Virus record (IMG/VR): IMGVR_UViG_3300024999_000029
Span: 124,001 to 188,000 of that record
Length of the DNA: 64,000 nucleotides
Reading direction: 5' to 3' (one strand)
The notes beneath the pieces were generated by a model that made no database searches, was not told the DNA's origin, and saw nothing but the letters and a program-made list of their open reading frames with translations. Made by a program: the position numbers and the translations under genes. Shown here piece by piece: positions 1-64,000 of the stretch (its first letter is position 1; each line of letters begins with the position of its first letter).

Positions 1-22
1 CCTACATAAGCGTGACCGAACA

Positions 23-2089
23 ATGGTGTATAACCTTTATGATATAATAAATCCAGTATATACAGAAGTTTATGGAGGTATCAATACTCTAAATTTTAGT
101 ATTCCTTTTGTTTGTTCTGATTTTTTAACACACGAAACGATTGATAATCCAGTGGTTAGTCTAATTAAACCTTTTTATTTAGTAAAATATGATGGCGAAT
201 GGTTCATCATAGATAAGGTTGATAAGATATCAGATGATAAAAGTGTTCTTAATATAAGAACTTATTCTTTAGGATATGAACTAAAAAATAAAAACATTAG
301 AGCTTTTAAAACTGGCGTTGTTGGCAATCCAGTAAAAAACTTAACAGACACAATGAATTTATTATTAGTCAATACGAACTGGATAGTAGACCACGTAGAT
401 ACTTCTTTAGATTTACTATACAGAGCGATTGAGATATCTGATAAATCAGTATTAGATGCAATAATTAACGATGTATGTATTAAATGGGATTGTGTTCCTA
501 AATTTTCGACAGAAACTAGAAAGATATCATTTGTTGATTATAAAACCGATGGTGTCGATTTAGGATTATATATATCTGAAAATAAGTATCTGAAAAATAT
601 TCAGTTTGAGATGGAAGAAGATTCAATTTGTACTAAGCTTAAAGTTTTCGGGAAAAATAATATAAGTATAAATCAAGTGAATCCAAGTGGTCAAAATTAT
701 ATTAGTGATTTCAGTTATTTTAAGCAAGATGGGTATATGACTTCGGGTTTGAAAACTGCTCTCAATAATTATGAAACAGCCATAAGTAATAACCAAACAG
801 CGTTTCAGAATTATGTTTCTCAAAAAACAATTTTACAAACTCAACTTCTAGATAAAGAGCATGAATTAGATGTTTATAAAACAGATTCAACATTAGGACT
901 TAACGCAATACAACAAGCCAAAGATATTGCAATTAGTAATGGTCAAGATATAAACGCTACTCAAACTACAATTGAGAGTGGATTATTACAATCAGCTACT
1001 TCAAATACTGCTGTATTAAGCACTAATACATTGAGTGATAGAAATGATTATTATAATAATTGCAGTATAACCATTACTTCTGGAACTGGAGTAGGACAAA
1101 CTAAAACTATTACCGATTATGTGGCAAGTAGTAATACTATAACGGTAAATACTATTTGGGCTACAATACCTGACAATACTTCAATGTATAATATCACTAA
1201 TTCTTCTATTTTAGCTGAAGAAACTAGAAGGCAGAATATAGTTAACACAATTCAATCTGAAGTTGATTCACTTGAATCACAAATTGATGATATTAATGAT
1301 AATATTTTAATACTTAGAAATTCTATTGATATTTCAACCTATTTAACTTCCAATCAATTAAAGGAATTAAATGATTGGACTGTTGAAAAAGTTTATACAG
1401 ATAATAGTATTACAGAACAAGGGGATTCATTAGATGTTTTGCAGCAACTATTAACCGAAGCTCAAAAGCAATTATCATTACAAAATCAACCTAGATTTAA
1501 TGCTAGTATTGATTTGGTGGATTTTTGTCAGGCAGTAAATGTTGATATTTCTGAAAAAGATAGATTGAAAATTGGCAGTATAGTATTGGTTAGACATTCA
1601 AAATTGAATATAGATTTAGTTTGTAAGATTATAGAAATAGAACGTGATTATTTTAACTATAAGATTACAATAAAGATTGCTAATGAGAAAAGTATTAAGA
1701 ACGGGTTCACTCTCATAAAAGATATATTGAAAAATGTTTCTACCACCAGTGCTTTTTTATCATTAAATTCTGATTCTTGGTCTAATGGCGGTGCAGCTAA
1801 TGATTTAATATCAGATTATTTGAATAATAGTATGGATGCTACTAAGCACATGATAACTGCTGGAGTTAATAATGAAGTTCAAATTAACAACAGAGGTATA
1901 ACTATTATTGATCCTACTGAGCCTCAGTATGTACAGAGATTCGTATGTGGCTCTTGGGGTCTCAGCGAGGATTTTGGGAACTCATTCTCCGTTGGCGCTA
2001 GTAAGGGCGTCATCCACGGAGAAGTAGTTTCTGGAAAAATTTACCTAAAATCCAAGGGTAAATTTTCATCAATTAAATATAAAATATAA
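23..2089 (+). CDS. Phage minor tail (endopeptidase-like/baseplate hub) protein, N-terminal fragment of a split gene; frame is open to the left window edge
   Basis: 688-aa ORF with a typical Firmicutes prophage tail-protein architecture: N-terminal beta-rich region, central coiled coil, C-terminal NNEVQINNRGITI...GEVVSGKI. In-frame codons continue upstream of 23 (LHKRDRT). Confidence 0.75.
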   Translation: MVYNLYDIINPVYTEVYGGINTLNFSIPFVCSDFLTHETIDNPVVSLIKPFYLVKYDGEWFIIDKVDKISDDKSVLNIRTYSLGYELKNKNIRAFKTGVVGNPVKNLTDTMNLLLVNTNWIVDHVDTSLDLLYRAIEISDKSVLDAIINDVCIKWDCVPKFSTETRKISFVDYKTDGVDLGLYISENKYLKNIQFEMEEDSICTKLKVFGKNNISINQVNPSGQNYISDFSYFKQDGYMTSGLKTALNNYETAISNNQTAFQNYVSQKTILQTQLLDKEHELDVYKTDSTLGLNAIQQAKDIAISNGQDINATQTTIESGLLQSATSNTAVLSTNTLSDRNDYYNNCSITITSGTGVGQTKTITDYVASSNTITVNTIWATIPDNTSMYNITNSSILAEETRRQNIVNTIQSEVDSLESQIDDINDNILILRNSIDISTYLTSNQLKELNDWTVEKVYTDNSITEQGDSLDVLQQLLTEAQKQLSLQNQPRFNASIDLVDFCQAVNVDISEKDRLKIGSIVLVRHSKLNIDLVCKIIEIERDYFNYKITIKIANEKSIKNGFTLIKDILKNVSTTSAFLSLNSDSWSNGGAANDLISDYLNNSMDATKHMITAGVNNEVQINNRGITIIDPTEPQYVQRFVCGSWGLSEDFGNSFSVGASKGVIHGEVVSGKIYLKSKGKFSSIKYKI

Positions 2090-2106
2090 AATATAAAAAT
2101 TTTAAA

Positions 2107-2216
2107 GAGATAGATTGAGCGTAATTAACTCAATTGATAAGAGTGGGACTCCCTGTGCCTACTCTTCTTTTTATGTTTAAAAACAGGGTGAAAACACTAA
2201 CAGGGAGGAAATCTAA
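2107..2216 (+). promoter_or_regulatory. Structured 5' leader of the homing endonuclease gene (two hairpins; loop CTCCCTGT can pair with ACAGGGAG covering the SD)
   Basis: Stems attgag/ctcaat and aagagtggg/cctactctt. The loop sequence ctccctgt is complementary to acagggag at about 2200-2207, which overlaps the RBS. Confidence 0.5.
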
Positions 2217-3386
2217 ATGGGAAAATACTTTACATATACTGAAGTAAAAAACTTTATTGAAATAGAAAGCCAATCAAATTGTAAATTAATTAGTAAGGAA
2301 TATATAAAATCATCCAAAAAGATAATTATTGAATGTGCTTGTGGCGAACAATTTGAAACAACTTTAGATAGTTTTAAACGAGCAAATAAAAGACAATGTA
2401 ACAAATGTTCTAGATCGTTAATAAGTGAAAGATATAGATTAAAATATGATGATGTTAAAAACTATATTGAAATAGAAAGCAACTCTATGTGTAAATTATT
2501 GTCTGAAGAGTATATAAATTCTGGAAGACATTTAAAATTATTATGTAGGTGTGGGAATATATTTTCTAAAAGCCTAAGTAACTTTAAAAAGGGGCAATAT
2601 GTTTGTAATAAATGTAGTAAAAAAGAACAAATTAAAACATTCTTATACCCTTATGAAGATATAAGAAACTTCATAGAATTTTACAGTAATAGCGACTGTG
2701 TATTATTAACTGAAGAAAAAGATTACGTTAACACTAATAATAAAATAAAAATTAGATGTAAATGTGGGAATGTTTTTGAAACTAAATTCCAATCATTTTT
2801 ACATAAAACTAAACGCCAATGTAATGAATGTGGTGATATTTTAAGAGCAGATGGTTCAAGACTGCCATATGATTTCGTTAAAAACTTTATAGAAAATATA
2901 AAAGGATATAAATTATTATCAGATACATACATAAATTCTGGAACTAAATTAGAGGTTCAATGCGACAAAGGACACATATATGAAGTAATTTGGGAGGACA
3001 TTCAGAAAGGAAACAGATGCCCATTTTGTAAAGAAACCCGTGGCGAAAAAAGAATTGAAGAATATTTATCTTTAAATAATGTTCAGCTTAAAATAGAAAA
3101 AATATTTTTAGATTGTAGATATATTCAACCGTTACGTTTTGATTTTTATTTACCAGAACATAATGTTTTAATAGAATATCAGGGTAAACAACATTATTTT
3201 CCTGTTGATTTTGCAGGGAAAGGAGAAGAGTGGGCTAACGAACAGTTTAAAATAAACCAAATTAAAGATCAAATTAAGAGAGACTATTGTAATAACAATA
3301 ATATAAAATTGTTAGAAATACCGTATTGGGATTTTGATAATATAGAAGACATACTATCAAGCAACTTATTAAAGGAGGTGGGCTAG
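2217..3386 (+). CDS. Putative homing endonuclease: repeated Cys zinc-ribbon DNA-binding units plus C-terminal PD-(D/E)xK (Vsr/DUF559-like) nuclease
   Basis: Four CxCG..F......F......CxxC-type repeats; C-terminal LRFDFYLPEHNVLIEYQGKQHY motif; sits between two halves of a tail gene. Confidence 0.8.
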   Translation: MGKYFTYTEVKNFIEIESQSNCKLISKEYIKSSKKIIIECACGEQFETTLDSFKRANKRQCNKCSRSLISERYRLKYDDVKNYIEIESNSMCKLLSEEYINSGRHLKLLCRCGNIFSKSLSNFKKGQYVCNKCSKKEQIKTFLYPYEDIRNFIEFYSNSDCVLLTEEKDYVNTNNKIKIRCKCGNVFETKFQSFLHKTKRQCNECGDILRADGSRLPYDFVKNFIENIKGYKLLSDTYINSGTKLEVQCDKGHIYEVIWEDIQKGNRCPFCKETRGEKRIEEYLSLNNVQLKIEKIFLDCRYIQPLRFDFYLPEHNVLIEYQGKQHYFPVDFAGKGEEWANEQFKINQIKDQIKRDYCNNNNIKLLEIPYWDFDNIEDILSSNLLKEVG

Positions 3387-4946
3387 ATGAGCTTATATGT
3401 TTATAATTACACCAAAGACTTTGCCATTATCGGTGCAGATACAAGACTCTGCGGTTTAAAAGATAATTCATATTATAAAATTCATGATAATGCTTGTAAG
3501 ATTATTAGTAAACACAATAAAGTATTTACTTTTGGTGGAGATTATTTTGCTACAAATATTCTTATTGGCTTGATTAATAAAGCTGATTATGACTATGCTG
3601 AATTATATAATATCTGTAATCAGCTGGATAACGAGTATAATGTTGATAAAGATAATTATTTTATAGAGTTGTCATGGCTTGCTTATGAGAATAATAGTTA
3701 TGTCTTATATAATATTGCCACATACAATAAATATAAAATAATTAGAAGTATTCCAGAAGACAATTATATGTCTAATTTCTTTGGGGGCATTGAAACAGAA
3801 AAGGCAATTGATTATTATAATAAAAATATTAATAATTCAAACCTTATAGATTTATATAAGGATATATACAATTTTTGCTCAAATGAATATATAGGTGGAG
3901 ATTTAATATTATATGTACTCAGAGATGGCAAGTCTATTAAATCATATAAATATAGTATTTCAGAAAAATGTTACAAAATTGTTGGAAATTCAGGAAAATT
4001 CAATAAAATCGAAATGTACAATCCTACTACGAATTTACTTGATGTAGAAGTAGGTAACTATATTGGGCAGGACTCTACTAACAAACGAGGCATTCGGATT
4101 TCCAACGGATCCTTGGAAATTGTCGGAGGCTTACAATCCTCTCAACTTTCATCTGGCTTATCTACTAGCATTACTAATGCAGTGCAACTAGGTCAAGTGT
4201 ATAATAACTTGAAGTTCGATAGCGTAGATGGTATTACTGTAACAAGAAATGATAATAAATTCAAAGGAACATTTAATGCAACCGATTTAAAATTTGAAAC
4301 AAGTTCAGATAATGGAAGTACGTGGACGAAGAGATTTTACTATGATTCTACGGCTCAAAAACTTGTTATTAATGGGATAATAGATGCTCAAGATTTCAAA
4401 ATAAATGGAACAAGTATCTTGGGTGATAATAAAATTTTATCTAATTATATAGAAACCTTAGTGGTAGGTAGTAATGTAATTATGGGTGCAAATGCAACAA
4501 TATCGTGGTCGCAAGTGACAAGCAAACCAACTATTCCAACATTGCCAAATTATATTACATCAACAAAGATAACATCTACTACCATTGAAAGCCCTAGTAT
4601 TACAGGTGGAGTCATTACAGGTGGAATATTACAGACTGGAGCAACTGGAGCAAGGTTAGTTATAGGTGATAGTGACAACAATAATTCTTTAGACTTTATG
4701 AATGGAGATACTTCTTTGGGATGGATTTATTTAGATAGTTTGAATACAATGAACTACCATAATAATTATGATGTAAATTTCCATTCTGGTGGAAATATTG
4801 ATATACAAACAACACATCTATCTGATGGTACTGGTGGAGGGAATATTACAATATGGGCTACTGCTACAGGGAAAAAAGTAATTTTCAATGGAACGGTGGA
4901 TTTTTCAGGAGCCACCGTTCAGGGAGTTTATGCTAAATTTGCTTAA
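3387..4946 (+). CDS. Fusion protein: N-terminal proteasome-beta-like Ntn hydrolase domain (about aa 1-195) plus C-terminal fragment of the minor tail protein
   Basis: After Met removal the N-terminus reads S1...IIGAD17TR19, then CKII, FGGD, FFGG and NEYIGGDLILY, matching proteasome beta/HslV motif order. The C-terminal two-thirds are G/T/S-rich beta-stranded tail sequence (TKITSTTIESPSITGGVITGG). Confidence 0.7.
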   Translation: MSLYVYNYTKDFAIIGADTRLCGLKDNSYYKIHDNACKIISKHNKVFTFGGDYFATNILIGLINKADYDYAELYNICNQLDNEYNVDKDNYFIELSWLAYENNSYVLYNIATYNKYKIIRSIPEDNYMSNFFGGIETEKAIDYYNKNINNSNLIDLYKDIYNFCSNEYIGGDLILYVLRDGKSIKSYKYSISEKCYKIVGNSGKFNKIEMYNPTTNLLDVEVGNYIGQDSTNKRGIRISNGSLEIVGGLQSSQLSSGLSTSITNAVQLGQVYNNLKFDSVDGITVTRNDNKFKGTFNATDLKFETSSDNGSTWTKRFYYDSTAQKLVINGIIDAQDFKINGTSILGDNKILSNYIETLVVGSNVIMGANATISWSQVTSKPTIPTLPNYITSTKITSTTIESPSITGGVITGGILQTGATGARLVIGDSDNNNSLDFMNGDTSLGWIYLDSLNTMNYHNNYDVNFHSGGNIDIQTTHLSDGTGGGNITIWATATGKKVIFNGTVDFSGATVQGVYAKFA

Positions 4947-5560
4947 TTTTTATCTTTTAAACTTGGTATAAATATATTTTTAAAATATTTATATTCAAAA
5001 ACTAATTTTCTCTCAATTTTAATTAGTTGAGATTTATCGAATATTACTTCTTCGTTTGTTCCTTTGTAAAATAATCCTTCGCTAAATCTTGATGGATCTA
5101 CAGTTTGTTTATTGTATTTTGACACCCTCGCATATCTATTAATATCAATAGGTGTAATGTATGTTTTGTCTTCATATTCAATAAGCTCAAATGGATTTCC
5201 GTTGATTTCATACATTACATAAGTAACTTTTGGTAAATTGTTTTTATTGACGGATGGTGGGGTGTTGTATACATCACCACTGACAGTAGTATTGTCATTT
5301 GCACCCTGAGTTACAGAGGTAATCTCGATCTGACTATCTGTTTCATTAAATACAACTTTTAGTCCTGCTTTTTTAAAATCTGCAAGTTTTAAATAAGTAA
5401 ATCCATCAATATTATATCCACTAACCGCCGCTGTTTGTCCATTAATAAGTACAGGATATGGGTTTGATTTAATATTTAATTCATTAGCAGCAAATACTGC
5501 TCCAGAAAATAACATTGCTCCAGTCACTAATCCTAAGATAAATTGTTTATATTTCTTCAT
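4943..5560 (-). CDS. Secreted protein with copper-amine-oxidase-like N-terminal (stalk) domain; moron
   Basis: Signal peptide MKKYKQFILGLVTGAMLFSGAVFA; YPVLINGQ...YNIDGFTYLKLAD motif; opposite strand to the tail operon. Confidence 0.65.
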   Translation of the reverse strand: MKKYKQFILGLVTGAMLFSGAVFAANELNIKSNPYPVLINGQTAAVSGYNIDGFTYLKLADFKKAGLKVVFNETDSQIEITSVTQGANDNTTVSGDVYNTPPSVNKNNLPKVTYVMYEINGNPFELIEYEDKTYITPIDINRYARVSKYNKQTVDPSRFSEGLFYKGTNEEVIFDKSQLIKIERKLVFEYKYFKNIFIPSLKDKN

Positions 5561-5678
5561 TATAATTCCTCCAAAATTGTATGGTTATAGTTTAACCTAT
5601 TTCTAATTACATTATACTCTTTTTGGTGGAATTTGTAAACACATAAAACTAAAATATAATATGAAAGGAAGTGATAGT

Positions 5679-5819
5679 ATGGAAGAAAATAAAATAGATA
5701 AAAATGAATCAGTATATGACGCTCCTTATATGAGAGAATTTTTCAATAAAGTTTTTAAGTCTTTTGAGAAAGTTAAAGAATTAGAAGAAAGAATCACAGA
5801 ATTAGAAAAGAGGGGTTAA
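5679..5819 (+). CDS. Small hypothetical protein (46 aa, MEENKID...)
   Basis: Read by hand; SD gaaaggaagtga upstream; C-terminal coiled coil. Confidence 0.55.
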   Translation: MEENKIDKNESVYDAPYMREFFNKVFKSFEKVKELEERITELEKRG

Positions 5820-5998
5820 ATTCCCTCTTCTGATTTTCTTTTTTCGTATTCTTGAATCATATCGCAAAAAATTGAAACAGATTGTTTTGCAGATTCTTTT
5901 TGCGTATTTGCCATAATTTTATCAGAGTCTTGCCATCCTGTTTTAATTTGACTCAATGCTTTATTTTCCATGTCAGTTTTAAATTTTTTAAAATCCAT
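5816..5998 (-). CDS. Hypothetical protein (60 aa; start probably MDFKKFK)
   Basis: ORF track 5816..6046; SD aaaggagg precedes the ATG at 5998. Confidence 0.6.
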   Translation of the reverse strand: MDFKKFKTDMENKALSQIKTGWQDSDKIMANTQKESAKQSVSIFCDMIQEYEKRKSEEGI

Positions 5999-6099
5999 TG
6001 GTTCGCCTCCTTTTGTAAGATTAATCCCGATGGTTAATTGTACCACAATTTCAATAATAGGTAAATAAAAATATATAAAAAAGAAAGGATGATGATTTC

Positions 6100-6201
6100 A
6101 TGGAAGAAAATAAAATAAAGGTTGTCCAAAATGATGAACAACCCGAAGTAATATTTATAGAACAGCCTATTGAGATTACAAAACATAAGATTATTTTTTA
6201 A
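6100..6201 (+). CDS. Small hypothetical protein (33 aa, MEENKIK...)
   Basis: Read by hand; SD gaaaggatga; same first six residues as 5679..5819. Confidence 0.45.
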   Translation: MEENKIKVVQNDEQPEVIFIEQPIEITKHKIIF

Positions 6202-6317
6202 ATAACATAATGTGTATCAATAACTTTAGTTCACCATAACAAACTAAACCAAATAACTTGTATATATTGTTATAAAATGATATTATCGGAAAAACAACAT
6301 CAATAAGGAGGAAAAAT

Positions 6318-6536
6318 ATGAAATTATCACTAAATTTTGCAGATGGTACAAACTTTACTCAAGATTTAACTGAATTTCAAGAACTATTGAAAATTCAAGA
6401 ATCTGGTTCAAATGTGCTAGGGTATATTTTAGCGGGAAAAGAGAAGAATTCGACCATTACATTGAACGATACCAGTAATGGTAAGACAATTATCAAGAAA
6501 TATGATGACTTGAAATCTTTAGAAATTATGTTTTAG
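6318..6536 (+). CDS. Hypothetical moron protein (72 aa)
   Basis: SD aaggagga; own upstream promoter-like sequence; followed by a terminator. Confidence 0.65.
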   Translation: MKLSLNFADGTNFTQDLTEFQELLKIQESGSNVLGYILAGKEKNSTITLNDTSNGKTIIKKYDDLKSLEIMF

Positions 6537-6541
6537 AACTT

Positions 6542-6570
6542 AGACCTCTACTAAAAGGGGTCTTTTTTTT
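6542..6570 (+). terminator. Intrinsic terminator
   Basis: agacctct-actaaa-aggggtct followed by a T tract. Confidence 0.75.
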
Positions 6571-6616
6571 ATTTATTAATAATTTAAATATTTATTAATC
6601 ATATTAATATTTCCTC

Positions 6617-6710
6617 TTGACATATATTAGTTTTATTGATATTATCAATATAGAAAGAAATTTTATATTGATAATTTTTGTGATATAATCAAAATAAAAA
6701 TATTGATGAG
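6617..6710 (+). promoter_or_regulatory. Promoter/operator region of the XRE gene with TATTGATA/TATCAATA boxes
   Basis: ttgaca at 6617; palindrome tattgata-t-tatcaata at 6634-6650; further tattgat boxes at 6666 and 6701. Confidence 0.5.
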
Positions 6711-6718
6711 GAAACATT

Positions 6719-6940
6719 ATGCAAATTATTGTTAAAAATAAAATAGAAGAACAAGTTAAAAATTATCAGGCACGGACGGGAGCGACAAAAACTTGGATTG
6801 CAAAACAATTAAGCATGAGTAATCAAAATTTGCATAATGTTTTTCGTGCAATTAATCCTACTATTGAAACATTGATAAAGTTCTCATTATTATTAGAATG
6901 CGATGTGAAAGAATTATATACTTTCACATTGGAAAAATAA
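6719..6940 (+). CDS. XRE/Cro-like helix-turn-helix transcriptional regulator
   Basis: TKTWIAKQLSMSNQNLHNVF...PTIETLIKFSLLLECDVKEL is an HTH_XRE pattern. Confidence 0.8.
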   Translation: MQIIVKNKIEEQVKNYQARTGATKTWIAKQLSMSNQNLHNVFRAINPTIETLIKFSLLLECDVKELYTFTLEK

Positions 6941-7054
6941 TTAAAATAAATTTGTTTTATATCAATATTATATTGACAATTTGATAAAGCCATCATATAC
7001 TATGGATGCGAGGTAAATTTTACCTTACAAAAATAATGTATAGGAGGTCTTGTA

Positions 7055-7366
7055 ATGTCTAGAGAAATAAAAGAAATAAGCAATAATGAGTTTGAAAATG
7101 AATTTAAAAAGTTGAAGGGTAAATCTGTTTGTGTGGACATCTTAGGAGATGTAACTTTTTTAAAACTGATTGATAGTTTTGATATTCGACAATGTGGAGA
7201 TAAAATTACATTATGCGATTGTGAGGATGAAAGTAATATCAGTATTAAAAAATCTGCAATAGATTGTATTGTTCAAGATAAAAGAATATCCAACCTTAAA
7301 GATACACATATATTCCTGAAGAATGGATTAGAAATAAATCTACAGGGGGACGTTGAAAATGAATAA
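7055..7366 (+). CDS. Hypothetical protein
   Basis: SD aggagg; coupled to the antirepressor gene. Confidence 0.65.
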   Translation: MSREIKEISNNEFENEFKKLKGKSVCVDILGDVTFLKLIDSFDIRQCGDKITLCDCEDESNISIKKSAIDCIVQDKRISNLKDTHIFLKNGLEINLQGDVENE

Positions 7367-8165
7367 TTTAATAATAAAAGAAGTAAATTTTAACGGTGAT
7401 AATTTATTAGCAGTTAAAAACAACGATAATAAAATATATGTTGGCGTAAGTTATATTTGTAATGGTATAGGGTTATCTGAAGGACAAATGAAGAATGAAA
7501 GAAAGAAAATACAAGAAGACTTAGTTCTTTCTAAAGGGGGACGAAATTTGATCCTCCCTACAAATGGTGGCAATCAAGAAGTTTTAGGTATAGAATTAGA
7601 TTTTCTTCCATTATGGTTGGCTAAAATTTCTATCACTCCAAAGATGATAAAAGATAATCCAGCAGTGGTAAACAAACTTGTTGATTATCAGTTGAAAGCA
7701 AAAGATGTATTAGCAAATGCATTTATACATGGACAATATAACTTACCAACTACATACAAAGAAGCACTAATACAATTACTTACAGTGGTTGAGGAAAAAG
7801 AAAAGATAGAGGAACAAAATAAAGTACTTATTCCTAAAGCTGAAGGATATGATGATTTTCTGAGTGCTAAAAATGCTCAGACGATGAACGAGTGTGCCAA
7901 GGTGCTAAAAATTGGACGCAACAAATTATTCAAATTTTTGAGACAGAACGATGTATTAATGTCCAATAATTTACCATATCAAAGATTTTGTGATAGCAAG
8001 TATTTTACAGTTAGAGAAGTTCATTTTATCCGTGGAAATTATGAGTATAATGGATGCCAATGTTTGGTCGCTGCTAAAGGATTAGATTTCATACAGAAAT
8101 TGCTAAAAGAAAAAGGCTTCTGCGGAAACAGTTTAGCCCTCAATAAAAATAATGTAGCTATATAA
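7353..8165 (+). CDS. Phage antirepressor (P22_AR N-terminal domain plus KilAC/ANT C-terminal domain)
   Basis: N-terminal EVNFNGDNLLAV...LDFLPLWLAKI; C-terminal PKAEGYDDF...AKVLKIGRNKLFKFLR...PYQRF. Confidence 0.85.
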   Translation: MKMNNLIIKEVNFNGDNLLAVKNNDNKIYVGVSYICNGIGLSEGQMKNERKKIQEDLVLSKGGRNLILPTNGGNQEVLGIELDFLPLWLAKISITPKMIKDNPAVVNKLVDYQLKAKDVLANAFIHGQYNLPTTYKEALIQLLTVVEEKEKIEEQNKVLIPKAEGYDDFLSAKNAQTMNECAKVLKIGRNKLFKFLRQNDVLMSNNLPYQRFCDSKYFTVREVHFIRGNYEYNGCQCLVAAKGLDFIQKLLKEKGFCGNSLALNKNNVAI

Positions 8166-8283
8166 TAATATATATTACTTAAAATTACAACTATGACACA
8201 AATTTTTATAGAGGTAGAAGTTATTACTACCTCTTCCCAATAAAACTTTTATTTTGTATTGACAAATGTTTAAAAATAATGTA

Positions 8284-8311
8284 TTGACATTGTATTAACA
8301 AGTGATATACT
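8284..8311 (+). promoter_or_regulatory. SigA-type promoter (for the putative antitoxin RNA)
   Basis: TTGACA (8284-8289), 16-nt spacer, TG-n-TATACT (8306-8311). Confidence 0.65.
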
Positions 8312-8317
8312 TATTTC

Positions 8318-8403
8318 AGGTTAAGAAACGCAACAAAATAAAAAGACTAGGGGAAACCCTAGTCGGCAGGTTAAGAACGCTTGTGCAGGGCGTTCTTTAT
8401 CTT
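8318..8403 (+). ncRNA. Putative type I antitoxin sRNA
   Basis: Promoter upstream; hairpins gactaggg/ccctagtc and aagaacgc/gcgttctt plus T tract; overlaps the 3' end of a convergent hydrophobic peptide ORF. Confidence 0.6.
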
Positions 8404-8469
8404 TATGTACTTCTCTACTATACACTCAGCATAGTAGATGATACACAAGACAGTTATAATAACCGTCAT
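8371..8469 (-). CDS. Putative type I toxin, 32-aa membrane peptide MTVIITVLCIIYYAECIVEKYIKIKNALHKRS
   Basis: Translated by hand; SD agagaggt; hydrophobic N-terminus and basic tail; own terminator at 8335-8364. Confidence 0.65.
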   Translation of the reverse strand: MTVIITVLCIIYYAECIVEKYIKIKNALHKRS

Positions 8470-8718
8470 AATTATTACCTCTCTTTTCTCTTGTATTAGG
8501 CATGAAGCCCATCTCCAAAGACTTTCCCAATACATTTGAATTAAGATGCACTAGTACAACCTACTTTCATTATATTACAATATTTAAGATATTTTTACAA
8601 CAATTGTTTTGTAAGTTGTTTTAAAGGTAGTCGATAATCGACTAGGTTACTTATTTCTTAAAACCTCCCACAATCCTCCAAAATATGTTATAATGTGAGA
8701 AATGTTTAATGAGGAGGT

Positions 8719-9777
8719 ATGGTTTTGGATATTAAAAATCTAATAAACAGTATAGAAGAACATAATAAATCAAAGGTTATTTGCTATCTTACGAATGACA
8801 ATTCTAATTTTTCTGCAAGAATTGAAAGTGATATTTATTTATATTTTCAAGAAATATTATTAAATATCGGTGAGCAAGAAAGAATTGATTTATTTTTATT
8901 CAGTATGGGTGGAAATACTTTAGTGCCTTGGAAGTTAGTTAATATGATAAGGCAGTATGCTAAGAAGTTTACGGTATTAATACCTTATCACGCAAATAGT
9001 GCTGCAACCTTGATTTCTCTGGGCGCAGATAAAATAATTATGGGTAAGATGGGTGATATAAGTCCTATAGATCCAACAATAACTACTCCATTTAATCCTT
9101 CTATACCAGGGCAAGAAAATGATTTAAGGGCAAGAATAGGATTAAGTGTAGAAGATGTGATGAGTTATTACGAATTAGCCAAAAGTACAATGAACCTTAA
9201 AGAAGAGTCGAGTTTATTAAAAGCTTTTGAATTATTATCGACCAATATAAATCCACTAGCCTTAGGTGCGGTACATAGATCTTATAACCAAATAAGAACA
9301 TTAGCACTAAAGTTATTAAAACTACACCTAAACCAGAAGGATGATTATTTATTAATAAATGAAATCATTGATAGTCTTACTCAAAAATTATATAATCATG
9401 GTCATCTCATAAATCGTAACGAAGCCTTGGAGATATTGAGTGAGAAAATTATAGAAATTCCAGATAATGAACTGGAAAATTTTATATGGCAATTATTTAA
9501 TGAATATAAAAATAATATGAAAATTAGTGAATATTTAGACTTGAGTTTAAAATGTAAAAATTTCAAGCCATTCTATTCACAAAATGATATGAATAGTGAT
9601 AAAATAGATGTAGAAGGTATTATTGCAACAATACAAAGTGCCGATATAAAATATGAATACAAAAAGACAATCACTCTTGAGCCTGCTTTAGAAATGATAT
9701 CTACGCAACAAGGCAATGTTTATAAAAACATTGGTATTCGCAGGAATGATTTTGATCAAGGGTGGATAAAATGTTAG
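8719..9777 (+). CDS. ClpP/crotonase-fold serine peptidase of the SDH (serine dehydrogenase proteinase) family
   Basis: DLFLFSMGG...IPYHANSAATLISLGADKIIMG...ISPIDP, and a later YNHGHLI motif. Confidence 0.8.
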   Translation: MVLDIKNLINSIEEHNKSKVICYLTNDNSNFSARIESDIYLYFQEILLNIGEQERIDLFLFSMGGNTLVPWKLVNMIRQYAKKFTVLIPYHANSAATLISLGADKIIMGKMGDISPIDPTITTPFNPSIPGQENDLRARIGLSVEDVMSYYELAKSTMNLKEESSLLKAFELLSTNINPLALGAVHRSYNQIRTLALKLLKLHLNQKDDYLLINEIIDSLTQKLYNHGHLINRNEALEILSEKIIEIPDNELENFIWQLFNEYKNNMKISEYLDLSLKCKNFKPFYSQNDMNSDKIDVEGIIATIQSADIKYEYKKTITLEPALEMISTQQGNVYKNIGIRRNDFDQGWIKC

Positions 9778-9805
9778 TAGAATAGTAAAATGGAGGTGAA
9801 TTCAA

Positions 9806-9997
9806 TTGTCAAATACTATTTATAATAGTTCATTGAACATTGATAATACTGTTTATTTACAACAATATTTGGGTTATTCATCTGGTAATAGTGCAGTTGA
9901 AACAAATACAAAAATTATACGTGGAGACTTAATTAAAACAAATGAAATTATAATAAAAAACGGGGATACATTAAAAGTTAAATTAAACATATTATAA
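9806..9997 (+). CDS. Small hypothetical protein co-transcribed with the SDH peptidase
   Basis: SD ggaggtga, TTG start, shared terminator. Confidence 0.55.
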   Translation: MSNTIYNSSLNIDNTVYLQQYLGYSSGNSAVETNTKIIRGDLIKTNEIIIKNGDTLKVKLNIL

Positions 9998-10006
9998 TTT
10001 TTGCTG

Positions 10007-10036
10007 AAAAGACCTCTGGCTAGAGAGGTCTTTTTG
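10007..10036 (+). terminator. Intrinsic terminator
   Basis: aaaagacctct-ggctag-agaggtctttt. Confidence 0.8.
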
Positions 10037-10344
10037 CATATCAAATGGTACTTTTATTGAAATTATTATCTTCAAAATATTCCACAATCCACTATAATAT
10101 GATATAGTATTAGTATTATATTTTACTTTATTTTAAATGGGACATTAATGTCCCTATTTTTCACTTCAAGATGTTTCACATAATGCCGATGAATATAATG
10201 AAGATTTAATACATCATATAATATTAATTTATTAGATATAATATATAACGTTTATGCACACTATACATATACTATAATAAAAGTTTTAACTGTTGACTTT
10301 ACAAATATATAATTGTAAAATAAAAAGGCAAAGGATGGTATTAT

Positions 10345-10599
10345 ATGATAAAACTTGAAAAAGAGTTCAATTATTTTATCAATAACTTAAAAGAATTGGT
10401 AAAAAAATACGAGGGCAAGTATATCGTAATCAAAAACGATATTGTATTGGGTGCTTATAATACTATAGAAGAAGCCATTTCTGAAACTAATAAAACAGAA
10501 GAAATGGGTACTTTTCTTGTTCAAAAATGTGAATTGAATGAAGAAAATTATACGCAAACTTATCACTCAAGGGTTGTATTTGAACATCCGATAAAATAA
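10345..10599 (+). CDS. DUF5678-like small protein
   Basis: EFNYF..NLKELVKKYEGKYIVIKNDIVLGAY pattern; directly upstream of a retropepsin gene. Confidence 0.65.
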   Translation: MIKLEKEFNYFINNLKELVKKYEGKYIVIKNDIVLGAYNTIEEAISETNKTEEMGTFLVQKCELNEENYTQTYHSRVVFEHPIK

Positions 10600-10625
10600 C
10601 TTAAATAAATTCGAGGTAAATGTAG

Positions 10626-11177
10626 ATGAATGGGGTTGCAGTTAGTTGTTTTACCACTACAAATAACGGAATGGCAAATGTGCTAAAAAATGAAATCTTG
10701 ATTTCTAATTCTATAATCGCAAAATCAAATGTTTTAACTAATAAATATGAAGGAATATGGGATACTGGGGCTACTGCAAGTTGTATTACAAATAAAATAG
10801 TAAAAGAATGTAATCTTTTGCCTATAGGTATTCAAAAAGTTATTGCTGCCAATGGTGAATATCTCACGAATCAATATATTGTAGATTTGTGGTTGCCTAA
10901 TAAAATTGTTATTAAAAATTTAAGAGTTACAGAAGGCTCATTTAGTGGAGCAGACTTGTTAATAGGAATGGATGTTATGAACAAGGGAGATTTTGCTGTT
11001 TCTAATTATAATGGGAAAACTATTTTTTCTTTTAGAATGCCTTCTGTGTCTGAAACTAATTATGTTAAATTATATAATTCTACAATCCCATCAAAAAAAG
11101 CACCCAAAATAGGAGCAAATGAACTTTGCCCGTGTGGTACTGGGAAAAAATATAAGAAATGTTGTGGTAAAAAATAG
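10626..11177 (+). CDS. Retropepsin-like aspartic protease with C-terminal SEC-C zinc-binding motif
   Basis: GIWDTGATAS catalytic motif, DLLIGMDVM, C-terminal KIGANELCPCGTGKKYKKCCGK. Confidence 0.85.
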   Translation: MNGVAVSCFTTTNNGMANVLKNEILISNSIIAKSNVLTNKYEGIWDTGATASCITNKIVKECNLLPIGIQKVIAANGEYLTNQYIVDLWLPNKIVIKNLRVTEGSFSGADLLIGMDVMNKGDFAVSNYNGKTIFSFRMPSVSETNYVKLYNSTIPSKKAPKIGANELCPCGTGKKYKKCCGKK

Positions 11178-11192
11178 TATGTTTTAATATTT

Positions 11193-11219
11193 AAGACCTC
11201 TGGTTAGAGAGGTCTTTTT
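11193..11219 (+). terminator. Intrinsic terminator, near-identical to 10009-10035
   Basis: aagacctctggttagagaggtcttttt (26/27 nt identical to the upstream copy). Confidence 0.8.
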
Positions 11220-11315
11220 GTTTGCACGAAAGGAGTGTTTTATTTGAAAATGGACATTCGGAAGAGTGTCTTTTTTGTTTTGAATTTTAAGATTGATATA
11301 TATGGAGGTGAAAAC

Positions 11316-11420
11316 ATGAGTTGTGAAAAATGCAATAATCCCAAATATAAACTACCTAACCTGACACATGAAACACATTTAGTATATGAATGTGAAAAAT
11401 GCAAATTGAATATTAAGTAA
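11316..11420 (+). CDS. 34-aa CxxC...CxxC mini zinc-binding protein
   Basis: SD ggaggtga before ATG 11316; MSCEKC...YECEKC. Confidence 0.5.
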   Translation: MSCEKCNNPKYKLPNLTHETHLVYECEKCKLNIK

Positions 11421-11506
11421 CTAAAAATAGATTAAATATTATTTGAGACTTCCTAATCGGAGGTCTTTTTATTTTGCACACAATGGGAAATAGAGGTGAA
11501 TTATTA

Positions 11507-12649
11507 ATGGCAACCATAGAAATTTTTAGAATAGCAGATACTTATATTGATTTATATATCGATGGTTTAGAGAATCCAGAAAATCAATATGATAATTTTG
11601 GTTTTGTACATATAGATGATCCTATTTATGATGATGGTTTGATTCATGTAATAAATGTGGGAACAGATAGTAGTTATACATCTCCACTATATCGCTATTC
11701 TAATTTAAGCAAAGGAATAACATACACATTTGAAGCTTGGGCAAAATGGAATGGAATTTGGTATAGGGCGGATACCAGAAGCATTAGTACCTCTTCAGCT
11801 ACAGCTTATGTTAGACCTATCAGCATATATGAAACAACATTAGTTGCAGATATCGCTAATTTATCTAATCCACAAAATCAATATGAAGCATTTAGATTTA
11901 GTCGAGAGGGGTGGGGATATTACTATCCAATTTCTGTTGATTCTGGATACACTGGTTATGATAGCCCCAATTGTACTTACGGAAGTTTAACTGGAAGTAC
12001 TGACTATACTTTAACAGGAGAAGTTCAATATGATGGAATATTATATGTAGTTAAGCCAGCTTATGTAACAACCGATTATAGAGAATATACTGGTACTTTT
12101 ACATACTGGTATCCTTATAACGGGCAATTAAATCTTGGGCAAACATTTCAATTAACAGTAAAAGCTAATTATGATGATGGTTCTCAAGTAGATGTAACAA
12201 CTAATGGTGCTACTTATTCTTCAGGAAATACTTCTATAGCCACAGTATCTGCTACGGGGTTAATATCAGCAGTAGGAGTTGGCACAACTAATATATGGAT
12301 ATATTATAGCGGAGGAAGTGGGTATTTCTCTCTAACAGTTAGTGATAGACCACCTAGTTTTAATTGGAGTTCTGGTGTTTATTCGGGAGCTACTTTTAAT
12401 ATGCCCGCTACTGAATGGAATAATTTTTTACAAAACATTAGAGATGTTTATAGTTTTAAGGGATGGAGTCTTTCAGGATTCCCTTTAACGAATGTTGTAT
12501 CTGGATTATTTTATGCCACTAGATTTAATGAAGCTAAAAATGCTATAGGGAGCAAGAATGCTACAGGGATTTTAGATAAAAACACAGGAGATACTTTATA
12601 CGCAAGTGATTTTACAATATTAACAAGCAGGTTAAATTCAATTACTTAA
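11507..12649 (+). CDS. Virion structural protein with Ig-like (Big_2) domain
   Basis: Internal repeat DGLENPENQY/ANLSNPQNQY; QLTVKANYDDGSQVDVT...YSSGNTSIATVSATGLISAVGVGTTNI is a Big_2 pattern; start from SD gaggtga. Confidence 0.7.
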   Translation: MATIEIFRIADTYIDLYIDGLENPENQYDNFGFVHIDDPIYDDGLIHVINVGTDSSYTSPLYRYSNLSKGITYTFEAWAKWNGIWYRADTRSISTSSATAYVRPISIYETTLVADIANLSNPQNQYEAFRFSREGWGYYYPISVDSGYTGYDSPNCTYGSLTGSTDYTLTGEVQYDGILYVVKPAYVTTDYREYTGTFTYWYPYNGQLNLGQTFQLTVKANYDDGSQVDVTTNGATYSSGNTSIATVSATGLISAVGVGTTNIWIYYSGGSGYFSLTVSDRPPSFNWSSGVYSGATFNMPATEWNNFLQNIRDVYSFKGWSLSGFPLTNVVSGLFYATRFNEAKNAIGSKNATGILDKNTGDTLYASDFTILTSRLNSIT

Positions 12650-12667
12650 ATTAGAAAGGGTGTATAT

Positions 12668-13015
12668 ATGTTAAAATTAAAATTCGCAAATGGTGAGGAA
12701 ATTGAAATTGCTGATGCACAAGAAAATATTTATAATAATGGAGATTTAGTTAGATATAATCTTAATATTATTATAAATAATTGTAATTTAACTTCTCAAG
12801 AATTACAAGGAAAATTTTTACAAGAAAATAATTTAAATCCTATGATTATCAATAAAATTAACACTGAAACGCAGTCTATAGCAAATACCACAACTGGAGA
12901 GATTATAGAGCCTAATGGTGATATAGAATTATTAAATTCAAATGTTTATACTTTTCAATCAATAGCAAGAAGTTATTCGACTGATATGATAACAGTTAAT
13001 TTAGTTAAGAATTAA
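12668..13015 (+). CDS. Hypothetical tail-region protein
   Basis: Same strand, SD gaaagggtg. Confidence 0.65.
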   Translation: MLKLKFANGEEIEIADAQENIYNNGDLVRYNLNIIINNCNLTSQELQGKFLQENNLNPMIINKINTETQSIANTTTGEIIEPNGDIELLNSNVYTFQSIARSYSTDMITVNLVKN

Positions 13016-13039
13016 AATATAAAATAAAAGGAGGATTTT

Positions 13040-13192
13040 ATGGAATTTAAATATACTCAAGAACAAGTTCAGAACATACTAGACTTATTGAATACGATTG
13101 AAATTAAAGGGATTGGCAATATGAATAGTATTTTGGGCATAGTTCAGATAATTAATAATCCTATTAAAAACCAAAATATAAAAGAAGATTAA
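13040..13192 (+). CDS. Small hypothetical tail-region protein (50 aa)
   Basis: Read by hand: MEFKYTQEQVQNILDLLNTIEIKG...; SD aaggagga. Confidence 0.55.
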   Translation: MEFKYTQEQVQNILDLLNTIEIKGIGNMNSILGIVQIINNPIKNQNIKED

Positions 13193-13261
13193 TAGTTTAA
13201 CATAAAAATACGAGAGAGGTAAATATACCTCTCTTTTTTATATCAAAAAAGGAGGTTTATT

Positions 13262-16200
13262 ATGTCTTACTTACCTAACAATAGAGAATTTAGAGATCCA
13301 ACAGTATTTGATGTTAGAGATTTTGCCGTTCAAAGAACAGATATAAATAAAAAAATAATAAACAATAGAATCCCTTTGGAAGAAAAGCCAGATATTATAC
13401 ATCATGTTCAAATTAGTGGATATACTGAGATATTTGATAATAGCGTACCCACGGAAAATCAATTTAAATGTGATTATACTAATGATTATCTAACTTTTAA
13501 TCCACTAAAAGAAGGAGTAGTAATACCAAGTATTAGCTATTGGGGACTTGGGAATATATTGATAAGTGCAGATAAAGTATATTTGCATAATGATAATCCA
13601 GATGCAACTATAACCTTACAAGATATGATTGACGACGGAGAGCAAGCACTTGTGGCTATGGGCGGATTAGAGAGCGTAATATCTTCTGCTACATTGCATG
13701 AAGCCAGTTTAGAGGCAGATATCGTTACAGCTACAAGCAAAGAATCAAGTTTAGAAGCAGATATTGCCACAGCTACGACGAAAAAAAGCGACCTTGATGG
13801 TTCTATATCTACAGCTACCACAACTAAGGCTAATTTAGATGGAAGTAACACAACTGCATTGGTAACTAAATCAGCTTTAGATGCATCTAATACTACTGCC
13901 AATACCACGAAAACTAATTTAGATAATAGTAATACTACTGCACTAGCAACAAAAACAGCACTAGATTTATCTAATACAACGGCTAACAATACTAAGACAA
14001 ATCTAGATAGTAGTATACTTGCAGGAGATGCATCAAAAACAAATTTAGATGCGAGTGTTATTTTAGGTAATACAAGTAAGTCTAATTTGGATTTAAGCAT
14101 TTCTACGTCTATAACTAAGAAAGCAGATTTGGATTCTAGCATATCAACAGCAACAACCAAAAAGAGTGATTTAGATGCTAGTATTTCTAACGCTAATAAT
14201 AGCAAGACTGCTTTAGATATTAGCAAAGCAAATGCTGATAATAGTAAAACCGCTTTAGATTTAAGTATAGGAACTGGAAATGCTTTAAAAACAAACTTAG
14301 ATTCAAATATTTCCACAGGAACTACTCTTAATACCAATTTAGGAAATTCTATATCTGGTGGCAATACTACTAAAACAAATTTAGATGGTTCTATTTCTAC
14401 AGCTACAACACTCAACGGCACATTAGATGGAACAATTGTTACAGCAAATACTTCAATAAGTGAACTAAATACTACAAATGACAGTTTTATTGTTTGGGAA
14501 GCGTATAATTCTACTCATACATATTATCCATTAAATAAGGTTTCATGGAATGGTAGTAGCTATATTTGTCTATCTACTTGTACTAATATACTTCCCTCAA
14601 ATAATAGTTATTTCATGTTGATTTGTGCAAAAGGAGTAGATGGAACTGGTGCAGTAATGAATATTAATTCAACTAATAGCGATATTGCTGTAGGGAATCC
14701 TACTGGAGAAGTTTTATTAACATTAAATTCAGGTACTGGTGCTTATCAGATAGTTAAATTAGATAGTAATGGGAAAATACCTTTGGCAGTTATCCCAGAT
14801 ATAGCTAAACAACAAACTTATGTTGTTACAGATTTAACAGCAAGGAATGCTCTTACAGGATTAGTAAGTGGTGATACTTGTTATTTAACAAGTAATGGAG
14901 ATTCATATATTTACAATGGTTCTACATGGGTATTAATGGCTGATGCGGATTGGGCTAATATAAGCCTCGATTGGACTAATATAGTTGGCAGACCAACTTC
15001 AAGCGTAGCTAATATTGACGATGCAGTAACTAAGAAACATAGTCATGTAAATCAAACAATATTAGATAATACAACCGCTAGTTTTTTAACAGCAGATGAA
15101 ACTAAATTAGACGGTATATCAACTGGAGCGAATAAAACTGAATCAAGCTCTACTAATGGAAATATCAAAGTAGATGGAATAGAGAAAACTGTTTATACTC
15201 ATCCGTCAACTCATAGTGCAGATATTATAGTAGATGGAACTACTAATAAAACATATACGGCAACAGAAAAGACTAAACTAAATAGTATAGTTATAGCAAC
15301 TCAAGAAGAAGCAGAATCTAGCACATCAAACACAACATTCATGACTCCGTTGCGTACAACACAATTAATAGAAAATCCAATCTACACAGCAGAAGCAACA
15401 ACAACACAACAAGTAACCTCTCTGCCATCCACCGCAATGAAATCACCTTTCGCCGCGGCAGAGTTAGAAGGTAACACTAATACTAATATAGTCACAAATA
15501 GTAATTTTGCTGACGGTACTACTGGGTGGACACCACAATTTTCAACTCTTTCGACAATAAACAATATATTATCTGTAACGGGTAATGGTATCAATTCAGC
15601 AGCTTCGACTTACCAAAATACAAACATAGATTGCGTAGAAGGTAAAAAAGTTTTCGCTAGAGTTAAATTAAGTGTTACAAACAGCAATTCAACTTTAATA
15701 GACTTACGTTTATTGGGGAGTTTAGGCGGTACTATTCAAATCGCACAGCAAACCACGCCAACAATTAATCAGGTTTATGAATTATTTGGAATAGCAACTT
15801 TAACAAGCTTTAATCTTGGCAAGGTGCAAATACGACCAGTACAGTTTTACGCAGATGCCACAACAGCAACTGGAAAAGTTATGGAAGTACAAGAAGTATT
15901 AGCAATAGATATGGGTGCAGATAGCACCAATCCACTTTACAATCTTACAGCAGACCAGATGAACGCACGGTTCGCTAACTGGTTTGATAGCACTAAAAGC
16001 GTTGGAATGCAGAGAGTAAAGAGTGTTGGGAAGAATTTGTTTGACGTAAATAGTTATAATACAAAATCGTCAACAGGTATAAAAGTTATAACTGTTGACG
16101 AAATAGCATTTACCACAACAGGTAATGCATCTGGTAGTCTATATTTTAAAATATATTCAGGATTGAGTGATTATAATACTGTTGTTAGTACAAGTGATTA

Positions 16201-19200
16201 TTATTCATCTGCTGGAAACAAAACAGTAACAACTACTACTACAAACGAAACTTTTTACAGACTTGTATTTGGTATAAATGGGAATGCACAAGATGCTAAA
16301 CTTTATTATAGGCTGAAATTAAAACCTAATACAACATATAAAGCTACTTTAAATATATCTAGTTTTTCAGCGAACTCTATAATTGTTGATAATACTATTC
16401 AAATCGAAGAAAGCTCAACGGTAACTTATGCTACTAGAGTTTACGAACCCTACACAGAATCCACAGCGTACACAACACCAGAGTTACGTAGAGTAGGCAC
16501 AGTAGCAGATACGGTGGATTTGCTTAGTGGGAGGCATACTAAATATATTAGTGATTGGCATAGTTTACAGGCAAGTGATATAACTACGCTTGGAACAACA
16601 AGAACGAACGTAGATACGCTTATAGTAGCGTTACCACTTGCTAAAGCAGCAATTACAGGGGCTACGCAAAATGTTTTTAAAGTGCCAAATTTTAATGCCT
16701 CTACTTTGTCAACTATAATAGATGACATTCAATATATAGGTCAATATGTTTATAGTGCAAGCATAAACGCAAATTTAGTTTTAGTAATTGCAAAAGGTAC
16801 GTACGCAAGCCTAGCAGCAGCACAAACAGCACTTGCAGGGACACAAATACTGTATCAACTAGCAACACCAACTACGACAAATTACCTCCCTAGTACTTTA
16901 ATAAGCGAACCAAACGGAACAATATACACAGAACCTAGCATAACTGATGTAGGTTATTACGGTACAAATATTGCTGTTGCTGACACGGATTATCCTATAA
17001 GCAGTTTAGATTGGATTAATAAAATTGATGTTGATACTGGAGCGTTTATACCTGTGGATATTGCAACATGTACCGTTGCGAGTGGTGGATTGAGTTTTAC
17101 AATTTCGACAGCTACGGTCGATGAGTGTTACGAGTATGCATATAACTACAGTACGGCATTAAGCGTAATACCTAGTTTGGCTTATAGCTATAGCACTAAC
17201 TTAAAAGCACAGGTGAATGAGACGGTTAGTGCGGTGGAGAGGTTGGACAGAAAGATAGAAGAAAAGTCGGCTAATTTAAAAATAGCTACAGAAGCAGAAG
17301 CAGAAGCTGGAACGTCAAATACTGTATTCATGACTCCACTTAGAACAACACAATTAATCGAAAACGCCACATACACAGCAGAAGCAACAACAACACAACA
17401 AGTAACCTCTCTACCATCCACAGCAATGAAATCACCTTTTGCATCAGCAGAGTTAGAAGGTAATACTAATACTAATATAGTCACAAATAGTAATTTTACA
17501 AGTACTGCTGGGTGGACACTAACCGTAGGTGCTACAGTAAGTGCAGCAAATAATGTACTGAACCTTACAGGCAGTGGCAGCAGTAGCTCTCCTCAAACCT
17601 ATCAACAGTCAATTATTCCAGTAGTAACTGGCAAAAAAATGTACATCACAGGGAGAGCTAGGGTTACAAACGCAAATTGCCAATATTTATACATAAAAAT
17701 ATCTGATGGCACTGGAACTACTATAACAGGTTCTCCTGCGGTTGTAGCTGCTCCAGTGCCAAATACGTGGTATACATTTTCGGCAATAGCAACTTGTCAA
17801 GCGTCACTGAGCGGAAATTTTAGAGTGTATTTAATGCATACCTACGTAGACGCCGCCACAGCAAGCGGAAAAGTAATGGAAGTCAAAGAAGTAATGGCAA
17901 TCGATATGGGCGTAGACAGCACCAATCCACTTTACAATCTTACAGCAGACCAGATGAACGCACGTTTTGCTAACTGGTTTGATACTACTAAATCCATTGC
18001 ACCGCAGAGAGTTAAGAGTGTTGGGAAGAATTTGTTTGATAAAAACGATATATTAATTTATGGCAAACGCTTATCTGGAACTGCAAATGGTGCAACAACA
18101 ACAGATGTGACGTATAACGTAACTGGCTATATGCGGGTAAATCCATCTAGTACTTATTGCAAGACGAATTTTGCTAGTACAGTAGCGTTTTATGATAAAA
18201 GCAAAATATTCATATCCGAAGTGTATACAAATCCTTTTACAGTTCCTGCAAATGCGATATATGCTATATCATCCGTACTGGTTGCTAATTTAGATACCGC
18301 ACAACTCGAACTCGGCTCATCCGCAACAACATACGAACCCTACACAGAATCCACAGCGTACACAACACCAGAGTTACGTAGAGTAGGCACAGTAGCAGAT
18401 ACAGTGGATTTGCTGACGGGGAAGTATGCTAAGAATATTAGTGATTGGTATAGTTTACAGGCAAGTGATATAACAGCGCTAATTACAACAGGAGTAAATG
18501 CTGATTATATTCAAACTAACGTTAGTTTTTTACCTTTGGCTAAACCATCTAATGGAACTGTGCAAAATATAATAAAAGTAGGTAATTATCCAGAAACAAC
18601 TATTGCTCTTTTTGACAGTGCAGACTCACATTGGAAATTCGTATACTCTGAAACCGAAAGAATCGTTATTATATTTCCTAAAGGCACATACGCAAGCCTA
18701 GCGGCAGCACAAGCAGCACTAGCAGGGACACAAATACTTTACCAACTAGCAGTACCAACCACCGCAAATTATCTACCTAGCAACCTAACAAGCAAGCCAA
18801 GTGGTACATTATATTTAGAGCCTAGCATAACAGATGTAGGTTACTATGGTGCTAATATTGCTATTGCAGATACGGATTATCCAATTGCAACATTAGATTT
18901 TATGAATAAAATTGATGTCGGTAATGGTACTTTTACGCTTGTAGATATTACAGCTTGTACAGTGGCTAGTGGTGGATTGAGTTTTACTATTAGCGGGGCA
19001 ACGGCTGGTGAGTATTACGAGTACGGTTATAACTATAGCACAGAGTTGAGCGTAATACCTAGTTTGAGTTATAGTTATAGTACTAATTTAAAAGCACAGG
19101 TGAATGAGACGGTTAGTGCGGTGGAGAGGTTGGAGGAAGCGTTAGACGAACTTTTTACGTCTGCCAGTAATGGGAAAACCGCTATTGCATCGGCTATTGC

Positions 19201-20194
19201 TGGCATGGGACAATCTGCAAGTGGAAGCGATACTTTTTTACAACTAGCAACCAAGATAGCTGATATATCAGATGATGCAAATGCTGTAGCATCTCATGTA
19301 TTAGCTGGGGAGACATTCTATCAGGGCGGCAGTAAAAAAACAGGCAATATGATAAGTAAGATTGGTAGTGCAACCGTGATTACTCCATCCACGGTAGACC
19401 AAGCTATAGCACAAGGATATTATGGGGGTTTGGCAGCAGATGGAAAAGTGCTGGGCGATGTAGATTTAGTAACAGGAAATATTAGAGCGGGAGTTAATAT
19501 TTTCGGGGTGGCAGGAAAATCCAGTGTGGTGGAAACTTCTGATGGAGATGCAGTAGCATCAAATATATTAAATGGTAAGAAAGCTTATGTTAATGGAAGT
19601 TTAATTACTGGTAACGTACCTTCAAAAACAGGGGATACTGGATCATTGCCTAGCTCAAATATTGGAGGAGCTTGGGATGGAGCATTGGTATTAGGTACAC
19701 CAAATGGTTTATATAATGGGGAGTGGCACATTCAAATTATAGATAACCTATGGGCTTCTAATATTAAAGCTGGAGTAAAAGTAGGAAATGTTGCAGGATT
19801 AGGTATTGTAGGAACATGTGAGCCTAAAGAGGTTACCGCTGGCGATATAACAATGTTTAGTTATGCGCCTAGTAATACCGCATATGGCACTTCATATTCT
19901 AGGGTAAGGGGGGCTACAGTTCACATAAAAGGTAGCTATAGGGTTAAGTTCGACCTATCTAGTCAAAATGCAGGAGCTACCGCCTACGGCAGAATATATA
20001 TAAATAACACACCAGTGGGTACAGAAAGGTCGACAACATCAACTGACTACACTAATTATGTAGAAGACATTATAAATGTAAACCCCGGAGATATCATAGG
20101 TATATGGGGCAGAGTTGTAGGCAGTACTGGTGCAAGAGTACAGAATTTTGTTTTAGCCGCTGCTCAAAGTATTGTTCCTGTATATACAAATTAG
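13262..20194 (+). CDS. Large modular tail fibre / receptor-binding protein (2310 aa)
   Basis: Upstream of holin/lysin; 14-aa coiled-coil repeats; CBM5/12-like WEAYN...YYPLNKVSWNGSSYIC; two tandem modules of about 630-650 aa; fibre-type C-terminus. Confidence 0.85.
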   Translation: MSYLPNNREFRDPTVFDVRDFAVQRTDINKKIINNRIPLEEKPDIIHHVQISGYTEIFDNSVPTENQFKCDYTNDYLTFNPLKEGVVIPSISYWGLGNILISADKVYLHNDNPDATITLQDMIDDGEQALVAMGGLESVISSATLHEASLEADIVTATSKESSLEADIATATTKKSDLDGSISTATTTKANLDGSNTTALVTKSALDASNTTANTTKTNLDNSNTTALATKTALDLSNTTANNTKTNLDSSILAGDASKTNLDASVILGNTSKSNLDLSISTSITKKADLDSSISTATTKKSDLDASISNANNSKTALDISKANADNSKTALDLSIGTGNALKTNLDSNISTGTTLNTNLGNSISGGNTTKTNLDGSISTATTLNGTLDGTIVTANTSISELNTTNDSFIVWEAYNSTHTYYPLNKVSWNGSSYICLSTCTNILPSNNSYFMLICAKGVDGTGAVMNINSTNSDIAVGNPTGEVLLTLNSGTGAYQIVKLDSNGKIPLAVIPDIAKQQTYVVTDLTARNALTGLVSGDTCYLTSNGDSYIYNGSTWVLMADADWANISLDWTNIVGRPTSSVANIDDAVTKKHSHVNQTILDNTTASFLTADETKLDGISTGANKTESSSTNGNIKVDGIEKTVYTHPSTHSADIIVDGTTNKTYTATEKTKLNSIVIATQEEAESSTSNTTFMTPLRTTQLIENPIYTAEATTTQQVTSLPSTAMKSPFAAAELEGNTNTNIVTNSNFADGTTGWTPQFSTLSTINNILSVTGNGINSAASTYQNTNIDCVEGKKVFARVKLSVTNSNSTLIDLRLLGSLGGTIQIAQQTTPTINQVYELFGIATLTSFNLGKVQIRPVQFYADATTATGKVMEVQEVLAIDMGADSTNPLYNLTADQMNARFANWFDSTKSVGMQRVKSVGKNLFDVNSYNTKSSTGIKVITVDEIAFTTTGNASGSLYFKIYSGLSDYNTVVSTSDYYSSAGNKTVTTTTTNETFYRLVFGINGNAQDAKLYYRLKLKPNTTYKATLNISSFSANSIIVDNTIQIEESSTVTYATRVYEPYTESTAYTTPELRRVGTVADTVDLLSGRHTKYISDWHSLQASDITTLGTTRTNVDTLIVALPLAKAAITGATQNVFKVPNFNASTLSTIIDDIQYIGQYVYSASINANLVLVIAKGTYASLAAAQTALAGTQILYQLATPTTTNYLPSTLISEPNGTIYTEPSITDVGYYGTNIAVADTDYPISSLDWINKIDVDTGAFIPVDIATCTVASGGLSFTISTATVDECYEYAYNYSTALSVIPSLAYSYSTNLKAQVNETVSAVERLDRKIEEKSANLKIATEAEAEAGTSNTVFMTPLRTTQLIENATYTAEATTTQQVTSLPSTAMKSPFASAELEGNTNTNIVTNSNFTSTAGWTLTVGATVSAANNVLNLTGSGSSSSPQTYQQSIIPVVTGKKMYITGRARVTNANCQYLYIKISDGTGTTITGSPAVVAAPVPNTWYTFSAIATCQASLSGNFRVYLMHTYVDAATASGKVMEVKEVMAIDMGVDSTNPLYNLTADQMNARFANWFDTTKSIAPQRVKSVGKNLFDKNDILIYGKRLSGTANGATTTDVTYNVTGYMRVNPSSTYCKTNFASTVAFYDKSKIFISEVYTNPFTVPANAIYAISSVLVANLDTAQLELGSSATTYEPYTESTAYTTPELRRVGTVADTVDLLTGKYAKNISDWYSLQASDITALITTGVNADYIQTNVSFLPLAKPSNGTVQNIIKVGNYPETTIALFDSADSHWKFVYSETERIVIIFPKGTYASLAAAQAALAGTQILYQLAVPTTANYLPSNLTSKPSGTLYLEPSITDVGYYGANIAIADTDYPIATLDFMNKIDVGNGTFTLVDITACTVASGGLSFTISGATAGEYYEYGYNYSTELSVIPSLSYSYSTNLKAQVNETVSAVERLEEALDELFTSASNGKTAIASAIAGMGQSASGSDTFLQLATKIADISDDANAVASHVLAGETFYQGGSKKTGNMISKIGSATVITPSTVDQAIAQGYYGGLAADGKVLGDVDLVTGNIRAGVNIFGVAGKSSVVETSDGDAVASNILNGKKAYVNGSLITGNVPSKTGDTGSLPSSNIGGAWDGALVLGTPNGLYNGEWHIQIIDNLWASNIKAGVKVGNVAGLGIVGTCEPKEVTAGDITMFSYAPSNTAYGTSYSRVRGATVHIKGSYRVKFDLSSQNAGATAYGRIYINNTPVGTERSTTSTDYTNYVEDIINVNPGDIIGIWGRVVGSTGARVQNFVLAAAQSIVPVYTN
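13664..14470 (+). repeat. About 19 degenerate 14-aa (42-bp) tandem repeats
   Basis: xLDxSxxTAxxxKx units, for example DLDGSISTATTTKA, NLDGSNTTALVTKS, DLDSSISTATTKKS. Confidence 0.9.
15293..19134 (+). repeat. Tandem duplication of an approximately 1.9-kb module inside the tail fibre gene (15293-17247 and 17282-19134)
   Basis: Identical blocks include 16442-16512 = 18332-18402 (71 bp) and 17201-17247 = 19088-19134 (47 bp), separated by unrelated variable segments. Confidence 0.92.
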
Positions 20195-20205
20195 GAGGGA
20201 AAACC

Positions 20206-20457
20206 ATGTCAAGAAAAGTATACTATACCGATGAAAATAGACAAGAATTGATTGACGAAGCCACAGTAAATGGGGAGTTTTTAGTAGAGGATGCTATAAC
20301 TTTAAATGACGGTAATTATTTAGTATTTGATGATGCCCCAATAGAACCAGAGCAGGCACCTGAGGAACGTATAGCAGAGCTGGAAGTCCAATTAAGTAAT
20401 GCGACCAGTTTGTTAAACGATGCCACAAGTCTATTGATAGAAGCGGAGGTGCTGTAA
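20206..20457 (+). CDS. Tail fibre-associated small protein (chaperone-like)
   Basis: SD aggaggg; start MSRKVYY; position directly after the fibre gene. Confidence 0.6.
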   Translation: MSRKVYYTDENRQELIDEATVNGEFLVEDAITLNDGNYLVFDDAPIEPEQAPEERIAELEVQLSNATSLLNDATSLLIEAEVL

Positions 20458-20458
20458 T

Positions 20459-20566
20459 TTGAATATTGATGAAAGAAAGTTAAGATTATATAGATTTTTA
20501 ATTGATATTGGTCGGATTACGATATATGAAGTCCCAGAATTATATAGGATGGAATTGAGTAAGTAA
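20459..20566 (+). CDS. 35-aa XkdX/CD1375-like small protein
   Basis: Read by hand: MNIDERKLRLYRFLIDIGRITIYEVPELYRMELSK; typical position after a fibre chaperone. Confidence 0.5.
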   Translation: MNIDERKLRLYRFLIDIGRITIYEVPELYRMELSK

Positions 20567-20800
20567 TATAAAACAAAACTTTTAATCAAAAATATAAAAT
20601 GATTTCCCATTTTTACTTGATGAAACCATTATTTTAATTGAAAAGACGAATAAGGATTGGTTAGTTGGGGTATTCTCAAAATAGAGGTTATTACCTCTTT
20701 CTTTTTAAAATTACTTGTGAGAGCAAGTTAATATAGAGGTTAGAGACATTCAGTTATGAGTGTCTCTTTTTTATTATTCAAATTTCAAGGGGGAAATAAA

Positions 20801-21331
20801 ATGAGCGAGGTGATTAGTCATTTACTAGGATTCTTAAAAATCTTAAAAAATGAAATGGTTTGGTTGGTCAGTTTGATATTGACTACGTTTTTAAGTGCAA
20901 TAGGATATCCAAAAGAAATAATCGTTTTTATTTTTGTTTTAGTAATTGCTGACGTAATCAGCAGAATGATGGCAGAAGTTTATAAAAAATATAAAACTAT
21001 AAGCTTATATTATTTTGTAATTTCATGGAAGGGAGAAGACAAAACCCTATCAAGCAAGAAACTTAAATATGGTCTATTTGCAAAAATATTCTTTTATGGA
21101 GTTTTCTTATATGTTGCTAATCAAACTAGCATTATTCCAGAAGTTATTTGTGGTCAAGCAATCAGCACATTTTTGTATAGTATGATTGTTGTAATCGAAT
21201 TTTCTTCAATTCTTGAAAACTCTATAGACCTTGGGTTTAAACGGTTTAAGCCTATATTGCAATTCTTCAATAAGAAAAGAGATGAATTAGTGGGTGAGAA
21301 TATTGAAAGAAATGATACTCCTGTTGAATAA
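20801..21331 (+). CDS. Phage holin (holin family 4-like)
   Basis: Several TM segments, FVLVIADVISR...IEFSSILENSIDLG motif; directly before the endolysin. Confidence 0.75.
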   Translation: MSEVISHLLGFLKILKNEMVWLVSLILTTFLSAIGYPKEIIVFIFVLVIADVISRMMAEVYKKYKTISLYYFVISWKGEDKTLSSKKLKYGLFAKIFFYGVFLYVANQTSIIPEVICGQAISTFLYSMIVVIEFSSILENSIDLGFKRFKPILQFFNKKRDELVGENIERNDTPVE

Positions 21332-21361
21332 AAAATATAAAAGAATGGAAGGTGATTACTT

Positions 21362-21961
21362 ATGATAGATTTAAATAAGTTAAATCCATATGTAAAAATT
21401 CTTACTGAAAAGTTTTTAGCTGAGTGTAAAAAACAAAATATTAATGTAACTATTACACAAGGTTTACGAACAATAGCAGAACAAAACGCATTGTATGCTC
21501 AAGGAAGAACTACTTCTGGAAATATTGTGACTCAAGCCAAAGGTGGTAACTCAATGCACAACTACGGTCTGGCTGTTGACTTTGCTCCAATAGTTAATGG
21601 TAAAATTGATTGGAATGATATTGCATTATTTAAAAAAATCGGGAAAATTGGTCTTTCTGTTGGATTTGATAGTTATGGAGGTGATTGGACTAGTTTTAAG
21701 GACTATCCGCACCTTCAGTGGACTGGCGGATTAAGTTTATCCGATTTGAAATCGGGAAAAGTTCCTACTATTCCAAAAGAAGGAGATGATAACGTGGAAC
21801 ATAATACTATGAAGCTTTTTTATTCTGATGGAACTCCAGTAAAGGTTGATAATTATAAGATTGATGGTAGCACATATGTGAATCTTAGAGATATATTATC
21901 TGCCAGAGTTAAGTCAATTAAAGTGGTTCAGGGGGATAAAATTTACCTAATCAAACAATAA
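21362..21961 (+). CDS. Endolysin, M15 family L-Ala-D-Glu peptidase
   Basis: GLRTIAEQNALYAQGRT, SMHNYGLAVDF and DYPHLQ zinc-ligand motifs. Confidence 0.9.
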   Translation: MIDLNKLNPYVKILTEKFLAECKKQNINVTITQGLRTIAEQNALYAQGRTTSGNIVTQAKGGNSMHNYGLAVDFAPIVNGKIDWNDIALFKKIGKIGLSVGFDSYGGDWTSFKDYPHLQWTGGLSLSDLKSGKVPTIPKEGDDNVEHNTMKLFYSDGTPVKVDNYKIDGSTYVNLRDILSARVKSIKVVQGDKIYLIKQ

Positions 21962-21974
21962 GGAGGTATTATTT

Positions 21975-22304
21975 ATGGATTACATATTTTATATATTATT
22001 CGCAATCACATCTATATTAGCAGTTCTAGAAATTATTAAACTTGTGAAATCTAGTGATGGAAAGTTCACAGAAGATGGTTGGAATAAAATATCAAAAATT
22101 GGTTATGAAACTATTGATGAGTTAATAAAATTATACAATTCTAAAAAAGATAGAACGTTATTTATAATAGAAATAATTGATATTATCATGCTTAAAGTTA
22201 ATAATTTACCAGAAGATGTTAGAGAATTTTTTACTAGAGAGCGAATTGAAATATTTTTTAAACCAGCAATTGGGAGGTTGATTGATAAGTTAGAAAAGAA
22301 ATAG
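21975..22304 (+). CDS. Hypothetical membrane-anchored protein (lysis region)
   Basis: N-terminal TM helix; SD aggagg. Confidence 0.65.
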   Translation: MDYIFYILFAITSILAVLEIIKLVKSSDGKFTEDGWNKISKIGYETIDELIKLYNSKKDRTLFIIEIIDIIMLKVNNLPEDVREFFTRERIEIFFKPAIGRLIDKLEKK

Positions 22305-22317
22305 ATGAATACTTTTA

Positions 22318-22360
22318 GGGGAAGATGTGACTTCGGTTACCTCTTCCCCACTATTTTTTT
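22318..22360 (+). terminator. Intrinsic terminator ending the late operon
   Basis: ggggaaga...cttcgg...tcttcccc hairpin followed by a T tract. Confidence 0.8.
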
Positions 22361-22443
22361 GCCTATTTTTGTTGTACCCCATTGATTGTATAAAAGGTTG
22401 ATTTTATTGGGTTTTTAGCCCTACTCTCGCAATGGTTACGGGG

Positions 22444-22785
22444 TCAGTTTGTTGTACCCCAAGACAATTTTGTGTCAGAAATGAATGTAGGCTTGAAATT
22501 CGGGTCTTTATAGTTAATTGTGTATGATCCGTCGGAATTTATTATTACCTCGCTAATTAGCTCTCTCATGAACTTATTATCTTTAATAAATTGAGTATTT
22601 GATATATTACATTGTTTTAAAACTACTGAAGCTAATTCTTCTTCGTTTATGAAGCTTTTATTTATACATGCTTGTGTGCCATTTTTTAAACGGTTGTTGC
22701 AGCGATAATTTATTTGATTACGTTCTTTCCTACCTTTATATGTGTGGTTGCAATTTTGACAATGGATTAGTGAACTGAATAACAT
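22444..22785 (-). CDS. Stand-alone recombinase zinc-beta-ribbon domain protein
   Basis: LFSSLIHCQNCNHTY...YRCNNR...C...FINEEEL pattern; directly downstream of the serine recombinase. Confidence 0.75.
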   Translation of the reverse strand: MLFSSLIHCQNCNHTYKGRKERNQINYRCNNRLKNGTQACINKSFINEEELASVVLKQCNISNTQFIKDNKFMRELISEVIINSDGSYTINYKDPNFKPTFISDTKLSWGTTN

Positions 22786-22845
22786 TGATTACCTCCAAAA
22801 AATAAAAGCATACTTATAATATGCTTTATTCTATAATATTATTGG

Positions 22846-24588
22846 TTAAGAAGCAAGTTCAAATTGTAAATCTATAATGTAATTAACCTCTACAGGATGT
22901 GTATCTCTAGCGTTTTTCTTTCTAAAAAATTTAAACATGCGTTTGTTATCTTCTATATGTGTGATAAACATCAAATGCATATCTCTTATGAAGTAAACTG
23001 GTATTTCACCCAGACCCGCTTTTAATACAACATTAATGCATATTTCATTTTTTTCTTTCCCTTTTGATACTTCAATTTTTTCCAAAAATTTATCCATTGT
23101 TTCTTCGTCTAGTTCACTGTTAATATCAAAATCAAAATTAAAGAATTCTTTTAATGATTTTACTTGTGATGCTACATCATACTTTGCATCGTTTAATTTT
23201 TCATAATTTTTTATTCGTTTTTCATAACCCTCAATTTCATCATTTAAATCTTTAATTTGTTCTTGATAATCGTTGTCCGCTACATTTCCTCCCGCATATA
23301 ACCGTAAAAGATTTTTCTTTAATACTTTATTTTCATTTATATTGTTCATCAACTCTTTAATATCTTTGTCATAATTAACTTCTTTTAAATATTTAGAATG
23401 TAGTTCAGTTAATTCTTTGCTAAAAACGTTTTTATACTTAGAATACATATGTAGTACGTGTTTCATAATATCATCCAACTCATTTTTATACATCATTGGA
23501 CTATCGCAAAATTTTTTACCTTTTTTTCTATAAATTTTACATTGCCATACTTCTTTTGATTCTATAGTGTCGTATTTATAAAAATTTCTCCAATATGATG
23601 TTTTGTGTTCTGAGCAAATTATTTTTCCAGAATATAAGAATTTATTTTGATACGATGTCTTATCTTCGGATGTCATTTTTTCACTTCTTTGTTTTAAGAT
23701 ATTGTTTGCCTTTTCCCATATTTCCTCGGAAACAATTGGTGGAACGCTTTCATAATCTTTATATGTTATCCATTTATCTGAATTAAAAAACTCTCGCTCT
23801 TTTGTAATAAAATCTATTGTTGTTGATTTTTTACCACAATAATATCCCTTATATTTTGGATTAGTAATAATAGATTTTATAGTATTAAACGTAATGGGGT
23901 TTCCGTTTCTATTTACAATTTCTTTTTGAGACAGCATATCGGATACTGTCCTTATTCCTTTATTTTGATTTGCATATAAATCGAAGATTTGACATACAAT
24001 TTCAGCTTCTTCTTTCTCTATTACTAGTTTGCCATTTTCTTTATTATATCCCCATATTTTATTATTCCCCAACACTTTTCCCGAATCGATTGAACGTTTA
24101 TGCCCCCATTTAACTCTATCTGATATCTTTCTACTTTCTTCTTGAGCTAAACTAGACATTATGGCAAGTTTAACCTCCGAATCTGGCATCAAGGTATTTA
24201 TTCCATCATTTTGAAATAGCACTCCTATACCGTATTTTAATAATTCTCTAGTATAAAACAAGCTATCAATTGTATTTCTAGCAAATCTACTTACTTCTTT
24301 AGTTATAACTAAATCAAATTTCTTATTTCTTCCGTCTTCAATCATTTGGTTAAATGCTTCTCTTTTATTGATTGATGTGCCTGTAATACCTTCATCGATG
24401 TATCCTTCTACGAGAGTCCAATTATTACAACTTTTAATATGTTCTTCAAAATAATTAATTTGATTCTTGAGAGAGTTTAATTGATCTAAGGTAGAAGTTG
24501 ATACCCTAGTATAATATGTAACTCTTAACTGTAAGTCGTAGATAGATTTGCCTAGATTCAAAGTATTTCTAATTGTATATAAGTCCAT
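22846..24588 (-). CDS. Large serine recombinase (integrase)
   Basis: YYTRVSTS catalytic motif, YIDEGITGT, KEVSRFARN, recombinase domain, Zn ribbon (SGKIICSEH) and coiled coil. Confidence 0.95.
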   Translation of the reverse strand: MDLYTIRNTLNLGKSIYDLQLRVTYYTRVSTSTLDQLNSLKNQINYFEEHIKSCNNWTLVEGYIDEGITGTSINKREAFNQMIEDGRNKKFDLVITKEVSRFARNTIDSLFYTRELLKYGIGVLFQNDGINTLMPDSEVKLAIMSSLAQEESRKISDRVKWGHKRSIDSGKVLGNNKIWGYNKENGKLVIEKEEAEIVCQIFDLYANQNKGIRTVSDMLSQKEIVNRNGNPITFNTIKSIITNPKYKGYYCGKKSTTIDFITKEREFFNSDKWITYKDYESVPPIVSEEIWEKANNILKQRSEKMTSEDKTSYQNKFLYSGKIICSEHKTSYWRNFYKYDTIESKEVWQCKIYRKKGKKFCDSPMMYKNELDDIMKHVLHMYSKYKNVFSKELTELHSKYLKEVNYDKDIKELMNNINENKVLKKNLLRLYAGGNVADNDYQEQIKDLNDEIEGYEKRIKNYEKLNDAKYDVASQVKSLKEFFNFDFDINSELDEETMDKFLEKIEVSKGKEKNEICINVVLKAGLGEIPVYFIRDMHLMFITHIEDNKRMFKFFRKKNARDTHPVEVNYIIDLQFELAS

Positions 24589-24689
24589 TCTTCACCTCTG
24601 TTACCATATGTATAATATGAGTTTGATAGTTATAATAATATACTATTAATACATGTTGCGTCAATATTTAGATATTATAAAAAAGAAAG

Positions 24690-24875
24690 TTAAAGCTTTT
24701 CAATATCAGCTTTAACTTTTTGATATACATCGTTACTTACTAATCCTGCCTCAAATGCTCTTCTGCTCATAATTAAAAACAACTCTTTTTTAATTTCATT
24801 AGGGAAAGGTGGCAGAGATTGATCTTTTTTATCTATTTTGTCTTTAGTGTGTTTTTTAATAATAGGTTCTACCAT
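24690..24875 (-). CDS. Small hypothetical protein upstream of the recombinase
   Basis: ORF track; same strand. Confidence 0.55.
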   Translation of the reverse strand: MVEPIIKKHTKDKIDKKDQSLPPFPNEIKKELFLIMSRRAFEAGLVSNDVYQKVKADIEKL

Positions 24876-24923
24876 AAATTATAACCCTTTCACGTTTCAT
24901 TATTATGTATATTTAAAACAAGC

Positions 24924-25397
24924 TTAAATAATTACTTTTTTTACTTCTTTTTGAACCATGTGCCATCCAATGCAAATAGCATCCGCCTCATCTTCAGAAG
25001 CATCTATATCAAATTGTTCTTTGACAAAATTTTGAGCATTGGCTTTTTGATCCACTCTTTTTTTTCCTTTAACTCCACATGTAGACTTCCATTTTGAAGG
25101 TTCTATGATAAAGTACAGCAGCTCTTGTTCATATAGATTGTTTTTCATAACTCCTAATAGTTCTGCTAGAGGCTTATACCCCTGTAAATTACCTTGATAT
25201 TGTATTTGTTCTATTGCTACAATTTCAGCTTTTTGATTTTTAATTAGGTTGTTAGCTTCAGTTTTTAGTTTAAATATTCTCTCATCTGAATTTTCGATCT
25301 CACTAAAATCTAAAACTCCGTGATTAATTAAATTCTCATTATCGAATACCGAATATCCTGTTTTGTTGGTTGACTGGTCGAACGAAATTACTCTCAT
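24924..25397 (-). CDS. ruvC: RuvC-like Holliday junction resolvase
   Basis: ISFDQSTNKTGY, VAIEQIQ, PSKWK and DEADAICIG acidic motifs. Confidence 0.85.
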   Translation of the reverse strand: MRVISFDQSTNKTGYSVFDNENLINHGVLDFSEIENSDERIFKLKTEANNLIKNQKAEIVAIEQIQYQGNLQGYKPLAELLGVMKNNLYEQELLYFIIEPSKWKSTCGVKGKKRVDQKANAQNFVKEQFDIDASEDEADAICIGWHMVQKEVKKVII

Positions 25398-25425
25398 TTT
25401 TACCTCACTATTTTATATTTTAGAT

Positions 25426-25833
25426 TTATTCTTTTTCATTATTGAACCAGATTGCGTAGTCTACTTTAAATATATCTCTTAGATAAATATAAATGTGGCA
25501 ACCGTATTCATCTTCATATTTATAGAGTCTTTTACCATATTTACTTTGGTTATATAAATATTTTTTCGTGAACTTAACATTCCTTTTTATATTTTCCTTA
25601 ACACTTTCCAATGTTAAGTTCCAATTACCCTGTTCAACGATTTCTTGCCAACAACAAAGTTCATCTCCATTGCAACAATAAAAATTTTCGGTCATGCCAT
25701 AGTTGGTAAACTTTTTTAATAAGCTAGGTAGAACATTTTTATTAAACACTTCTGGTTTTAAAAGCATATCTTTCTCTCTATAAAAACTCAATTGTCTTTC
25801 AAGCAATTTTTTATCTATCATATTGCAATACAC
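25426..25833 (-). CDS. Hypothetical protein
   Basis: Packed minus-strand ORF with SD. Confidence 0.6.
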   Translation of the reverse strand: MYCNMIDKKLLERQLSFYREKDMLLKPEVFNKNVLPSLLKKFTNYGMTENFYCCNGDELCCWQEIVEQGNWNLTLESVKENIKRNVKFTKKYLYNQSKYGKRLYKYEDEYGCHIYIYLRDIFKVDYAIWFNNEKE

Positions 25834-25855
25834 TCCTCTCCTTTTATATTTTAAA

Positions 25856-26173
25856 TTATTGTTGTTTCAATTCTTCTTCCGTTTCTTCTACCCATATATC
25901 CCATTCTTGTTTAGATTCTTTTAAAGATTTTTTAGGTAATTTACCCCGTCTCATTAATTGCATTTCTTTTAAAGATTCTTCCAACGATTCTGCTACGGTA
26001 CAATATCTCTCATTTAAATATTTATCTTTATACAAATACTGGACTACTTCCTCCATATTGCCACATGAATTACAAATGTAAGTTATAATTACCGCATTGG
26101 TTCCTCTTTTTGTACAACTAAATATGCCTGTGTTACAACTGCCGCAATTACATTGTAATTCGAAACTCTCCAT
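25856..26173 (-). CDS. Hypothetical Cys-containing protein
   Basis: CNCGSC and CNSC motifs. Confidence 0.6.
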   Translation of the reverse strand: MESFELQCNCGSCNTGIFSCTKRGTNAVIITYICNSCGNMEEVVQYLYKDKYLNERYCTVAESLEESLKEMQLMRRGKLPKKSLKESKQEWDIWVEETEEELKQQ

Positions 26174-26492
26174 GTTTTTCTCCTATCTCTATAAATTTGT
26201 ATTTTAATTGATTAATCACATTATAAATTGAATAAATTTTTATTAATTCCATTAAATATTCTATATTTTTATCTACTTTATCAACTACAATATTTGCGTC
26301 ACAATCTTCATCAACATCAATGATATCAATTCTTTTAATATACCATTTTATTAGCTCTTCAAAAGATATACTGTGACAATAATCTCTACTGTAAAATGTA
26401 ACGCTATCTTCATCAATAAAATTACAATCCTTACCATAGATTTCTACATCTAAATACTCGCATATCTCTCTAATCCTATCATAATTAATCAT
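26148..26492 (-). CDS. Hypothetical protein
   Basis: Packed minus-strand ORF. Confidence 0.6.
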   Translation of the reverse strand: MINYDRIREICEYLDVEIYGKDCNFIDEDSVTFYSRDYCHSISFEELIKWYIKRIDIIDVDEDCDANIVVDKVDKNIEYLMELIKIYSIYNVINQLKYKFIEIGEKHGEFRITM

Positions 26493-26520
26493 ACATTTAT
26501 CCTTTAAATTTATATTTTAG

Positions 26521-26865
26521 TTAAAGTAGCCTGAATCTTTTTACGTATGGGTGTGCTTCTTCTCTTGACATTATAGGAAATCCTAATACAGTTTTAGATT
26601 GTGGCGGTACCTCTGTATGTCCATTATCTATAATTAGTTTAGCATTCGGCAATTTTTCATATACTTTAATTATTTCATTTTCATTTGCTTTAAGTACTAC
26701 TTTTTTAATCGCTATTTTTAGCCATTGTTTAAACTTTTCTTCATGTTGGTCACGTAACGCAATTAACATAGCTGCATGACTTACTTGTGCTGCAATTTTT
26801 CCTGCCGACATATTTAAGTCTTTATTAACTATAAAATATTGTATCAGCTCATTATTATCGTTCAT
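26521..26865 (-). CDS. pth2: Peptidyl-tRNA hydrolase type 2 (Pth2), copy 1
   Basis: YFIVNKDLNMSAGKIAAQVSHA, KKVVLK, IIDNGHTEV...KTVLG, ending RLL. Confidence 0.88.
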   Translation of the reverse strand: MNDNNELIQYFIVNKDLNMSAGKIAAQVSHAAMLIALRDQHEEKFKQWLKIAIKKVVLKANENEIIKVYEKLPNAKLIIDNGHTEVPPQSKTVLGFPIMSREEAHPYVKRFRLL

Positions 26866-26921
26866 ATTATCCCTTTCTTATTTTATATTTTGTTTAACTG
26901 TCTGCTAAATCTTTCATCTTT

Positions 26922-27497
26922 TTATTGCCATTCATATTCTTTTATTTCTTTTAAACAATTTCTATAATAACTCGTTGCATTTTTATTCCCATCACTAGTA
27001 TTTTTAATATCGTTACAACATAAGCATCTATAATACCCCATTTCTTCTTCAACTTCTTTTTCTGATAACTCTATTATCATATCAGAAGTATAAAGTTTGC
27101 CACAGGTACAACAACACCTAAGTTCATCTTCCTTTATTCCTAGTTGTTGCTCAATTACTTTTGATATATCACCTAATATTAAATGTTTCTCGATGAGTAT
27201 TTCTGCTAATTCTCCATCAAAAATATCTGAATCATACCAAGGAAGAGTTTTCCAATAATTATATAATTCTTTACTGTTTGTGATAATACATGCTTTTCCA
27301 AAGGCTGCATACCAACCACTTGTACTCGTATTCATCGGAATACCATCCTCAGCAAATGTGTCTATGCTCCAGTACTCATGAATACGAATAAGTTGATTTC
27401 TAAATTCCTTTAAAAAATCATATGTAATTAACTGTTTAATGTTTTTTGGTATTTGATATTCAACATGAATATCATCACTATTTCCTAAGATTGGCAT
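26922..27497 (-). CDS. Hypothetical protein
   Basis: 191-aa ORF with CCCTCG and CLCC motifs. Confidence 0.65.
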   Translation of the reverse strand: MPILGNSDDIHVEYQIPKNIKQLITYDFLKEFRNQLIRIHEYWSIDTFAEDGIPMNTSTSGWYAAFGKACIITNSKELYNYWKTLPWYDSDIFDGELAEILIEKHLILGDISKVIEQQLGIKEDELRCCCTCGKLYTSDMIIELSEKEVEEEMGYYRCLCCNDIKNTSDGNKNATSYYRNCLKEIKEYEWQ

Positions 27498-27704
27498 ACT
27501 GTTTTATTCTCCTTTTATATTTTCCTTCTCTATATTTTTATCATGGTTACTTATACAATTATCTTTACATATATCTTCATTCCAATCATATTGATGTTTA
27601 CATACTCCCCAATCATCTAATTCAAAATGAGAACATTGCTTTTGTTGTTTTAATTGATTCTTATTCATGTAACTTCTCCCCTTAAATCAAGACTATAATC
27701 ATCT

Positions 27705-28073
27705 TTATAATAATTGTAGTCTTTTAATATACTGTTGCGTTTCTGACTTCCGCATTACTCCTAACCCGACACATGTTAAACTTCCAGTAGGTATTTCAGT
27801 CAATCCTAAATCTTCAATATAGTAAAATCCCTCTTCTTTAAGTTTTAATAAATCTTTAGTCTTACCTCTTAATATAATTTTCTTTTGGTTGTGGTTTGTA
27901 TACCACTCTATAAATGTTTTCTTTCTTTCCACCCATAGTTTATTTTCTTGAAAGCACAAACTATCAAGTGAAATAATGGTCGCAACATGAGCCACTTGAC
28001 CAGCTATTTTACCGACAGACATATTTAATTCTGAATTTATTATGTAATATTGAACTAATTCGTCTCTATCCAT
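27705..28073 (-). CDS. pth2: Peptidyl-tRNA hydrolase type 2 (Pth2), copy 2
   Basis: YYIINSELNMSVGKIAGQVAHV, QKKIILR, IEDLGLTEI...LTCVG, ending QLL. Confidence 0.88.
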   Translation of the reverse strand: MDRDELVQYYIINSELNMSVGKIAGQVAHVATIISLDSLCFQENKLWVERKKTFIEWYTNHNQKKIILRGKTKDLLKLKEEGFYYIEDLGLTEIPTGSLTCVGLGVMRKSETQQYIKRLQLL

Positions 28074-28095
28074 TGCTATTATCCTTTCTCATAGT

Positions 28096-29289
28096 TTATA
28101 TTTTGATTAAAAGTGATTTTTTATTGAAACTTTGTTGTATTTCCCAATCTTTTTTATACATCCATTTATATCCACCAGACTGTTTATATTCGCCTTTACA
28201 AACTTCCGAAATATGATATGCTCCAGTTTCACTTTTTGCTTTTCCAACACTGTCATACTTATTAATTATTTCACCTGTATTTATATTTAATTGTACTACT
28301 GGGTTTGATTGTTGATCGAATTTTTTATATTTACACCAATCTAATTCATCACCTTGTTTTAAATATTTAGTAATAGTTTTTCTACTTAATTTTATTTCTT
28401 TGCTAATATCTAAAGTATTATTCATACCACTATTCCATAAATCACAGACCGATTTCACTAACGAATTACAAGCAAATTCATGACACCTTATCCAATCAAT
28501 TCTTGATAAATCAAATATATTTATTATTTCACTATCTAATATATTAGTTTTTATGTATTGTAAATTAGGCGACTGTGCATCAATAATTATATAATTTGTA
28601 ATTCCGTTTATTTTGGCAATACATTCTTTTATTTCATCATTTTCTCGTTCTTCTTTTAGAGTCCTTAATGAATTAGGAAAACTTTTTTCATAATGTTGGT
28701 TGCCGTGTACCTCAATTATAATATTTTTATTTTCAATATAAAAATCGTATATCTTAGTACCATTAAGCTTTGTATTTGTATGTTCAATGTTTTTACTCCA
28801 GCTAAAAACATGTTCTGTTGTGAATTCAATACCTAACTGAATTAAAACATTATACATAAATTTCTGGGCATAACTCACCCCGTCAGAACACTTAGGGCAA
28901 GACAAACCTCGTTTACTAATATTATTTATTGATTTGTTTATTATTATATTTTCGCATTTGTCGCATTTCCAATTCACAAATACACTACTTGCTTGAGTAT
29001 ATTTAAACCCATCATTTTTATCATGCAGCAAATTAGCTAAACTAGGATTAGTTGTCCACATATCATTAATTCCTATTTTAACTTTTTTGTTAGAGCATAT
29101 AGGACATTTACGATTGGCTTTTAAATGATATTCATCCATTTTCCCTATATATTTACATTGCAAACATTCATATTTATAGCCTTTAATAGTATGTTTCCCA
29201 TGGTTAATCCTAATTAGGTTTAATATTTTTATATTACCATTGATTACATCATTAATATTATACTTGTATTTATGTGTTATGTTTTCCAA
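28096..29289 (-). CDS. Putative homing endonuclease (zinc ribbons, PD-(D/E)xK nuclease, C-terminal NUMOD1)
   Basis: CPICSNKKV...NPSLA treble-clef pattern; YDFYIENKNIIIEVHGNQHY; PVVQLN...INKYDSVGKA...CKG.YKQSGGYKW. Confidence 0.8.
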   Translation of the reverse strand: MENITHKYKYNINDVINGNIKILNLIRINHGKHTIKGYKYECLQCKYIGKMDEYHLKANRKCPICSNKKVKIGINDMWTTNPSLANLLHDKNDGFKYTQASSVFVNWKCDKCENIIINKSINNISKRGLSCPKCSDGVSYAQKFMYNVLIQLGIEFTTEHVFSWSKNIEHTNTKLNGTKIYDFYIENKNIIIEVHGNQHYEKSFPNSLRTLKEERENDEIKECIAKINGITNYIIIDAQSPNLQYIKTNILDSEIINIFDLSRIDWIRCHEFACNSLVKSVCDLWNSGMNNTLDISKEIKLSRKTITKYLKQGDELDWCKYKKFDQQSNPVVQLNINTGEIINKYDSVGKAKSETGAYHISEVCKGEYKQSGGYKWMYKKDWEIQQSFNKKSLLIKI

Positions 29290-29362
29290 TTATATCCTCC
29301 CCGTCAGGAGGGTAGCTACCATTAATTACACGTGTACTCCATTTGTTTTATATTTTAGATTA

Positions 29363-29986
29363 TTATAATTGATTTAAATTTTCAGCTTCTTTTAACCACT
29401 GCTTTATTTTTATAAGCTTTTCTTCTGAGAAGAAATCTTTGGATCTAAGCCAAGCTTCTATATCTAACTGTCTTTTACTACTATTACACCCTTTACATGA
29501 TGGAACGCAATTATTTATTGTATTAACTCCATTGTGTATTACATGTTCTTTATGTAATTGTTGTCTATATTTTTCTTTGTGGTCTTGTTCGCTAGTTCCA
29601 CAATAAGCACATTCATGATTAAAATAATCTAAGCAATATTTCCATTCTTTATTATTTATTTTATGATTTTTGTTTCTTCTTTTTTTACTATATTCATTAA
29701 CTTTATCACGATGTTGTTTTTGATACTCTTTGGTATATTCTAAGATGTGTTTTTTATTATTTTTTCTCCACAATTCATCTTTAGTTGATTCTCTTTCTTT
29801 ATTTCTTTGTTTCCATTGTCTTTGAGATTCTCTTGATTTATCTAAATTTTTCTCTCTATATATTTTTTGGTATTCATCCCTACAATGCTTACATGGTTGC
29901 CCCAGTTTTCCATTTACTTTGTAAAAATATTCCTCTGTTGCAGGTTTGTATTCTCTGCATTTAGTACATTGTTTTAATTCTTCCAA
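29363..29986 (-). CDS. HNH endonuclease (putative homing)
   Basis: CAYCG...LHKEHVIHNG...NCVPSCKGCNSSK. Confidence 0.85.
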   Translation of the reverse strand: MEELKQCTKCREYKPATEEYFYKVNGKLGQPCKHCRDEYQKIYREKNLDKSRESQRQWKQRNKERESTKDELWRKNNKKHILEYTKEYQKQHRDKVNEYSKKRRNKNHKINNKEWKYCLDYFNHECAYCGTSEQDHKEKYRQQLHKEHVIHNGVNTINNCVPSCKGCNSSKRQLDIEAWLRSKDFFSEEKLIKIKQWLKEAENLNQL

Positions 29987-30232
29987 TTCTTCACCTCCTA
30001 AATTACAATAGAATCACTCTTTTATCGTAAAATACGTTTCTACAGCCCTACTCTCCCAAGGGTTTCAAAAATGGAGAGTCTTGAAAATCATAAAATCTTG
30101 CCAAAATTAGGTTTTCCTCATTATTTAAGCATTTGGAACTCAAAACCTAATATTAGTCCGACTGTAAAGCATAATAAAAGCAAAATAACGTATTTTAAGT
30201 AATTACTCATGTTTTTCTCCTTATTTTATATT

Positions 30233-30793
30233 TTAGATTAAATAATTTCTAACTGATTGCCAATTCGATATTCTTAAACCTTCCCATTGTTCGTTCCATG
30301 CTTTTACTCCACCAAAACACATTTTTAATGTAGCATCTGAAGAATCAAGGTTGCTTTTAACGTCATCAATAAAAATTGCTCCCTTACCCATCTTTACTAT
30401 TTCTTTTGTCATTTGAACTCCATCATTGACAAGCAAAACCGAGTTCTTTATAAATGGTAACTTTTCCTTTATAAATAAAGATTTTCTGAAGATATTTGAA
30501 TATGTACCAATCGAGGCTATTATTATTTTATATTTCTCATTCAATTCCTGCAGCACTTCATAGGCATCTGGCATAAACTCAAGCACATGGAAGAATTCAA
30601 ATGAAGCAAACATATCATCAATTCTATCAATTGCTAGTGGACATTCTTCTCCAAAATTCCAGAGCTTATTGTTTAGATAATTAGCTGGCTTAAAACCATC
30701 TACTCTTTGATATCTCATATTATAAGCGTCACAATATGCTTTGGATGACTGGGTGATTGTATCGTCGAAATCGACAAACAAATTATATTTCAT
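30233..30793 (-). CDS. 5'(3')-deoxyribonucleotidase (NT5C-like HAD)
   Basis: FVDFDDTI, MPDAYEVLQEL and IFIDD motifs. Confidence 0.75.
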   Translation of the reverse strand: MKYNLFVDFDDTITQSSKAYCDAYNMRYQRVDGFKPANYLNNKLWNFGEECPLAIDRIDDMFASFEFFHVLEFMPDAYEVLQELNEKYKIIIASIGTYSNIFRKSLFIKEKLPFIKNSVLLVNDGVQMTKEIVKMGKGAIFIDDVKSNLDSSDATLKMCFGGVKAWNEQWEGLRISNWQSVRNYLI

Positions 30794-30794
30794 A

Positions 30795-31406
30795 TTATAA
30801 ATCCTCCAAAATCAATTCTTTAAATCGTGGCAGCCCTTCTACCCAATCACAAAAATAATGCCACTCTTCAAGTTTATGGTTTTTGCGTTGGTCATAAATA
30901 GTCTTTAGTTGCAAATAGTTGGTCGTGATTCTTTTAGTTAAATTTAAACCTTCTGGAGTATTTGATATAATCCATTGAAAAAGCTCTTGTTTTCTATCAT
31001 TGTCTTGGCATGTATTATAGTGATCTATATAAAAACGTAAAATATCTTTGATTTGTTTGCTTACATATTTATTGCATTGCTTATCTAAATCCATTTTTGT
31101 AATTCTATGCATTGTAGATTGGCTGCTTATGACATCATGAAAATGATACCTATCCCATTGCAACCAAAAGTATTGAGGCATTTCTACATCTGCTTGGACT
31201 ACAACTCCTTTAAATGCACAATTATGCCCCGAGCCTGCCTTAGCATGACCTAATATTTTAGCTCTTTTTAAGTCTTTTTCTGTAAACACTTCATTGTTTT
31301 CGCCAGTAAATATATCGTTAAAATCTTTGACCTCAATCGACATTGGATAACCACTTGCTATTATTGATTCTTCTAACCCGTAAACTTTTACATTAAATAT
31401 ATTCAT
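30795..31406 (-). CDS. Divergent ThyX-like (flavin-dependent thymidylate synthase-related) protein
   Basis: SGH...QWDRYHF..VISSQSTMHR...TTNYLQLKTIYDQRKNHKLEEWHYFC resembles phage ThyX-like proteins; located in a nucleotide metabolism cluster. Confidence 0.5.
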   Translation of the reverse strand: MNIFNVKVYGLEESIIASGYPMSIEVKDFNDIFTGENNEVFTEKDLKRAKILGHAKAGSGHNCAFKGVVVQADVEMPQYFWLQWDRYHFHDVISSQSTMHRITKMDLDKQCNKYVSKQIKDILRFYIDHYNTCQDNDRKQELFQWIISNTPEGLNLTKRITTNYLQLKTIYDQRKNHKLEEWHYFCDWVEGLPRFKELILEDL

Positions 31407-31823
31407 TATATATCCTCCATGATTATAATTGCCTCAGCTTCACATTTACAAAGTTCTACGTTTTTTATTTGATATAATGCATTATTTAGACTTTGTATAA
31501 AAACTTCTTCATCTCTTGCTCTAATGATTCAAGACACATGTCTACTATGGAATCAAGGTGTTTTTGTGTTGGCTGCCTTTTACACCTTTTAAAATACCAC
31601 TTCTTACATTCTTGGATGATATCTTCTTTATTGTTCATTTTATCACCTCAATTTTATATTTTATTTATATGTATTTAATCCTAAAACTATTTTATTTGCT
31701 AATTCTTCAGTTAAAATTTTATCTGCAACCATGCAGCCATATTTATCTCTAATACAATAAGTTAATGCTGTGCTGTTTGGAAACATTTTATATCCTTCTA
31801 CTTTATACATAATTTACTCTCCT

Positions 31824-32267
31824 TTATTCAGATGCTTTAGGCAATAGACTCCATAATTCAATATCATTATTATTTTTATAATCAATAAATCCGATTACAT
31901 ACCAATCTTCAACATCACAACTATGAACAGGATTCTTGTAATTATCAATATAATTTCCATCTTCATCTAGCCATCCCCATCCAATTTCATCTTTAAATTC
32001 TTCTACGTCTGTTTCTGATCCTATCCATATATAAGGTTTCATAATTTTAAATTCAGCAAAATTATTAAATCTTTTATCAATAATCATGCAAAGAAACCAT
32101 TTTTCAGAATTATAAATTGCTTCTTCTTTTAAATCTTTAGTTGTGCATTCTTCTGTTGGAAAATCAGTACTTAGAAAATTATAAATATCTTTAAAGTTTT
32201 GTATTGGCATTTTTGTACCCTTTCTATAATCCCTCAATTTTAATCTCACTTTTCTTAAAAATATCAT
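31824..32267 (-). CDS. Hypothetical protein
   Basis: Packed minus-strand ORF. Confidence 0.6.
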   Translation of the reverse strand: MIFLRKVRLKLRDYRKGTKMPIQNFKDIYNFLSTDFPTEECTTKDLKEEAIYNSEKWFLCMIIDKRFNNFAEFKIMKPYIWIGSETDVEEFKDEIGWGWLDEDGNYIDNYKNPVHSCDVEDWYVIGFIDYKNNNDIELWSLLPKASE

Positions 32268-32293
32268 TATAGCCTTAGATTCAATTTAATATT

Positions 32294-32725
32294 TTACCAA
32301 ATTTCATTTTGCAAGTTAAAAACTCTTCTGTAACTATTACCTCTTAAGCTAAATTCATTGTTTTTCCTAACTTGCTTATTACTCCACTTTTTATAGAATC
32401 TCTTTGTATTAGTAGAAAACCATGCTCTAATTAAATAATAAGGCTTTTCTTCTAAATATTTATTCTTTTCCCATACAGTCCAATACACAGAATTTTTAAG
32501 TTTTTGAAGTTTATATTTGCCATATAGTTTATTTTTATAATAATTATCTTTGTTTTTAAATTGTTTTTTGTGGTTTTTAAGTTTATTACAATGATAATCA
32601 TTATCTTCTAAAATATTAATACATTCATCTATTCGCCATTGATCCATTTTCCAATATACATCTTCGCTTGTATCAGAATCATCATAAACCCATTCTCCAT
32701 CAAAACAAAAAGGCTCTTTTTGCAA
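32294..32725 (-). CDS. Hypothetical protein
   Basis: Packed minus-strand ORF; basic C-terminal half. Confidence 0.6.
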   Translation of the reverse strand: MQKEPFCFDGEWVYDDSDTSEDVYWKMDQWRIDECINILEDNDYHCNKLKNHKKQFKNKDNYYKNKLYGKYKLQKLKNSVYWTVWEKNKYLEEKPYYLIRAWFSTNTKRFYKKWSNKQVRKNNEFSLRGNSYRRVFNLQNEIW

Positions 32726-32828
32726 ATTTCGATATGCTTCTAATTCATTCCAGTCAGTATATAATTCTATTAATTCTGTTTGTCTATTTATAAAATCACC
32801 TACTTTTATATTTATTAGGGACTTTGTT

Positions 32829-33038
32829 TTAATTGAGCATTACTACATCTAAGTTATCAGATGCTTTATATAATTCTTCTAATGAATATATAAGAATCTC
32901 TGATTTCTTATAATCAAAATCATCCTTGCAGCAATCATATATCTTTTGTTGCGCATCTTTTTTATTCTCTGCTCTCACCAAAAAACTATAACCATAGTTG
33001 AGACAAGGAACATTTATTTCAGCCATATAATATTTCAT
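32829..33038 (-). CDS. Hypothetical protein
   Basis: SD aggaga. Confidence 0.6.
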   Translation of the reverse strand: MKYYMAEINVPCLNYGYSFLVRAENKKDAQQKIYDCCKDDFDYKKSEILIYSLEELYKASDNLDVVMLN

Positions 33039-33076
33039 TACTGATCTCCTTCTTATATTTCATTCAAAATAAATTT

Positions 33077-33550
33077 TTATTTGGCTATTCGCTTTCTCCA
33101 TTTATTATTTTTTTTTCGTAAGTTTTGAGAATACTCGGTTAAATAATTTTTTAGTGGTTTTATTTCTTTTAATGATGTAAAGTTTAAAGTTTTTATTTCA
33201 GTTGCACCAAGCCTATCCCAACTTTCTTCTCTATGCCATGATGCTAATATCGGGTATTCGTCAGCAGAAGGTACTAATGTGTTTTCATTGACGTTATTCA
33301 ATAAAAATTCTTCTAACTCGGATACATTTTTTATTAAATAGTTTTCTTCGTCACAACTTTCATTCTCATAATCTTCATATCTAACGTCTAAATCATTTAA
33401 TATATCATATAAAGTTTCAAACATTGGGATATCTCCACCACAATAATTTTCTGCACCGTGTTTTAGAAACCATTTCAATAGCTTAGTAAATTCAGAATGA
33501 TTGTTGATTATGCATTGGTTTGTGCTATGTGTATAATCTTTTAATGCCAT
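33077..33550 (-). CDS. Hypothetical protein
   Basis: Coupled to the upstream ORF. Confidence 0.6.
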   Translation of the reverse strand: MALKDYTHSTNQCIINNHSEFTKLLKWFLKHGAENYCGGDIPMFETLYDILNDLDVRYEDYENESCDEENYLIKNVSELEEFLLNNVNENTLVPSADEYPILASWHREESWDRLGATEIKTLNFTSLKEIKPLKNYLTEYSQNLRKKNNKWRKRIAK

Positions 33551-34050
33551 TATTTTTTATCCTCCAAACACTCATTTATAACATTAGCTACGGCTAGTGA
33601 CATTTTAGATTTAAACACTGCGTCTTGCTTTAACTCATTGCTAACCTTGTCAAATAATCCATCATTATTGTTTATAATTGTTTTAGCAATTTTATGTGAA
33701 AATCCAGTCTTGATAGCAGCTTTAAAATCATCCAGTTTAATAACATCGTTAAAACTATCTGCTATAATTTTCTTTAATTCTGCTGAATTCTCATTTATTA
33801 CACTCGTGACAATTTTAACTAAAGGACTATCATATTTTGTAAGTGATTCTTGAATAGCCTTTTGAATAGATGCTTGTGCCGTTGATAAAATATCTTGCTC
33901 AAGAGTAATAGGCATATGTTTTTGATTTACTTTAGTATTAATTTCATCGATAGTTTTAGTTAATTTTTCTACCAACAATCTATTCTCTGTTTTAATATCT
34001 GAAACAGTTTTATATAATTGGTCTATTGTTTTTTGCTCTGCGTTTGTCAT
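33550..34050 (-). CDS. Hypothetical protein (helical)
   Basis: SD aaggaga. Confidence 0.65.
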   Translation of the reverse strand: MTNAEQKTIDQLYKTVSDIKTENRLLVEKLTKTIDEINTKVNQKHMPITLEQDILSTAQASIQKAIQESLTKYDSPLVKIVTSVINENSAELKKIIADSFNDVIKLDDFKAAIKTGFSHKIAKTIINNNDGLFDKVSNELKQDAVFKSKMSLAVANVINECLEDKK

Positions 34051-34658
34051 AATTTTATATCTCCTTTATTAAAATAGAACTTTATTCTAAACTAGTTTCT
34101 ATATCATATATAAATTGTTTCGATTCTAAATATTTATATCTATTGTGCATTAAATTATCTATTGCCTTTAGTATCTTTTTGCTTTCTCAAAATTTCCATA
34201 TATACATTCAACATAATGCCATTCAAGTAGCCTAGTGAGTGTATCAGAATAGGTAATATGCATCACGACCTCCTAAATTAATAATTTGAATAGTCCTATG
34301 AGTAAAGCTGCTGGTAATAACATCCACGCAATCATAGATAATATTATACTTGTCCATATAACTACTATAACTAAACAACCAGCCCAATAAACAATTTGAT
34401 TCAATAATTTCAATAACCATATTTTAATTTTTGTAACCATGTTTCTCCTTTCTCATTTACTGAATAAATCTTTGACTTTTGCATATAATAAATTGGCAAC
34501 TAAAGTTTCTGCAAGATTATCTTTTTATTGCAGGATAGAAGAGAAATCTTCTATCCTTTTACTCAAACTTACCCTTTGAATAAAACCCGAATTTCATCAA
34601 AATTTATCCATTCTGACAGCCCCATAGAGCGATTATTTTAGGGAGGGTAATATACTTA

Positions 34659-34889
34659 CTACCCTCTAAAAAGTGCAACGTCAATTAATTTTTGCCACCA
34701 AGTTCTTTTCTCTATAAAATTTGCATCTCTGCTTTCTAAAATCGAAATTACAAACTCTATTCCATTAATAAATGAATCATTCCAATCTGACGACTTAGAT
34801 TCATCAACCAATGTTTCATAAACTGTTTTAATGTCAGCCATTTTTTCTTCATAAGTTAATTCACTTAAAGGTTTATTCATTGAATTCAC
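34659..34889 (-). CDS. Hypothetical protein
   Basis: Packed minus-strand ORF. Confidence 0.55.
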   Translation of the reverse strand: MNSMNKPLSELTYEEKMADIKTVYETLVDESKSSDWNDSFINGIEFVISILESRDANFIEKRTWWQKLIDVALFRG

Positions 34890-34915
34890 TCACCAGTCTT
34901 TTATATTTTGCTTAA

Positions 34916-35206
34916 TTAACGTATTCCTATAAACTTCCCATAAAAACTTTCGTATTCTTGTTCCATAATTTCTCTTTTAGCTTTAGTGATTTTATCTTGT
35001 AGCTCTGGATATTTTTCTTGCAATCTTCTTCTTGTTCGAGATATGCTCTCAAAACTTTGTTGATACTTGATAAAGTTTTCTTTTGTGAATTGTGCATCTA
35101 GGATTTTCTCCATAAAGTATGTATATAGTAAATGATCATTGCTTTGTGTTTCTGGGTAATTGATTAATAGTGCGTGTACTCCTTGTTCAACATATTTAAA
35201 ATTCAT
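34916..35206 (-). CDS. Hypothetical protein
   Basis: SD aaggagg; FESISRTRRRLQEKYPEL motif. Confidence 0.6.
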   Translation of the reverse strand: MNFKYVEQGVHALLINYPETQSNDHLLYTYFMEKILDAQFTKENFIKYQQSFESISRTRRRLQEKYPELQDKITKAKREIMEQEYESFYGKFIGIR

Positions 35207-35217
35207 AATAGCCTCCT

Positions 35218-35721
35218 TTAATTCGTACTTCCGAATCCTCCAGTTCTTTCTCCAGTTGCATTATCATTATCTACGGTTAAAAACTTTTGGAATACTCCTT
35301 GCCCAATTCTATCTCCTTTTTTTATTTCAACGTCATATGGGAAGAAGTTATAAAATCCAAACATTATTTCACCTTCGTTGCTTTCGTTGTCAAAATAATC
35401 ACTCTCAATGCAGCCTACTCCATTACTTAAAACCAATCCTAGCTTGAATGGATTGCTTGATCTATTGTACATGAATAACCCTTCATCTTCTGGGAAATAT
35501 GCTTTAATTCCTGTGTGTATTAATGTTGGCTTAATAGGATTAAAGTCTTCTAATCCCTTAAAAAAATTAATTAGATTATCAGTCATCTGTTTCCATATAG
35601 AAGGTATTTTTATGTCCTCGGCACTTTCGAAATCATAGCCAACCGAATGAGCAGTTGAACGTTTTGGTAAATTAATATTCATGTCTTTATATTTAGAAAC
35701 TACATCGAAATATCTAGTCAT
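35218..35721 (-). CDS. dut: Trimeric dUTPase
   Basis: SVGYDF, RSS, GCIESDY, GDRIGQG and C-terminal RTGGFGST motifs. Confidence 0.92.
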   Translation of the reverse strand: MTRYFDVVSKYKDMNINLPKRSTAHSVGYDFESAEDIKIPSIWKQMTDNLINFFKGLEDFNPIKPTLIHTGIKAYFPEDEGLFMYNRSSNPFKLGLVLSNGVGCIESDYFDNESNEGEIMFGFYNFFPYDVEIKKGDRIGQGVFQKFLTVDNDNATGERTGGFGSTN

Positions 35722-35902
35722 TGTTTTCCTCCGCTTTTATAAATAATTGGCATATACATTCCTGTGTTTCTCTGAAATCCAAGCAAGGGCATAATGAATT
35801 ATCATCAGCTAATAGCCTACAAGGACAATGATTCAAGTTTAATTTTAATTTCTCTCTTATTTGTTTAACCTTTTCTTTGTCTGGATTTAATATAACTTTC
35901 AT
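35714..35902 (-). CDS. Ferredoxin-thioredoxin reductase catalytic-subunit-like protein
   Basis: HCPCRL...CPCLDF...CICQLF six-cysteine pattern. Confidence 0.75.
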   Translation of the reverse strand: MKVILNPDKEKVKQIREKLKLNLNHCPCRLLADDNSLCPCLDFRETQECICQLFIKAEENND

Positions 35903-36354
35903 TAAAACTCCCCTTTTATGTATATTTTTTGATTGCTTGTAGCCAGTTTAATTCCATATTGTATATTGTTTTCTGTTTTTAAATCTTCTTTGTACTCCCC
36001 GCACTTTATATAATCACAAAGATTTTTTATTCCTGTTGGTATTTGCTGTATTTCATATCTAGTCCATAGCCATATATTTTTATTAGCTATTTTTAGTCCT
36101 CTAATGAGAGATATTACTTCATCATGATTTTGATTTAAAGGTTCTCCTCCTAATATCCAAACGTGTTTTATTAAAGTATCAAACCTTTTTATTTTTTTTA
36201 TTATATCCTCTAAAACTAAGGGGGAGAGGGGGACTCCTAGTGAGAAGTCCTTTAACTCTGGATTATGACAACCTTTACACTTTCCATTACAACCTGATAA
36301 ATATATTTCAAAACTTTCGGTATCTAAACTATACTGAGTTGATGCCATATTCAT
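35902..36354 (-). CDS. nrdG: Anaerobic ribonucleotide reductase activase (radical SAM)
   Basis: GCNGKCKGCHNP, LGGEPL and ATSNQ motifs; adjacent to nrdD. Confidence 0.88.
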   Translation of the reverse strand: MNMASTQYSLDTESFEIYLSGCNGKCKGCHNPELKDFSLGVPLSPLVLEDIIKKIKRFDTLIKHVWILGGEPLNQNHDEVISLIRGLKIANKNIWLWTRYEIQQIPTGIKNLCDYIKCGEYKEDLKTENNIQYGIKLATSNQKIYIKGEF

Positions 36355-38252
36355 TATACTTCACCATACCATTGACGATTTGGATAATCTTCTTCTCGTC
36401 TAGTTTTATGCCAGTTTTTTACATTAGTTAAGAATCCAACCACTCTAGTATAATTATTTACTATTTCCTTCCCACAAACTTCACATAAATCTTTTTTACC
36501 AACACTCATATGACCTTCTTCGCATTCTTGTAGATTATAATTTATGGCGTGATATACAATTCCCATCTTAGCAGAAGTCCTAATTAATTCTTTTATTTTA
36601 TTTTCGTCTTGTATTGGCATATCAACATTAATATGACATATAGCTCCTCCACTGAAATGTTTATCAAACATCCCTTGAAGTGATATTCTGTCTAATAAGT
36701 CGGCGTTTGTAACAAGCGGTATAAATTGATTACTATAAATATTATAAGTACTTTGATATCCTAATAATTCATCTTTTTGCGCTAACTTAATACTTAAATT
36801 TTCGGCTGGAACTTGTTCACAGTTGTGAGGAGAGTCATATTGCTTTTCAAATTTTTTATTTGCAGTATTAATGGCGTCTAATATGTCTAAAACAAATTGC
36901 TGACCTAATTCATTTAATACATCCATTCCCATGATTTCGACACATTCGTTCATTCCATTTACACCAACAGTTGAATATTGTTTTGATAGCTCCATATATC
37001 CAAGTGTATATAATGGTAAATTTCCGTTTTCAATTCTTTTTTTAACTATATGTCTTTTAGCGTTGTTGATTTTTGCACAAATTTCTATATATTTCTTTAA
37101 ATTTTCAAAAAAGACATCTCTATTGCCATTAGCCTTAATAGCAAGTCTTGGAAAATTAATTGAACAAACTCCAAGAGATCCTATTTTACTACTACCGCTT
37201 CCAAAACTATTAAAATACTCAGATTTTTTTTCGCTACGGAGTCTACAGCAAGAAGATAATGTTGAGCTGTCTCCACAATATATATTTATAAATCCAAATT
37301 CTTTATTTTGATTTGCAACAAACCCTAGAAATTTTTCATCTTTAATATTATTCTCTTTGTCTATGCTAAAACATGCAGTAGTAACTGGAAAAGTAATAGG
37401 AGTTCTCTTCATTTCTTCATTCATAATTGTCAAAAATAATGTCTGTAGTTTCCCTATGATATTAATATCTGGATAATTTCCATCTGGAAACAAATAATCC
37501 TCACATATCTTTTCTAAAAAATATTTATCATATATGCTAATATTGGTAAATGGACTTTGATTTGCTCTCATTGGTTGATTAACGGTATATATAAAAGATA
37601 TTAAATTTTCTTTAATATATATCCAGCAATCTTCTTCGGAAGCAAACTTAAAATGGGAATCTCCACAATTATCTAATATTTTCTTAGCATAATATGAGAG
37701 TATAACTAACATGTCGGCTAGTCCTGTAGCTCCCAATGTTGAATTAGAGGCTATCGTTGTGAACTGTTCAAGCTGAGATTTAAATGACAACAAATGTTTT
37801 GGAGATACAGATTTTATTTTTTTAACCATTGGAAGTCCATTTGTCATTACGTCATATGTTGAATAATTAAAACAGTAAGGCAATCCCGCCGCTATACCAT
37901 GAAAATCATGAATATAAATATCTCCGCTTAATTGCATTTCAATAATCTCATTTGCCAATCCTAGTCCATACAGTCTCTTTAATTCTTTCCATAGAATATA
38001 ATAACTGTTCAGTTTAAAAAATGGTTTTGGCATCTCGGTATTGTAAGCGATTACATCAACGCTATCAACATTCGCATTTGCGTCTATTGAAGCATCTGCT
38101 GTTGTTTTTGAAGAAAAGAATTTTTTACTAAACTTAGACATATCAGTTTGTTCGCCGATTCCTTCTAAGTCAAATAGTTTTTGATTATATTTACCTTTTA
38201 AATACATCATTAAATCGTCAAATTCTTGTTCATATGTAACTTTTAAATACAT
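36354..38252 (-). CDS. nrdD: Class III anaerobic ribonucleoside-triphosphate reductase
   Basis: IYIHD, SSCCRL, EQVPAEN, FSGGAI, CEEGH..CEVCG and TRVVGFL glycyl-radical motif. Confidence 0.93.
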   Translation of the reverse strand: MYLKVTYEQEFDDLMMYLKGKYNQKLFDLEGIGEQTDMSKFSKKFFSSKTTADASIDANANVDSVDVIAYNTEMPKPFFKLNSYYILWKELKRLYGLGLANEIIEMQLSGDIYIHDFHGIAAGLPYCFNYSTYDVMTNGLPMVKKIKSVSPKHLLSFKSQLEQFTTIASNSTLGATGLADMLVILSYYAKKILDNCGDSHFKFASEEDCWIYIKENLISFIYTVNQPMRANQSPFTNISIYDKYFLEKICEDYLFPDGNYPDINIIGKLQTLFLTIMNEEMKRTPITFPVTTACFSIDKENNIKDEKFLGFVANQNKEFGFINIYCGDSSTLSSCCRLRSEKKSEYFNSFGSGSSKIGSLGVCSINFPRLAIKANGNRDVFFENLKKYIEICAKINNAKRHIVKKRIENGNLPLYTLGYMELSKQYSTVGVNGMNECVEIMGMDVLNELGQQFVLDILDAINTANKKFEKQYDSPHNCEQVPAENLSIKLAQKDELLGYQSTYNIYSNQFIPLVTNADLLDRISLQGMFDKHFSGGAICHINVDMPIQDENKIKELIRTSAKMGIVYHAINYNLQECEEGHMSVGKKDLCEVCGKEIVNNYTRVVGFLTNVKNWHKTRREEDYPNRQWYGEV

Positions 38253-38467
38253 TAAATAACCTCCTTGATGTCTATAATCTCATTATTTTTAAATATTAAT
38301 GGCATATTTATTTGATTTGCTTTTGTTGCCTTTTTAACTATTTCATTAGATTCTTCACTACTCAGTGATTCTAAAAGTTTATATTCAAAATCTATATTTT
38401 TGCTAGTTAACATATTTTTAATCACAGTGCATCTACTACAACCTTTTCTGCCAATTATTAGATACAT
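38252..38467 (-). CDS. Glutaredoxin-like protein (NrdH-like)
   Basis: GCSRC redox motif, NMPLI; coupled to nrdD. Confidence 0.8.
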   Translation of the reverse strand: MYLIIGRKGCSRCTVIKNMLTSKNIDFEYKLLESLSSEESNEIVKKATKANQINMPLIFKNNEIIDIKEVI

Positions 38468-38662
38468 TAATTGTCTCCTAAGTTTATTTTAATTTTTCTT
38501 TTAATCCCTCTTTAAAATCTTTTAATAACATCATTACTTCAATTCCAATGTCTTTGTTATCTAATCTTTCATTAATAAATTCAAGATAATATTCGTCTAC
38601 AATTTCTAATTTTATAGCTTTGGCAACACTAAACATATAGTCCTCCTGTTTTATATTTTAGT

Positions 38663-38884
38663 TTAATGAATTTCTTTAGAAGAATTAGTTTTTGTATTGC
38701 TCATCAATTGCAACATCTCTAAACCACGAATAGAATCTAATACTAACTCTCCAGAAGAATAAACTAATCCGCCAATATCATTTAATGTTTTTTCCGTGGC
38801 ATCCTGCAATAGATAATTATAAATTTTTGTCAATCTTGTGTTTACCATCTTCAAATCTTCCAATACGGCATTTCTAATACTCAT
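38663..38884 (-). CDS. Hypothetical protein
   Basis: Follows promoter-like TTGACT-N16-TATAAT on the minus strand (about 38909-38936). Confidence 0.55.
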   Translation of the reverse strand: MSIRNAVLEDLKMVNTRLTKIYNYLLQDATEKTLNDIGGLVYSSGELVLDSIRGLEMLQLMSNTKTNSSKEIH

Positions 38885-39173
38885 AAACTTATCTCCTCTT
38901 CGTATTAAATTATATACTATTTATCAGTAAAGTCAATAACTATTTTATATTTTAGTTTATTGACTTTTGAATGAAAACAGAGTTTAATCGAAATCTTCTT
39001 CTGAAAAACTTACGCCAGCGTCTTCAAGTTCACCTTCAAGGTAATTTATATATGCTTTCATTTCCCTTTTATTAGACTCTAACTTTTTAACTTCACGTTC
39101 TATGTTGTCTATCACATTTTTAAGGTCATTAAAATTAGTTACCCATTCTCGCAATTGCATAATGTTCTCCTCT

Positions 39174-39476
39174 CTACATTTCTAAACATTTTAAAATTTC
39201 AGTAAGATTATCCTCAATTACTTTGGCAATTTTACTTAACTCATCTAATTCATTGACATATAAATTTCCTTGAAATAGCTCCGCATCAAACTTTACTATA
39301 TATTCTTCTTTTGATTCTTTTAAATTTTCTGTATATATCTTTTCTTTGCTAATTGATATTGGCACTTTTCTTTCCCAAATATTAAATACTATTTCTTTCT
39401 CATAAATAATTATTTCTAGATCTGCATATTTTGGATCTCCAATAATTTTTCTTATCTGTTGAATTATGTTTATCAT
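39174..39476 (-). CDS. Hypothetical protein
   Basis: SD aaggaga. Confidence 0.6.
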   Translation of the reverse strand: MINIIQQIRKIIGDPKYADLEIIIYEKEIVFNIWERKVPISISKEKIYTENLKESKEEYIVKFDAELFQGNLYVNELDELSKIAKVIEDNLTEILKCLEM

Positions 39477-39535
39477 AGCTTCTCCTTTTAATTATGGCTA
39501 ATTTACCATATTTAAACCTCTCGAATTCGATAGGT

Positions 39536-39745
39536 TTAAATCATATTTTTCATGTCGTAATTGTCTCTTATGTAGTCTACTAGCTCGTTCATTTTGGAAA
39601 TTACATGCTCATCATTTTTGATACAAGGGTGCAAGTGCAGCATACAGGAATTTTCTTTACCCTTAGTTCTAAAATATTGATAGTTGAAGTTTATAAATAG
39701 TAAAGGAATTTCTGTAAGATTTTTAGTAAATAGTCTTTTAAGCAT
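39536..39745 (-). CDS. Hypothetical protein
   Basis: SD aaaggaga before the internal Met. Confidence 0.6.
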   Translation of the reverse strand: MLKRLFTKNLTEIPLLFINFNYQYFRTKGKENSCMLHLHPCIKNDEHVISKMNELVDYIRDNYDMKNMI

Positions 39746-39799
39746 GGCTTCTCCTTTCATTTAAATGATTATATTTTAATTTAGATAAATTATTTTTTA

Positions 39800-40069
39800 C
39801 TACAAAATTAAGACAGATTGTTTTTTTAGTGTACTTAAATACTGCTTTCCTTTTTCAGTTATAAAAATGTAGTCATTGTCAATCTCTAGCCTTCCAATAA
39901 GAACATTTGTCTCGATTAAGTCATCCAAACTCACATTAGCATTAAAGAAAAAAGTGCTGGCATATTTAGTGTTTAAATTATCAATCAATGCCCCAATCGT
40001 TATTCCACCTGATGAACTAATAATATCGAACACACCGCATGTTTTTTCTTCTAGCATTGTTACACACAT
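39800..40069 (-). CDS. Hypothetical protein (possibly winged helix)
   Basis: C-terminal IFITEKGKQYL wing-like motif. Confidence 0.5.
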   Translation of the reverse strand: MCVTMLEEKTCGVFDIISSSGGITIGALIDNLNTKYASTFFFNANVSLDDLIETNVLIGRLEIDNDYIFITEKGKQYLSTLKKQSVLIL

Positions 40070-40124
40070 ATTATACCTCCTTATATTTAAACGATTATAT
40101 TTTCATTAAATTGATTATTTCGCC

Positions 40125-40409
40125 TTAATTTAGTTGATTTCCTATATTCTTTATCTCATCTCTAACTTCTTTTAATATTTCTTTAAATTCCTTCAATGTA
40201 ACTAATCCTTCTTTATCTACCTTTTCAGCTACAAATAGCTTAGATAGCTTTTCAAGCAAGTTATCCCAATTGCCAAAATACCCTTCAGATGTCCATACTA
40301 CCGTTTTCTCTTTTGTGGTTTTATTTACACTAATGCCTCTTCTTTGTAGTGTGAATTGCTTATCCTCTACATCTACTCTGTAATCGTCTGTAAGTGTTAC
40401 TGCTCCCAT
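40125..40409 (-). CDS. Hypothetical protein
   Basis: SD aaggaga before MGAVTL. Confidence 0.6.
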   Translation of the reverse strand: MGAVTLTDDYRVDVEDKQFTLQRRGISVNKTTKEKTVVWTSEGYFGNWDNLLEKLSKLFVAEKVDKEGLVTLKEFKEILKEVRDEIKNIGNQLN

Positions 40410-40633
40410 AATTTGCTCTCCTTTTATATTTTTATTTAATCTAAATCTCTTTTGTCGCATTGTTTTTCTTCATCCCACCATCCTCCAGCTTGTTCTTGAG
40501 GTGAGCATGGGTTATCTTTTCTTTCTTCAAGTATATCTAAATAACAGTCTGATTGTGATTTTCCATTATATAAACTTTTTCTATAAGCTTCGCTCCAACA
40601 TTTTTCACACATCAGTATTTTCTCCTATCTTTA

Positions 40634-40750
40634 TTGACTTTTGACTAATATATGCTATAATAATATTACCTTGACTCCCTACAGGGGTTCAAAGTACATT
40701 TAAGATTTATGATTGGAGTGTGGAAGTATATCACACTCCAATTGTAGTTT
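40634..40750 (+). ncRNA. Candidate counter-oriented small RNA with SigA promoter
   Basis: TTGACT (40634), N16, TG-n-TATAAT (40656); about 85 nt ending in the 11-bp hairpin attggagtgtg/cacactccaat. Confidence 0.45.
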
Positions 40751-40771
40751 TGTATAAAATTAGGATTTGGT

Positions 40772-41056
40772 TTAATCTATAATTTTAATGTTTTTCCTTC
40801 TATCCATTTCTTCTGCTCTTTTATATGCGTCATCTAAATTATTATATAAACTCTTTGAATCATCTATAAAACAATAATTATTGTAATCTATTCTATAATT
40901 CCATATATTTGTAAAAGAAATAGACGATATTTTAGTTTTCACAATCCTGATTTTCCCAAATCTTTTATAAACATAATACACTGTTTGAAATGTATAAAAT
41001 TTAGGAGTATATACCTTTTCTTCTCCATCGTTTTCTATAACTAGCTTTATATTCAT
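40772..41056 (-). CDS. Hypothetical protein
   Basis: SD gagggga before MNIKLV. Confidence 0.6.
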   Translation of the reverse strand: MNIKLVIENDGEEKVYTPKFYTFQTVYYVYKRFGKIRIVKTKISSISFTNIWNYRIDYNNYCFIDDSKSLYNNLDDAYKRAEEMDRRKNIKIID

Positions 41057-41099
41057 ATTTTCTCCCCTCTTTTTATTTTTATAAAATTCTGTTTTTATC

Positions 41100-41396
41100 T
41101 TATTCTTCAGACTCAAAATATGATAAATCTTCGCCAACAAATGAGTCTAATATATTACATATATTTTTAATAAAGATGTTTGAGTATGACTTTATAAAAT
41201 CATCTAAGTTGCAAATTTCTTCATTGTCCCAATTTATACTACACTCATCTGTCGCAAGAGACATTCCGCCCATATCTTTATTCCCCAATAACTTTGTTTC
41301 TTCAACTATTTCTAAAATAACTTCATCTAAATCCCAACCTTCTTGTTGTTGTAGAAAATCTTTAACTGCCATTAGTGTTTTTTTATTTGCTCTCAT
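41100..41396 (-). CDS. Hypothetical protein
   Basis: SD aaggaga. Confidence 0.6.
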   Translation of the reverse strand: MRANKKTLMAVKDFLQQQEGWDLDEVILEIVEETKLLGNKDMGGMSLATDECSINWDNEEICNLDDFIKSYSNIFIKNICNILDSFVGEDLSYFESEE

Positions 41397-41432
41397 GATT
41401 CTTCTCCTTTTTGTTAAAATTTTGGATTTATC

Positions 41433-42461
41433 TTATTTTATATTTTGTTTATTTAAGTAGCTTAATATATGTACAATTACATCTACTGTCCAACCATTAC
41501 CTATACATTTATAAGCTTCAGATATTGGAATACAATTTGTATATCCTTCTGGCAGCGTTTGCAATCTCTCACATTCTAATCTTGTTAATTTTCTTATATT
41601 TTTTTTAATAAATTCATCATTATCATAATTAACAAGTATGTCACTTTCATTTTCTCCAACGTAATATAGCCCCGTTTTTGCACCTCTGCCGCCGCCATTA
41701 GCCGACAAACACACTGATTTACCACTAACCGAATAAATTCTATCTCCTTGACCTCCTGTATTAAAATGCCCTAATCTGATAGGCTTACTTCTTAATACAA
41801 AATTGTCTACTTTCTTTTGTAACCAATGCTCAAAGCCCTTAACGGTCAAACCTTGTTTTCCACTAACGGTCAAACCTTGTTTTCCACTAACGGTCAAACA
41901 ATAAGCTTTATTAGATAAAGCTAACCCGTCTTCTAAAATATCTTGCAATATTATATTTTTATCATCTGGTTGTTCTATTTTCCCAATATTAGTCCAATAA
42001 CATCTCAACCTTTGTTGTGCTGATACTAGCGAAGAATTTATTAGAACTGGTGACACGCCTAAATCATTGGTAATAACGTCCTCCCATTCCTTTTTCATTC
42101 TCACATTTTCTAACATGAATGACACATTTGGATTATTATTTTGTTGTACCCATTTTAGTATTCTACTATATTCATAATATAGTCCACTTTTACCGTCAAA
42201 TCCAGTCCTCAGACCAGCGTTACTAAATGTCTGGCAGGGACTGCCTCCAATAAGTATATCTATCTTAGGTAAATTTGATAGTATCGTATTATCAATTAAA
42301 GTAATATCTCCTAATTGAATGATATCTGGATAATTATTTATAGCTACTTTTATTGGATTTTGTTCAATTTCACTGGAGTAATATTTATCAACTTTTATTC
42401 CCATTCTATCGAATGCTACTCTTCCACACTCAATTCCCCCAAACAGACTTAATACATTCAT
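41433..42461 (-). CDS. C5-cytosine DNA methyltransferase
   Basis: LSLFGGIECG, GGSPCQ, ENV, QQRLRCYW and CERLQTLP...IGNGW motifs. Confidence 0.92.
   Translation of the reverse strand: MNVLSLFGGIECGRVAFDRMGIKVDKYYSSEIEQNPIKVAINNYPDIIQLGDITLIDNTILSNLPKIDILIGGSPCQTFSNAGLRTGFDGKSGLYYEYSRILKWVQQNNNPNVSFMLENVRMKKEWEDVITNDLGVSPVLINSSLVSAQQRLRCYWTNIGKIEQPDDKNIILQDILEDGLALSNKAYCLTVSGKQGLTVSGKQGLTVKGFEHWLQKKVDNFVLRSKPIRLGHFNTGGQGDRIYSVSGKSVCLSANGGGRGAKTGLYYVGENESDILVNYDNDEFIKKNIRKLTRLECERLQTLPEGYTNCIPISEAYKCIGNGWTVDVIVHILSYLNKQNIK
41841..41899. repeat. 24-bp tandem repeat (about 2.5 copies) in the MTase variable region
   Basis: aacggtcaaaccttgttttccact x2 plus a partial copy; encodes LTVSGKQG repeats. 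Confidence 0.95.
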
Positions 42462-42814
42462 TGATGTACCTCTCTTTTATATTTTATTTCATTAAAATTT
42501 CAGTTTTATTCTATATATTTTAGTTTCTCAAATGTGTCTAAATCAGGGTTTGCGGTCAACAATATCTCCCATAATGCCGATACGTAGTCTGAATTATCAT
42601 CAAAATATAGGACATTATTTGCAATTCTATAAACTTCATCTAACTTTTCTTTGATATCTAGCATATTTACCTCCATAATTATTCTCTACAGGCTCTAACA
42701 ATCATTGCAATGGCTGCACCTAAGCCTAACAGTGGGATCCATCCAAAGAACATAAATAGTTGTAAAGTAGTGGCTGTATTATTGTCCATTGTTTACTCCT
42801 TTCAATGAAAATCA

Positions 42815-43453
42815 TCATTTATTTATATCTTCTTCACATTTCAGACATATGTGTTCACACAATTGAGGCGGTATAACACCTCTATCTTTTGCATTTTTTA
42901 ATCCTTGCGTGCCAGTTCTTGATCCTCTTGGCGCAGCTTCATGGCAAGGATCTCCATTCTTGCACATTGGTTTGAAATTTGGTTCGTTAACATTAGTCCA
43001 TATATCTGTTGGCTTCATTCTTGTGTCGCCATACTGACAATATGTAACTGTATATCTTAGTAACTCTTGCATAAACGGCATCTTTCTTAACATGCCCCTC
43101 GGATTCTCAATAAAATAATATTTAGGATTTAATTCTCTAATTAGGTTTATAGTATGTATTACTATTCTTTTCGCAAGTTCTGCTTCTTCGTTTTTAGAAA
43201 TTACATTATTACCATCTTTAATCCAATTTCTGCCTATTGAAGCTACACTAAATTTTGTACAAGGTGGGCTTGCCCAAATAACATCTGGTCTACCAAATTT
43301 CTCAATTATCATTTCAGCAGTCAAATCCATTACATTAATACACAAATCTGGATTCATTGATTCTTCTAAATCAACTGTATATGCATCGTGACCTCTAGCA
43401 TTAAAAACTTTAGTAATACTTTTTGTCCCACAAAATAACTCTAATAATTTCAT
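42815..43453 (-). CDS. Short C5-type DNA methyltransferase
   Basis: LELFCGTKS, WASPPCT, IENP and KPTDIW motifs. Confidence 0.8.
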   Translation of the reverse strand: MKLLELFCGTKSITKVFNARGHDAYTVDLEESMNPDLCINVMDLTAEMIIEKFGRPDVIWASPPCTKFSVASIGRNWIKDGNNVISKNEEAELAKRIVIHTINLIRELNPKYYFIENPRGMLRKMPFMQELLRYTVTYCQYGDTRMKPTDIWTNVNEPNFKPMCKNGDPCHEAAPRGSRTGTQGLKNAKDRGVIPPQLCEHICLKCEEDINK

Positions 43454-43686
43454 TTATTCCTCACTCTTTTATATTTTAGTTTATTACAATAAAACTTTAC
43501 TTTTAATTAAATTCTTAGCTACTTATCCTAAGGCTTTCTCTACTTCTTCCATATATTTTTCAGTATTTTCGTTTATTTTTTCTCTCAACAAACTATTGAT
43601 TGATTGAGAGAAAGTTTCATTTCTACACATTGCCCGAAATAATATGTAATCATTTATTTCTTTTTCAATCTTAATTATTTTTAACA

Positions 43687-43872
43687 TTACATCCTGCTTT
43701 CTATAGTCTTTATTTTATTAGAATTTCCAAAAGTACTTACAGGCTTAATTTCTTCCACGCCACAATCAATAGCCATTTTTTCAAATTCTTCAATAGTTAA
43801 ATTATTAAAGAATTCGTCAATCATTTTTATTCTTTCATTATGATCATGTAACTTATCCAATTCTTTAGTCAT
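43687..43872 (-). CDS. Hypothetical protein
   Basis: Packed minus-strand ORF. Confidence 0.5.
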   Translation of the reverse strand: MTKELDKLHDHNERIKMIDEFFNNLTIEEFEKMAIDCGVEEIKPVSTFGNSNKIKTIESRM

Positions 43873-43900
43873 ATTTCCCTTTCCCAATAAAAGTTAGCTT

Positions 43901-44548
43901 TTATATTGTTTGTAGACTTCTATGATAATCTATCCATTCTTGACTTTCTAAATTTTCTGCTACGACAATATCAAAATATTCTTTCCTCATATCTTGCAAT
44001 GTAAACTTTTCAATCTTTCTCTTTTTAAAGTTCTTATTAACTTTCTGAATTATAGTTGCATTGTTCATCGGATAAAGCTTAGTCAATCTTTCTTTTTCCG
44101 CTATAGCTTCTTTTTCTAGCCTAATTAATTCAGCTTCAGCCCTCTTTTTCAATTCTTCCTCTTCATCAATAACATTTTCCAAATCAATCTCTAAAGTAAT
44201 CCATTTATTTTCGGCATGAGCGGGAATAATCTCTTCAGGTATCAAAATTTCTTTAATTTCATAAAATTCATAAGGATCTTTGTCATAATTATAATCTGTA
44301 AAATATGAACCACTTCTTGATACACCACGAGATACCCCAAAATTAAACGACTGTATTTCTTTATATTTTTCATCTATTTCTATTAATTGACCTTCTTCGT
44401 TTTTATACTGATACTTACCTTGATCGTCCCATGAATCATCTCCAACTTCTTTGAACATATAAGTCTTGCCATCATGCTCATACATAAAATCATCTAGATC
44501 TAATTTGCCTAATTCTTTAACTATTTTTGAAAACAATTTAATATCCAT
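43901..44548 (-). CDS. Hypothetical protein
   Basis: 215-aa acidic ORF; SD aaggaga. Confidence 0.65.
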   Translation of the reverse strand: MDIKLFSKIVKELGKLDLDDFMYEHDGKTYMFKEVGDDSWDDQGKYQYKNEEGQLIEIDEKYKEIQSFNFGVSRGVSRSGSYFTDYNYDKDPYEFYEIKEILIPEEIIPAHAENKWITLEIDLENVIDEEEELKKRAEAELIRLEKEAIAEKERLTKLYPMNNATIIQKVNKNFKKRKIEKFTLQDMRKEYFDIVVAENLESQEWIDYHRSLQTI

Positions 44549-44566
44549 CTTATTTCTCCTTTAATT

Positions 44567-44821
44567 TTAATTATCGTATTTACATATGAATCCAGAAATG
44601 TTTTGTGGGAAATTACCTTCATATTCAGTCTTTAAAACGTCTTCATAATTCAAAGATATCTCTTTCATATCCTCTAATTTGAAATTATACATTTTTGACA
44701 GTTTAATGAAGTGTTGAATTCTACTATAACCTTGGTTTAAAGTATGACCTTCTTGAACCAATTCTCCGTTAACATACAATCCTTCCCAATCGTCTGATTT
44801 TAATAATATTGCTTTATTCAT
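44567..44821 (-). CDS. Hypothetical protein
   Basis: DDWEGLYVNGELVQEGH motif typical of small phage proteins. Confidence 0.6.
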   Translation of the reverse strand: MNKAILLKSDDWEGLYVNGELVQEGHTLNQGYSRIQHFIKLSKMYNFKLEDMKEISLNYEDVLKTEYEGNFPQNISGFICKYDN

Positions 44822-45029
44822 TTTCACCCTCCTCATCTTTATAATAACTTTCTATATCTGGTATCCCAGTACATTTAGTACAATTACAAGAAGGCTTATA
44901 AATTTCATCTATTCGTTTAGCATACCATTTATAATTCATTTCATCTGCCGTTTTACTAGCTCCATATGGGTCTTCCATTGCGTAAGCAAAATCCTTTAAC
45001 ACTTCAATAACCCTATCTTTATCAGCCAT
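44814..45029 (-). CDS. Hypothetical protein
   Basis: Overlapping coupled ORF. Confidence 0.55.
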   Translation of the reverse strand: MADKDRVIEVLKDFAYAMEDPYGASKTADEMNYKWYAKRIDEIYKPSCNCTKCTGIPDIESYYKDEEGENE

Positions 45030-45528
45030 ATAATCCCCCTTTTAATATTTCTAATGCTTTATTTTTTACATCTTCTGTCAGTCCAGTTTTCCAACGAGTT
45101 TTAGCTAATTTTGTACCCACAAATTCGCCCATATCATAAGAATCATCATCTAACACTAAAAAGTTATCTATACCCAACTCTTTATTATCTTCTAACCACT
45201 TTTTAATTTGATTGCACCTTAAATCATGTATATTTGTAGTAACTCCTATAACCCTTTCATCTAACCCATATTCTTTTAAATTGCTTATGAGTTTCAACCA
45301 ATGTCTGCTATCTGGATATCCCAATCTCCACGTAGATGAAACAACTATCTTGGCATCTGATTTCTCTACAATTTCTTTAAGATTATTCATATATTCTTCA
45401 GGGAAAATTGCAGTAAAGTCTTCATGTGGTACACCTTCACCGTTTTCTTTTACAAAAGCTTCATAATGTCTAACTATTGATTCTTCACTATTTAAAACTC
45501 CATCTACATCTAAAAATATAATCTTCAT
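45022..45528 (-). CDS. HAD-domain protein (HAD_SAK_2, RNA-repair-associated type)
   Basis: IFLDVDGVLNS, IVVSSTWR and LVLDD motifs. Confidence 0.75.
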   Translation of the reverse strand: MKIIFLDVDGVLNSEESIVRHYEAFVKENGEGVPHEDFTAIFPEEYMNNLKEIVEKSDAKIVVSSTWRLGYPDSRHWLKLISNLKEYGLDERVIGVTTNIHDLRCNQIKKWLEDNKELGIDNFLVLDDDSYDMGEFVGTKLAKTRWKTGLTEDVKNKALEILKGGLYG

Positions 45529-45540
45529 ATAATCCCCCCT

Positions 45541-45879
45541 TCAATAATCAAATTTAGAAAACTCTATAAAATTTACTGCCTTATCATCAATATAAATATC
45601 AGCACATACCTTTCGTGAAGCAAATCCTTTGAAATTTGGTATAGGATATTCATTAACAAAATCAACAGGAATTTTATTTTTCTTACACCATTCAACTGCT
45701 TCGGTAAGATATTTTCTTTCTTCTAAATCTTCTCTACATGTCCATAGTATAATATTTGCTCCTTTGTTTTTAACTTTTCTAACATAATCAATTACTTTTT
45801 GATGTTCTTCCTCTATTTCCCCAATTTCGGGAAATCTATGATCACATAAAGTACCATCAAAGTCCACAGCAATTACCAT
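45541..45879 (-). CDS. Minimal HAD phosphatase-like protein
   Basis: IAVDFDGTL, ILWTCR and YIDDKA motifs. Confidence 0.75.
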   Translation of the reverse strand: MVIAVDFDGTLCDHRFPEIGEIEEEHQKVIDYVRKVKNKGANIILWTCREDLEERKYLTEAVEWCKKNKIPVDFVNEYPIPNFKGFASRKVCADIYIDDKAVNFIEFSKFDY

Positions 45880-45912
45880 TTTAATAACCTCACTTTCAAT
45901 AAAACCTGATTT

Positions 45913-46260
45913 TTATTCTTCTTTATTTTGTAAATCAACCAATGCCTCATCTGCGTCTGATTTATTAGTAGATATAATTACTTCTTTTTCATATAGAAAA
46001 TAATCACTTTCAAAACTATCAGATTCTGTCTCTAAATATTGATTATTAGAAAAAATATACATTAATCCATCCTCGTCATAAGTTATACCTTTTAGATAAA
46101 CCTCGTTTAATTGCCATCTATCTTCCCAAATAGGCTTGGTCTGATATTCTTCGTAATTTAATTCTTTCATTATATAAAGCTTTTCTTCTCCCACAGAAAC
46201 TAATTTTTTCGTCAAAATCCATAAGTGTTGTCCAATTTCATAAGGTATATCAATTTTCAT
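45913..46260 (-). CDS. Hypothetical protein
   Basis: SD gggagga. Confidence 0.6.
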   Translation of the reverse strand: MKIDIPYEIGQHLWILTKKLVSVGEEKLYIMKELNYEEYQTKPIWEDRWQLNEVYLKGITYDEDGLMYIFSNNQYLETESDSFESDYFLYEKEVIISTNKSDADEALVDLQNKEE

Positions 46261-46408
46261 TCTAATTCCTCCCTTTCTATAAAACTAGCACTTTATTGAG
46301 TTTATTCCTCTACGGGCAATAGCATTTCAGCCACCGCTTTTTCAAAAATTATGTCTGACCATTGTTCATAAGTGTTTTTCATTGATTTTATCCTATTTTA
46401 TATTTTAT

Positions 46409-46870
46409 TTAACTAAACTCTCTAGGAAATTGATATTCAATTGGACAATTTACCAATAAATCTAAAAATTCACATGCAGTAAACTCATCGCCATATTCAT
46501 TTATAACAACTTTTTCTTTACAGTTTTCTGTTAGTTTTAAAAGTTCACTTTTATGTTTCATTAATGTCCAAGTAAAAGAGCTACAACTACTTACTCCAGT
46601 TCTATTCAACCCTTGTTTATTAAATCCTAACTCAAGACCCATACTGCTACTTTCCAAAGATTCTTCTATCCTCTCTTTTCCACATGATGGACATTTTGAA
46701 TACCAATTAGATTCAGAATAGTGAATACTTCTTTCGCCATCCTTACATAAAGTTGTTCCACAATCCCAACAATATAACCCTGCTGCTGATCTTTTTCCTA
46801 TATGAACTTGAATATCGCCATTGTATTCATCATCTTTATATTTATCTTTCCAATAATAATTTGTTCCCAT
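46409..46870 (-). CDS. Hypothetical protein (MGTNYY...HIGKRS family, zinc-binding)
   Basis: CWDC and CPSC motifs. Confidence 0.65.
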   Translation of the reverse strand: MGTNYYWKDKYKDDEYNGDIQVHIGKRSAAGLYCWDCGTTLCKDGERSIHYSESNWYSKCPSCGKERIEESLESSSMGLELGFNKQGLNRTGVSSCSSFTWTLMKHKSELLKLTENCKEKVVINEYGDEFTACEFLDLLVNCPIEYQFPREFS

Positions 46871-47118
46871 TAACTACATACCTCCGCAACTAATTCATCT
46901 AAACTTTTATATTCTTTTTCAACGCCACATCCTAAGTATTCTTGTTTTTTCATATTATCATTTTCCTCGTATGTTACAAACTTATGAAAAATTGCAATCC
47001 CATCAACAAATATAATAATAATATTTATCAAATCTCCTACACTATTACAATCCGAATAAGCAAAATATTCTGTCCCTGCTGAATGTAATATTGATATAAA
47101 TTTCTCTAAATCAGTCAT
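46870..47118 (-). CDS. Hypothetical protein
   Basis: Coupled ORF. Confidence 0.5.
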   Translation of the reverse strand: MTDLEKFISILHSAGTEYFAYSDCNSVGDLINIIIIFVDGIAIFHKFVTYEENDNMKKQEYLGCGVEKEYKSLDELVAEVCS

Positions 47119-47215
47119 GTTTATATCCTCTCCTTTTAATATTTGATTTGATTTTAATGCAATTCTAAAATGTCATTTTATATTTTACTTTATTGTAATG
47201 AAATCAAGTTTTTGT

Positions 47216-47551
47216 TTACTTCCAAAATTCTTTTTTATACTTTCCAAACATATTTTTCTTTGCCATTATTGGTTTATCATTCTTATACAATGGTATAAAG
47301 TCTTTACAATTAACATCATATATAGCTTTGTCCGTTCCATTATTAAGTGTTATAAAAACAACATCATCAGTAATTAAACTTATATATGAGTAATTAAATA
47401 TTCCCTTCTCTCTGTATACACAAAGTTGACCTTCTATAAATTCTAATCCTTCATCTTCTTTTAGTTCATTTTCATCAAAACTAACTCGATGAATTGTTCC
47501 GTCATTCATAGTCATTGTAACCCCATAATTAACTGTATCTTTTTCTCCCAT
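47216..47551 (-). CDS. Hypothetical protein
   Basis: SD gaggga. Confidence 0.6.
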   Translation of the reverse strand: MGEKDTVNYGVTMTMNDGTIHRVSFDENELKEDEGLEFIEGQLCVYREKGIFNYSYISLITDDVVFITLNNGTDKAIYDVNCKDFIPLYKNDKPIMAKKNMFGKYKKEFWK

Positions 47552-47552
47552 A

Positions 47553-47840
47553 TTAATCTCCCTCTATAAAATCTGTACTAACTCCGCATTCTTTACATCT
47601 ATCCCATAACAAACTATCTTCATTACTATCTGTGTAGCCTAAATATTCACAACGGCATACTTTAACCCTACATGAAGTAGATGGCGTAGTCCAGCATTTA
47701 TCCTTATCTTTACAATCATTATTAGGGCAATTTATATTATATCTATTAAGCTCAATAACCTTAATAAACTTCCACCACTTGCAGTCATAACAATATATTG
47801 TATTTTTAGGTATCCACTTTTTCATTGCTCTTTTCTTCAT
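47553..47840 (-). CDS. Hypothetical Cys-rich protein
   Basis: Nine cysteines; LLWDRCKECG. Confidence 0.6.
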   Translation of the reverse strand: MKKRAMKKWIPKNTIYCYDCKWWKFIKVIELNRYNINCPNNDCKDKDKCWTTPSTSCRVKVCRCEYLGYTDSNEDSLLWDRCKECGVSTDFIEGD

Positions 47841-47878
47841 AATAACCTCATAAAACGAAAATTTTATTTTATTTTATT

Positions 47879-48067
47879 TTATTTTATTTTTTCATTATGA
47901 AAATAAAATTGCAATAGCCAAATTCCTAAAATTAATAATTCCATTTGAATAAGAGTATCCTTAGAAAACATGGGGTCTTTTAAACTTATATTGCTTGAAA
48001 ATATCATAAATCCAGTAAAACAAAATGTTGAAATAAACAATGCTAAAAATTTTAAAATAATTTTCAT
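47879..48067 (-). CDS. Small membrane protein
   Basis: Two hydrophobic segments. Confidence 0.55.
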   Translation of the reverse strand: MKIILKFLALFISTFCFTGFMIFSSNISLKDPMFSKDTLIQMELLILGIWLLQFYFHNEKIK

Positions 48068-48106
48068 ATTAACTCCTTTTATATTTTTATTAAAACAAGA
48101 ATTTAA

Positions 48107-48448
48107 TCATTTTTCTATAAACCATTTTCCATCGTCTACATCATTTAAACTAATTAAATTTGAATTTCCATTATTTTTTTGGTATATCCAAACTTTATTT
48201 CTAGGACTAATAAATTTTATTATTTTACCATCATTCCAAGCTTTATAAGCTTCTATAAAATCAACTGGATCTCGAATTATTTCCCATTCTGTATTAAAAT
48301 TACAGTTAATATAATAAGAAGATTCACTTTTGAGCCATCCATTGTCAGCACATACTGTATTACAATGCCCACTTTCCGACTTGCATTCAAATCTCAATTT
48401 TGGATTTTCAGTTAAATTCTTAATCATTTCCCAAGTTTTCATATTCAT
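48107..48448 (-). CDS. Hypothetical protein
   Basis: Packed ORF. Confidence 0.6.
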   Translation of the reverse strand: MNMKTWEMIKNLTENPKLRFECKSESGHCNTVCADNGWLKSESSYYINCNFNTEWEIIRDPVDFIEAYKAWNDGKIIKFISPRNKVWIYQKNNGNSNLISLNDVDDGKWFIEK

Positions 48449-48488
48449 ACCTCATTTATATTTTACTTAATGAAATTAAACTTTTAAC

Positions 48489-48722
48489 TTAATCTAATAA
48501 ACTTAATCCAATTCCTAACGGAAATATTGCACATATCCAACCTATCAATGAAGCAAATATTATTTTAACTACTCCAAATGCTATAGACATTGCTTCAAGT
48601 GGTGACAATGCATTGATTATCTGTACAATTCCACCTATAAACATTACCCATAAACCAAAATAAACTCCTAAAGCTATTCCTGTAAGTATTAACGCCATTC
48701 CTAAAATCTTTTTCATAATCAT
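48489..48722 (-). CDS. Small membrane protein
   Basis: Two TM segments. Confidence 0.65.
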   Translation of the reverse strand: MIMKKILGMALILTGIALGVYFGLWVMFIGGIVQIINALSPLEAMSIAFGVVKIIFASLIGWICAIFPLGIGLSLLD

Positions 48723-48756
48723 TCTCCTTTATATTTTATTTAATGAAATTGAAGTT

Positions 48757-49038
48757 TTAAATTAATAATTTAATCTCTTCCCAAAGTGCATCGGCTAATT
48801 CTTCCCTATAGGTATGGTCTGTGTCCCACATATATTCTTCAGAATAATAATCACACAATCTCTCAAATATTATGTTTGGCTTATAACTTATTAATATTTC
48901 AATCATTTTGCCTATAGTAAACTTTTTATGATGTACGTGAGTATAATCTTTTGGCTTTCCTATGTCTTCTCCTAATAATTTACATACTTGCTCTTCAGCA
49001 ATTTTCGCACATTGTTTTGGAGTTATATGCTGTTTCAT
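48757..49038 (-). CDS. Hypothetical protein
   Basis: MKQHITPKQ...TIGKMIEIL...ELADALWE pattern. Confidence 0.6.
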   Translation of the reverse strand: MKQHITPKQCAKIAEEQVCKLLGEDIGKPKDYTHVHHKKFTIGKMIEILISYKPNIIFERLCDYYSEEYMWDTDHTYREELADALWEEIKLLI

Positions 49039-49281
49039 ATTTCACCTCTCTATAAAATCTGTGTTTCATTGTAATTCTGCGTTTTTATCATAAATTAGCT
49101 CTAAGTGGCTCATATCAGGCTTTTCATCATAGATTATTGCATCTATGATATATCCTATTTCGGAACCGTTGACATCACTGAAGTCCACGATGACTTCCAT
49201 CCATTTTCCATTATCCATTTTTTTAAAGTAGTGTTGTAGCATAACGCCTCTCTTTCATTTCAATAAAACCGCAATTTTAAT

Positions 49282-49575
49282 TTAATCTCTTGTGGTTTCA
49301 AAAGCCATTACATATCCTTCCAAACTAACAAAATCAATAAGTCCATAATTATCGCAATTGGTGCATTCCCAAGGCATAATGCCTCCAAAACTACAAGTAG
49401 GATTCATAAAAAAGTTATCTCTATATTTTTGTAATTCAGGAACTTTTCTAGCATCATCTCCTAGTCCATTAGGATACCATTGACCGTAAAATTGAACTGC
49501 TCCTTTGTGCCTACATTTTATACATCTAACATTTTTATTAATTTCATATAATCTAATTTTAGAGTAATTTTTCAT
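49282..49575 (-). CDS. Hypothetical zinc-binding protein
   Basis: CIKC...CTNC. Confidence 0.6.
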   Translation of the reverse strand: MKNYSKIRLYEINKNVRCIKCRHKGAVQFYGQWYPNGLGDDARKVPELQKYRDNFFMNPTCSFGGIMPWECTNCDNYGLIDFVSLEGYVMAFETTRD

Positions 49576-49604
49576 AGTAACTCCTTTTAAATAAATTTTG
49601 TAAT

Positions 49605-49820
49605 TTATTGAAATTCAACCATATAAAATCTACCTTCAATGAAGGCTTCACTTGGTTCTCCTATAGTTACAATATCATTTTCTTTTAACTCTAAATTGTA
49701 ATGTTCATCAAATTTTATAGGAACAGAATTAACATAAATCTTACCCATGCATACTAATCTTCTAAATTCCGAACGTCCATTTAATGCACCATTTTTATGT
49801 AAAAACCAGAATAAATTCAT
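49605..49820 (-). CDS. S4-like RNA-binding domain protein
   Basis: GRSEFRRLVCMGKIYVN...LKENDIVTIG matches the S4 pattern (SRSEARRLIxxGxVxVN...LxxGDxIxIG). Confidence 0.6.
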   Translation of the reverse strand: MNLFWFLHKNGALNGRSEFRRLVCMGKIYVNSVPIKFDEHYNLELKENDIVTIGEPSEAFIEGRFYMVEFQ

Positions 49821-49821
49821 A

Positions 49822-50283
49822 TCAATCCCACCACTCTCTTATATGTTCTTTTAAAAAATCAAATAACTCATCATAATCTTTATCCCTTAATTTTTCTTCT
49901 TCATCAAAACATTGATGCATTAATTCTTTTTGCTGTAGAGTATCGTGATTAACCATTCTGCCAAATCCATTTTCATCTTTTTCAAATTTGAAATCCCATT
50001 TATAATCTGGGTATTTTTTATCAAATGGCTTCAATGCCTCATCTAAATAATCATCTTTTACCATTCTATCTAATAAATTTATTGCACATCTCATATTATC
50101 CGCTTCTTTTTGTGAATCAGCACCCCACGCCTTGTCACTTCTAAATGCTTTTTCCATAAGCTCTAATTTCTTTTTTAAAACTACTAAAATATAATGATGA
50201 TCCCAATTATAATCATTCCATATTATAGGAAACCACCTTATCAAGTTTTTAATTCCTTGTTTAATATTGTAAAAGAAATTCAT
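49822..50283 (-). CDS. Hypothetical protein
   Basis: KNLIRWFPIIWND..WD...WWD conserved-looking phage family. Confidence 0.65.
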   Translation of the reverse strand: MNFFYNIKQGIKNLIRWFPIIWNDYNWDHHYILVVLKKKLELMEKAFRSDKAWGADSQKEADNMRCAINLLDRMVKDDYLDEALKPFDKKYPDYKWDFKFEKDENGFGRMVNHDTLQQKELMHQCFDEEEKLRDKDYDELFDFLKEHIREWWD

Positions 50284-50398
50284 TATAGCTCCTTTTATAT
50301 TTTATTTTAATAAATCAACGGTTTTATCGTAATTCTATGTCTATATGTAGTGGTATATCAGTATAATATGCTATATATAGTATGTTAATTTTTATGTT

Positions 50399-50737
50399 TT
50401 ATTTTAAAATGTTCAATAATTGTTCTCTATATAGCATAATGAATTCACAGGTATCATTTAAGTCATATATACTTGAATTATCATTAATAAATTGTTTTAG
50501 TTTATTTCCTACGTCTTTTTCGTCATCTATAAATTCATATTCTAATATTTTTTGTGGAATTAAGCCGCCCTGAACATGTTTTCCACTGAAATATACTATT
50601 CTAGAATTTTCAAAATTCAATAATTGTATAATCTCGGCTTTAGTAGAAACTATAGAATCCGCAAGTTCTTTGTTTTTAAATATTGATATATCTTTTAAAT
50701 CTGTTCCGTCTACCATGATAATATTTATTTTCAACAT
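50399..50737 (-). CDS. Hypothetical protein
   Basis: Packed ORF. Confidence 0.6.
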   Translation of the reverse strand: MLKINIIMVDGTDLKDISIFKNKELADSIVSTKAEIIQLLNFENSRIVYFSGKHVQGGLIPQKILEYEFIDDEKDVGNKLKQFINDNSSIYDLNDTCEFIMLYREQLLNILK

Positions 50738-50836
50738 GTTTACATCCTTCCCACTTTCAATAAAAAATACCTTTTAACGCAATTTTGTATCTATATATTG
50801 TATATCTATCTATTATTTTACTACATATTGTACTTT

Positions 50837-51055
50837 TTATTCTATTTCCCATTTTATAATTTTCTTAATGTCGCAATTCATTGTTTGATGATCTATAAAA
50901 AATATTTCTTTACTTATTGTTCCTTCGTTCCCACAATAAGGGCATATTAGGTGTTTATAATTTTCATAATTCTTCGATATCATTACTGAAGGAGTAGCAA
51001 ATATTTGATTACATTTATTGCATCTTAAAACTGCCCAATCACTTGATTTATTCAT
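50837..51055 (-). CDS. Hypothetical zinc-ribbon protein
   Basis: CNKC...CPYC. Confidence 0.6.
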   Translation of the reverse strand: MNKSSDWAVLRCNKCNQIFATPSVMISKNYENYKHLICPYCGNEGTISKEIFFIDHQTMNCDIKKIIKWEIE

Positions 51056-51466
51056 AAATCCTCCTATAAAATATACTTTTGATTTTATTCTTCGTCTTCA
51101 GCTTGATACATTTCCATAGCATCATCATATCCTGACCAATTATCAACTCCACATCCTAAGAGACATTCTAATTTCCATTGGTCATCCAATAAATTTTTAT
51201 ATTCTTTTTCCGAAATAGTTACCATAGGTTCTTTCATAATTTAATTCTCCTTTATTTTATATTTTATTTGATAAAAGCCAAATTTTATTGAGCTATACAA
51301 ACGCTGCAAGCACAACCAAAACATTCCTTTTCTCCATTAGATTTTTCACATTCGTCCATATCACATTTCATTTGTTTTGTAAGCCTTTTAACTATATAGC
51401 CATTATCTATAAGTATTTCAATTGCTTCTTTAATTTTATCTTCCATATTTTTATATTCTCCTTTAA

Positions 51467-51937
51467 CTAATGATCAATAGTTATTTTACCTTGTTCTTGA
51501 CAATGCTCACATCTACAAATTCTCCATCTCCAGCTATCTTCTGCTCCCATGAAACAATGAAATGGGTTTTTATTTTCACAATCATATTCAGTTTCGCCAT
51601 GCCCATTCTTTCGGTTTGACTCTTTTTTTCTGTCTATGAAATTGTAAAAACTACGCCTAACATCAGAATCGTTATCAAATTGATTATAAGTTGTGTGATT
51701 AAACCAATGTAAACACCAAGACTCATGTTCGATATATTTATAACCGATATCTATGAATTCCGTCATATCATATTTTTCTATTAAATGCTTTTTAAATTCA
51801 TTATGTAATTTTTCTATTAACTCTTTTTCTGATGGATCTTCTTTAAACATTATATCTACACTGGAATAATCGTTCTTGCCATCTTTTCTAACCCATTTAG
51901 CATAGAACTTATATATTGCAAATTTTTTATCTTTCAT
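51467..51937 (-). CDS. Hypothetical protein
   Basis: CFMGAEDSWRW..CRCEHC motif. Confidence 0.65.
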   Translation of the reverse strand: MKDKKFAIYKFYAKWVRKDGKNDYSSVDIMFKEDPSEKELIEKLHNEFKKHLIEKYDMTEFIDIGYKYIEHESWCLHWFNHTTYNQFDNDSDVRRSFYNFIDRKKESNRKNGHGETEYDCENKNPFHCFMGAEDSWRWRICRCEHCQEQGKITIDH

Positions 51938-51962
51938 ATCTCTATCCTCTCATTTTATATTT

Positions 51963-52298
51963 TTAATTCCACGTTCTATGTTTTTCACGAATATATTCTC
52001 CTACATCACAGTCATAGGTTTTTATAGTCCACTCAACGCCATCTGGTATTTCTACAATTTTACATATTCTATCTTCATTTTCATATTTATCTCTACCAAC
52101 TACAAAATTTCTTTCTATCATTACTTGATGAAGTTTTTCATCTACTCTTAGATTATTTATTTCATCATGATTTCGTATAAATAAATCCATCCAATAATAT
52201 TTTTCCTCACTATGACCATAAACTTCTCCAAGAATGGTTGCAAAATCTTCTTCCGAATAATGTAGCTCACAATTTACGCCAATTAATATTTTCTGCAT
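51963..52298 (-). CDS. Hypothetical protein
   Basis: KIVEIPDGVEWTI...EYIREKHRTW phage family pattern. Confidence 0.65.
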   Translation of the reverse strand: MQKILIGVNCELHYSEEDFATILGEVYGHSEEKYYWMDLFIRNHDEINNLRVDEKLHQVMIERNFVVGRDKYENEDRICKIVEIPDGVEWTIKTYDCDVGEYIREKHRTWN

Positions 52299-52469
52299 TT
52301 CTACCTCCTATTATCTCTTGTTTTCTCACTCTAGTTTCAATTTGCTAATGCATAATTTAAATCAAATACCATTTTTATTGAAATAATTATCCAAAGTTTT
52401 CCTTCCTCATTAAATATACCACTGCTGTTTTTATTTGTCAACTATTTTATATTTTACTTTATTAAATGT

Positions 52470-54791
52470 TTAATAATTCATTATTTTGATTTCATCTGCC
52501 CAAATATATTTTGATTTAAGGGTTGTTCTATGCTTTATAATCTGTATAAAGTCACCTTTTTTAAATCCATTTTTCTTATACACATCTTTTTTCATTTTAA
52601 TTTCTACCATATTACCCGTAGCTATACCATATAGTTTAATTTTAGGATCAGGATAAGTTTCATCTATGTTTATAACATAACCTTGACCTCTGGGTACTGG
52701 ATAAATAGAAACCATTTTTCCTAAATACTCATTTTCAAATTCTATTTGCTCTTTAATAGATAAAATTTTATCTTCTGTTTGCTTCTCAAATTCTTTAAGA
52801 TACTCTAATCGTTGTAATCTTGTCTTTTCTTTATGAGCTTTACTATACTTCAATTTTCCATCTTTAAATTCTCTATATACTGTAAGTAATTTTTCGTTTC
52901 CTCCAAATTGTTTAAAGTAATTAAGTTTGATAAATATTTCCACTTGTTTAGTATTAGCTAAAGAATTATCAGTAATATAAACTAGTAAATCAATAAAGTC
53001 ATTGTAATTTTCTAAGCACAACTCTATGATATTATCTTTTATATCAGCATTTACAAATTTTATATCACTAGACATAATTTTTGATTTTTTTAATGGTCTA
53101 CTATCCAAGAAATCATTAAGTCTTTTTTGTGCGGTGTCTAAGTAATATTGTTTATCTAATGAATTTGGAACTTTTATACCTATTACACTTTCATTATAAA
53201 TAAAACATTTATCTGGTGTATTTGCTAGTTTTTCAATTTTATCTTCACCTTTAACTTTAAATACTCCCTTTGCATTTTCATCTTTAGAGGCAAATACTCT
53301 CAATACTTTTTCTTTAATTTTTTCTTCACCATGTAAAGCATACTTATATAATCTCGATATTTTAACTACTTTTTGAAAATCTCTTAATTCATCACACTCA
53401 TTTATAGTGTCTTCTATAGGTTTGTTTTTTACAAAATAATTTATCAATGCTTTATTTACAATAGGTAAATCGTAATCTATATTACTTAGTTTCTTAACAT
53501 ATGCTCCTTTTGACTTGTATTCACCTTTATCATTTATAATAATATAGTTATTAACATCTTTTTGATAAATTTTATTATAAATATCCCACTCTAAATCTAG
53601 TCTAGTACGTTTTTCCCACTCTTTTGCTACTGATTTTATTTTTTCTATTTTATCTAAATTATCAATTTTAATAAACAAACCATCTGTATTCGATTGTATT
53701 AATTCTCCATATGGTTCTATTTTCTCAATCAAATCCAACAATAATAATTGTCCCGCCACACAAATATTATTTGCCATGAGTGGATCATACAGAGGATTAT
53801 ATTGATCTTTCATTGCACCATATGTAGCATTAACTACTATTTTTAAAGGAACATGCATTGGATTTTTTTCTGCTTTTAATTTTAATCTTAAATCTCTTAT
53901 TTCTCTATATTTTTCTTGTTCAGTTACATTCCTACTCATATAACCATATTCAATGATAATAGAAGGATATAGACTGGCTACATCGCAACACAGAATAATT
54001 CCTTCTCCCATGTAATTATCATTTGAACCATGAATGCCTCCCCATGCAAATGTATGTGGAATTCCTGCAACTTCTGCATGTAATTCCTTATTATACTTCT
54101 TATTATCATCATTTTTATACCAATCAACTATGTATTTATATTTATCTGATATTCTTAAAGTATCAGGTATAGAAATATCAAATTCATCATCTCGACTTTC
54201 TCCTCTAATTGCTCCCAAAACATACGCAGACAACTGAGCTTTAGTCTTATTAAACATTGTCATTGATAAATCAAATGCTTTCAATAAGGACAATTGACTA
54301 TCAAATTCCTCTTTTCTATTATCAAAAACTTTTATAGTTTCTTCCACATCATGTGTACAATATTCTACAACTTCTTGAATCTCTTCCTCGGTAAGTTTTC
54401 TATCTAAATCAAAAGGAACATCTGATTCTTTAATTTTAGAACCCATAAACGCTTCTAACTGTTTTAAACTATGAAATCCAGTCGAAACATCGAAATTATT
54501 TAAAGGGAATAGTTCAGCTTTTCTAACAATCTGATATCCTTTTTTATCTTCGTTTATTAGTTGGTTACTAACTTTATATGGTTCCATATCTTTCAATATA
54601 GCTTTCAATATAAACTGATCATATTGTCTACTGTTGTATCCACAAAAGATACTATTCATATTTTCATTGTAGAATTTTTTTAATTCCACTGAATTATTGA
54701 TAATAACTTTTTTTTCATTTGTTTCATGTTCAATAAATACAACTAACCATAGATACTTAAAAACTTCAAAGTCAAAAAATACTAATTTCAT
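52470..54791 (-). CDS. Family B DNA polymerase with a C-terminal DnaE-like (HhH/OB) extension
   Basis: Exonuclease FFDFEV, GYNSRQYD, YCTHDV; polymerase DVASLYPS, KIVVNATYG, SNTDG, KSKG; about 210 extra aa IKFVNA...FIDLL...LNYFKQFG...EYLG. Confidence 0.88.
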   Translation of the reverse strand: MKLVFFDFEVFKYLWLVVFIEHETNEKKVIINNSVELKKFYNENMNSIFCGYNSRQYDQFILKAILKDMEPYKVSNQLINEDKKGYQIVRKAELFPLNNFDVSTGFHSLKQLEAFMGSKIKESDVPFDLDRKLTEEEIQEVVEYCTHDVEETIKVFDNRKEEFDSQLSLLKAFDLSMTMFNKTKAQLSAYVLGAIRGESRDDEFDISIPDTLRISDKYKYIVDWYKNDDNKKYNKELHAEVAGIPHTFAWGGIHGSNDNYMGEGIILCCDVASLYPSIIIEYGYMSRNVTEQEKYREIRDLRLKLKAEKNPMHVPLKIVVNATYGAMKDQYNPLYDPLMANNICVAGQLLLLDLIEKIEPYGELIQSNTDGLFIKIDNLDKIEKIKSVAKEWEKRTRLDLEWDIYNKIYQKDVNNYIIINDKGEYKSKGAYVKKLSNIDYDLPIVNKALINYFVKNKPIEDTINECDELRDFQKVVKISRLYKYALHGEEKIKEKVLRVFASKDENAKGVFKVKGEDKIEKLANTPDKCFIYNESVIGIKVPNSLDKQYYLDTAQKRLNDFLDSRPLKKSKIMSSDIKFVNADIKDNIIELCLENYNDFIDLLVYITDNSLANTKQVEIFIKLNYFKQFGGNEKLLTVYREFKDGKLKYSKAHKEKTRLQRLEYLKEFEKQTEDKILSIKEQIEFENEYLGKMVSIYPVPRGQGYVINIDETYPDPKIKLYGIATGNMVEIKMKKDVYKKNGFKKGDFIQIIKHRTTLKSKYIWADEIKIMNY

Positions 54792-54793
54792 AG

Positions 54794-55657
54794 TTATTCT
54801 CCTATATATCTTTCACTGTATTGGCAATTTCTATTTTGACCGCAAACCCATGAACACCAGAACTCGGAAGCTTCTTCACCTTTTAACCATTTAACTTCAT
54901 TATAAATATTAGCGATAGTATTAATTACCCAGTTTTTACTTCTTTCAAAATCATCCTTATTAAACTCAAACTTATACCAATCTTTAATTTTAAACATATT
55001 AAAATTCAGATATTTGGGATATTCTCCATATTTTTCATAAAAAGGTATGCAATACAAATAAAGTTGAATCACCATACTAAAAGGAAGGAATCTTCCATCT
55101 GTTAATTCTACGAAATCTTCTTTGTTTTCTCCTTTTTTTATTGCATTATTTACTTGTCTTTGTGTTTTATCTTGTTCACTTTTAGATTTATGGTCAACAA
55201 TTTCAAACCACCCATTTTTATTTTTTAGTTCTAAGTCAACAACACCTGTAAAATCGTATTTATCTATTTTATAATCATATTTATGTTCTACATCTAATAC
55301 TTCATAACAATCATCTAATCCATTAAAATCACTAAAATATTCTTTTCCTTGTTCAAAATACTTAGCTGCTAAATCAACATATTTATTAGGTGGAAAATAT
55401 GCTGTAACTTTAGAGGTAAATTCATCAACATATTTATCTTTTAGTTCAAAACTACATAATTTATTTTTAAAATAATCCTCTAACAATTCATGTCCAAATG
55501 AGCCATATTGTCCAAACGCCCCATCTGTTGATTTTTTCTTCAAAATATATGTAAGATAAAAACATTGTGGACATCTTTCACATGTTTCTAATCTTGAGTA
55601 TGAAAAAATCATCTGATCCAAAATGAAATCATATTCTCCCAACTTAATTACCTCCAA
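54794..55657 (-). CDS. PD-(D/E)xK exonuclease (Cas4/RecB-like)
   Basis: FSYSRLETCERCP, GSFGH, GVVDL...IVDHKS, QLYLY and C-terminal CSWVC...C. Confidence 0.85.
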   Translation of the reverse strand: MEVIKLGEYDFILDQMIFSYSRLETCERCPQCFYLTYILKKKSTDGAFGQYGSFGHELLEDYFKNKLCSFELKDKYVDEFTSKVTAYFPPNKYVDLAAKYFEQGKEYFSDFNGLDDCYEVLDVEHKYDYKIDKYDFTGVVDLELKNKNGWFEIVDHKSKSEQDKTQRQVNNAIKKGENKEDFVELTDGRFLPFSMVIQLYLYCIPFYEKYGEYPKYLNFNMFKIKDWYKFEFNKDDFERSKNWVINTIANIYNEVKWLKGEEASEFWCSWVCGQNRNCQYSERYIGE

Positions 55658-56639
55658 GTTTTATTTTTTTGTTGTATAATTCATTCCATACAGTTAGTCC
55701 TCTATCTACAGGTGCATCTTTATATTTTAATAATCCTTGTTCATCATAAATAACATTTATAGCTGTAAACTTTAATAATTTGGCGCAATTTTCTTTTATA
55801 TTTTCTATTATTACGTTTTTATCTAAAGCAATTGTAATTTCACACTTTAATTCTAGTAGTAATCTTAATTGATATTCGTTAATATGACTGGTAGCTAATG
55901 CCACGACGTTATTTATTCCCCACCCCTCTAGTTTCCAAACAGATTTTTCCGACTCAACAACTATTACTTCTTTTTTCTCTTTTATAAATTCAATGTTATT
56001 ATTTAATCCAAATAAAAAATCATTAGTTCCAAGTTTGTAATAATATAAATATTTTTTAATACCTAGTTCTTTAAACTTTTCATATAATGACCGTCCTTTT
56101 ATATTTATTATTTTTCCTTCTTTATTAATTATTGGAAATACTGCTCTATTACTTCTAGAATCATATCTCACTTGATATTTATCCATTATTTCTGGCAATA
56201 TTCCTTCTTCCAACCATTCATATATAGGCTGATTATCATACTTATTCATAATATTATCAGGTAAAATTTCATGCACAACTTTAGTTGTATTTTTTTTATT
56301 AAATTTTCTTAATATTTTTATGCTTTCAAATTCTTCTTTAAATTGAGATATATCTGTACCTGTATAATTAATTAAATATTCTACTGCTTGTGGAAAATTT
56401 AATTTATGATATTTCATTATAAAATCAATAATTGTAGAAGTCGCTCCACATCCAAAACAAAAAAACATTCGTTTGTCTAAAGATACAGAAAATGAAGCAG
56501 TATTTTCGTCATGAAAAGGACACATGCCAAAATAATCCCTTCCATGACGAGTTAATTGAACATATTGGCTTATATAATCAACTATATTTACTTTTTCTAT
56601 CAACTCTTGTAATAAATCTTGACCATATTCTTTATACAT
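55644..56639 (-). CDS. dnaG: DNA primase (CHC2 zinc finger plus Toprim)
   Basis: CPFHDENTASF...CFGCG; VVESEKS; IALDK. Confidence 0.9.
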   Translation of the reverse strand: MYKEYGQDLLQELIEKVNIVDYISQYVQLTRHGRDYFGMCPFHDENTASFSVSLDKRMFFCFGCGATSTIIDFIMKYHKLNFPQAVEYLINYTGTDISQFKEEFESIKILRKFNKKNTTKVVHEILPDNIMNKYDNQPIYEWLEEGILPEIMDKYQVRYDSRSNRAVFPIINKEGKIINIKGRSLYEKFKELGIKKYLYYYKLGTNDFLFGLNNNIEFIKEKKEVIVVESEKSVWKLEGWGINNVVALATSHINEYQLRLLLELKCEITIALDKNVIIENIKENCAKLLKFTAINVIYDEQGLLKYKDAPVDRGLTVWNELYNKKIKLGGN

Positions 56640-56656
56640 ATAAGACCAATCCTTAA

Positions 56657-58012
56657 TTATAATGGGAACTCTTGTACAGTATGTTGAGTTACAACTTGTT
56701 CTATAGTGGCTAAATTACCATTAAATGATAAATCAATATATTCTTCGTCTGTATTAGTCATTTGCTCACCATTTCTATTCAATTTAACAAATAATTTATA
56801 ATTACCACACTGTTGTCCATCTCTAATAATTTCTTCAGGTAATTTAGGTATTAAGTTTATTATAGAACTAGCATATTGCTCAATCTTATAACTATCTGCA
56901 ATCTCATTACCTCTGTTTAATTGACCTCCCGCAAGTACTGCCATGTTTAATCCTCCAGCAATATCATTTTTCAAGAAGTTTGTTTTATTTCCAAGATCAT
57001 TATATTGTCCTGTACTATCTCCAGCATTACTTTTCAAATAGTCATACACTACAAATTGTAGTCCCATTTTATATTGAAGTATTTTACATGTTGTATATAT
57101 TTTATCATTTGTCCATGATGGGCTATACATATGTACAAATGGAGCAGATTTAATAAAAGTTAATGCATCTTGTATTATAAGTTCTTCTGTATGTGTATAA
57201 CTTCCAGTTTTAATCTTAAATACTGGTATTTGAGTCAAATGAGCAAGCATTCTTTCCATGAAGTTTCTGCTAGACATTTCAGTATCTATATAAAGAGTCG
57301 GTACTTTATTTTTTAGTTTATGTACTGACTCATTCATCATAAACATTGATTTACCAGTTTTACGAGGGGCAGCAACGATGATGAGTTCTCCTCTATCGTA
57401 TGGACAATATTTATTTTGTAATTCATATTTAGAAGGTATACCATATAGTTCTTTCCCATGTTGTCTTTTCATTGTTTCTTGCCACAGGTTATCAACTTTT
57501 TCACCAAACAATTCAATATCGTTAGTAATTACATATTCTTCTGCAAGTTTATTTAAACCATTATAAACAAAAGTATTAAGCTCACCTAAATCGTAGTTAT
57601 CATCAAAACAACTCTTTTGAAATTCTTGTAATTTTTTATATAAATCACGCTTAAAAGCTAAAGTTACAACTTTTTGAACTACTATTGTATATTCTTCAAT
57701 ACTATCTCTAGCTACATGTTGCGATAAATCAACTAATTCTTGTATGGAATTAATGTTAAAGTTTTCAATAGTTTTTTTTACTCCTTCGTTACTATTAAGC
57801 ATAGTAGTCAAATTGAAAACATCTATATTTTCTACTCCAGATTTATATAATTCATCAATTGCCCAATATATACAAGCGTTTTCTTTATTATAAAAATGTT
57901 TAGCTTTTAAATATTCACTATGTAATATAAAGTCTGGATGATATATTAACGTACTAATTACTCCTGATTCAGATTGACTGTCCTTTATTTCTGATATTTT
58001 CAAATACATCAC
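56657..58012 (-). CDS. DnaB-like replicative helicase
   Basis: AAPRKTGKS Walker A, YIDTEM, VYDYLK, QLNR and VKLNRNG motifs. Confidence 0.9.
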   Translation of the reverse strand: MMYLKISEIKDSQSESGVISTLIYHPDFILHSEYLKAKHFYNKENACIYWAIDELYKSGVENIDVFNLTTMLNSNEGVKKTIENFNINSIQELVDLSQHVARDSIEEYTIVVQKVVTLAFKRDLYKKLQEFQKSCFDDNYDLGELNTFVYNGLNKLAEEYVITNDIELFGEKVDNLWQETMKRQHGKELYGIPSKYELQNKYCPYDRGELIIVAAPRKTGKSMFMMNESVHKLKNKVPTLYIDTEMSSRNFMERMLAHLTQIPVFKIKTGSYTHTEELIIQDALTFIKSAPFVHMYSPSWTNDKIYTTCKILQYKMGLQFVVYDYLKSNAGDSTGQYNDLGNKTNFLKNDIAGGLNMAVLAGGQLNRGNEIADSYKIEQYASSIINLIPKLPEEIIRDGQQCGNYKLFVKLNRNGEQMTNTDEEYIDLSFNGNLATIEQVVTQHTVQEFPL

Positions 58013-58476
58013 CCCTTAAAAAGTTTATTCCAACTATTGTTTTCAACATTAGAATTGAATGTTATTTCATCTTGAAATTTTATATTTTCAATTGTAGTGT
58101 TTTTAGTTTGTTTCATTAACTCATTTGCTTTTGTTTTATAATATTCTTCTTTCATTTTTGTGTTGTTAATTATATAGTGCAATCCAGATGCGTGATTTAA
58201 TGGTAATTTATTGCGTATTACATACTTTATTGCAAATAATAATAAATCACTTGCTACGTTTTTTTCATCAATAATCATATTTATTGTTTTATTTAAACTA
58301 GATGCAACTTCCGTCTTGTTGATATGTTCAAAAAATAATTGTCTAACTTCATTTTTATTAGTTGCTTCTTGTAAACACTCTACATGATAATACCTATTTT
58401 TGTGTTTAACAGCTATTTCTTCACTTACTTCATTATTAAATTTACATTGATTATAAGCACATTTAAATACTTTCAT
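58009..58476 (-). CDS. Hypothetical replication protein (possible helicase loader)
   Basis: N-terminal CxxxxC..RYYHVEC; coupled to the helicase. Confidence 0.55.
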   Translation of the reverse strand: MKVFKCAYNQCKFNNEVSEEIAVKHKNRYYHVECLQEATNKNEVRQLFFEHINKTEVASSLNKTINMIIDEKNVASDLLLFAIKYVIRNKLPLNHASGLHYIINNTKMKEEYYKTKANELMKQTKNTTIENIKFQDEITFNSNVENNSWNKLFKG

Positions 58477-58524
58477 AGGATTTCTAGGGGAGAGATTAAT
58501 CTCCCCATCCTCCTTAAATTTTGA

Positions 58525-58941
58525 TTAGAATGGTAATTCATCGTCATTGACTACGGTGAAAAAATTGTCATCGTTACTATTGTTTGTAGATTGAGATTTA
58601 ACCTGCCCATTTTCATCTTTTTTAGAATCTCCGAAATAAACTTCATCTGCAACTACTTCTGTAGCATAGTGTTTTTTATTGTCATTATCTTCCCAAGAAC
58701 GAGTTTGAAGTCTACCAACTACTACTGCCATTCTTCCCTTGCTAAAATACTTACTTACAAATTCACCTGTTTTATTCCAAGCAACTATAGGAATAAAATC
58801 AGCCTGTTTTTCTTCGCCTTGTTTTGCAAACTTATCTACAGCCAAAGTAAAACTACAAACTGGTATATTATTGGAACTTGTGTATCTTAGCTCTGGATCT
58901 TTCGTAAGTCTTCCCATTAAAATTACCTTGTTTAAATTCAT
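58525..58941 (-). CDS. ssb: Single-stranded DNA-binding protein
   Basis: NKVILMGRLTKDPELRYT...GRLQTRSWE...DDELPF tail. Confidence 0.95.
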   Translation of the reverse strand: MNLNKVILMGRLTKDPELRYTSSNNIPVCSFTLAVDKFAKQGEEKQADFIPIVAWNKTGEFVSKYFSKGRMAVVVGRLQTRSWEDNDNKKHYATEVVADEVYFGDSKKDENGQVKSQSTNNSNDDNFFTVVNDDELPF

Positions 58942-58970
58942 AAATTAATTCCTCCACTTTTATATTTTAT

Positions 58971-59993
58971 TTATTTTTTAATTTTATTTAACTCAGAATA
59001 CATTTCTTTTGCTACATTTAAATCTTTTATATTGTTTGGATTTCCTTTGTAATCTTTAAGTGCATCTAATACAGCATCTCGATTAATTTGTGCTTTTTCC
59101 TTTGCTATATTTAATAATTCAGCTTTTAATTGATCAAGTGTAAAACCTTCAATATCCTTTAACTCTTTATTTTCTATTTCTTTCACTTCTTCTTTAACCT
59201 TATTGGACACTTCTTTTAGTTCATTCTCTTCATTGGCTTTCATATCATCTTTTATTTTTTGTCTCTCTTTTATTATTGAATCCATTTGATTCTTACCATC
59301 CCCCAATGCCCATTTGCAAAGTTTTTCACCATGTTTTTCATCTAATACTAGTGCTTCTCCCTCAAACAAATGTGTATTATCTTTTGCCGTAGTAGCTATA
59401 TGAGTATCTAAATCAAGAATAAATGAAGTAATAAATAAATACTCTGTATTTTTTCTTTGGTCGTAACCTAGCGGAATTTTTCTCACTACTTGCTTACCAT
59501 TAATCTCTTCTTGCACATACTTATCATCGCCTCTAACTGTAGCAAAAATATGTATATTACTATCTAAAATTTTATCCATAAATGCTTCATGTCTAGGTGT
59601 AACAGTTCTCCATGCTGTATAAGAATTTCCAGGGATTTTAGCATGAATTTCTAAACAACCACCTTTACCACTCCACTCATGAGTAATACTATCTATAATT
59701 AAAATTTTATATCCAGCAGCAACCGCTTCATCTATAGCAGCTATGTATTTTTCTGGAGTATAAGGTGCAGTAATATCCATTATGTCGTAATCATATTCGT
59801 TAGCGTATAATTTACCTCTATTGGGTTCTGAGTTTATAAAAGCGATTCTCTCATTTTTACCTGTTTGTTTTGATAGTTCTTTAGCGAATCCAGAAGCTAA
59901 TTTGAGAGATGTATATGATTTACCTCCTCCAGAACTCGCAATTTGTAAACCTTTAAACCACATATAATCTCTAGTTGCTTTAACGAATGCCAT
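58971..59993 (-). CDS. AAA-family ATPase (Sak4-like recombination/annealing protein)
   Basis: SSGGGKSYTS Walker A; IIDSITHEW; HIFATVRG. Confidence 0.8.
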   Translation of the reverse strand: MAFVKATRDYMWFKGLQIASSGGGKSYTSLKLASGFAKELSKQTGKNERIAFINSEPNRGKLYANEYDYDIMDITAPYTPEKYIAAIDEAVAAGYKILIIDSITHEWSGKGGCLEIHAKIPGNSYTAWRTVTPRHEAFMDKILDSNIHIFATVRGDDKYVQEEINGKQVVRKIPLGYDQRKNTEYLFITSFILDLDTHIATTAKDNTHLFEGEALVLDEKHGEKLCKWALGDGKNQMDSIIKERQKIKDDMKANEENELKEVSNKVKEEVKEIENKELKDIEGFTLDQLKAELLNIAKEKAQINRDAVLDALKDYKGNPNNIKDLNVAKEMYSELNKIKK

Positions 59994-60019
59994 AAATAAT
60001 TTTCCTCCTGTTTTATATT

Positions 60020-60616
60020 TTATTTTATTACTTTTTCAAGTAAATAACTTGATTCATAATCAGCAGTATGTAAGGCAATTATTGCGGGATATTTTTCTGC
60101 TGCCTTATTATAAGCTTGTTTCATTTCATATTCTTCAGGTACTCCCATGTGAAATAATATTGCCATTACTTCAAACTCTGATAGCGGGATAAATTTTTGA
60201 AGAATTATAACTGATTTTGCTCCATGCCCTAAAGGTAACTGGTCGTCGATCTCCCATACCTCTTTTTCTATCCAATTATCAACTTCTTTACCATATCCAT
60301 TGATTTTTTTACCGTCTTTAACGTTTTTAATCCCTTTTTTGTAGAATAAATTTTTGCATAAATCATGACATATTCCACAAATAGTTATTGTATCTTGCGT
60401 CAATCCTAGTCCAAATCTTTCATTTTTCTCGCTAAAAAGTTCTCGTACTAACCATGAATGATCATATAATCCTCCATCATAATTAGAGTGATATTTACTA
60501 GATGCTGGAGCCGTAAAGTAATCTGTTTTGTTTTCAAGATAATCAATTAATTTATCAATTCCTTCTCTTTTAACAGACTTTAACGCATCAAGTATTTTTT
60601 CTTTGTATTCGCTCAT
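60020..60616 (-). CDS. HD-domain phosphohydrolase
   Basis: FTAPASSKYH...GLYDHS...CHDLCK...GHGAKS...HMG...HTAD. Confidence 0.88.
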   Translation of the reverse strand: MSEYKEKILDALKSVKREGIDKLIDYLENKTDYFTAPASSKYHSNYDGGLYDHSWLVRELFSEKNERFGLGLTQDTITICGICHDLCKNLFYKKGIKNVKDGKKINGYGKEVDNWIEKEVWEIDDQLPLGHGAKSVIILQKFIPLSEFEVMAILFHMGVPEEYEMKQAYNKAAEKYPAIIALHTADYESSYLLEKVIK

Positions 60617-60757
60617 CCTTACTCCTTTCATTCTTTTTTATATTTAAACCCTTGCGGGATTACCTAAAGTAAATATATTTAAATTGTAAAAACATTAAGC
60701 AATCTATATTAACCCTCCATCCTCCGCTCCTACCTCCACAATAAATGTCCTTTCAGG

Positions 60758-60979
60758 TTATATTTTTGCTTCCTCTTCAACTTTTTCTTCGGGTTCCTTT
60801 TTTACTTCTTCAATCTTATCCACTATATATTTAGCGTTTTCATGCTTGCCATCTTTGTTGAATTTAGTTACACCCATTAAAATTCTAACTGCTGATAGTT
60901 CATTTAATGCTTCGACCAAAGTTGTTCTAGTCATTGGGTTATATCTAGTCTTTTCTGTGTAAGTGATATTAAATTTCAT
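60758..60979 (-). CDS. Hypothetical protein
   Basis: SD aaaggaga. Confidence 0.6.
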   Translation of the reverse strand: MKFNITYTEKTRYNPMTRTTLVEALNELSAVRILMGVTKFNKDGKHENAKYIVDKIEEVKKEPEEKVEEEAKI

Positions 60980-61029
60980 ATTTTTCTCCTTTAAGTTTTA
61001 TATTTTTGTTTTAACATGAAAAATTATTT

Positions 61030-61230
61030 GCCCCTGTATATGATTCCGCATATACTTTAACGGTCTGGCAGACCGAACCTTTTGTCTCACCTGAGTTATC
61101 CACAAGCTATTACAAGTGGAACAATATCATTTGGCATCGATCCAAACTCCCTTCACACCAGTCCTCGGTCAGCGAGCAAGATTTGAACTTACCTCCTGGT
61201 ATAATAAAGGGCATTAACCCGTATTACCTT
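61030..61230 (-). ncRNA. Candidate structured ncRNA with a tRNA-like T-arm
   Basis: GC-rich intergenic island; on the minus strand GTAAG-TTCAAAT-CTTGC plus hairpins tttgg/ccaaa, ccac/gtgg, cggtct/agaccg and gtatatg/catatac. Confidence 0.45.
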
Positions 61231-61242
61231 AAAATGAAAATT

Positions 61243-62040
61243 TTATTGAAATATTGATTTCTGCAAGCTTACAGTCGCAAGGGTTTCAATTTTATTAATT
61301 CTTCCCAGTATGCGATTTTGAGCTATTTCGTAGTAATTTTTATCTAATTCAAACCCTATGTAATTTCTATTAGTATTTATAGCTGCAACTGCAGTTGTTC
61401 CTGAACCAATACAGTTATCTAGGACTATTTCTCCTTCGTTTGTATATGTGTTAATTAGCCATTCACACAACTCTACTGGCTTTTGAGTAGGGTGCAAAGA
61501 TATTGATGGATGAGGTTTTGAAAACTCTAATATAGATGTTGGAAATTTCATATCCCCTTTAGTTTCAACACATTTAAAATCTCCATAATTATTATTTTGC
61601 AAAACAGCATCATTCATTTTTCCTACAACACTACCTTTTTTATGACACGGATTGCCTTTAACCTTTTGTGGATTGTATATTGGTTGCTTTTTATAAAATA
61701 TCATTATGTCTTCATGTTCTCTTAATGGTTGTCTATTAGCATTTAAAAATCCACTTGATAAAACTTTCTTCCATATTAAATTATATCTATGTATTTTTTT
61801 ATTCGATAATATTGTCTCTGCAGTAAATTTATCTTGACCAAATAAAATTATCGCTCCATTATCTTTGATAATCCTTTCATACTGCTCCCATAGTAGTTGA
61901 TAAGAAATTATTGTATCCCACTTATTTTTTGTAGTTACTCCATAAGGTAAGTCACAAAGAATCATATCTATTGATTTATCGTCTATAAGCTTCATGCCTT
62001 CTAAACAATCTTGGTTATATATCTTGTTTAACTCAATCAT
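61243..62040 (-). CDS. N6-adenine/N4-cytosine DNA methyltransferase (beta class)
   Basis: DLPYG, HPTQKP and LDNCIGSGTT motifs. Confidence 0.92.
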   Translation of the reverse strand: MIELNKIYNQDCLEGMKLIDDKSIDMILCDLPYGVTTKNKWDTIISYQLLWEQYERIIKDNGAIILFGQDKFTAETILSNKKIHRYNLIWKKVLSSGFLNANRQPLREHEDIMIFYKKQPIYNPQKVKGNPCHKKGSVVGKMNDAVLQNNNYGDFKCVETKGDMKFPTSILEFSKPHPSISLHPTQKPVELCEWLINTYTNEGEIVLDNCIGSGTTAVAAINTNRNYIGFELDKNYYEIAQNRILGRINKIETLATVSLQKSIFQ

Positions 62041-62277
62041 TTATACCTCGTTATTTTATATTTTATTTAATTAAGACAGAACGAGAATTTGATATTAATT
62101 TAAACTATAATGCATAAAACTCATTGCTGAAATTAAAAACGCAACTCCCATTTCAACTTTGTTAGGACAATATCCAAAGAACAACGATACAAATAAAATT
62201 AAATAGTATAAACAAAATAGTATATTTAAAACCTTACCCATAGTTTTCTCCTTTCCATAAAAATCCGATTTTATTAA

Positions 62278-62649
62278 TTATATTATTGATGGAAAATAAA
62301 GCTCATTTGCTAATACGCTTTCTAATACTTTAAGATAAACTCCTAATTCACTATCTGAATGAAAATAGTATTCTTTAATCCACCTATCTAATTCTTTGTC
62401 ATAGTTTTTAATTATTCCTTGGTACTTTTTATTTTTTGACGGACAAATATCTTTAAGGCTGCCTTTGCATGATTGATAACAATTATATCCTTCTTTACTT
62501 TCACATTTATTTATTTCTAATCTTCTTGTATCTGACCTAAGTAATGTATAAACCATTGTCTTAATATCTTCTTCTACTTGCTTTTTAACCGCTTTTTGCT
62601 TATAAACTCTTGCTTGATAATAATAATCCTTATTGTCTGTTCCTATCAT
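62278..62649 (-). CDS. Hypothetical protein
   Basis: SD aaggagg. Confidence 0.6.
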   Translation of the reverse strand: MIGTDNKDYYYQARVYKQKAVKKQVEEDIKTMVYTLLRSDTRRLEINKCESKEGYNCYQSCKGSLKDICPSKNKKYQGIIKNYDKELDRWIKEYYFHSDSELGVYLKVLESVLANELYFPSII

Positions 62650-62873
62650 GATATCCTCCTTATTTTATATTTTAATTAAAAGTCTTATTTTATTTATATT
62701 CCCAATTTGCAATATATGGCTGTCTCATTGCCTGTTTTAACCATTCCTGAAAATCTGATTCAATTATGTTTTCTGGAGTTTGTTCAACATAATCCATTTC
62801 TTTTTCGACACAACAACATTTAAAAATAATTTTCATAATAAACTCCTTTTATATTTTGAATCAAAATCATATT

Positions 62874-63284
62874 TTAAAGCATAGACTCAATTTCATTAAG
62901 CTCAAGTTCAACCTTTTTACCATCGGATAATAGCTTTAAAAGTTTATCTTCCATCAATTTAAGATTATTTTCTTCTGCTTTTCGTGAAAGAATTGCAATT
63001 CTAGATTTAATATCGGTGATCCAATCTTCTACCTTATATCCACTAATCACATATTCGTCCAATACACCTAAATCTTTTGCGGAAAGCACATAGGAGTTTA
63101 GTTTAATCATAATTGAAATCAAATCTGGTCTTGCCAAAACCTGAATATTATATCTTACAGCATCTACCTCTAGAGAACAATTTGTAACTGGCGAAAACCT
63201 TGTTGATTTACTCAATTGGGCTTTTTTACTTTCTATTTGCTTCTTTAAAAGCATAATCCTTTGGTCATTTGTTTCATTATTCAT
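62874..63284 (-). CDS. Hypothetical coiled-coil protein
   Basis: Coupled to the upstream ORF. Confidence 0.65.
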   Translation of the reverse strand: MNNETNDQRIMLLKKQIESKKAQLSKSTRFSPVTNCSLEVDAVRYNIQVLARPDLISIMIKLNSYVLSAKDLGVLDEYVISGYKVEDWITDIKSRIAILSRKAEENNLKLMEDKLLKLLSDGKKVELELNEIESML

Positions 63285-63286
63285 AA

Positions 63287-64000
63287 TTAACTTTTATCCT
63301 TTCTATATAATTTATTGTTTTTTAAATATTGACACTTCAATGATGGTTTAAAATTATTATAAATTTCTTCTATAGTCCCACTAAATAAAGGCTCTACGAA
63401 AATAGACTTTCTATTACTTCTCCAATAATCACCTTCATAAGTATAATCATTTTGATTTTTAGGACGAACATAAAATCCATTTTTATTTTTGAGTTCTGTG
63501 TCATTTAGTCTGCTATATTTTTTAACTTCAAACTTTTCATATTGCCCATTTATATTTCCATAAAAAATACGATACTGCCAATAAGAATTTTCATCCTTAT
63601 ATTGCAATTCAAAATCTTCTAATGACCTTAATTCAAAAGTATCTTTACTTACATCATAAGGAGAATAATAAGAATTGCATTCTAACTTATCAAATATTTC
63701 TGAATAATTACTTACACATCTATCATCAATACAAGAAATTAATTTCCCGCCAATGCTTTTATGTTCTATAAAACTAATATCCTTATCTTGTTTACAAAAC
63801 CAAAAACGTAATCCTTCATTTTCTCCATAATAGCCATAACTATCAAATCTACCCATATAAATAATTTCTTCATTTTTATTTGTCAGGTATGTTGCTCCAA
63901 TAATTAAATCTTTTGTCTTAATGTAATTTTTAGAATAAATTAATTTATTAAATTCAATAAGTTCTTTATAATCTGGAGAATCTGTTGGAATTAAAATTAA
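63287..64000 (-). CDS. Hypothetical protein, 5' end outside the window
   Basis: Frame of ORF 63287..63856 stays open to the edge (LILIPTDSPDY...IGATYLTNKNEEIIYMGRF). Confidence 0.7.
   Translation of the reverse strand, partial: LILIPTDSPDYKELIEFNKLIYSKNYIKTKDLIIGATYLTNKNEEIIYMGRFDSYGYYGENEGLRFWFCKQDKDISFIEHKSIGGKLISCIDDRCVSNYSEIFDKLECNSYYSPYDVSKDTFELRSLEDFELQYKDENSYWQYRIFYGNINGQYEKFEVKKYSRLNDTELKNKNGFYVRPKNQNDYTYEGDYWRSNRKSIFVEPLFSGTIEEIYNNFKPSLKCQYLKNNKLYRKDKS

Follow-up and report, generated by a model that had tools for sequence, protein, structure and literature searches.

Can the C-terminal tail of one replicative DNA polymerase family be carried by the catalytic core of another, unrelated family? 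This question is raised by a single gene in a 64,000-nt stretch of IMG/VR virus record IMGVR_UViG_3300024999_000029 (positions 124,001 to 188,000 of the record; hereafter, the window). A preliminary description, made from the sequence alone, proposed that the gene joins a complete family B polymerase (PolB), ending at about position 53105, to the C terminus of a family C (DnaE) enzyme, and that a polB gene had displaced the catalytic part of an ancestral dnaE in situ while keeping its C-terminal domains, perhaps to preserve replisome contacts. We found that the fusion is real and that most of this interpretation holds, although the displacement did not happen in this phage and the role of the tail is inferred. 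The features of the locus are collected in Table 1.

Table 1. Features of the hybrid polymerase locus (window coordinates)
Feature	Coordinates	Strand	Residues	Supporting observations
Hybrid polymerase gene (PolB core, linker and DnaE-type tail in one ORF)	52470-54791	-	773 aa	100% match in the whole record with no stops
Family B polymerase core: DEDDy 3'-5' exonuclease (aa ~1-165) followed by palm/fingers/thumb with motifs A, B, C and KxY	53103-54791	-	1-563	phrog_1252, E 2.7e-164; PDB 1s5j, E 6e-6
Basic linker (DSRPLKKSKIM S)	53070-53102	-	564-574	Corresponds to the basic C-terminal peptide of stand-alone PolBs (GISNRKKKAKKEK-stop); the DNA holds an A7 run
Tail part 1: predicted tandem helix-hairpin-helix (HhH) region starting at the SDIKF hairpin (equivalent to IKGVG of bacterial DnaE)	52860-53069	-	575-644	Model helices 582-593, 599-609, 614-622 and 632-644; tail profile aligns to M. 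tuberculosis DnaE1 851-916 and Taq alpha 886-956; Pfam HHH_6 weak, E 0.11 (below threshold)
Tail part 2: two predicted linker helices, including the conserved KTK.KRL and EQ..FE.EYLG motifs that precede the OB fold in DnaE	52686-52859	-	645-702	
Tail part 3: predicted five-stranded OB fold	52473-52685	-	703-773	Model strands 703-710, 717-722, 728-733, 748-756 and 763-771; OB-fold matches Z 7-8.6 and Taq alpha up to residue 1122; lacks ~20 aa that other hybrids have before the last strand
PD-(D/E)XK nuclease	54794-55657	-		PF12705, E 7.7e-16; phrog_69; stop lies 2 nt before the polymerase start
DnaG-type primase	55644-56639	-		PF01807, E 6e-32; phrog_47
DnaB-type replicative helicase	56657-58012	-		PF03796 and PF00772; phrog_19, E 1.4e-53
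Single-strand DNA-binding protein (SSB)	58525-58941	-		PF00436, E 1.9e-33
AAA_24 ATPase (YorG-like), first gene of the conserved module	58971-59993	-		PF13479; phrog_1366; 45% identity to the homologue on contig L010
Conserved block just past the polymerase stop, marking the 3' border of the swapped replication module	52364-52479	-		88% identical to the block after RecD2 in the sibling genome; near-consensus promoter (TTGACA-17-TATATT); unitigs break here and depth is summed
Join between the two phage genomes concatenated in the 349-kb record (record 173,265-173,607)	49265-49607			Repeats both ends of the record; unequal depths of the two halves

We first asked whether the N-terminal part is a complete PolB. 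All the motifs named in the preliminary description are present, and in an alignment of four hybrids the following are invariant: Exo I D7/E9, Exo II N53/Y57/D58, Exo III Y144/D148, motif A D270-S277 (DVASLYPS), motif B K317/N321/G325 (KIVVNATYG), and motif C T369/D370 (SNTDG, residues 367-371, in which the first Asp is replaced by Asn). The KxY motif is represented by KSKGAY (residues 426-431). The core is 55% identical to the stand-alone 563-aa enzyme of Paenibacillus phage Wanderer (gp63), 53% identical to that of Staphylococcus phage PI-Sepi-HH2, and 51.5% identical to that of Bacillus phage BMBtp15. The phrog_1252 match spans residues 2-564, and tblastn matches to stand-alone phage PolBs all stop at 558-564, corresponding to nt ~53103, close to where the preliminary description had placed the boundary. 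Matches to curated family B profiles were weaker, and this is a divergent phage subgroup: PF00136 scored 17 bits, below the 23-bit cutoff, although precomputed PF00136 hits exist on some close homologues; the NCBIfam Pol II profile matched with an E value of 0.002; and among solved structures, Pol II matched with an E value of 0.04, behind Sulfolobus PolB (1s5j). The canonical PolB N-terminal domain is absent, with Exo I starting at residue 7, but minor bacterial and phage PolB groups also lack this domain (PMC12926913), so it is not required for membership.

We next examined the ~210 residues that follow in frame. In the phage collection, they match only the C termini of genes annotated as DNA polymerase III alpha (78 records; best E value, 6e-34), and by pairwise BLASTP residues 575-773 are 41% identical (E 5e-36) to residues 800-979 of the 1,014-residue Geobacillus virus E3 DnaE (GP96). 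Similarity to the DnaE-type enzymes of SPbeta (YorL), Tsamsa-like Bacillus phages and phiCD211 is lower, at 30-36% identity. Profile searches placed the tail at positions 870-1057 of 1190 in phrog_405 and at positions 779-894 of 974 in the DnaE profile NF005516. While phmmer of the tail alone against PDB gave only chance hits, the tail model (pLDDT 94) is predicted to form two HhH motifs, linker helices and an OB fold; its best match is Taq Pol III alpha 882-1122 (Z 8.9 over 192 residues), and M. tuberculosis DnaE1 and Taq alpha top the Foldseek list. The PHP domain, the Pol-beta-like palm (PF07733) and the fingers (PF17657) are all absent, and the hybrid is therefore not a family C polymerase. 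The structural match ends before the tau-binding subdomain of Taq alpha, and no beta-clamp-binding motif (QL[SD]LF-like) was seen in the tail by eye, without a motif search; the only conserved residues in that stretch are R661, L662 and L665. An internal start at M572, just before the tail, was rejected, since the Met is not conserved and no ribosome-binding site is evident.

The gene occupies the slot that DnaE fills in collinear modules with the order AAA_24-SSB-DnaB-DnaG-PD-(D/E)XK nuclease-polymerase. A full DnaE is found in this position in Geobacillus virus E3, on contig L010, and in a sibling genome within the same record. The L010 module proteins are 31-59% identical to those of the window, and its DnaE tail is 42-47% identical to the hybrid's tail; L008 and L009 carry the hybrid, as does the window. 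A second pair is formed by L014, which carries the hybrid, and the DnaE module of the sibling genome: the two are collinear, with flanking proteins 50-74% identical, RecD2 downstream in both, and tails 40% identical. In addition, tail-less PolBs of 571-605 aa, 64-67% identical to this core, occupy the same slot in Bacillus subtilis-group SPbeta-like prophages (for example, L012), with no tail within 10 kb. Stand-alone enzymes of this type, which are 51-67% identical over the whole core, end 10-20 residues after KRLNDFLG.

The presence of both polymerase types in one 349-kb record could suggest a jumbo phage with two polymerases. However, the record is two related ~175-kb phage genomes joined, and its halves are collinear copies, one carrying DnaE (C1:7085-10414), which is the only PF07733 match in the record, and the other carrying the hybrid. 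The DnaE region has read depths of 53-58x, 3-4x and ~0 in sequencing runs X1, X2 and X4, respectively, whereas the hybrid region has depths of 35-39x, 6-7x and 5-6x. The two genomes differ by a swap of the whole replication module. No other polymerase core is in the hybrid's half of the record, and no beta-clamp family was detected in the record, although a host clamp cannot be excluded.

To determine how widespread the architecture is, we searched public sequence collections and found at least 52 database proteins (cluster representatives) with the PolB core plus tail, originating from JGI, ENA, MGnify, Logan and NCBI, on contigs of up to 167 kb. Database hits of ~200-300 aa that looked like free-standing tail proteins do not support a separable tail protein: the two that were inspected are DnaE genes with a single in-frame stop (TAG in contigs L020/L021, TAA in L019) 6-19 codons before the called tail ORF, and others are cut by contig ends. 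In a tree of the cores, 48 tail-bearing cores form one clade (SH-aLRT 98), sister to 20 tail-less Bacillus-type cores. In contrast, hybrid tails sit in at least 4-5 places among DnaE tails, and the AU test rejects a single clade (P = 0.016); this P value is moderate, and the trees are quick-search trees on 224 columns. The hybrids share the junction and the first helix, while the rest of the tail matches the local DnaE lineage (46% against 26%), and a ~26-aa insert is shared only by one group of hybrids (clade II) and their DnaE relatives. The shared junction could reflect one origin or a structurally forced breakpoint.

We are confident that the gene encodes a natural cross-family hybrid polymerase, in which a phage PolB is joined through its own basic C-terminal peptide to the last ~200 residues of a phage DnaE. 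Comparison suggests that in an SPbeta-like replication module a polB gene replaced the 5' ~2.4 kb of dnaE (PHP, palm, thumb, fingers) and left the 3' ~0.6 kb in frame. In a refinement of the preliminary description, this would be an older event, after which the PolB core with its junction seems to have moved into other dnaE-bearing modules by crossover inside the conserved HhH-coding region, so that each hybrid now carries the tail lineage of its own module. The hybrid most likely works with the adjacent DnaB helicase, DnaG primase, SSB and nuclease. The PolB core would synthesize and proofread, and the tail, inferred to hang from the end of the thumb near the exiting duplex, would hold the enzyme on DNA (HhH on duplex, OB on single strand) and/or dock it to a module-specific partner. 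These roles are inferred in the absence of biochemical data; the full-length model, built from a four-sequence alignment, was too poor to position the tail relative to the core (pLDDT 44.7), and a predicted complex of the tail with DnaB and DnaG gave no verdict (score, 0.21).

It is possible, though we consider it unlikely, that the tail is mainly a by-product of how the PolB cassette spreads: if homologous crossover needs the conserved HhH-coding stretch of the resident dnaE, the 3' end would be left behind and carried along with little or no function. The mosaic pattern, which places crossovers inside the tail, is consistent with this view, as are the tail-less PolBs of the sister clade, which indicate that the core does not strictly need the tail, and the faster divergence of the tail than of the core (41-47% against 68-72% identity). 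However, DnaE tails diverge about as fast as their own cores, so the faster rate is a property of DnaE tails and need not mean decay. Moreover, a neutral remnant of 600 nt would be expected to collect stops and deletions, yet 48 of 49 members of the hybrid clade keep an intact in-frame tail, the one exception being on a 2.7-kb contig, and tails that have drifted to ~26% identity still fit one profile and give a confident fold, with the HhH hairpin Lys/Gly and the hydrophobic core conserved.

An artifactual merger of polB with an adjacent dnaE remnant, through misassembly, a sequencing error at the A7 run or a chimeric contig, was a concern, because the record itself is misjoined 3 kb away and two contigs in run X2 end at 53052-53065, next to the junction. 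This possibility is very unlikely: single unitigs in X1 (52392-53706; depth, 38.5) and X4 (52387-53664) cross the junction with no differences, X4 lacks the other genome, and dozens of independently assembled homologues at 60-72% identity keep the same frame and linker. It is likewise improbable that the hybrid is an accessory or repair enzyme while replication relies on host Pol III or the DnaE of the same record. Bacterial PolBs are usually accessory enzymes (PMC12926913), but that DnaE belongs to a different phage population, and the hybrid sits in the replicase slot of the helicase-primase operon, immediately after the nuclease gene, with all catalytic residues kept.

In situ replacement of a phage polymerase by one of another family, with gene order kept, is known from Caudoviricetes (Yutin et al. 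2024, Virol J 21:200, PMC11348598), including the clade with Spbetavirus, where family C is taken as ancestral, and en bloc swaps with helicase, primase and exonuclease, such as the one seen between the two genomes in this record. That work reports whole-gene swaps (A/B, A/C, and within a family); the terms "fusion" and "C-terminal" do not occur in its text, and no B-for-C partial swap is described. Here, only the catalytic part was replaced, and we found no report of such a hybrid in the literature searched, which was incomplete. A precedent for one C-terminal accessory domain attached to unrelated polymerase cores is the domain shared by PolD DP2, eukaryotic PolB catalytic subunits and archaeal B6/B10 PolBs, including a case in which a PolB with that domain seems to have replaced DP2 (Kazlauskas et al. 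2020, PMC7544198). However, that domain is a Zn-binding helical bundle that binds the B-subunit, and the families (B/D) and cellular lineages are different.

More tentatively, it is possible that the HhH-OB tail of phage DnaE is a self-contained, core-independent replisome module for tethering to DNA and/or to a module-specific partner, which a PolB cassette uses both as a functional adaptor and as a recombination landing pad. In this view, the cassette has repeatedly taken over dnaE genes in at least three different replication-module types of SPbeta-like phages, and a second, very distant PolB class (868-894 aa) has acquired DnaE tails independently. If so, catalytic cores of replicases would be interchangeable parts, and the accessory tail would define the replisome.

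Families B and C have unrelated catalytic folds, and the tail seems able to serve both polymerase engines. The same module is now known with DnaE, with the hybrid and with tail-less PolB, allowing direct comparison and raising the question of why some SPbeta-like phages keep the tail while others (Bacillus prophages) replace DnaE completely. A compact proofreading PolB with built-in HhH and OB DNA-binding domains may also interest enzyme engineers. The hybrid extends polymerase swapping in tailed phages from whole genes to parts of genes and points to a concrete route of spread, crossover in the conserved HhH-coding region. A natural protein that combines a B core with a C tail, and persists in dozens of lineages, is a ready-made experiment that can show which parts of a replicase carry catalysis and which carry integration into the replisome.

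The polymerase gene of the window is a single ORF of 773 aa on the minus strand, and its start lies 2 nt after the stop of the upstream gene. Residues 2-564 match phrog_1252 "DNA polymerase" at E 2.7e-164. A tblastn search of 50,697 phage records returned 1,252 matches, all of which stop at residue 558-564, and none of which covers 80% of the protein. The best of these are stand-alone enzymes, namely, those of Paenibacillus phage Wanderer (563 aa, 55% identity), Staphylococcus phage PI-Sepi-HH2 (53%), and Bacillus phage BMBtp15 (51.5%). The exonuclease motifs and polymerase motifs A, B, C, and KxY are present and are invariant in four hybrids. We note that curated family-B profiles match only weakly (Pfam, 17 bits against a cut-off of 23; PDB 1s5j, E 6e-6); this is a divergent phage PolB subgroup without the canonical N-terminal domain.

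We next asked what the remainder of the protein resembles. When searched alone, residues 565-773 hit 78 phage records, and in every listed record that carries annotation, the hit falls in the 3' end of a gene annotated as DNA polymerase III alpha/DnaE, PHP-domain protein, or DNA polymerase. The best hit is GP96 of Geobacillus virus E3, an enzyme that has PHP, palm, fingers, and HHH_6; by BLASTP, residues 575-753 align to residues 800-979 of 1014 at 41% identity (E 5e-36). Other matches are to positions 870-1057 of 1190 in PHROG phrog_405 and to positions 779-894 of 974 in the NCBIfam DnaE profile, and a 65-sequence tail profile aligns to the HhH region of Mycobacterium tuberculosis DnaE1 and Taq alpha. 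An AlphaFold2 model built from 64 tails is confident (pLDDT 94, pTM 0.86) and shows four helices forming two helix-hairpin-helix motifs, two linker helices, and a five-stranded OB fold. Foldseek ranked M. tuberculosis DnaE1 (7pu7) and Taq Pol III alpha (4iqj) first for this model, and VIA-align placed 4iqj_D first, with Z 8.9 over 192 residues (model 1-208 against Taq 882-1122). The tail therefore covers the HhH part of the clamp-binding domain and the OB fold but stops before the tau-binding subdomain. No clamp-binding motif was seen by eye, and no clamp gene was detected in the record. The tail of the window also lacks ~20 residues that the other three aligned hybrids have before the last OB strand, although the model still closes the barrel.

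Stand-alone PolBs end in ...KRLNDFLG followed by a short basic peptide, while the hybrid reads ...KRLNDFLD-SRPLKKSKIMS-SDIKFVN..., so the whole PolB, including its basic end, runs into DnaE at the first HhH hairpin (SIK, the IKGVG equivalent). The sequence comes from groundwater metagenomes, and an assembly artefact could in principle produce such a fusion. However, Logan unitigs of two sequencing runs, X1 (depth 38.5) and X4, cross the junction without a difference. Moreover, independent homologues with the same frame and linker exist in several sources, including JGI contigs of 76.6, 27.5, and 167 kb and ENA contigs of 128 kb, with further ones in MGnify, Logan, and NCBI. Of 140 PolB-core proteins collected, 52 carry a tail by profile search.

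Coordinates of the hybrid polymerase gene and of the other features discussed in the text
Feature	Sequence	Coordinates	Strand
Hybrid polymerase ORF	window	52470-54791	-
Junction of PolB core and tail	window	~53069-53102
X1 unitig crossing the junction	window	52392-53706
X4 unitig crossing the junction	window	52387-53664
Region of the tail lacking ~20 residues (aa ~750-773)	window	52473-52540
Near-consensus promoter with a TG extension (TTGACA-17-TATATT)	window	52413-52441	-
Join of the two genomes	window	~49,265-49,607 (record 173,265-173,607)
First repeat pair at the join	record	1-132 and 173,476-173,607
Second repeat pair at the join	record	173,265-173,384 and the record's end
Replication modules exchanged en bloc	record	4,531-19,830 against 175,267-186,275 (window 51,267-62,275)
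ORF of 2310 aa	window	13262-20194	+
Direct repeats in the 2310-aa ORF	window	~15,293-17,247 and ~17,282-19,134
Tail-less PolB in the YorL (DnaE) slot	L012; L013	10001-11725; 10001-11725
Distant PolB class with a DnaE-type tail	L016	1266-3929
LAGLIDADG homing-endonuclease gene	L008	9474-10004
In-frame stop in dnaE	L020; L021; L019	852-854; same; 1780-1782

In transcription order, the window has an N6/N4 methyltransferase, an HD-like protein, an AAA_24 ATPase, SSB, a 155-aa protein, DnaB helicase, DnaG primase, a PD-(D/E)XK nuclease, and the hybrid polymerase. Two related contigs, L008 and L009, have the same order with the hybrid, while a third, L010, has the same order with a full DnaE of 1065 aa. 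The module proteins of L010 are 31-59% identical to those of the window, and its DnaE tail is 42-47% identical to the hybrid's tail; the window is no more similar than that to the hybrid-bearing modules of L008 and L009, whereas among hybrids the PolB cores are 68-70% identical. Geobacillus virus E3 has helicase, primase, exonuclease, and DnaE in that order. In L008, a LAGLIDADG homing-endonuclease gene sits between the PD-(D/E)XK nuclease and the hybrid polymerase gene and is a possible driver of local recombination.

The 349,050-bp record, rated 99% complete by CheckV, is collinear with itself at an offset of 157-181 kb; most of the 90 homologous ORF pairs, which have 21-98% identity, lie at that offset, and sequences at both ends of the record are repeated at the join. 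Unitig depths of the two halves change independently across three runs: the DnaE region has 53-58x, 3-4x, and ~0 in X1, X2, and X4, respectively, while the hybrid region has 35-39x, 6-7x, and 5-6x. We conclude that the record is not a jumbo phage but two related, collinear phage genomes of ~173 and ~176 kb joined at a shared sequence. Genome 1 carries AAA_24, YorH-like, DnaB-like, primase, PD-(D/E)XK, DnaE (1109 aa), and RecD2, while genome 2 carries the hybrid module described here, and the hybrid is the only polymerase found in genome 2. The DNA flanking the modules is 84-91% identical between the two genomes, with a promoter-like block on one side and a methyltransferase gene, 92% identical at the protein level, on the other, but the modules themselves share no DNA similarity. 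This is an en bloc module swap of the kind published by Yutin et al. 2024 (PMC11348598). The near-consensus promoter lies 30-57 nt after the polymerase stop, inside the block conserved between the two genomes, where unitigs of both genomes meet. Elsewhere in the window, a 2310-aa ORF contains internal direct repeats about 1.9-2.0 kb apart that are 80-93% identical in DNA.

A second before/after pair is provided by L014, a 167-kb contig with an integrase that is collinear with the module of genome 1: flanking proteins are 50-74% identical, and RecD2 is 60% identical. L014 has an 815-aa hybrid where genome 1 has DnaE, and the two tails are 40% identical. Another contig, L017, shows a third module type, with YorE, YorF, and a RecJ-like exonuclease, and also carries a hybrid followed by RecD2. 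In contrast, in SPbeta-like prophages carried by many Bacillus subtilis-group genomes, the YorL (DnaE) slot is filled by a tail-less PolB of 574 aa, which is 64-67% identical to the core of the window and is named "hypothetical" or "DNA polymerase domain-containing protein" in databases. The local order is YorE ... AAA_24, YorH, DnaB, primase, PD-(D/E)XK, and then PolB, followed by a 3D-domain protein and YorP, and no tail exists in any frame nearby.

To trace the history of the two parts, we built separate trees for cores and tails. In the core tree (75 rows), the 48 tail-bearing cores form one clade (SH-aLRT 98), together with one short protein from a 2.7-kb contig; this clade is sister to 20 tail-less Bacillus-type cores (SH-aLRT 98), and Wanderer and PI-Sepi-HH2 lie outside. 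In the tail tree (181 rows), hybrid tails lie in at least four or five places among DnaE tails. Clade I (31 PolB-attached tails, including the window) is next to the L010 DnaE, clade II (10) lies within a 99-supported group with the DnaE of genome 1, and clade III (8) and clade IV (2) sit elsewhere. A second, very distant PolB class of 868-894 aa (core ~25% identical) has tails in yet another DnaE lineage and is probably an independent hybrid. The AU test rejects a single clade for the 51 close hybrid tails (p 0.016). Several phage DnaE proteins of 1250-1680 aa have 250-700 extra residues between the fingers and the tail, or inside the core, and inteins or homing-endonuclease insertions near the same boundary are likely. 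Some metagenomic dnaE genes have one in-frame stop (TAG or TAA) 6-19 codons before the called tail ORF; the TAG case is seen in two independent assemblies, and these stops could represent recoding, read-through, a pseudogene, or a true split gene.

The tail alignment revealed a mosaic. Hybrids of clades I, II, and IV share the linker, the SDIKF hairpin, and the first helix, but from the F.DLL motif onward, each clade resembles its own DnaE lineage. Clade II is 46% identical to its DnaE relatives and 26% identical to clade I, clade I is 44% identical to the L010 DnaE, and a ~26-aa insert is found only in clade II hybrids and their DnaE relatives. Clade III has a different junction and lacks the first hairpin. 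Although these are quick-search trees on short alignments and the number of events is approximate, the simplest reading is that there was one original fusion, that the PolB core plus junction was then transferred repeatedly into other dnaE genes with a crossover inside the HhH region, and that at least one further independent junction formed.

Whole-gene and en bloc polymerase swaps in tailed phages are published, including in the SPbeta-like clade, where family C is taken as ancestral (PMC11348598), but that text has no mention of a fusion or of a partial B-for-C replacement. The surveys that we read describe no PolB with an HhH-OB tail (PMC4889955, PMC7544198, PMC12926913). The nearest conceptual precedent is the C-terminal domain shared by PolD DP2 and eukaryotic or archaeal PolBs. 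The parts of the hybrid are known, whereas the hybrid itself, which is real and recurrent, is apparently undescribed.

The tail-less Bacillus enzymes show that the core can do without the tail, and the match between tail lineage and module fits co-adaptation but fits equally well with the geography of recombination. The hybrid combines intact catalytic motifs with a conserved tail that is confidently predicted to fold, and it occupies the replicase slot of a DnaB/DnaG operon in a genome in which no other polymerase or clamp was found. We infer that the PolB core replicates and proofreads, while the tail may bind duplex DNA (HhH) and single-stranded DNA (OB), as these domains probably do in bacterial Pol III alpha, and/or contact a module-specific partner, a possibility on which a complex prediction gave no verdict.
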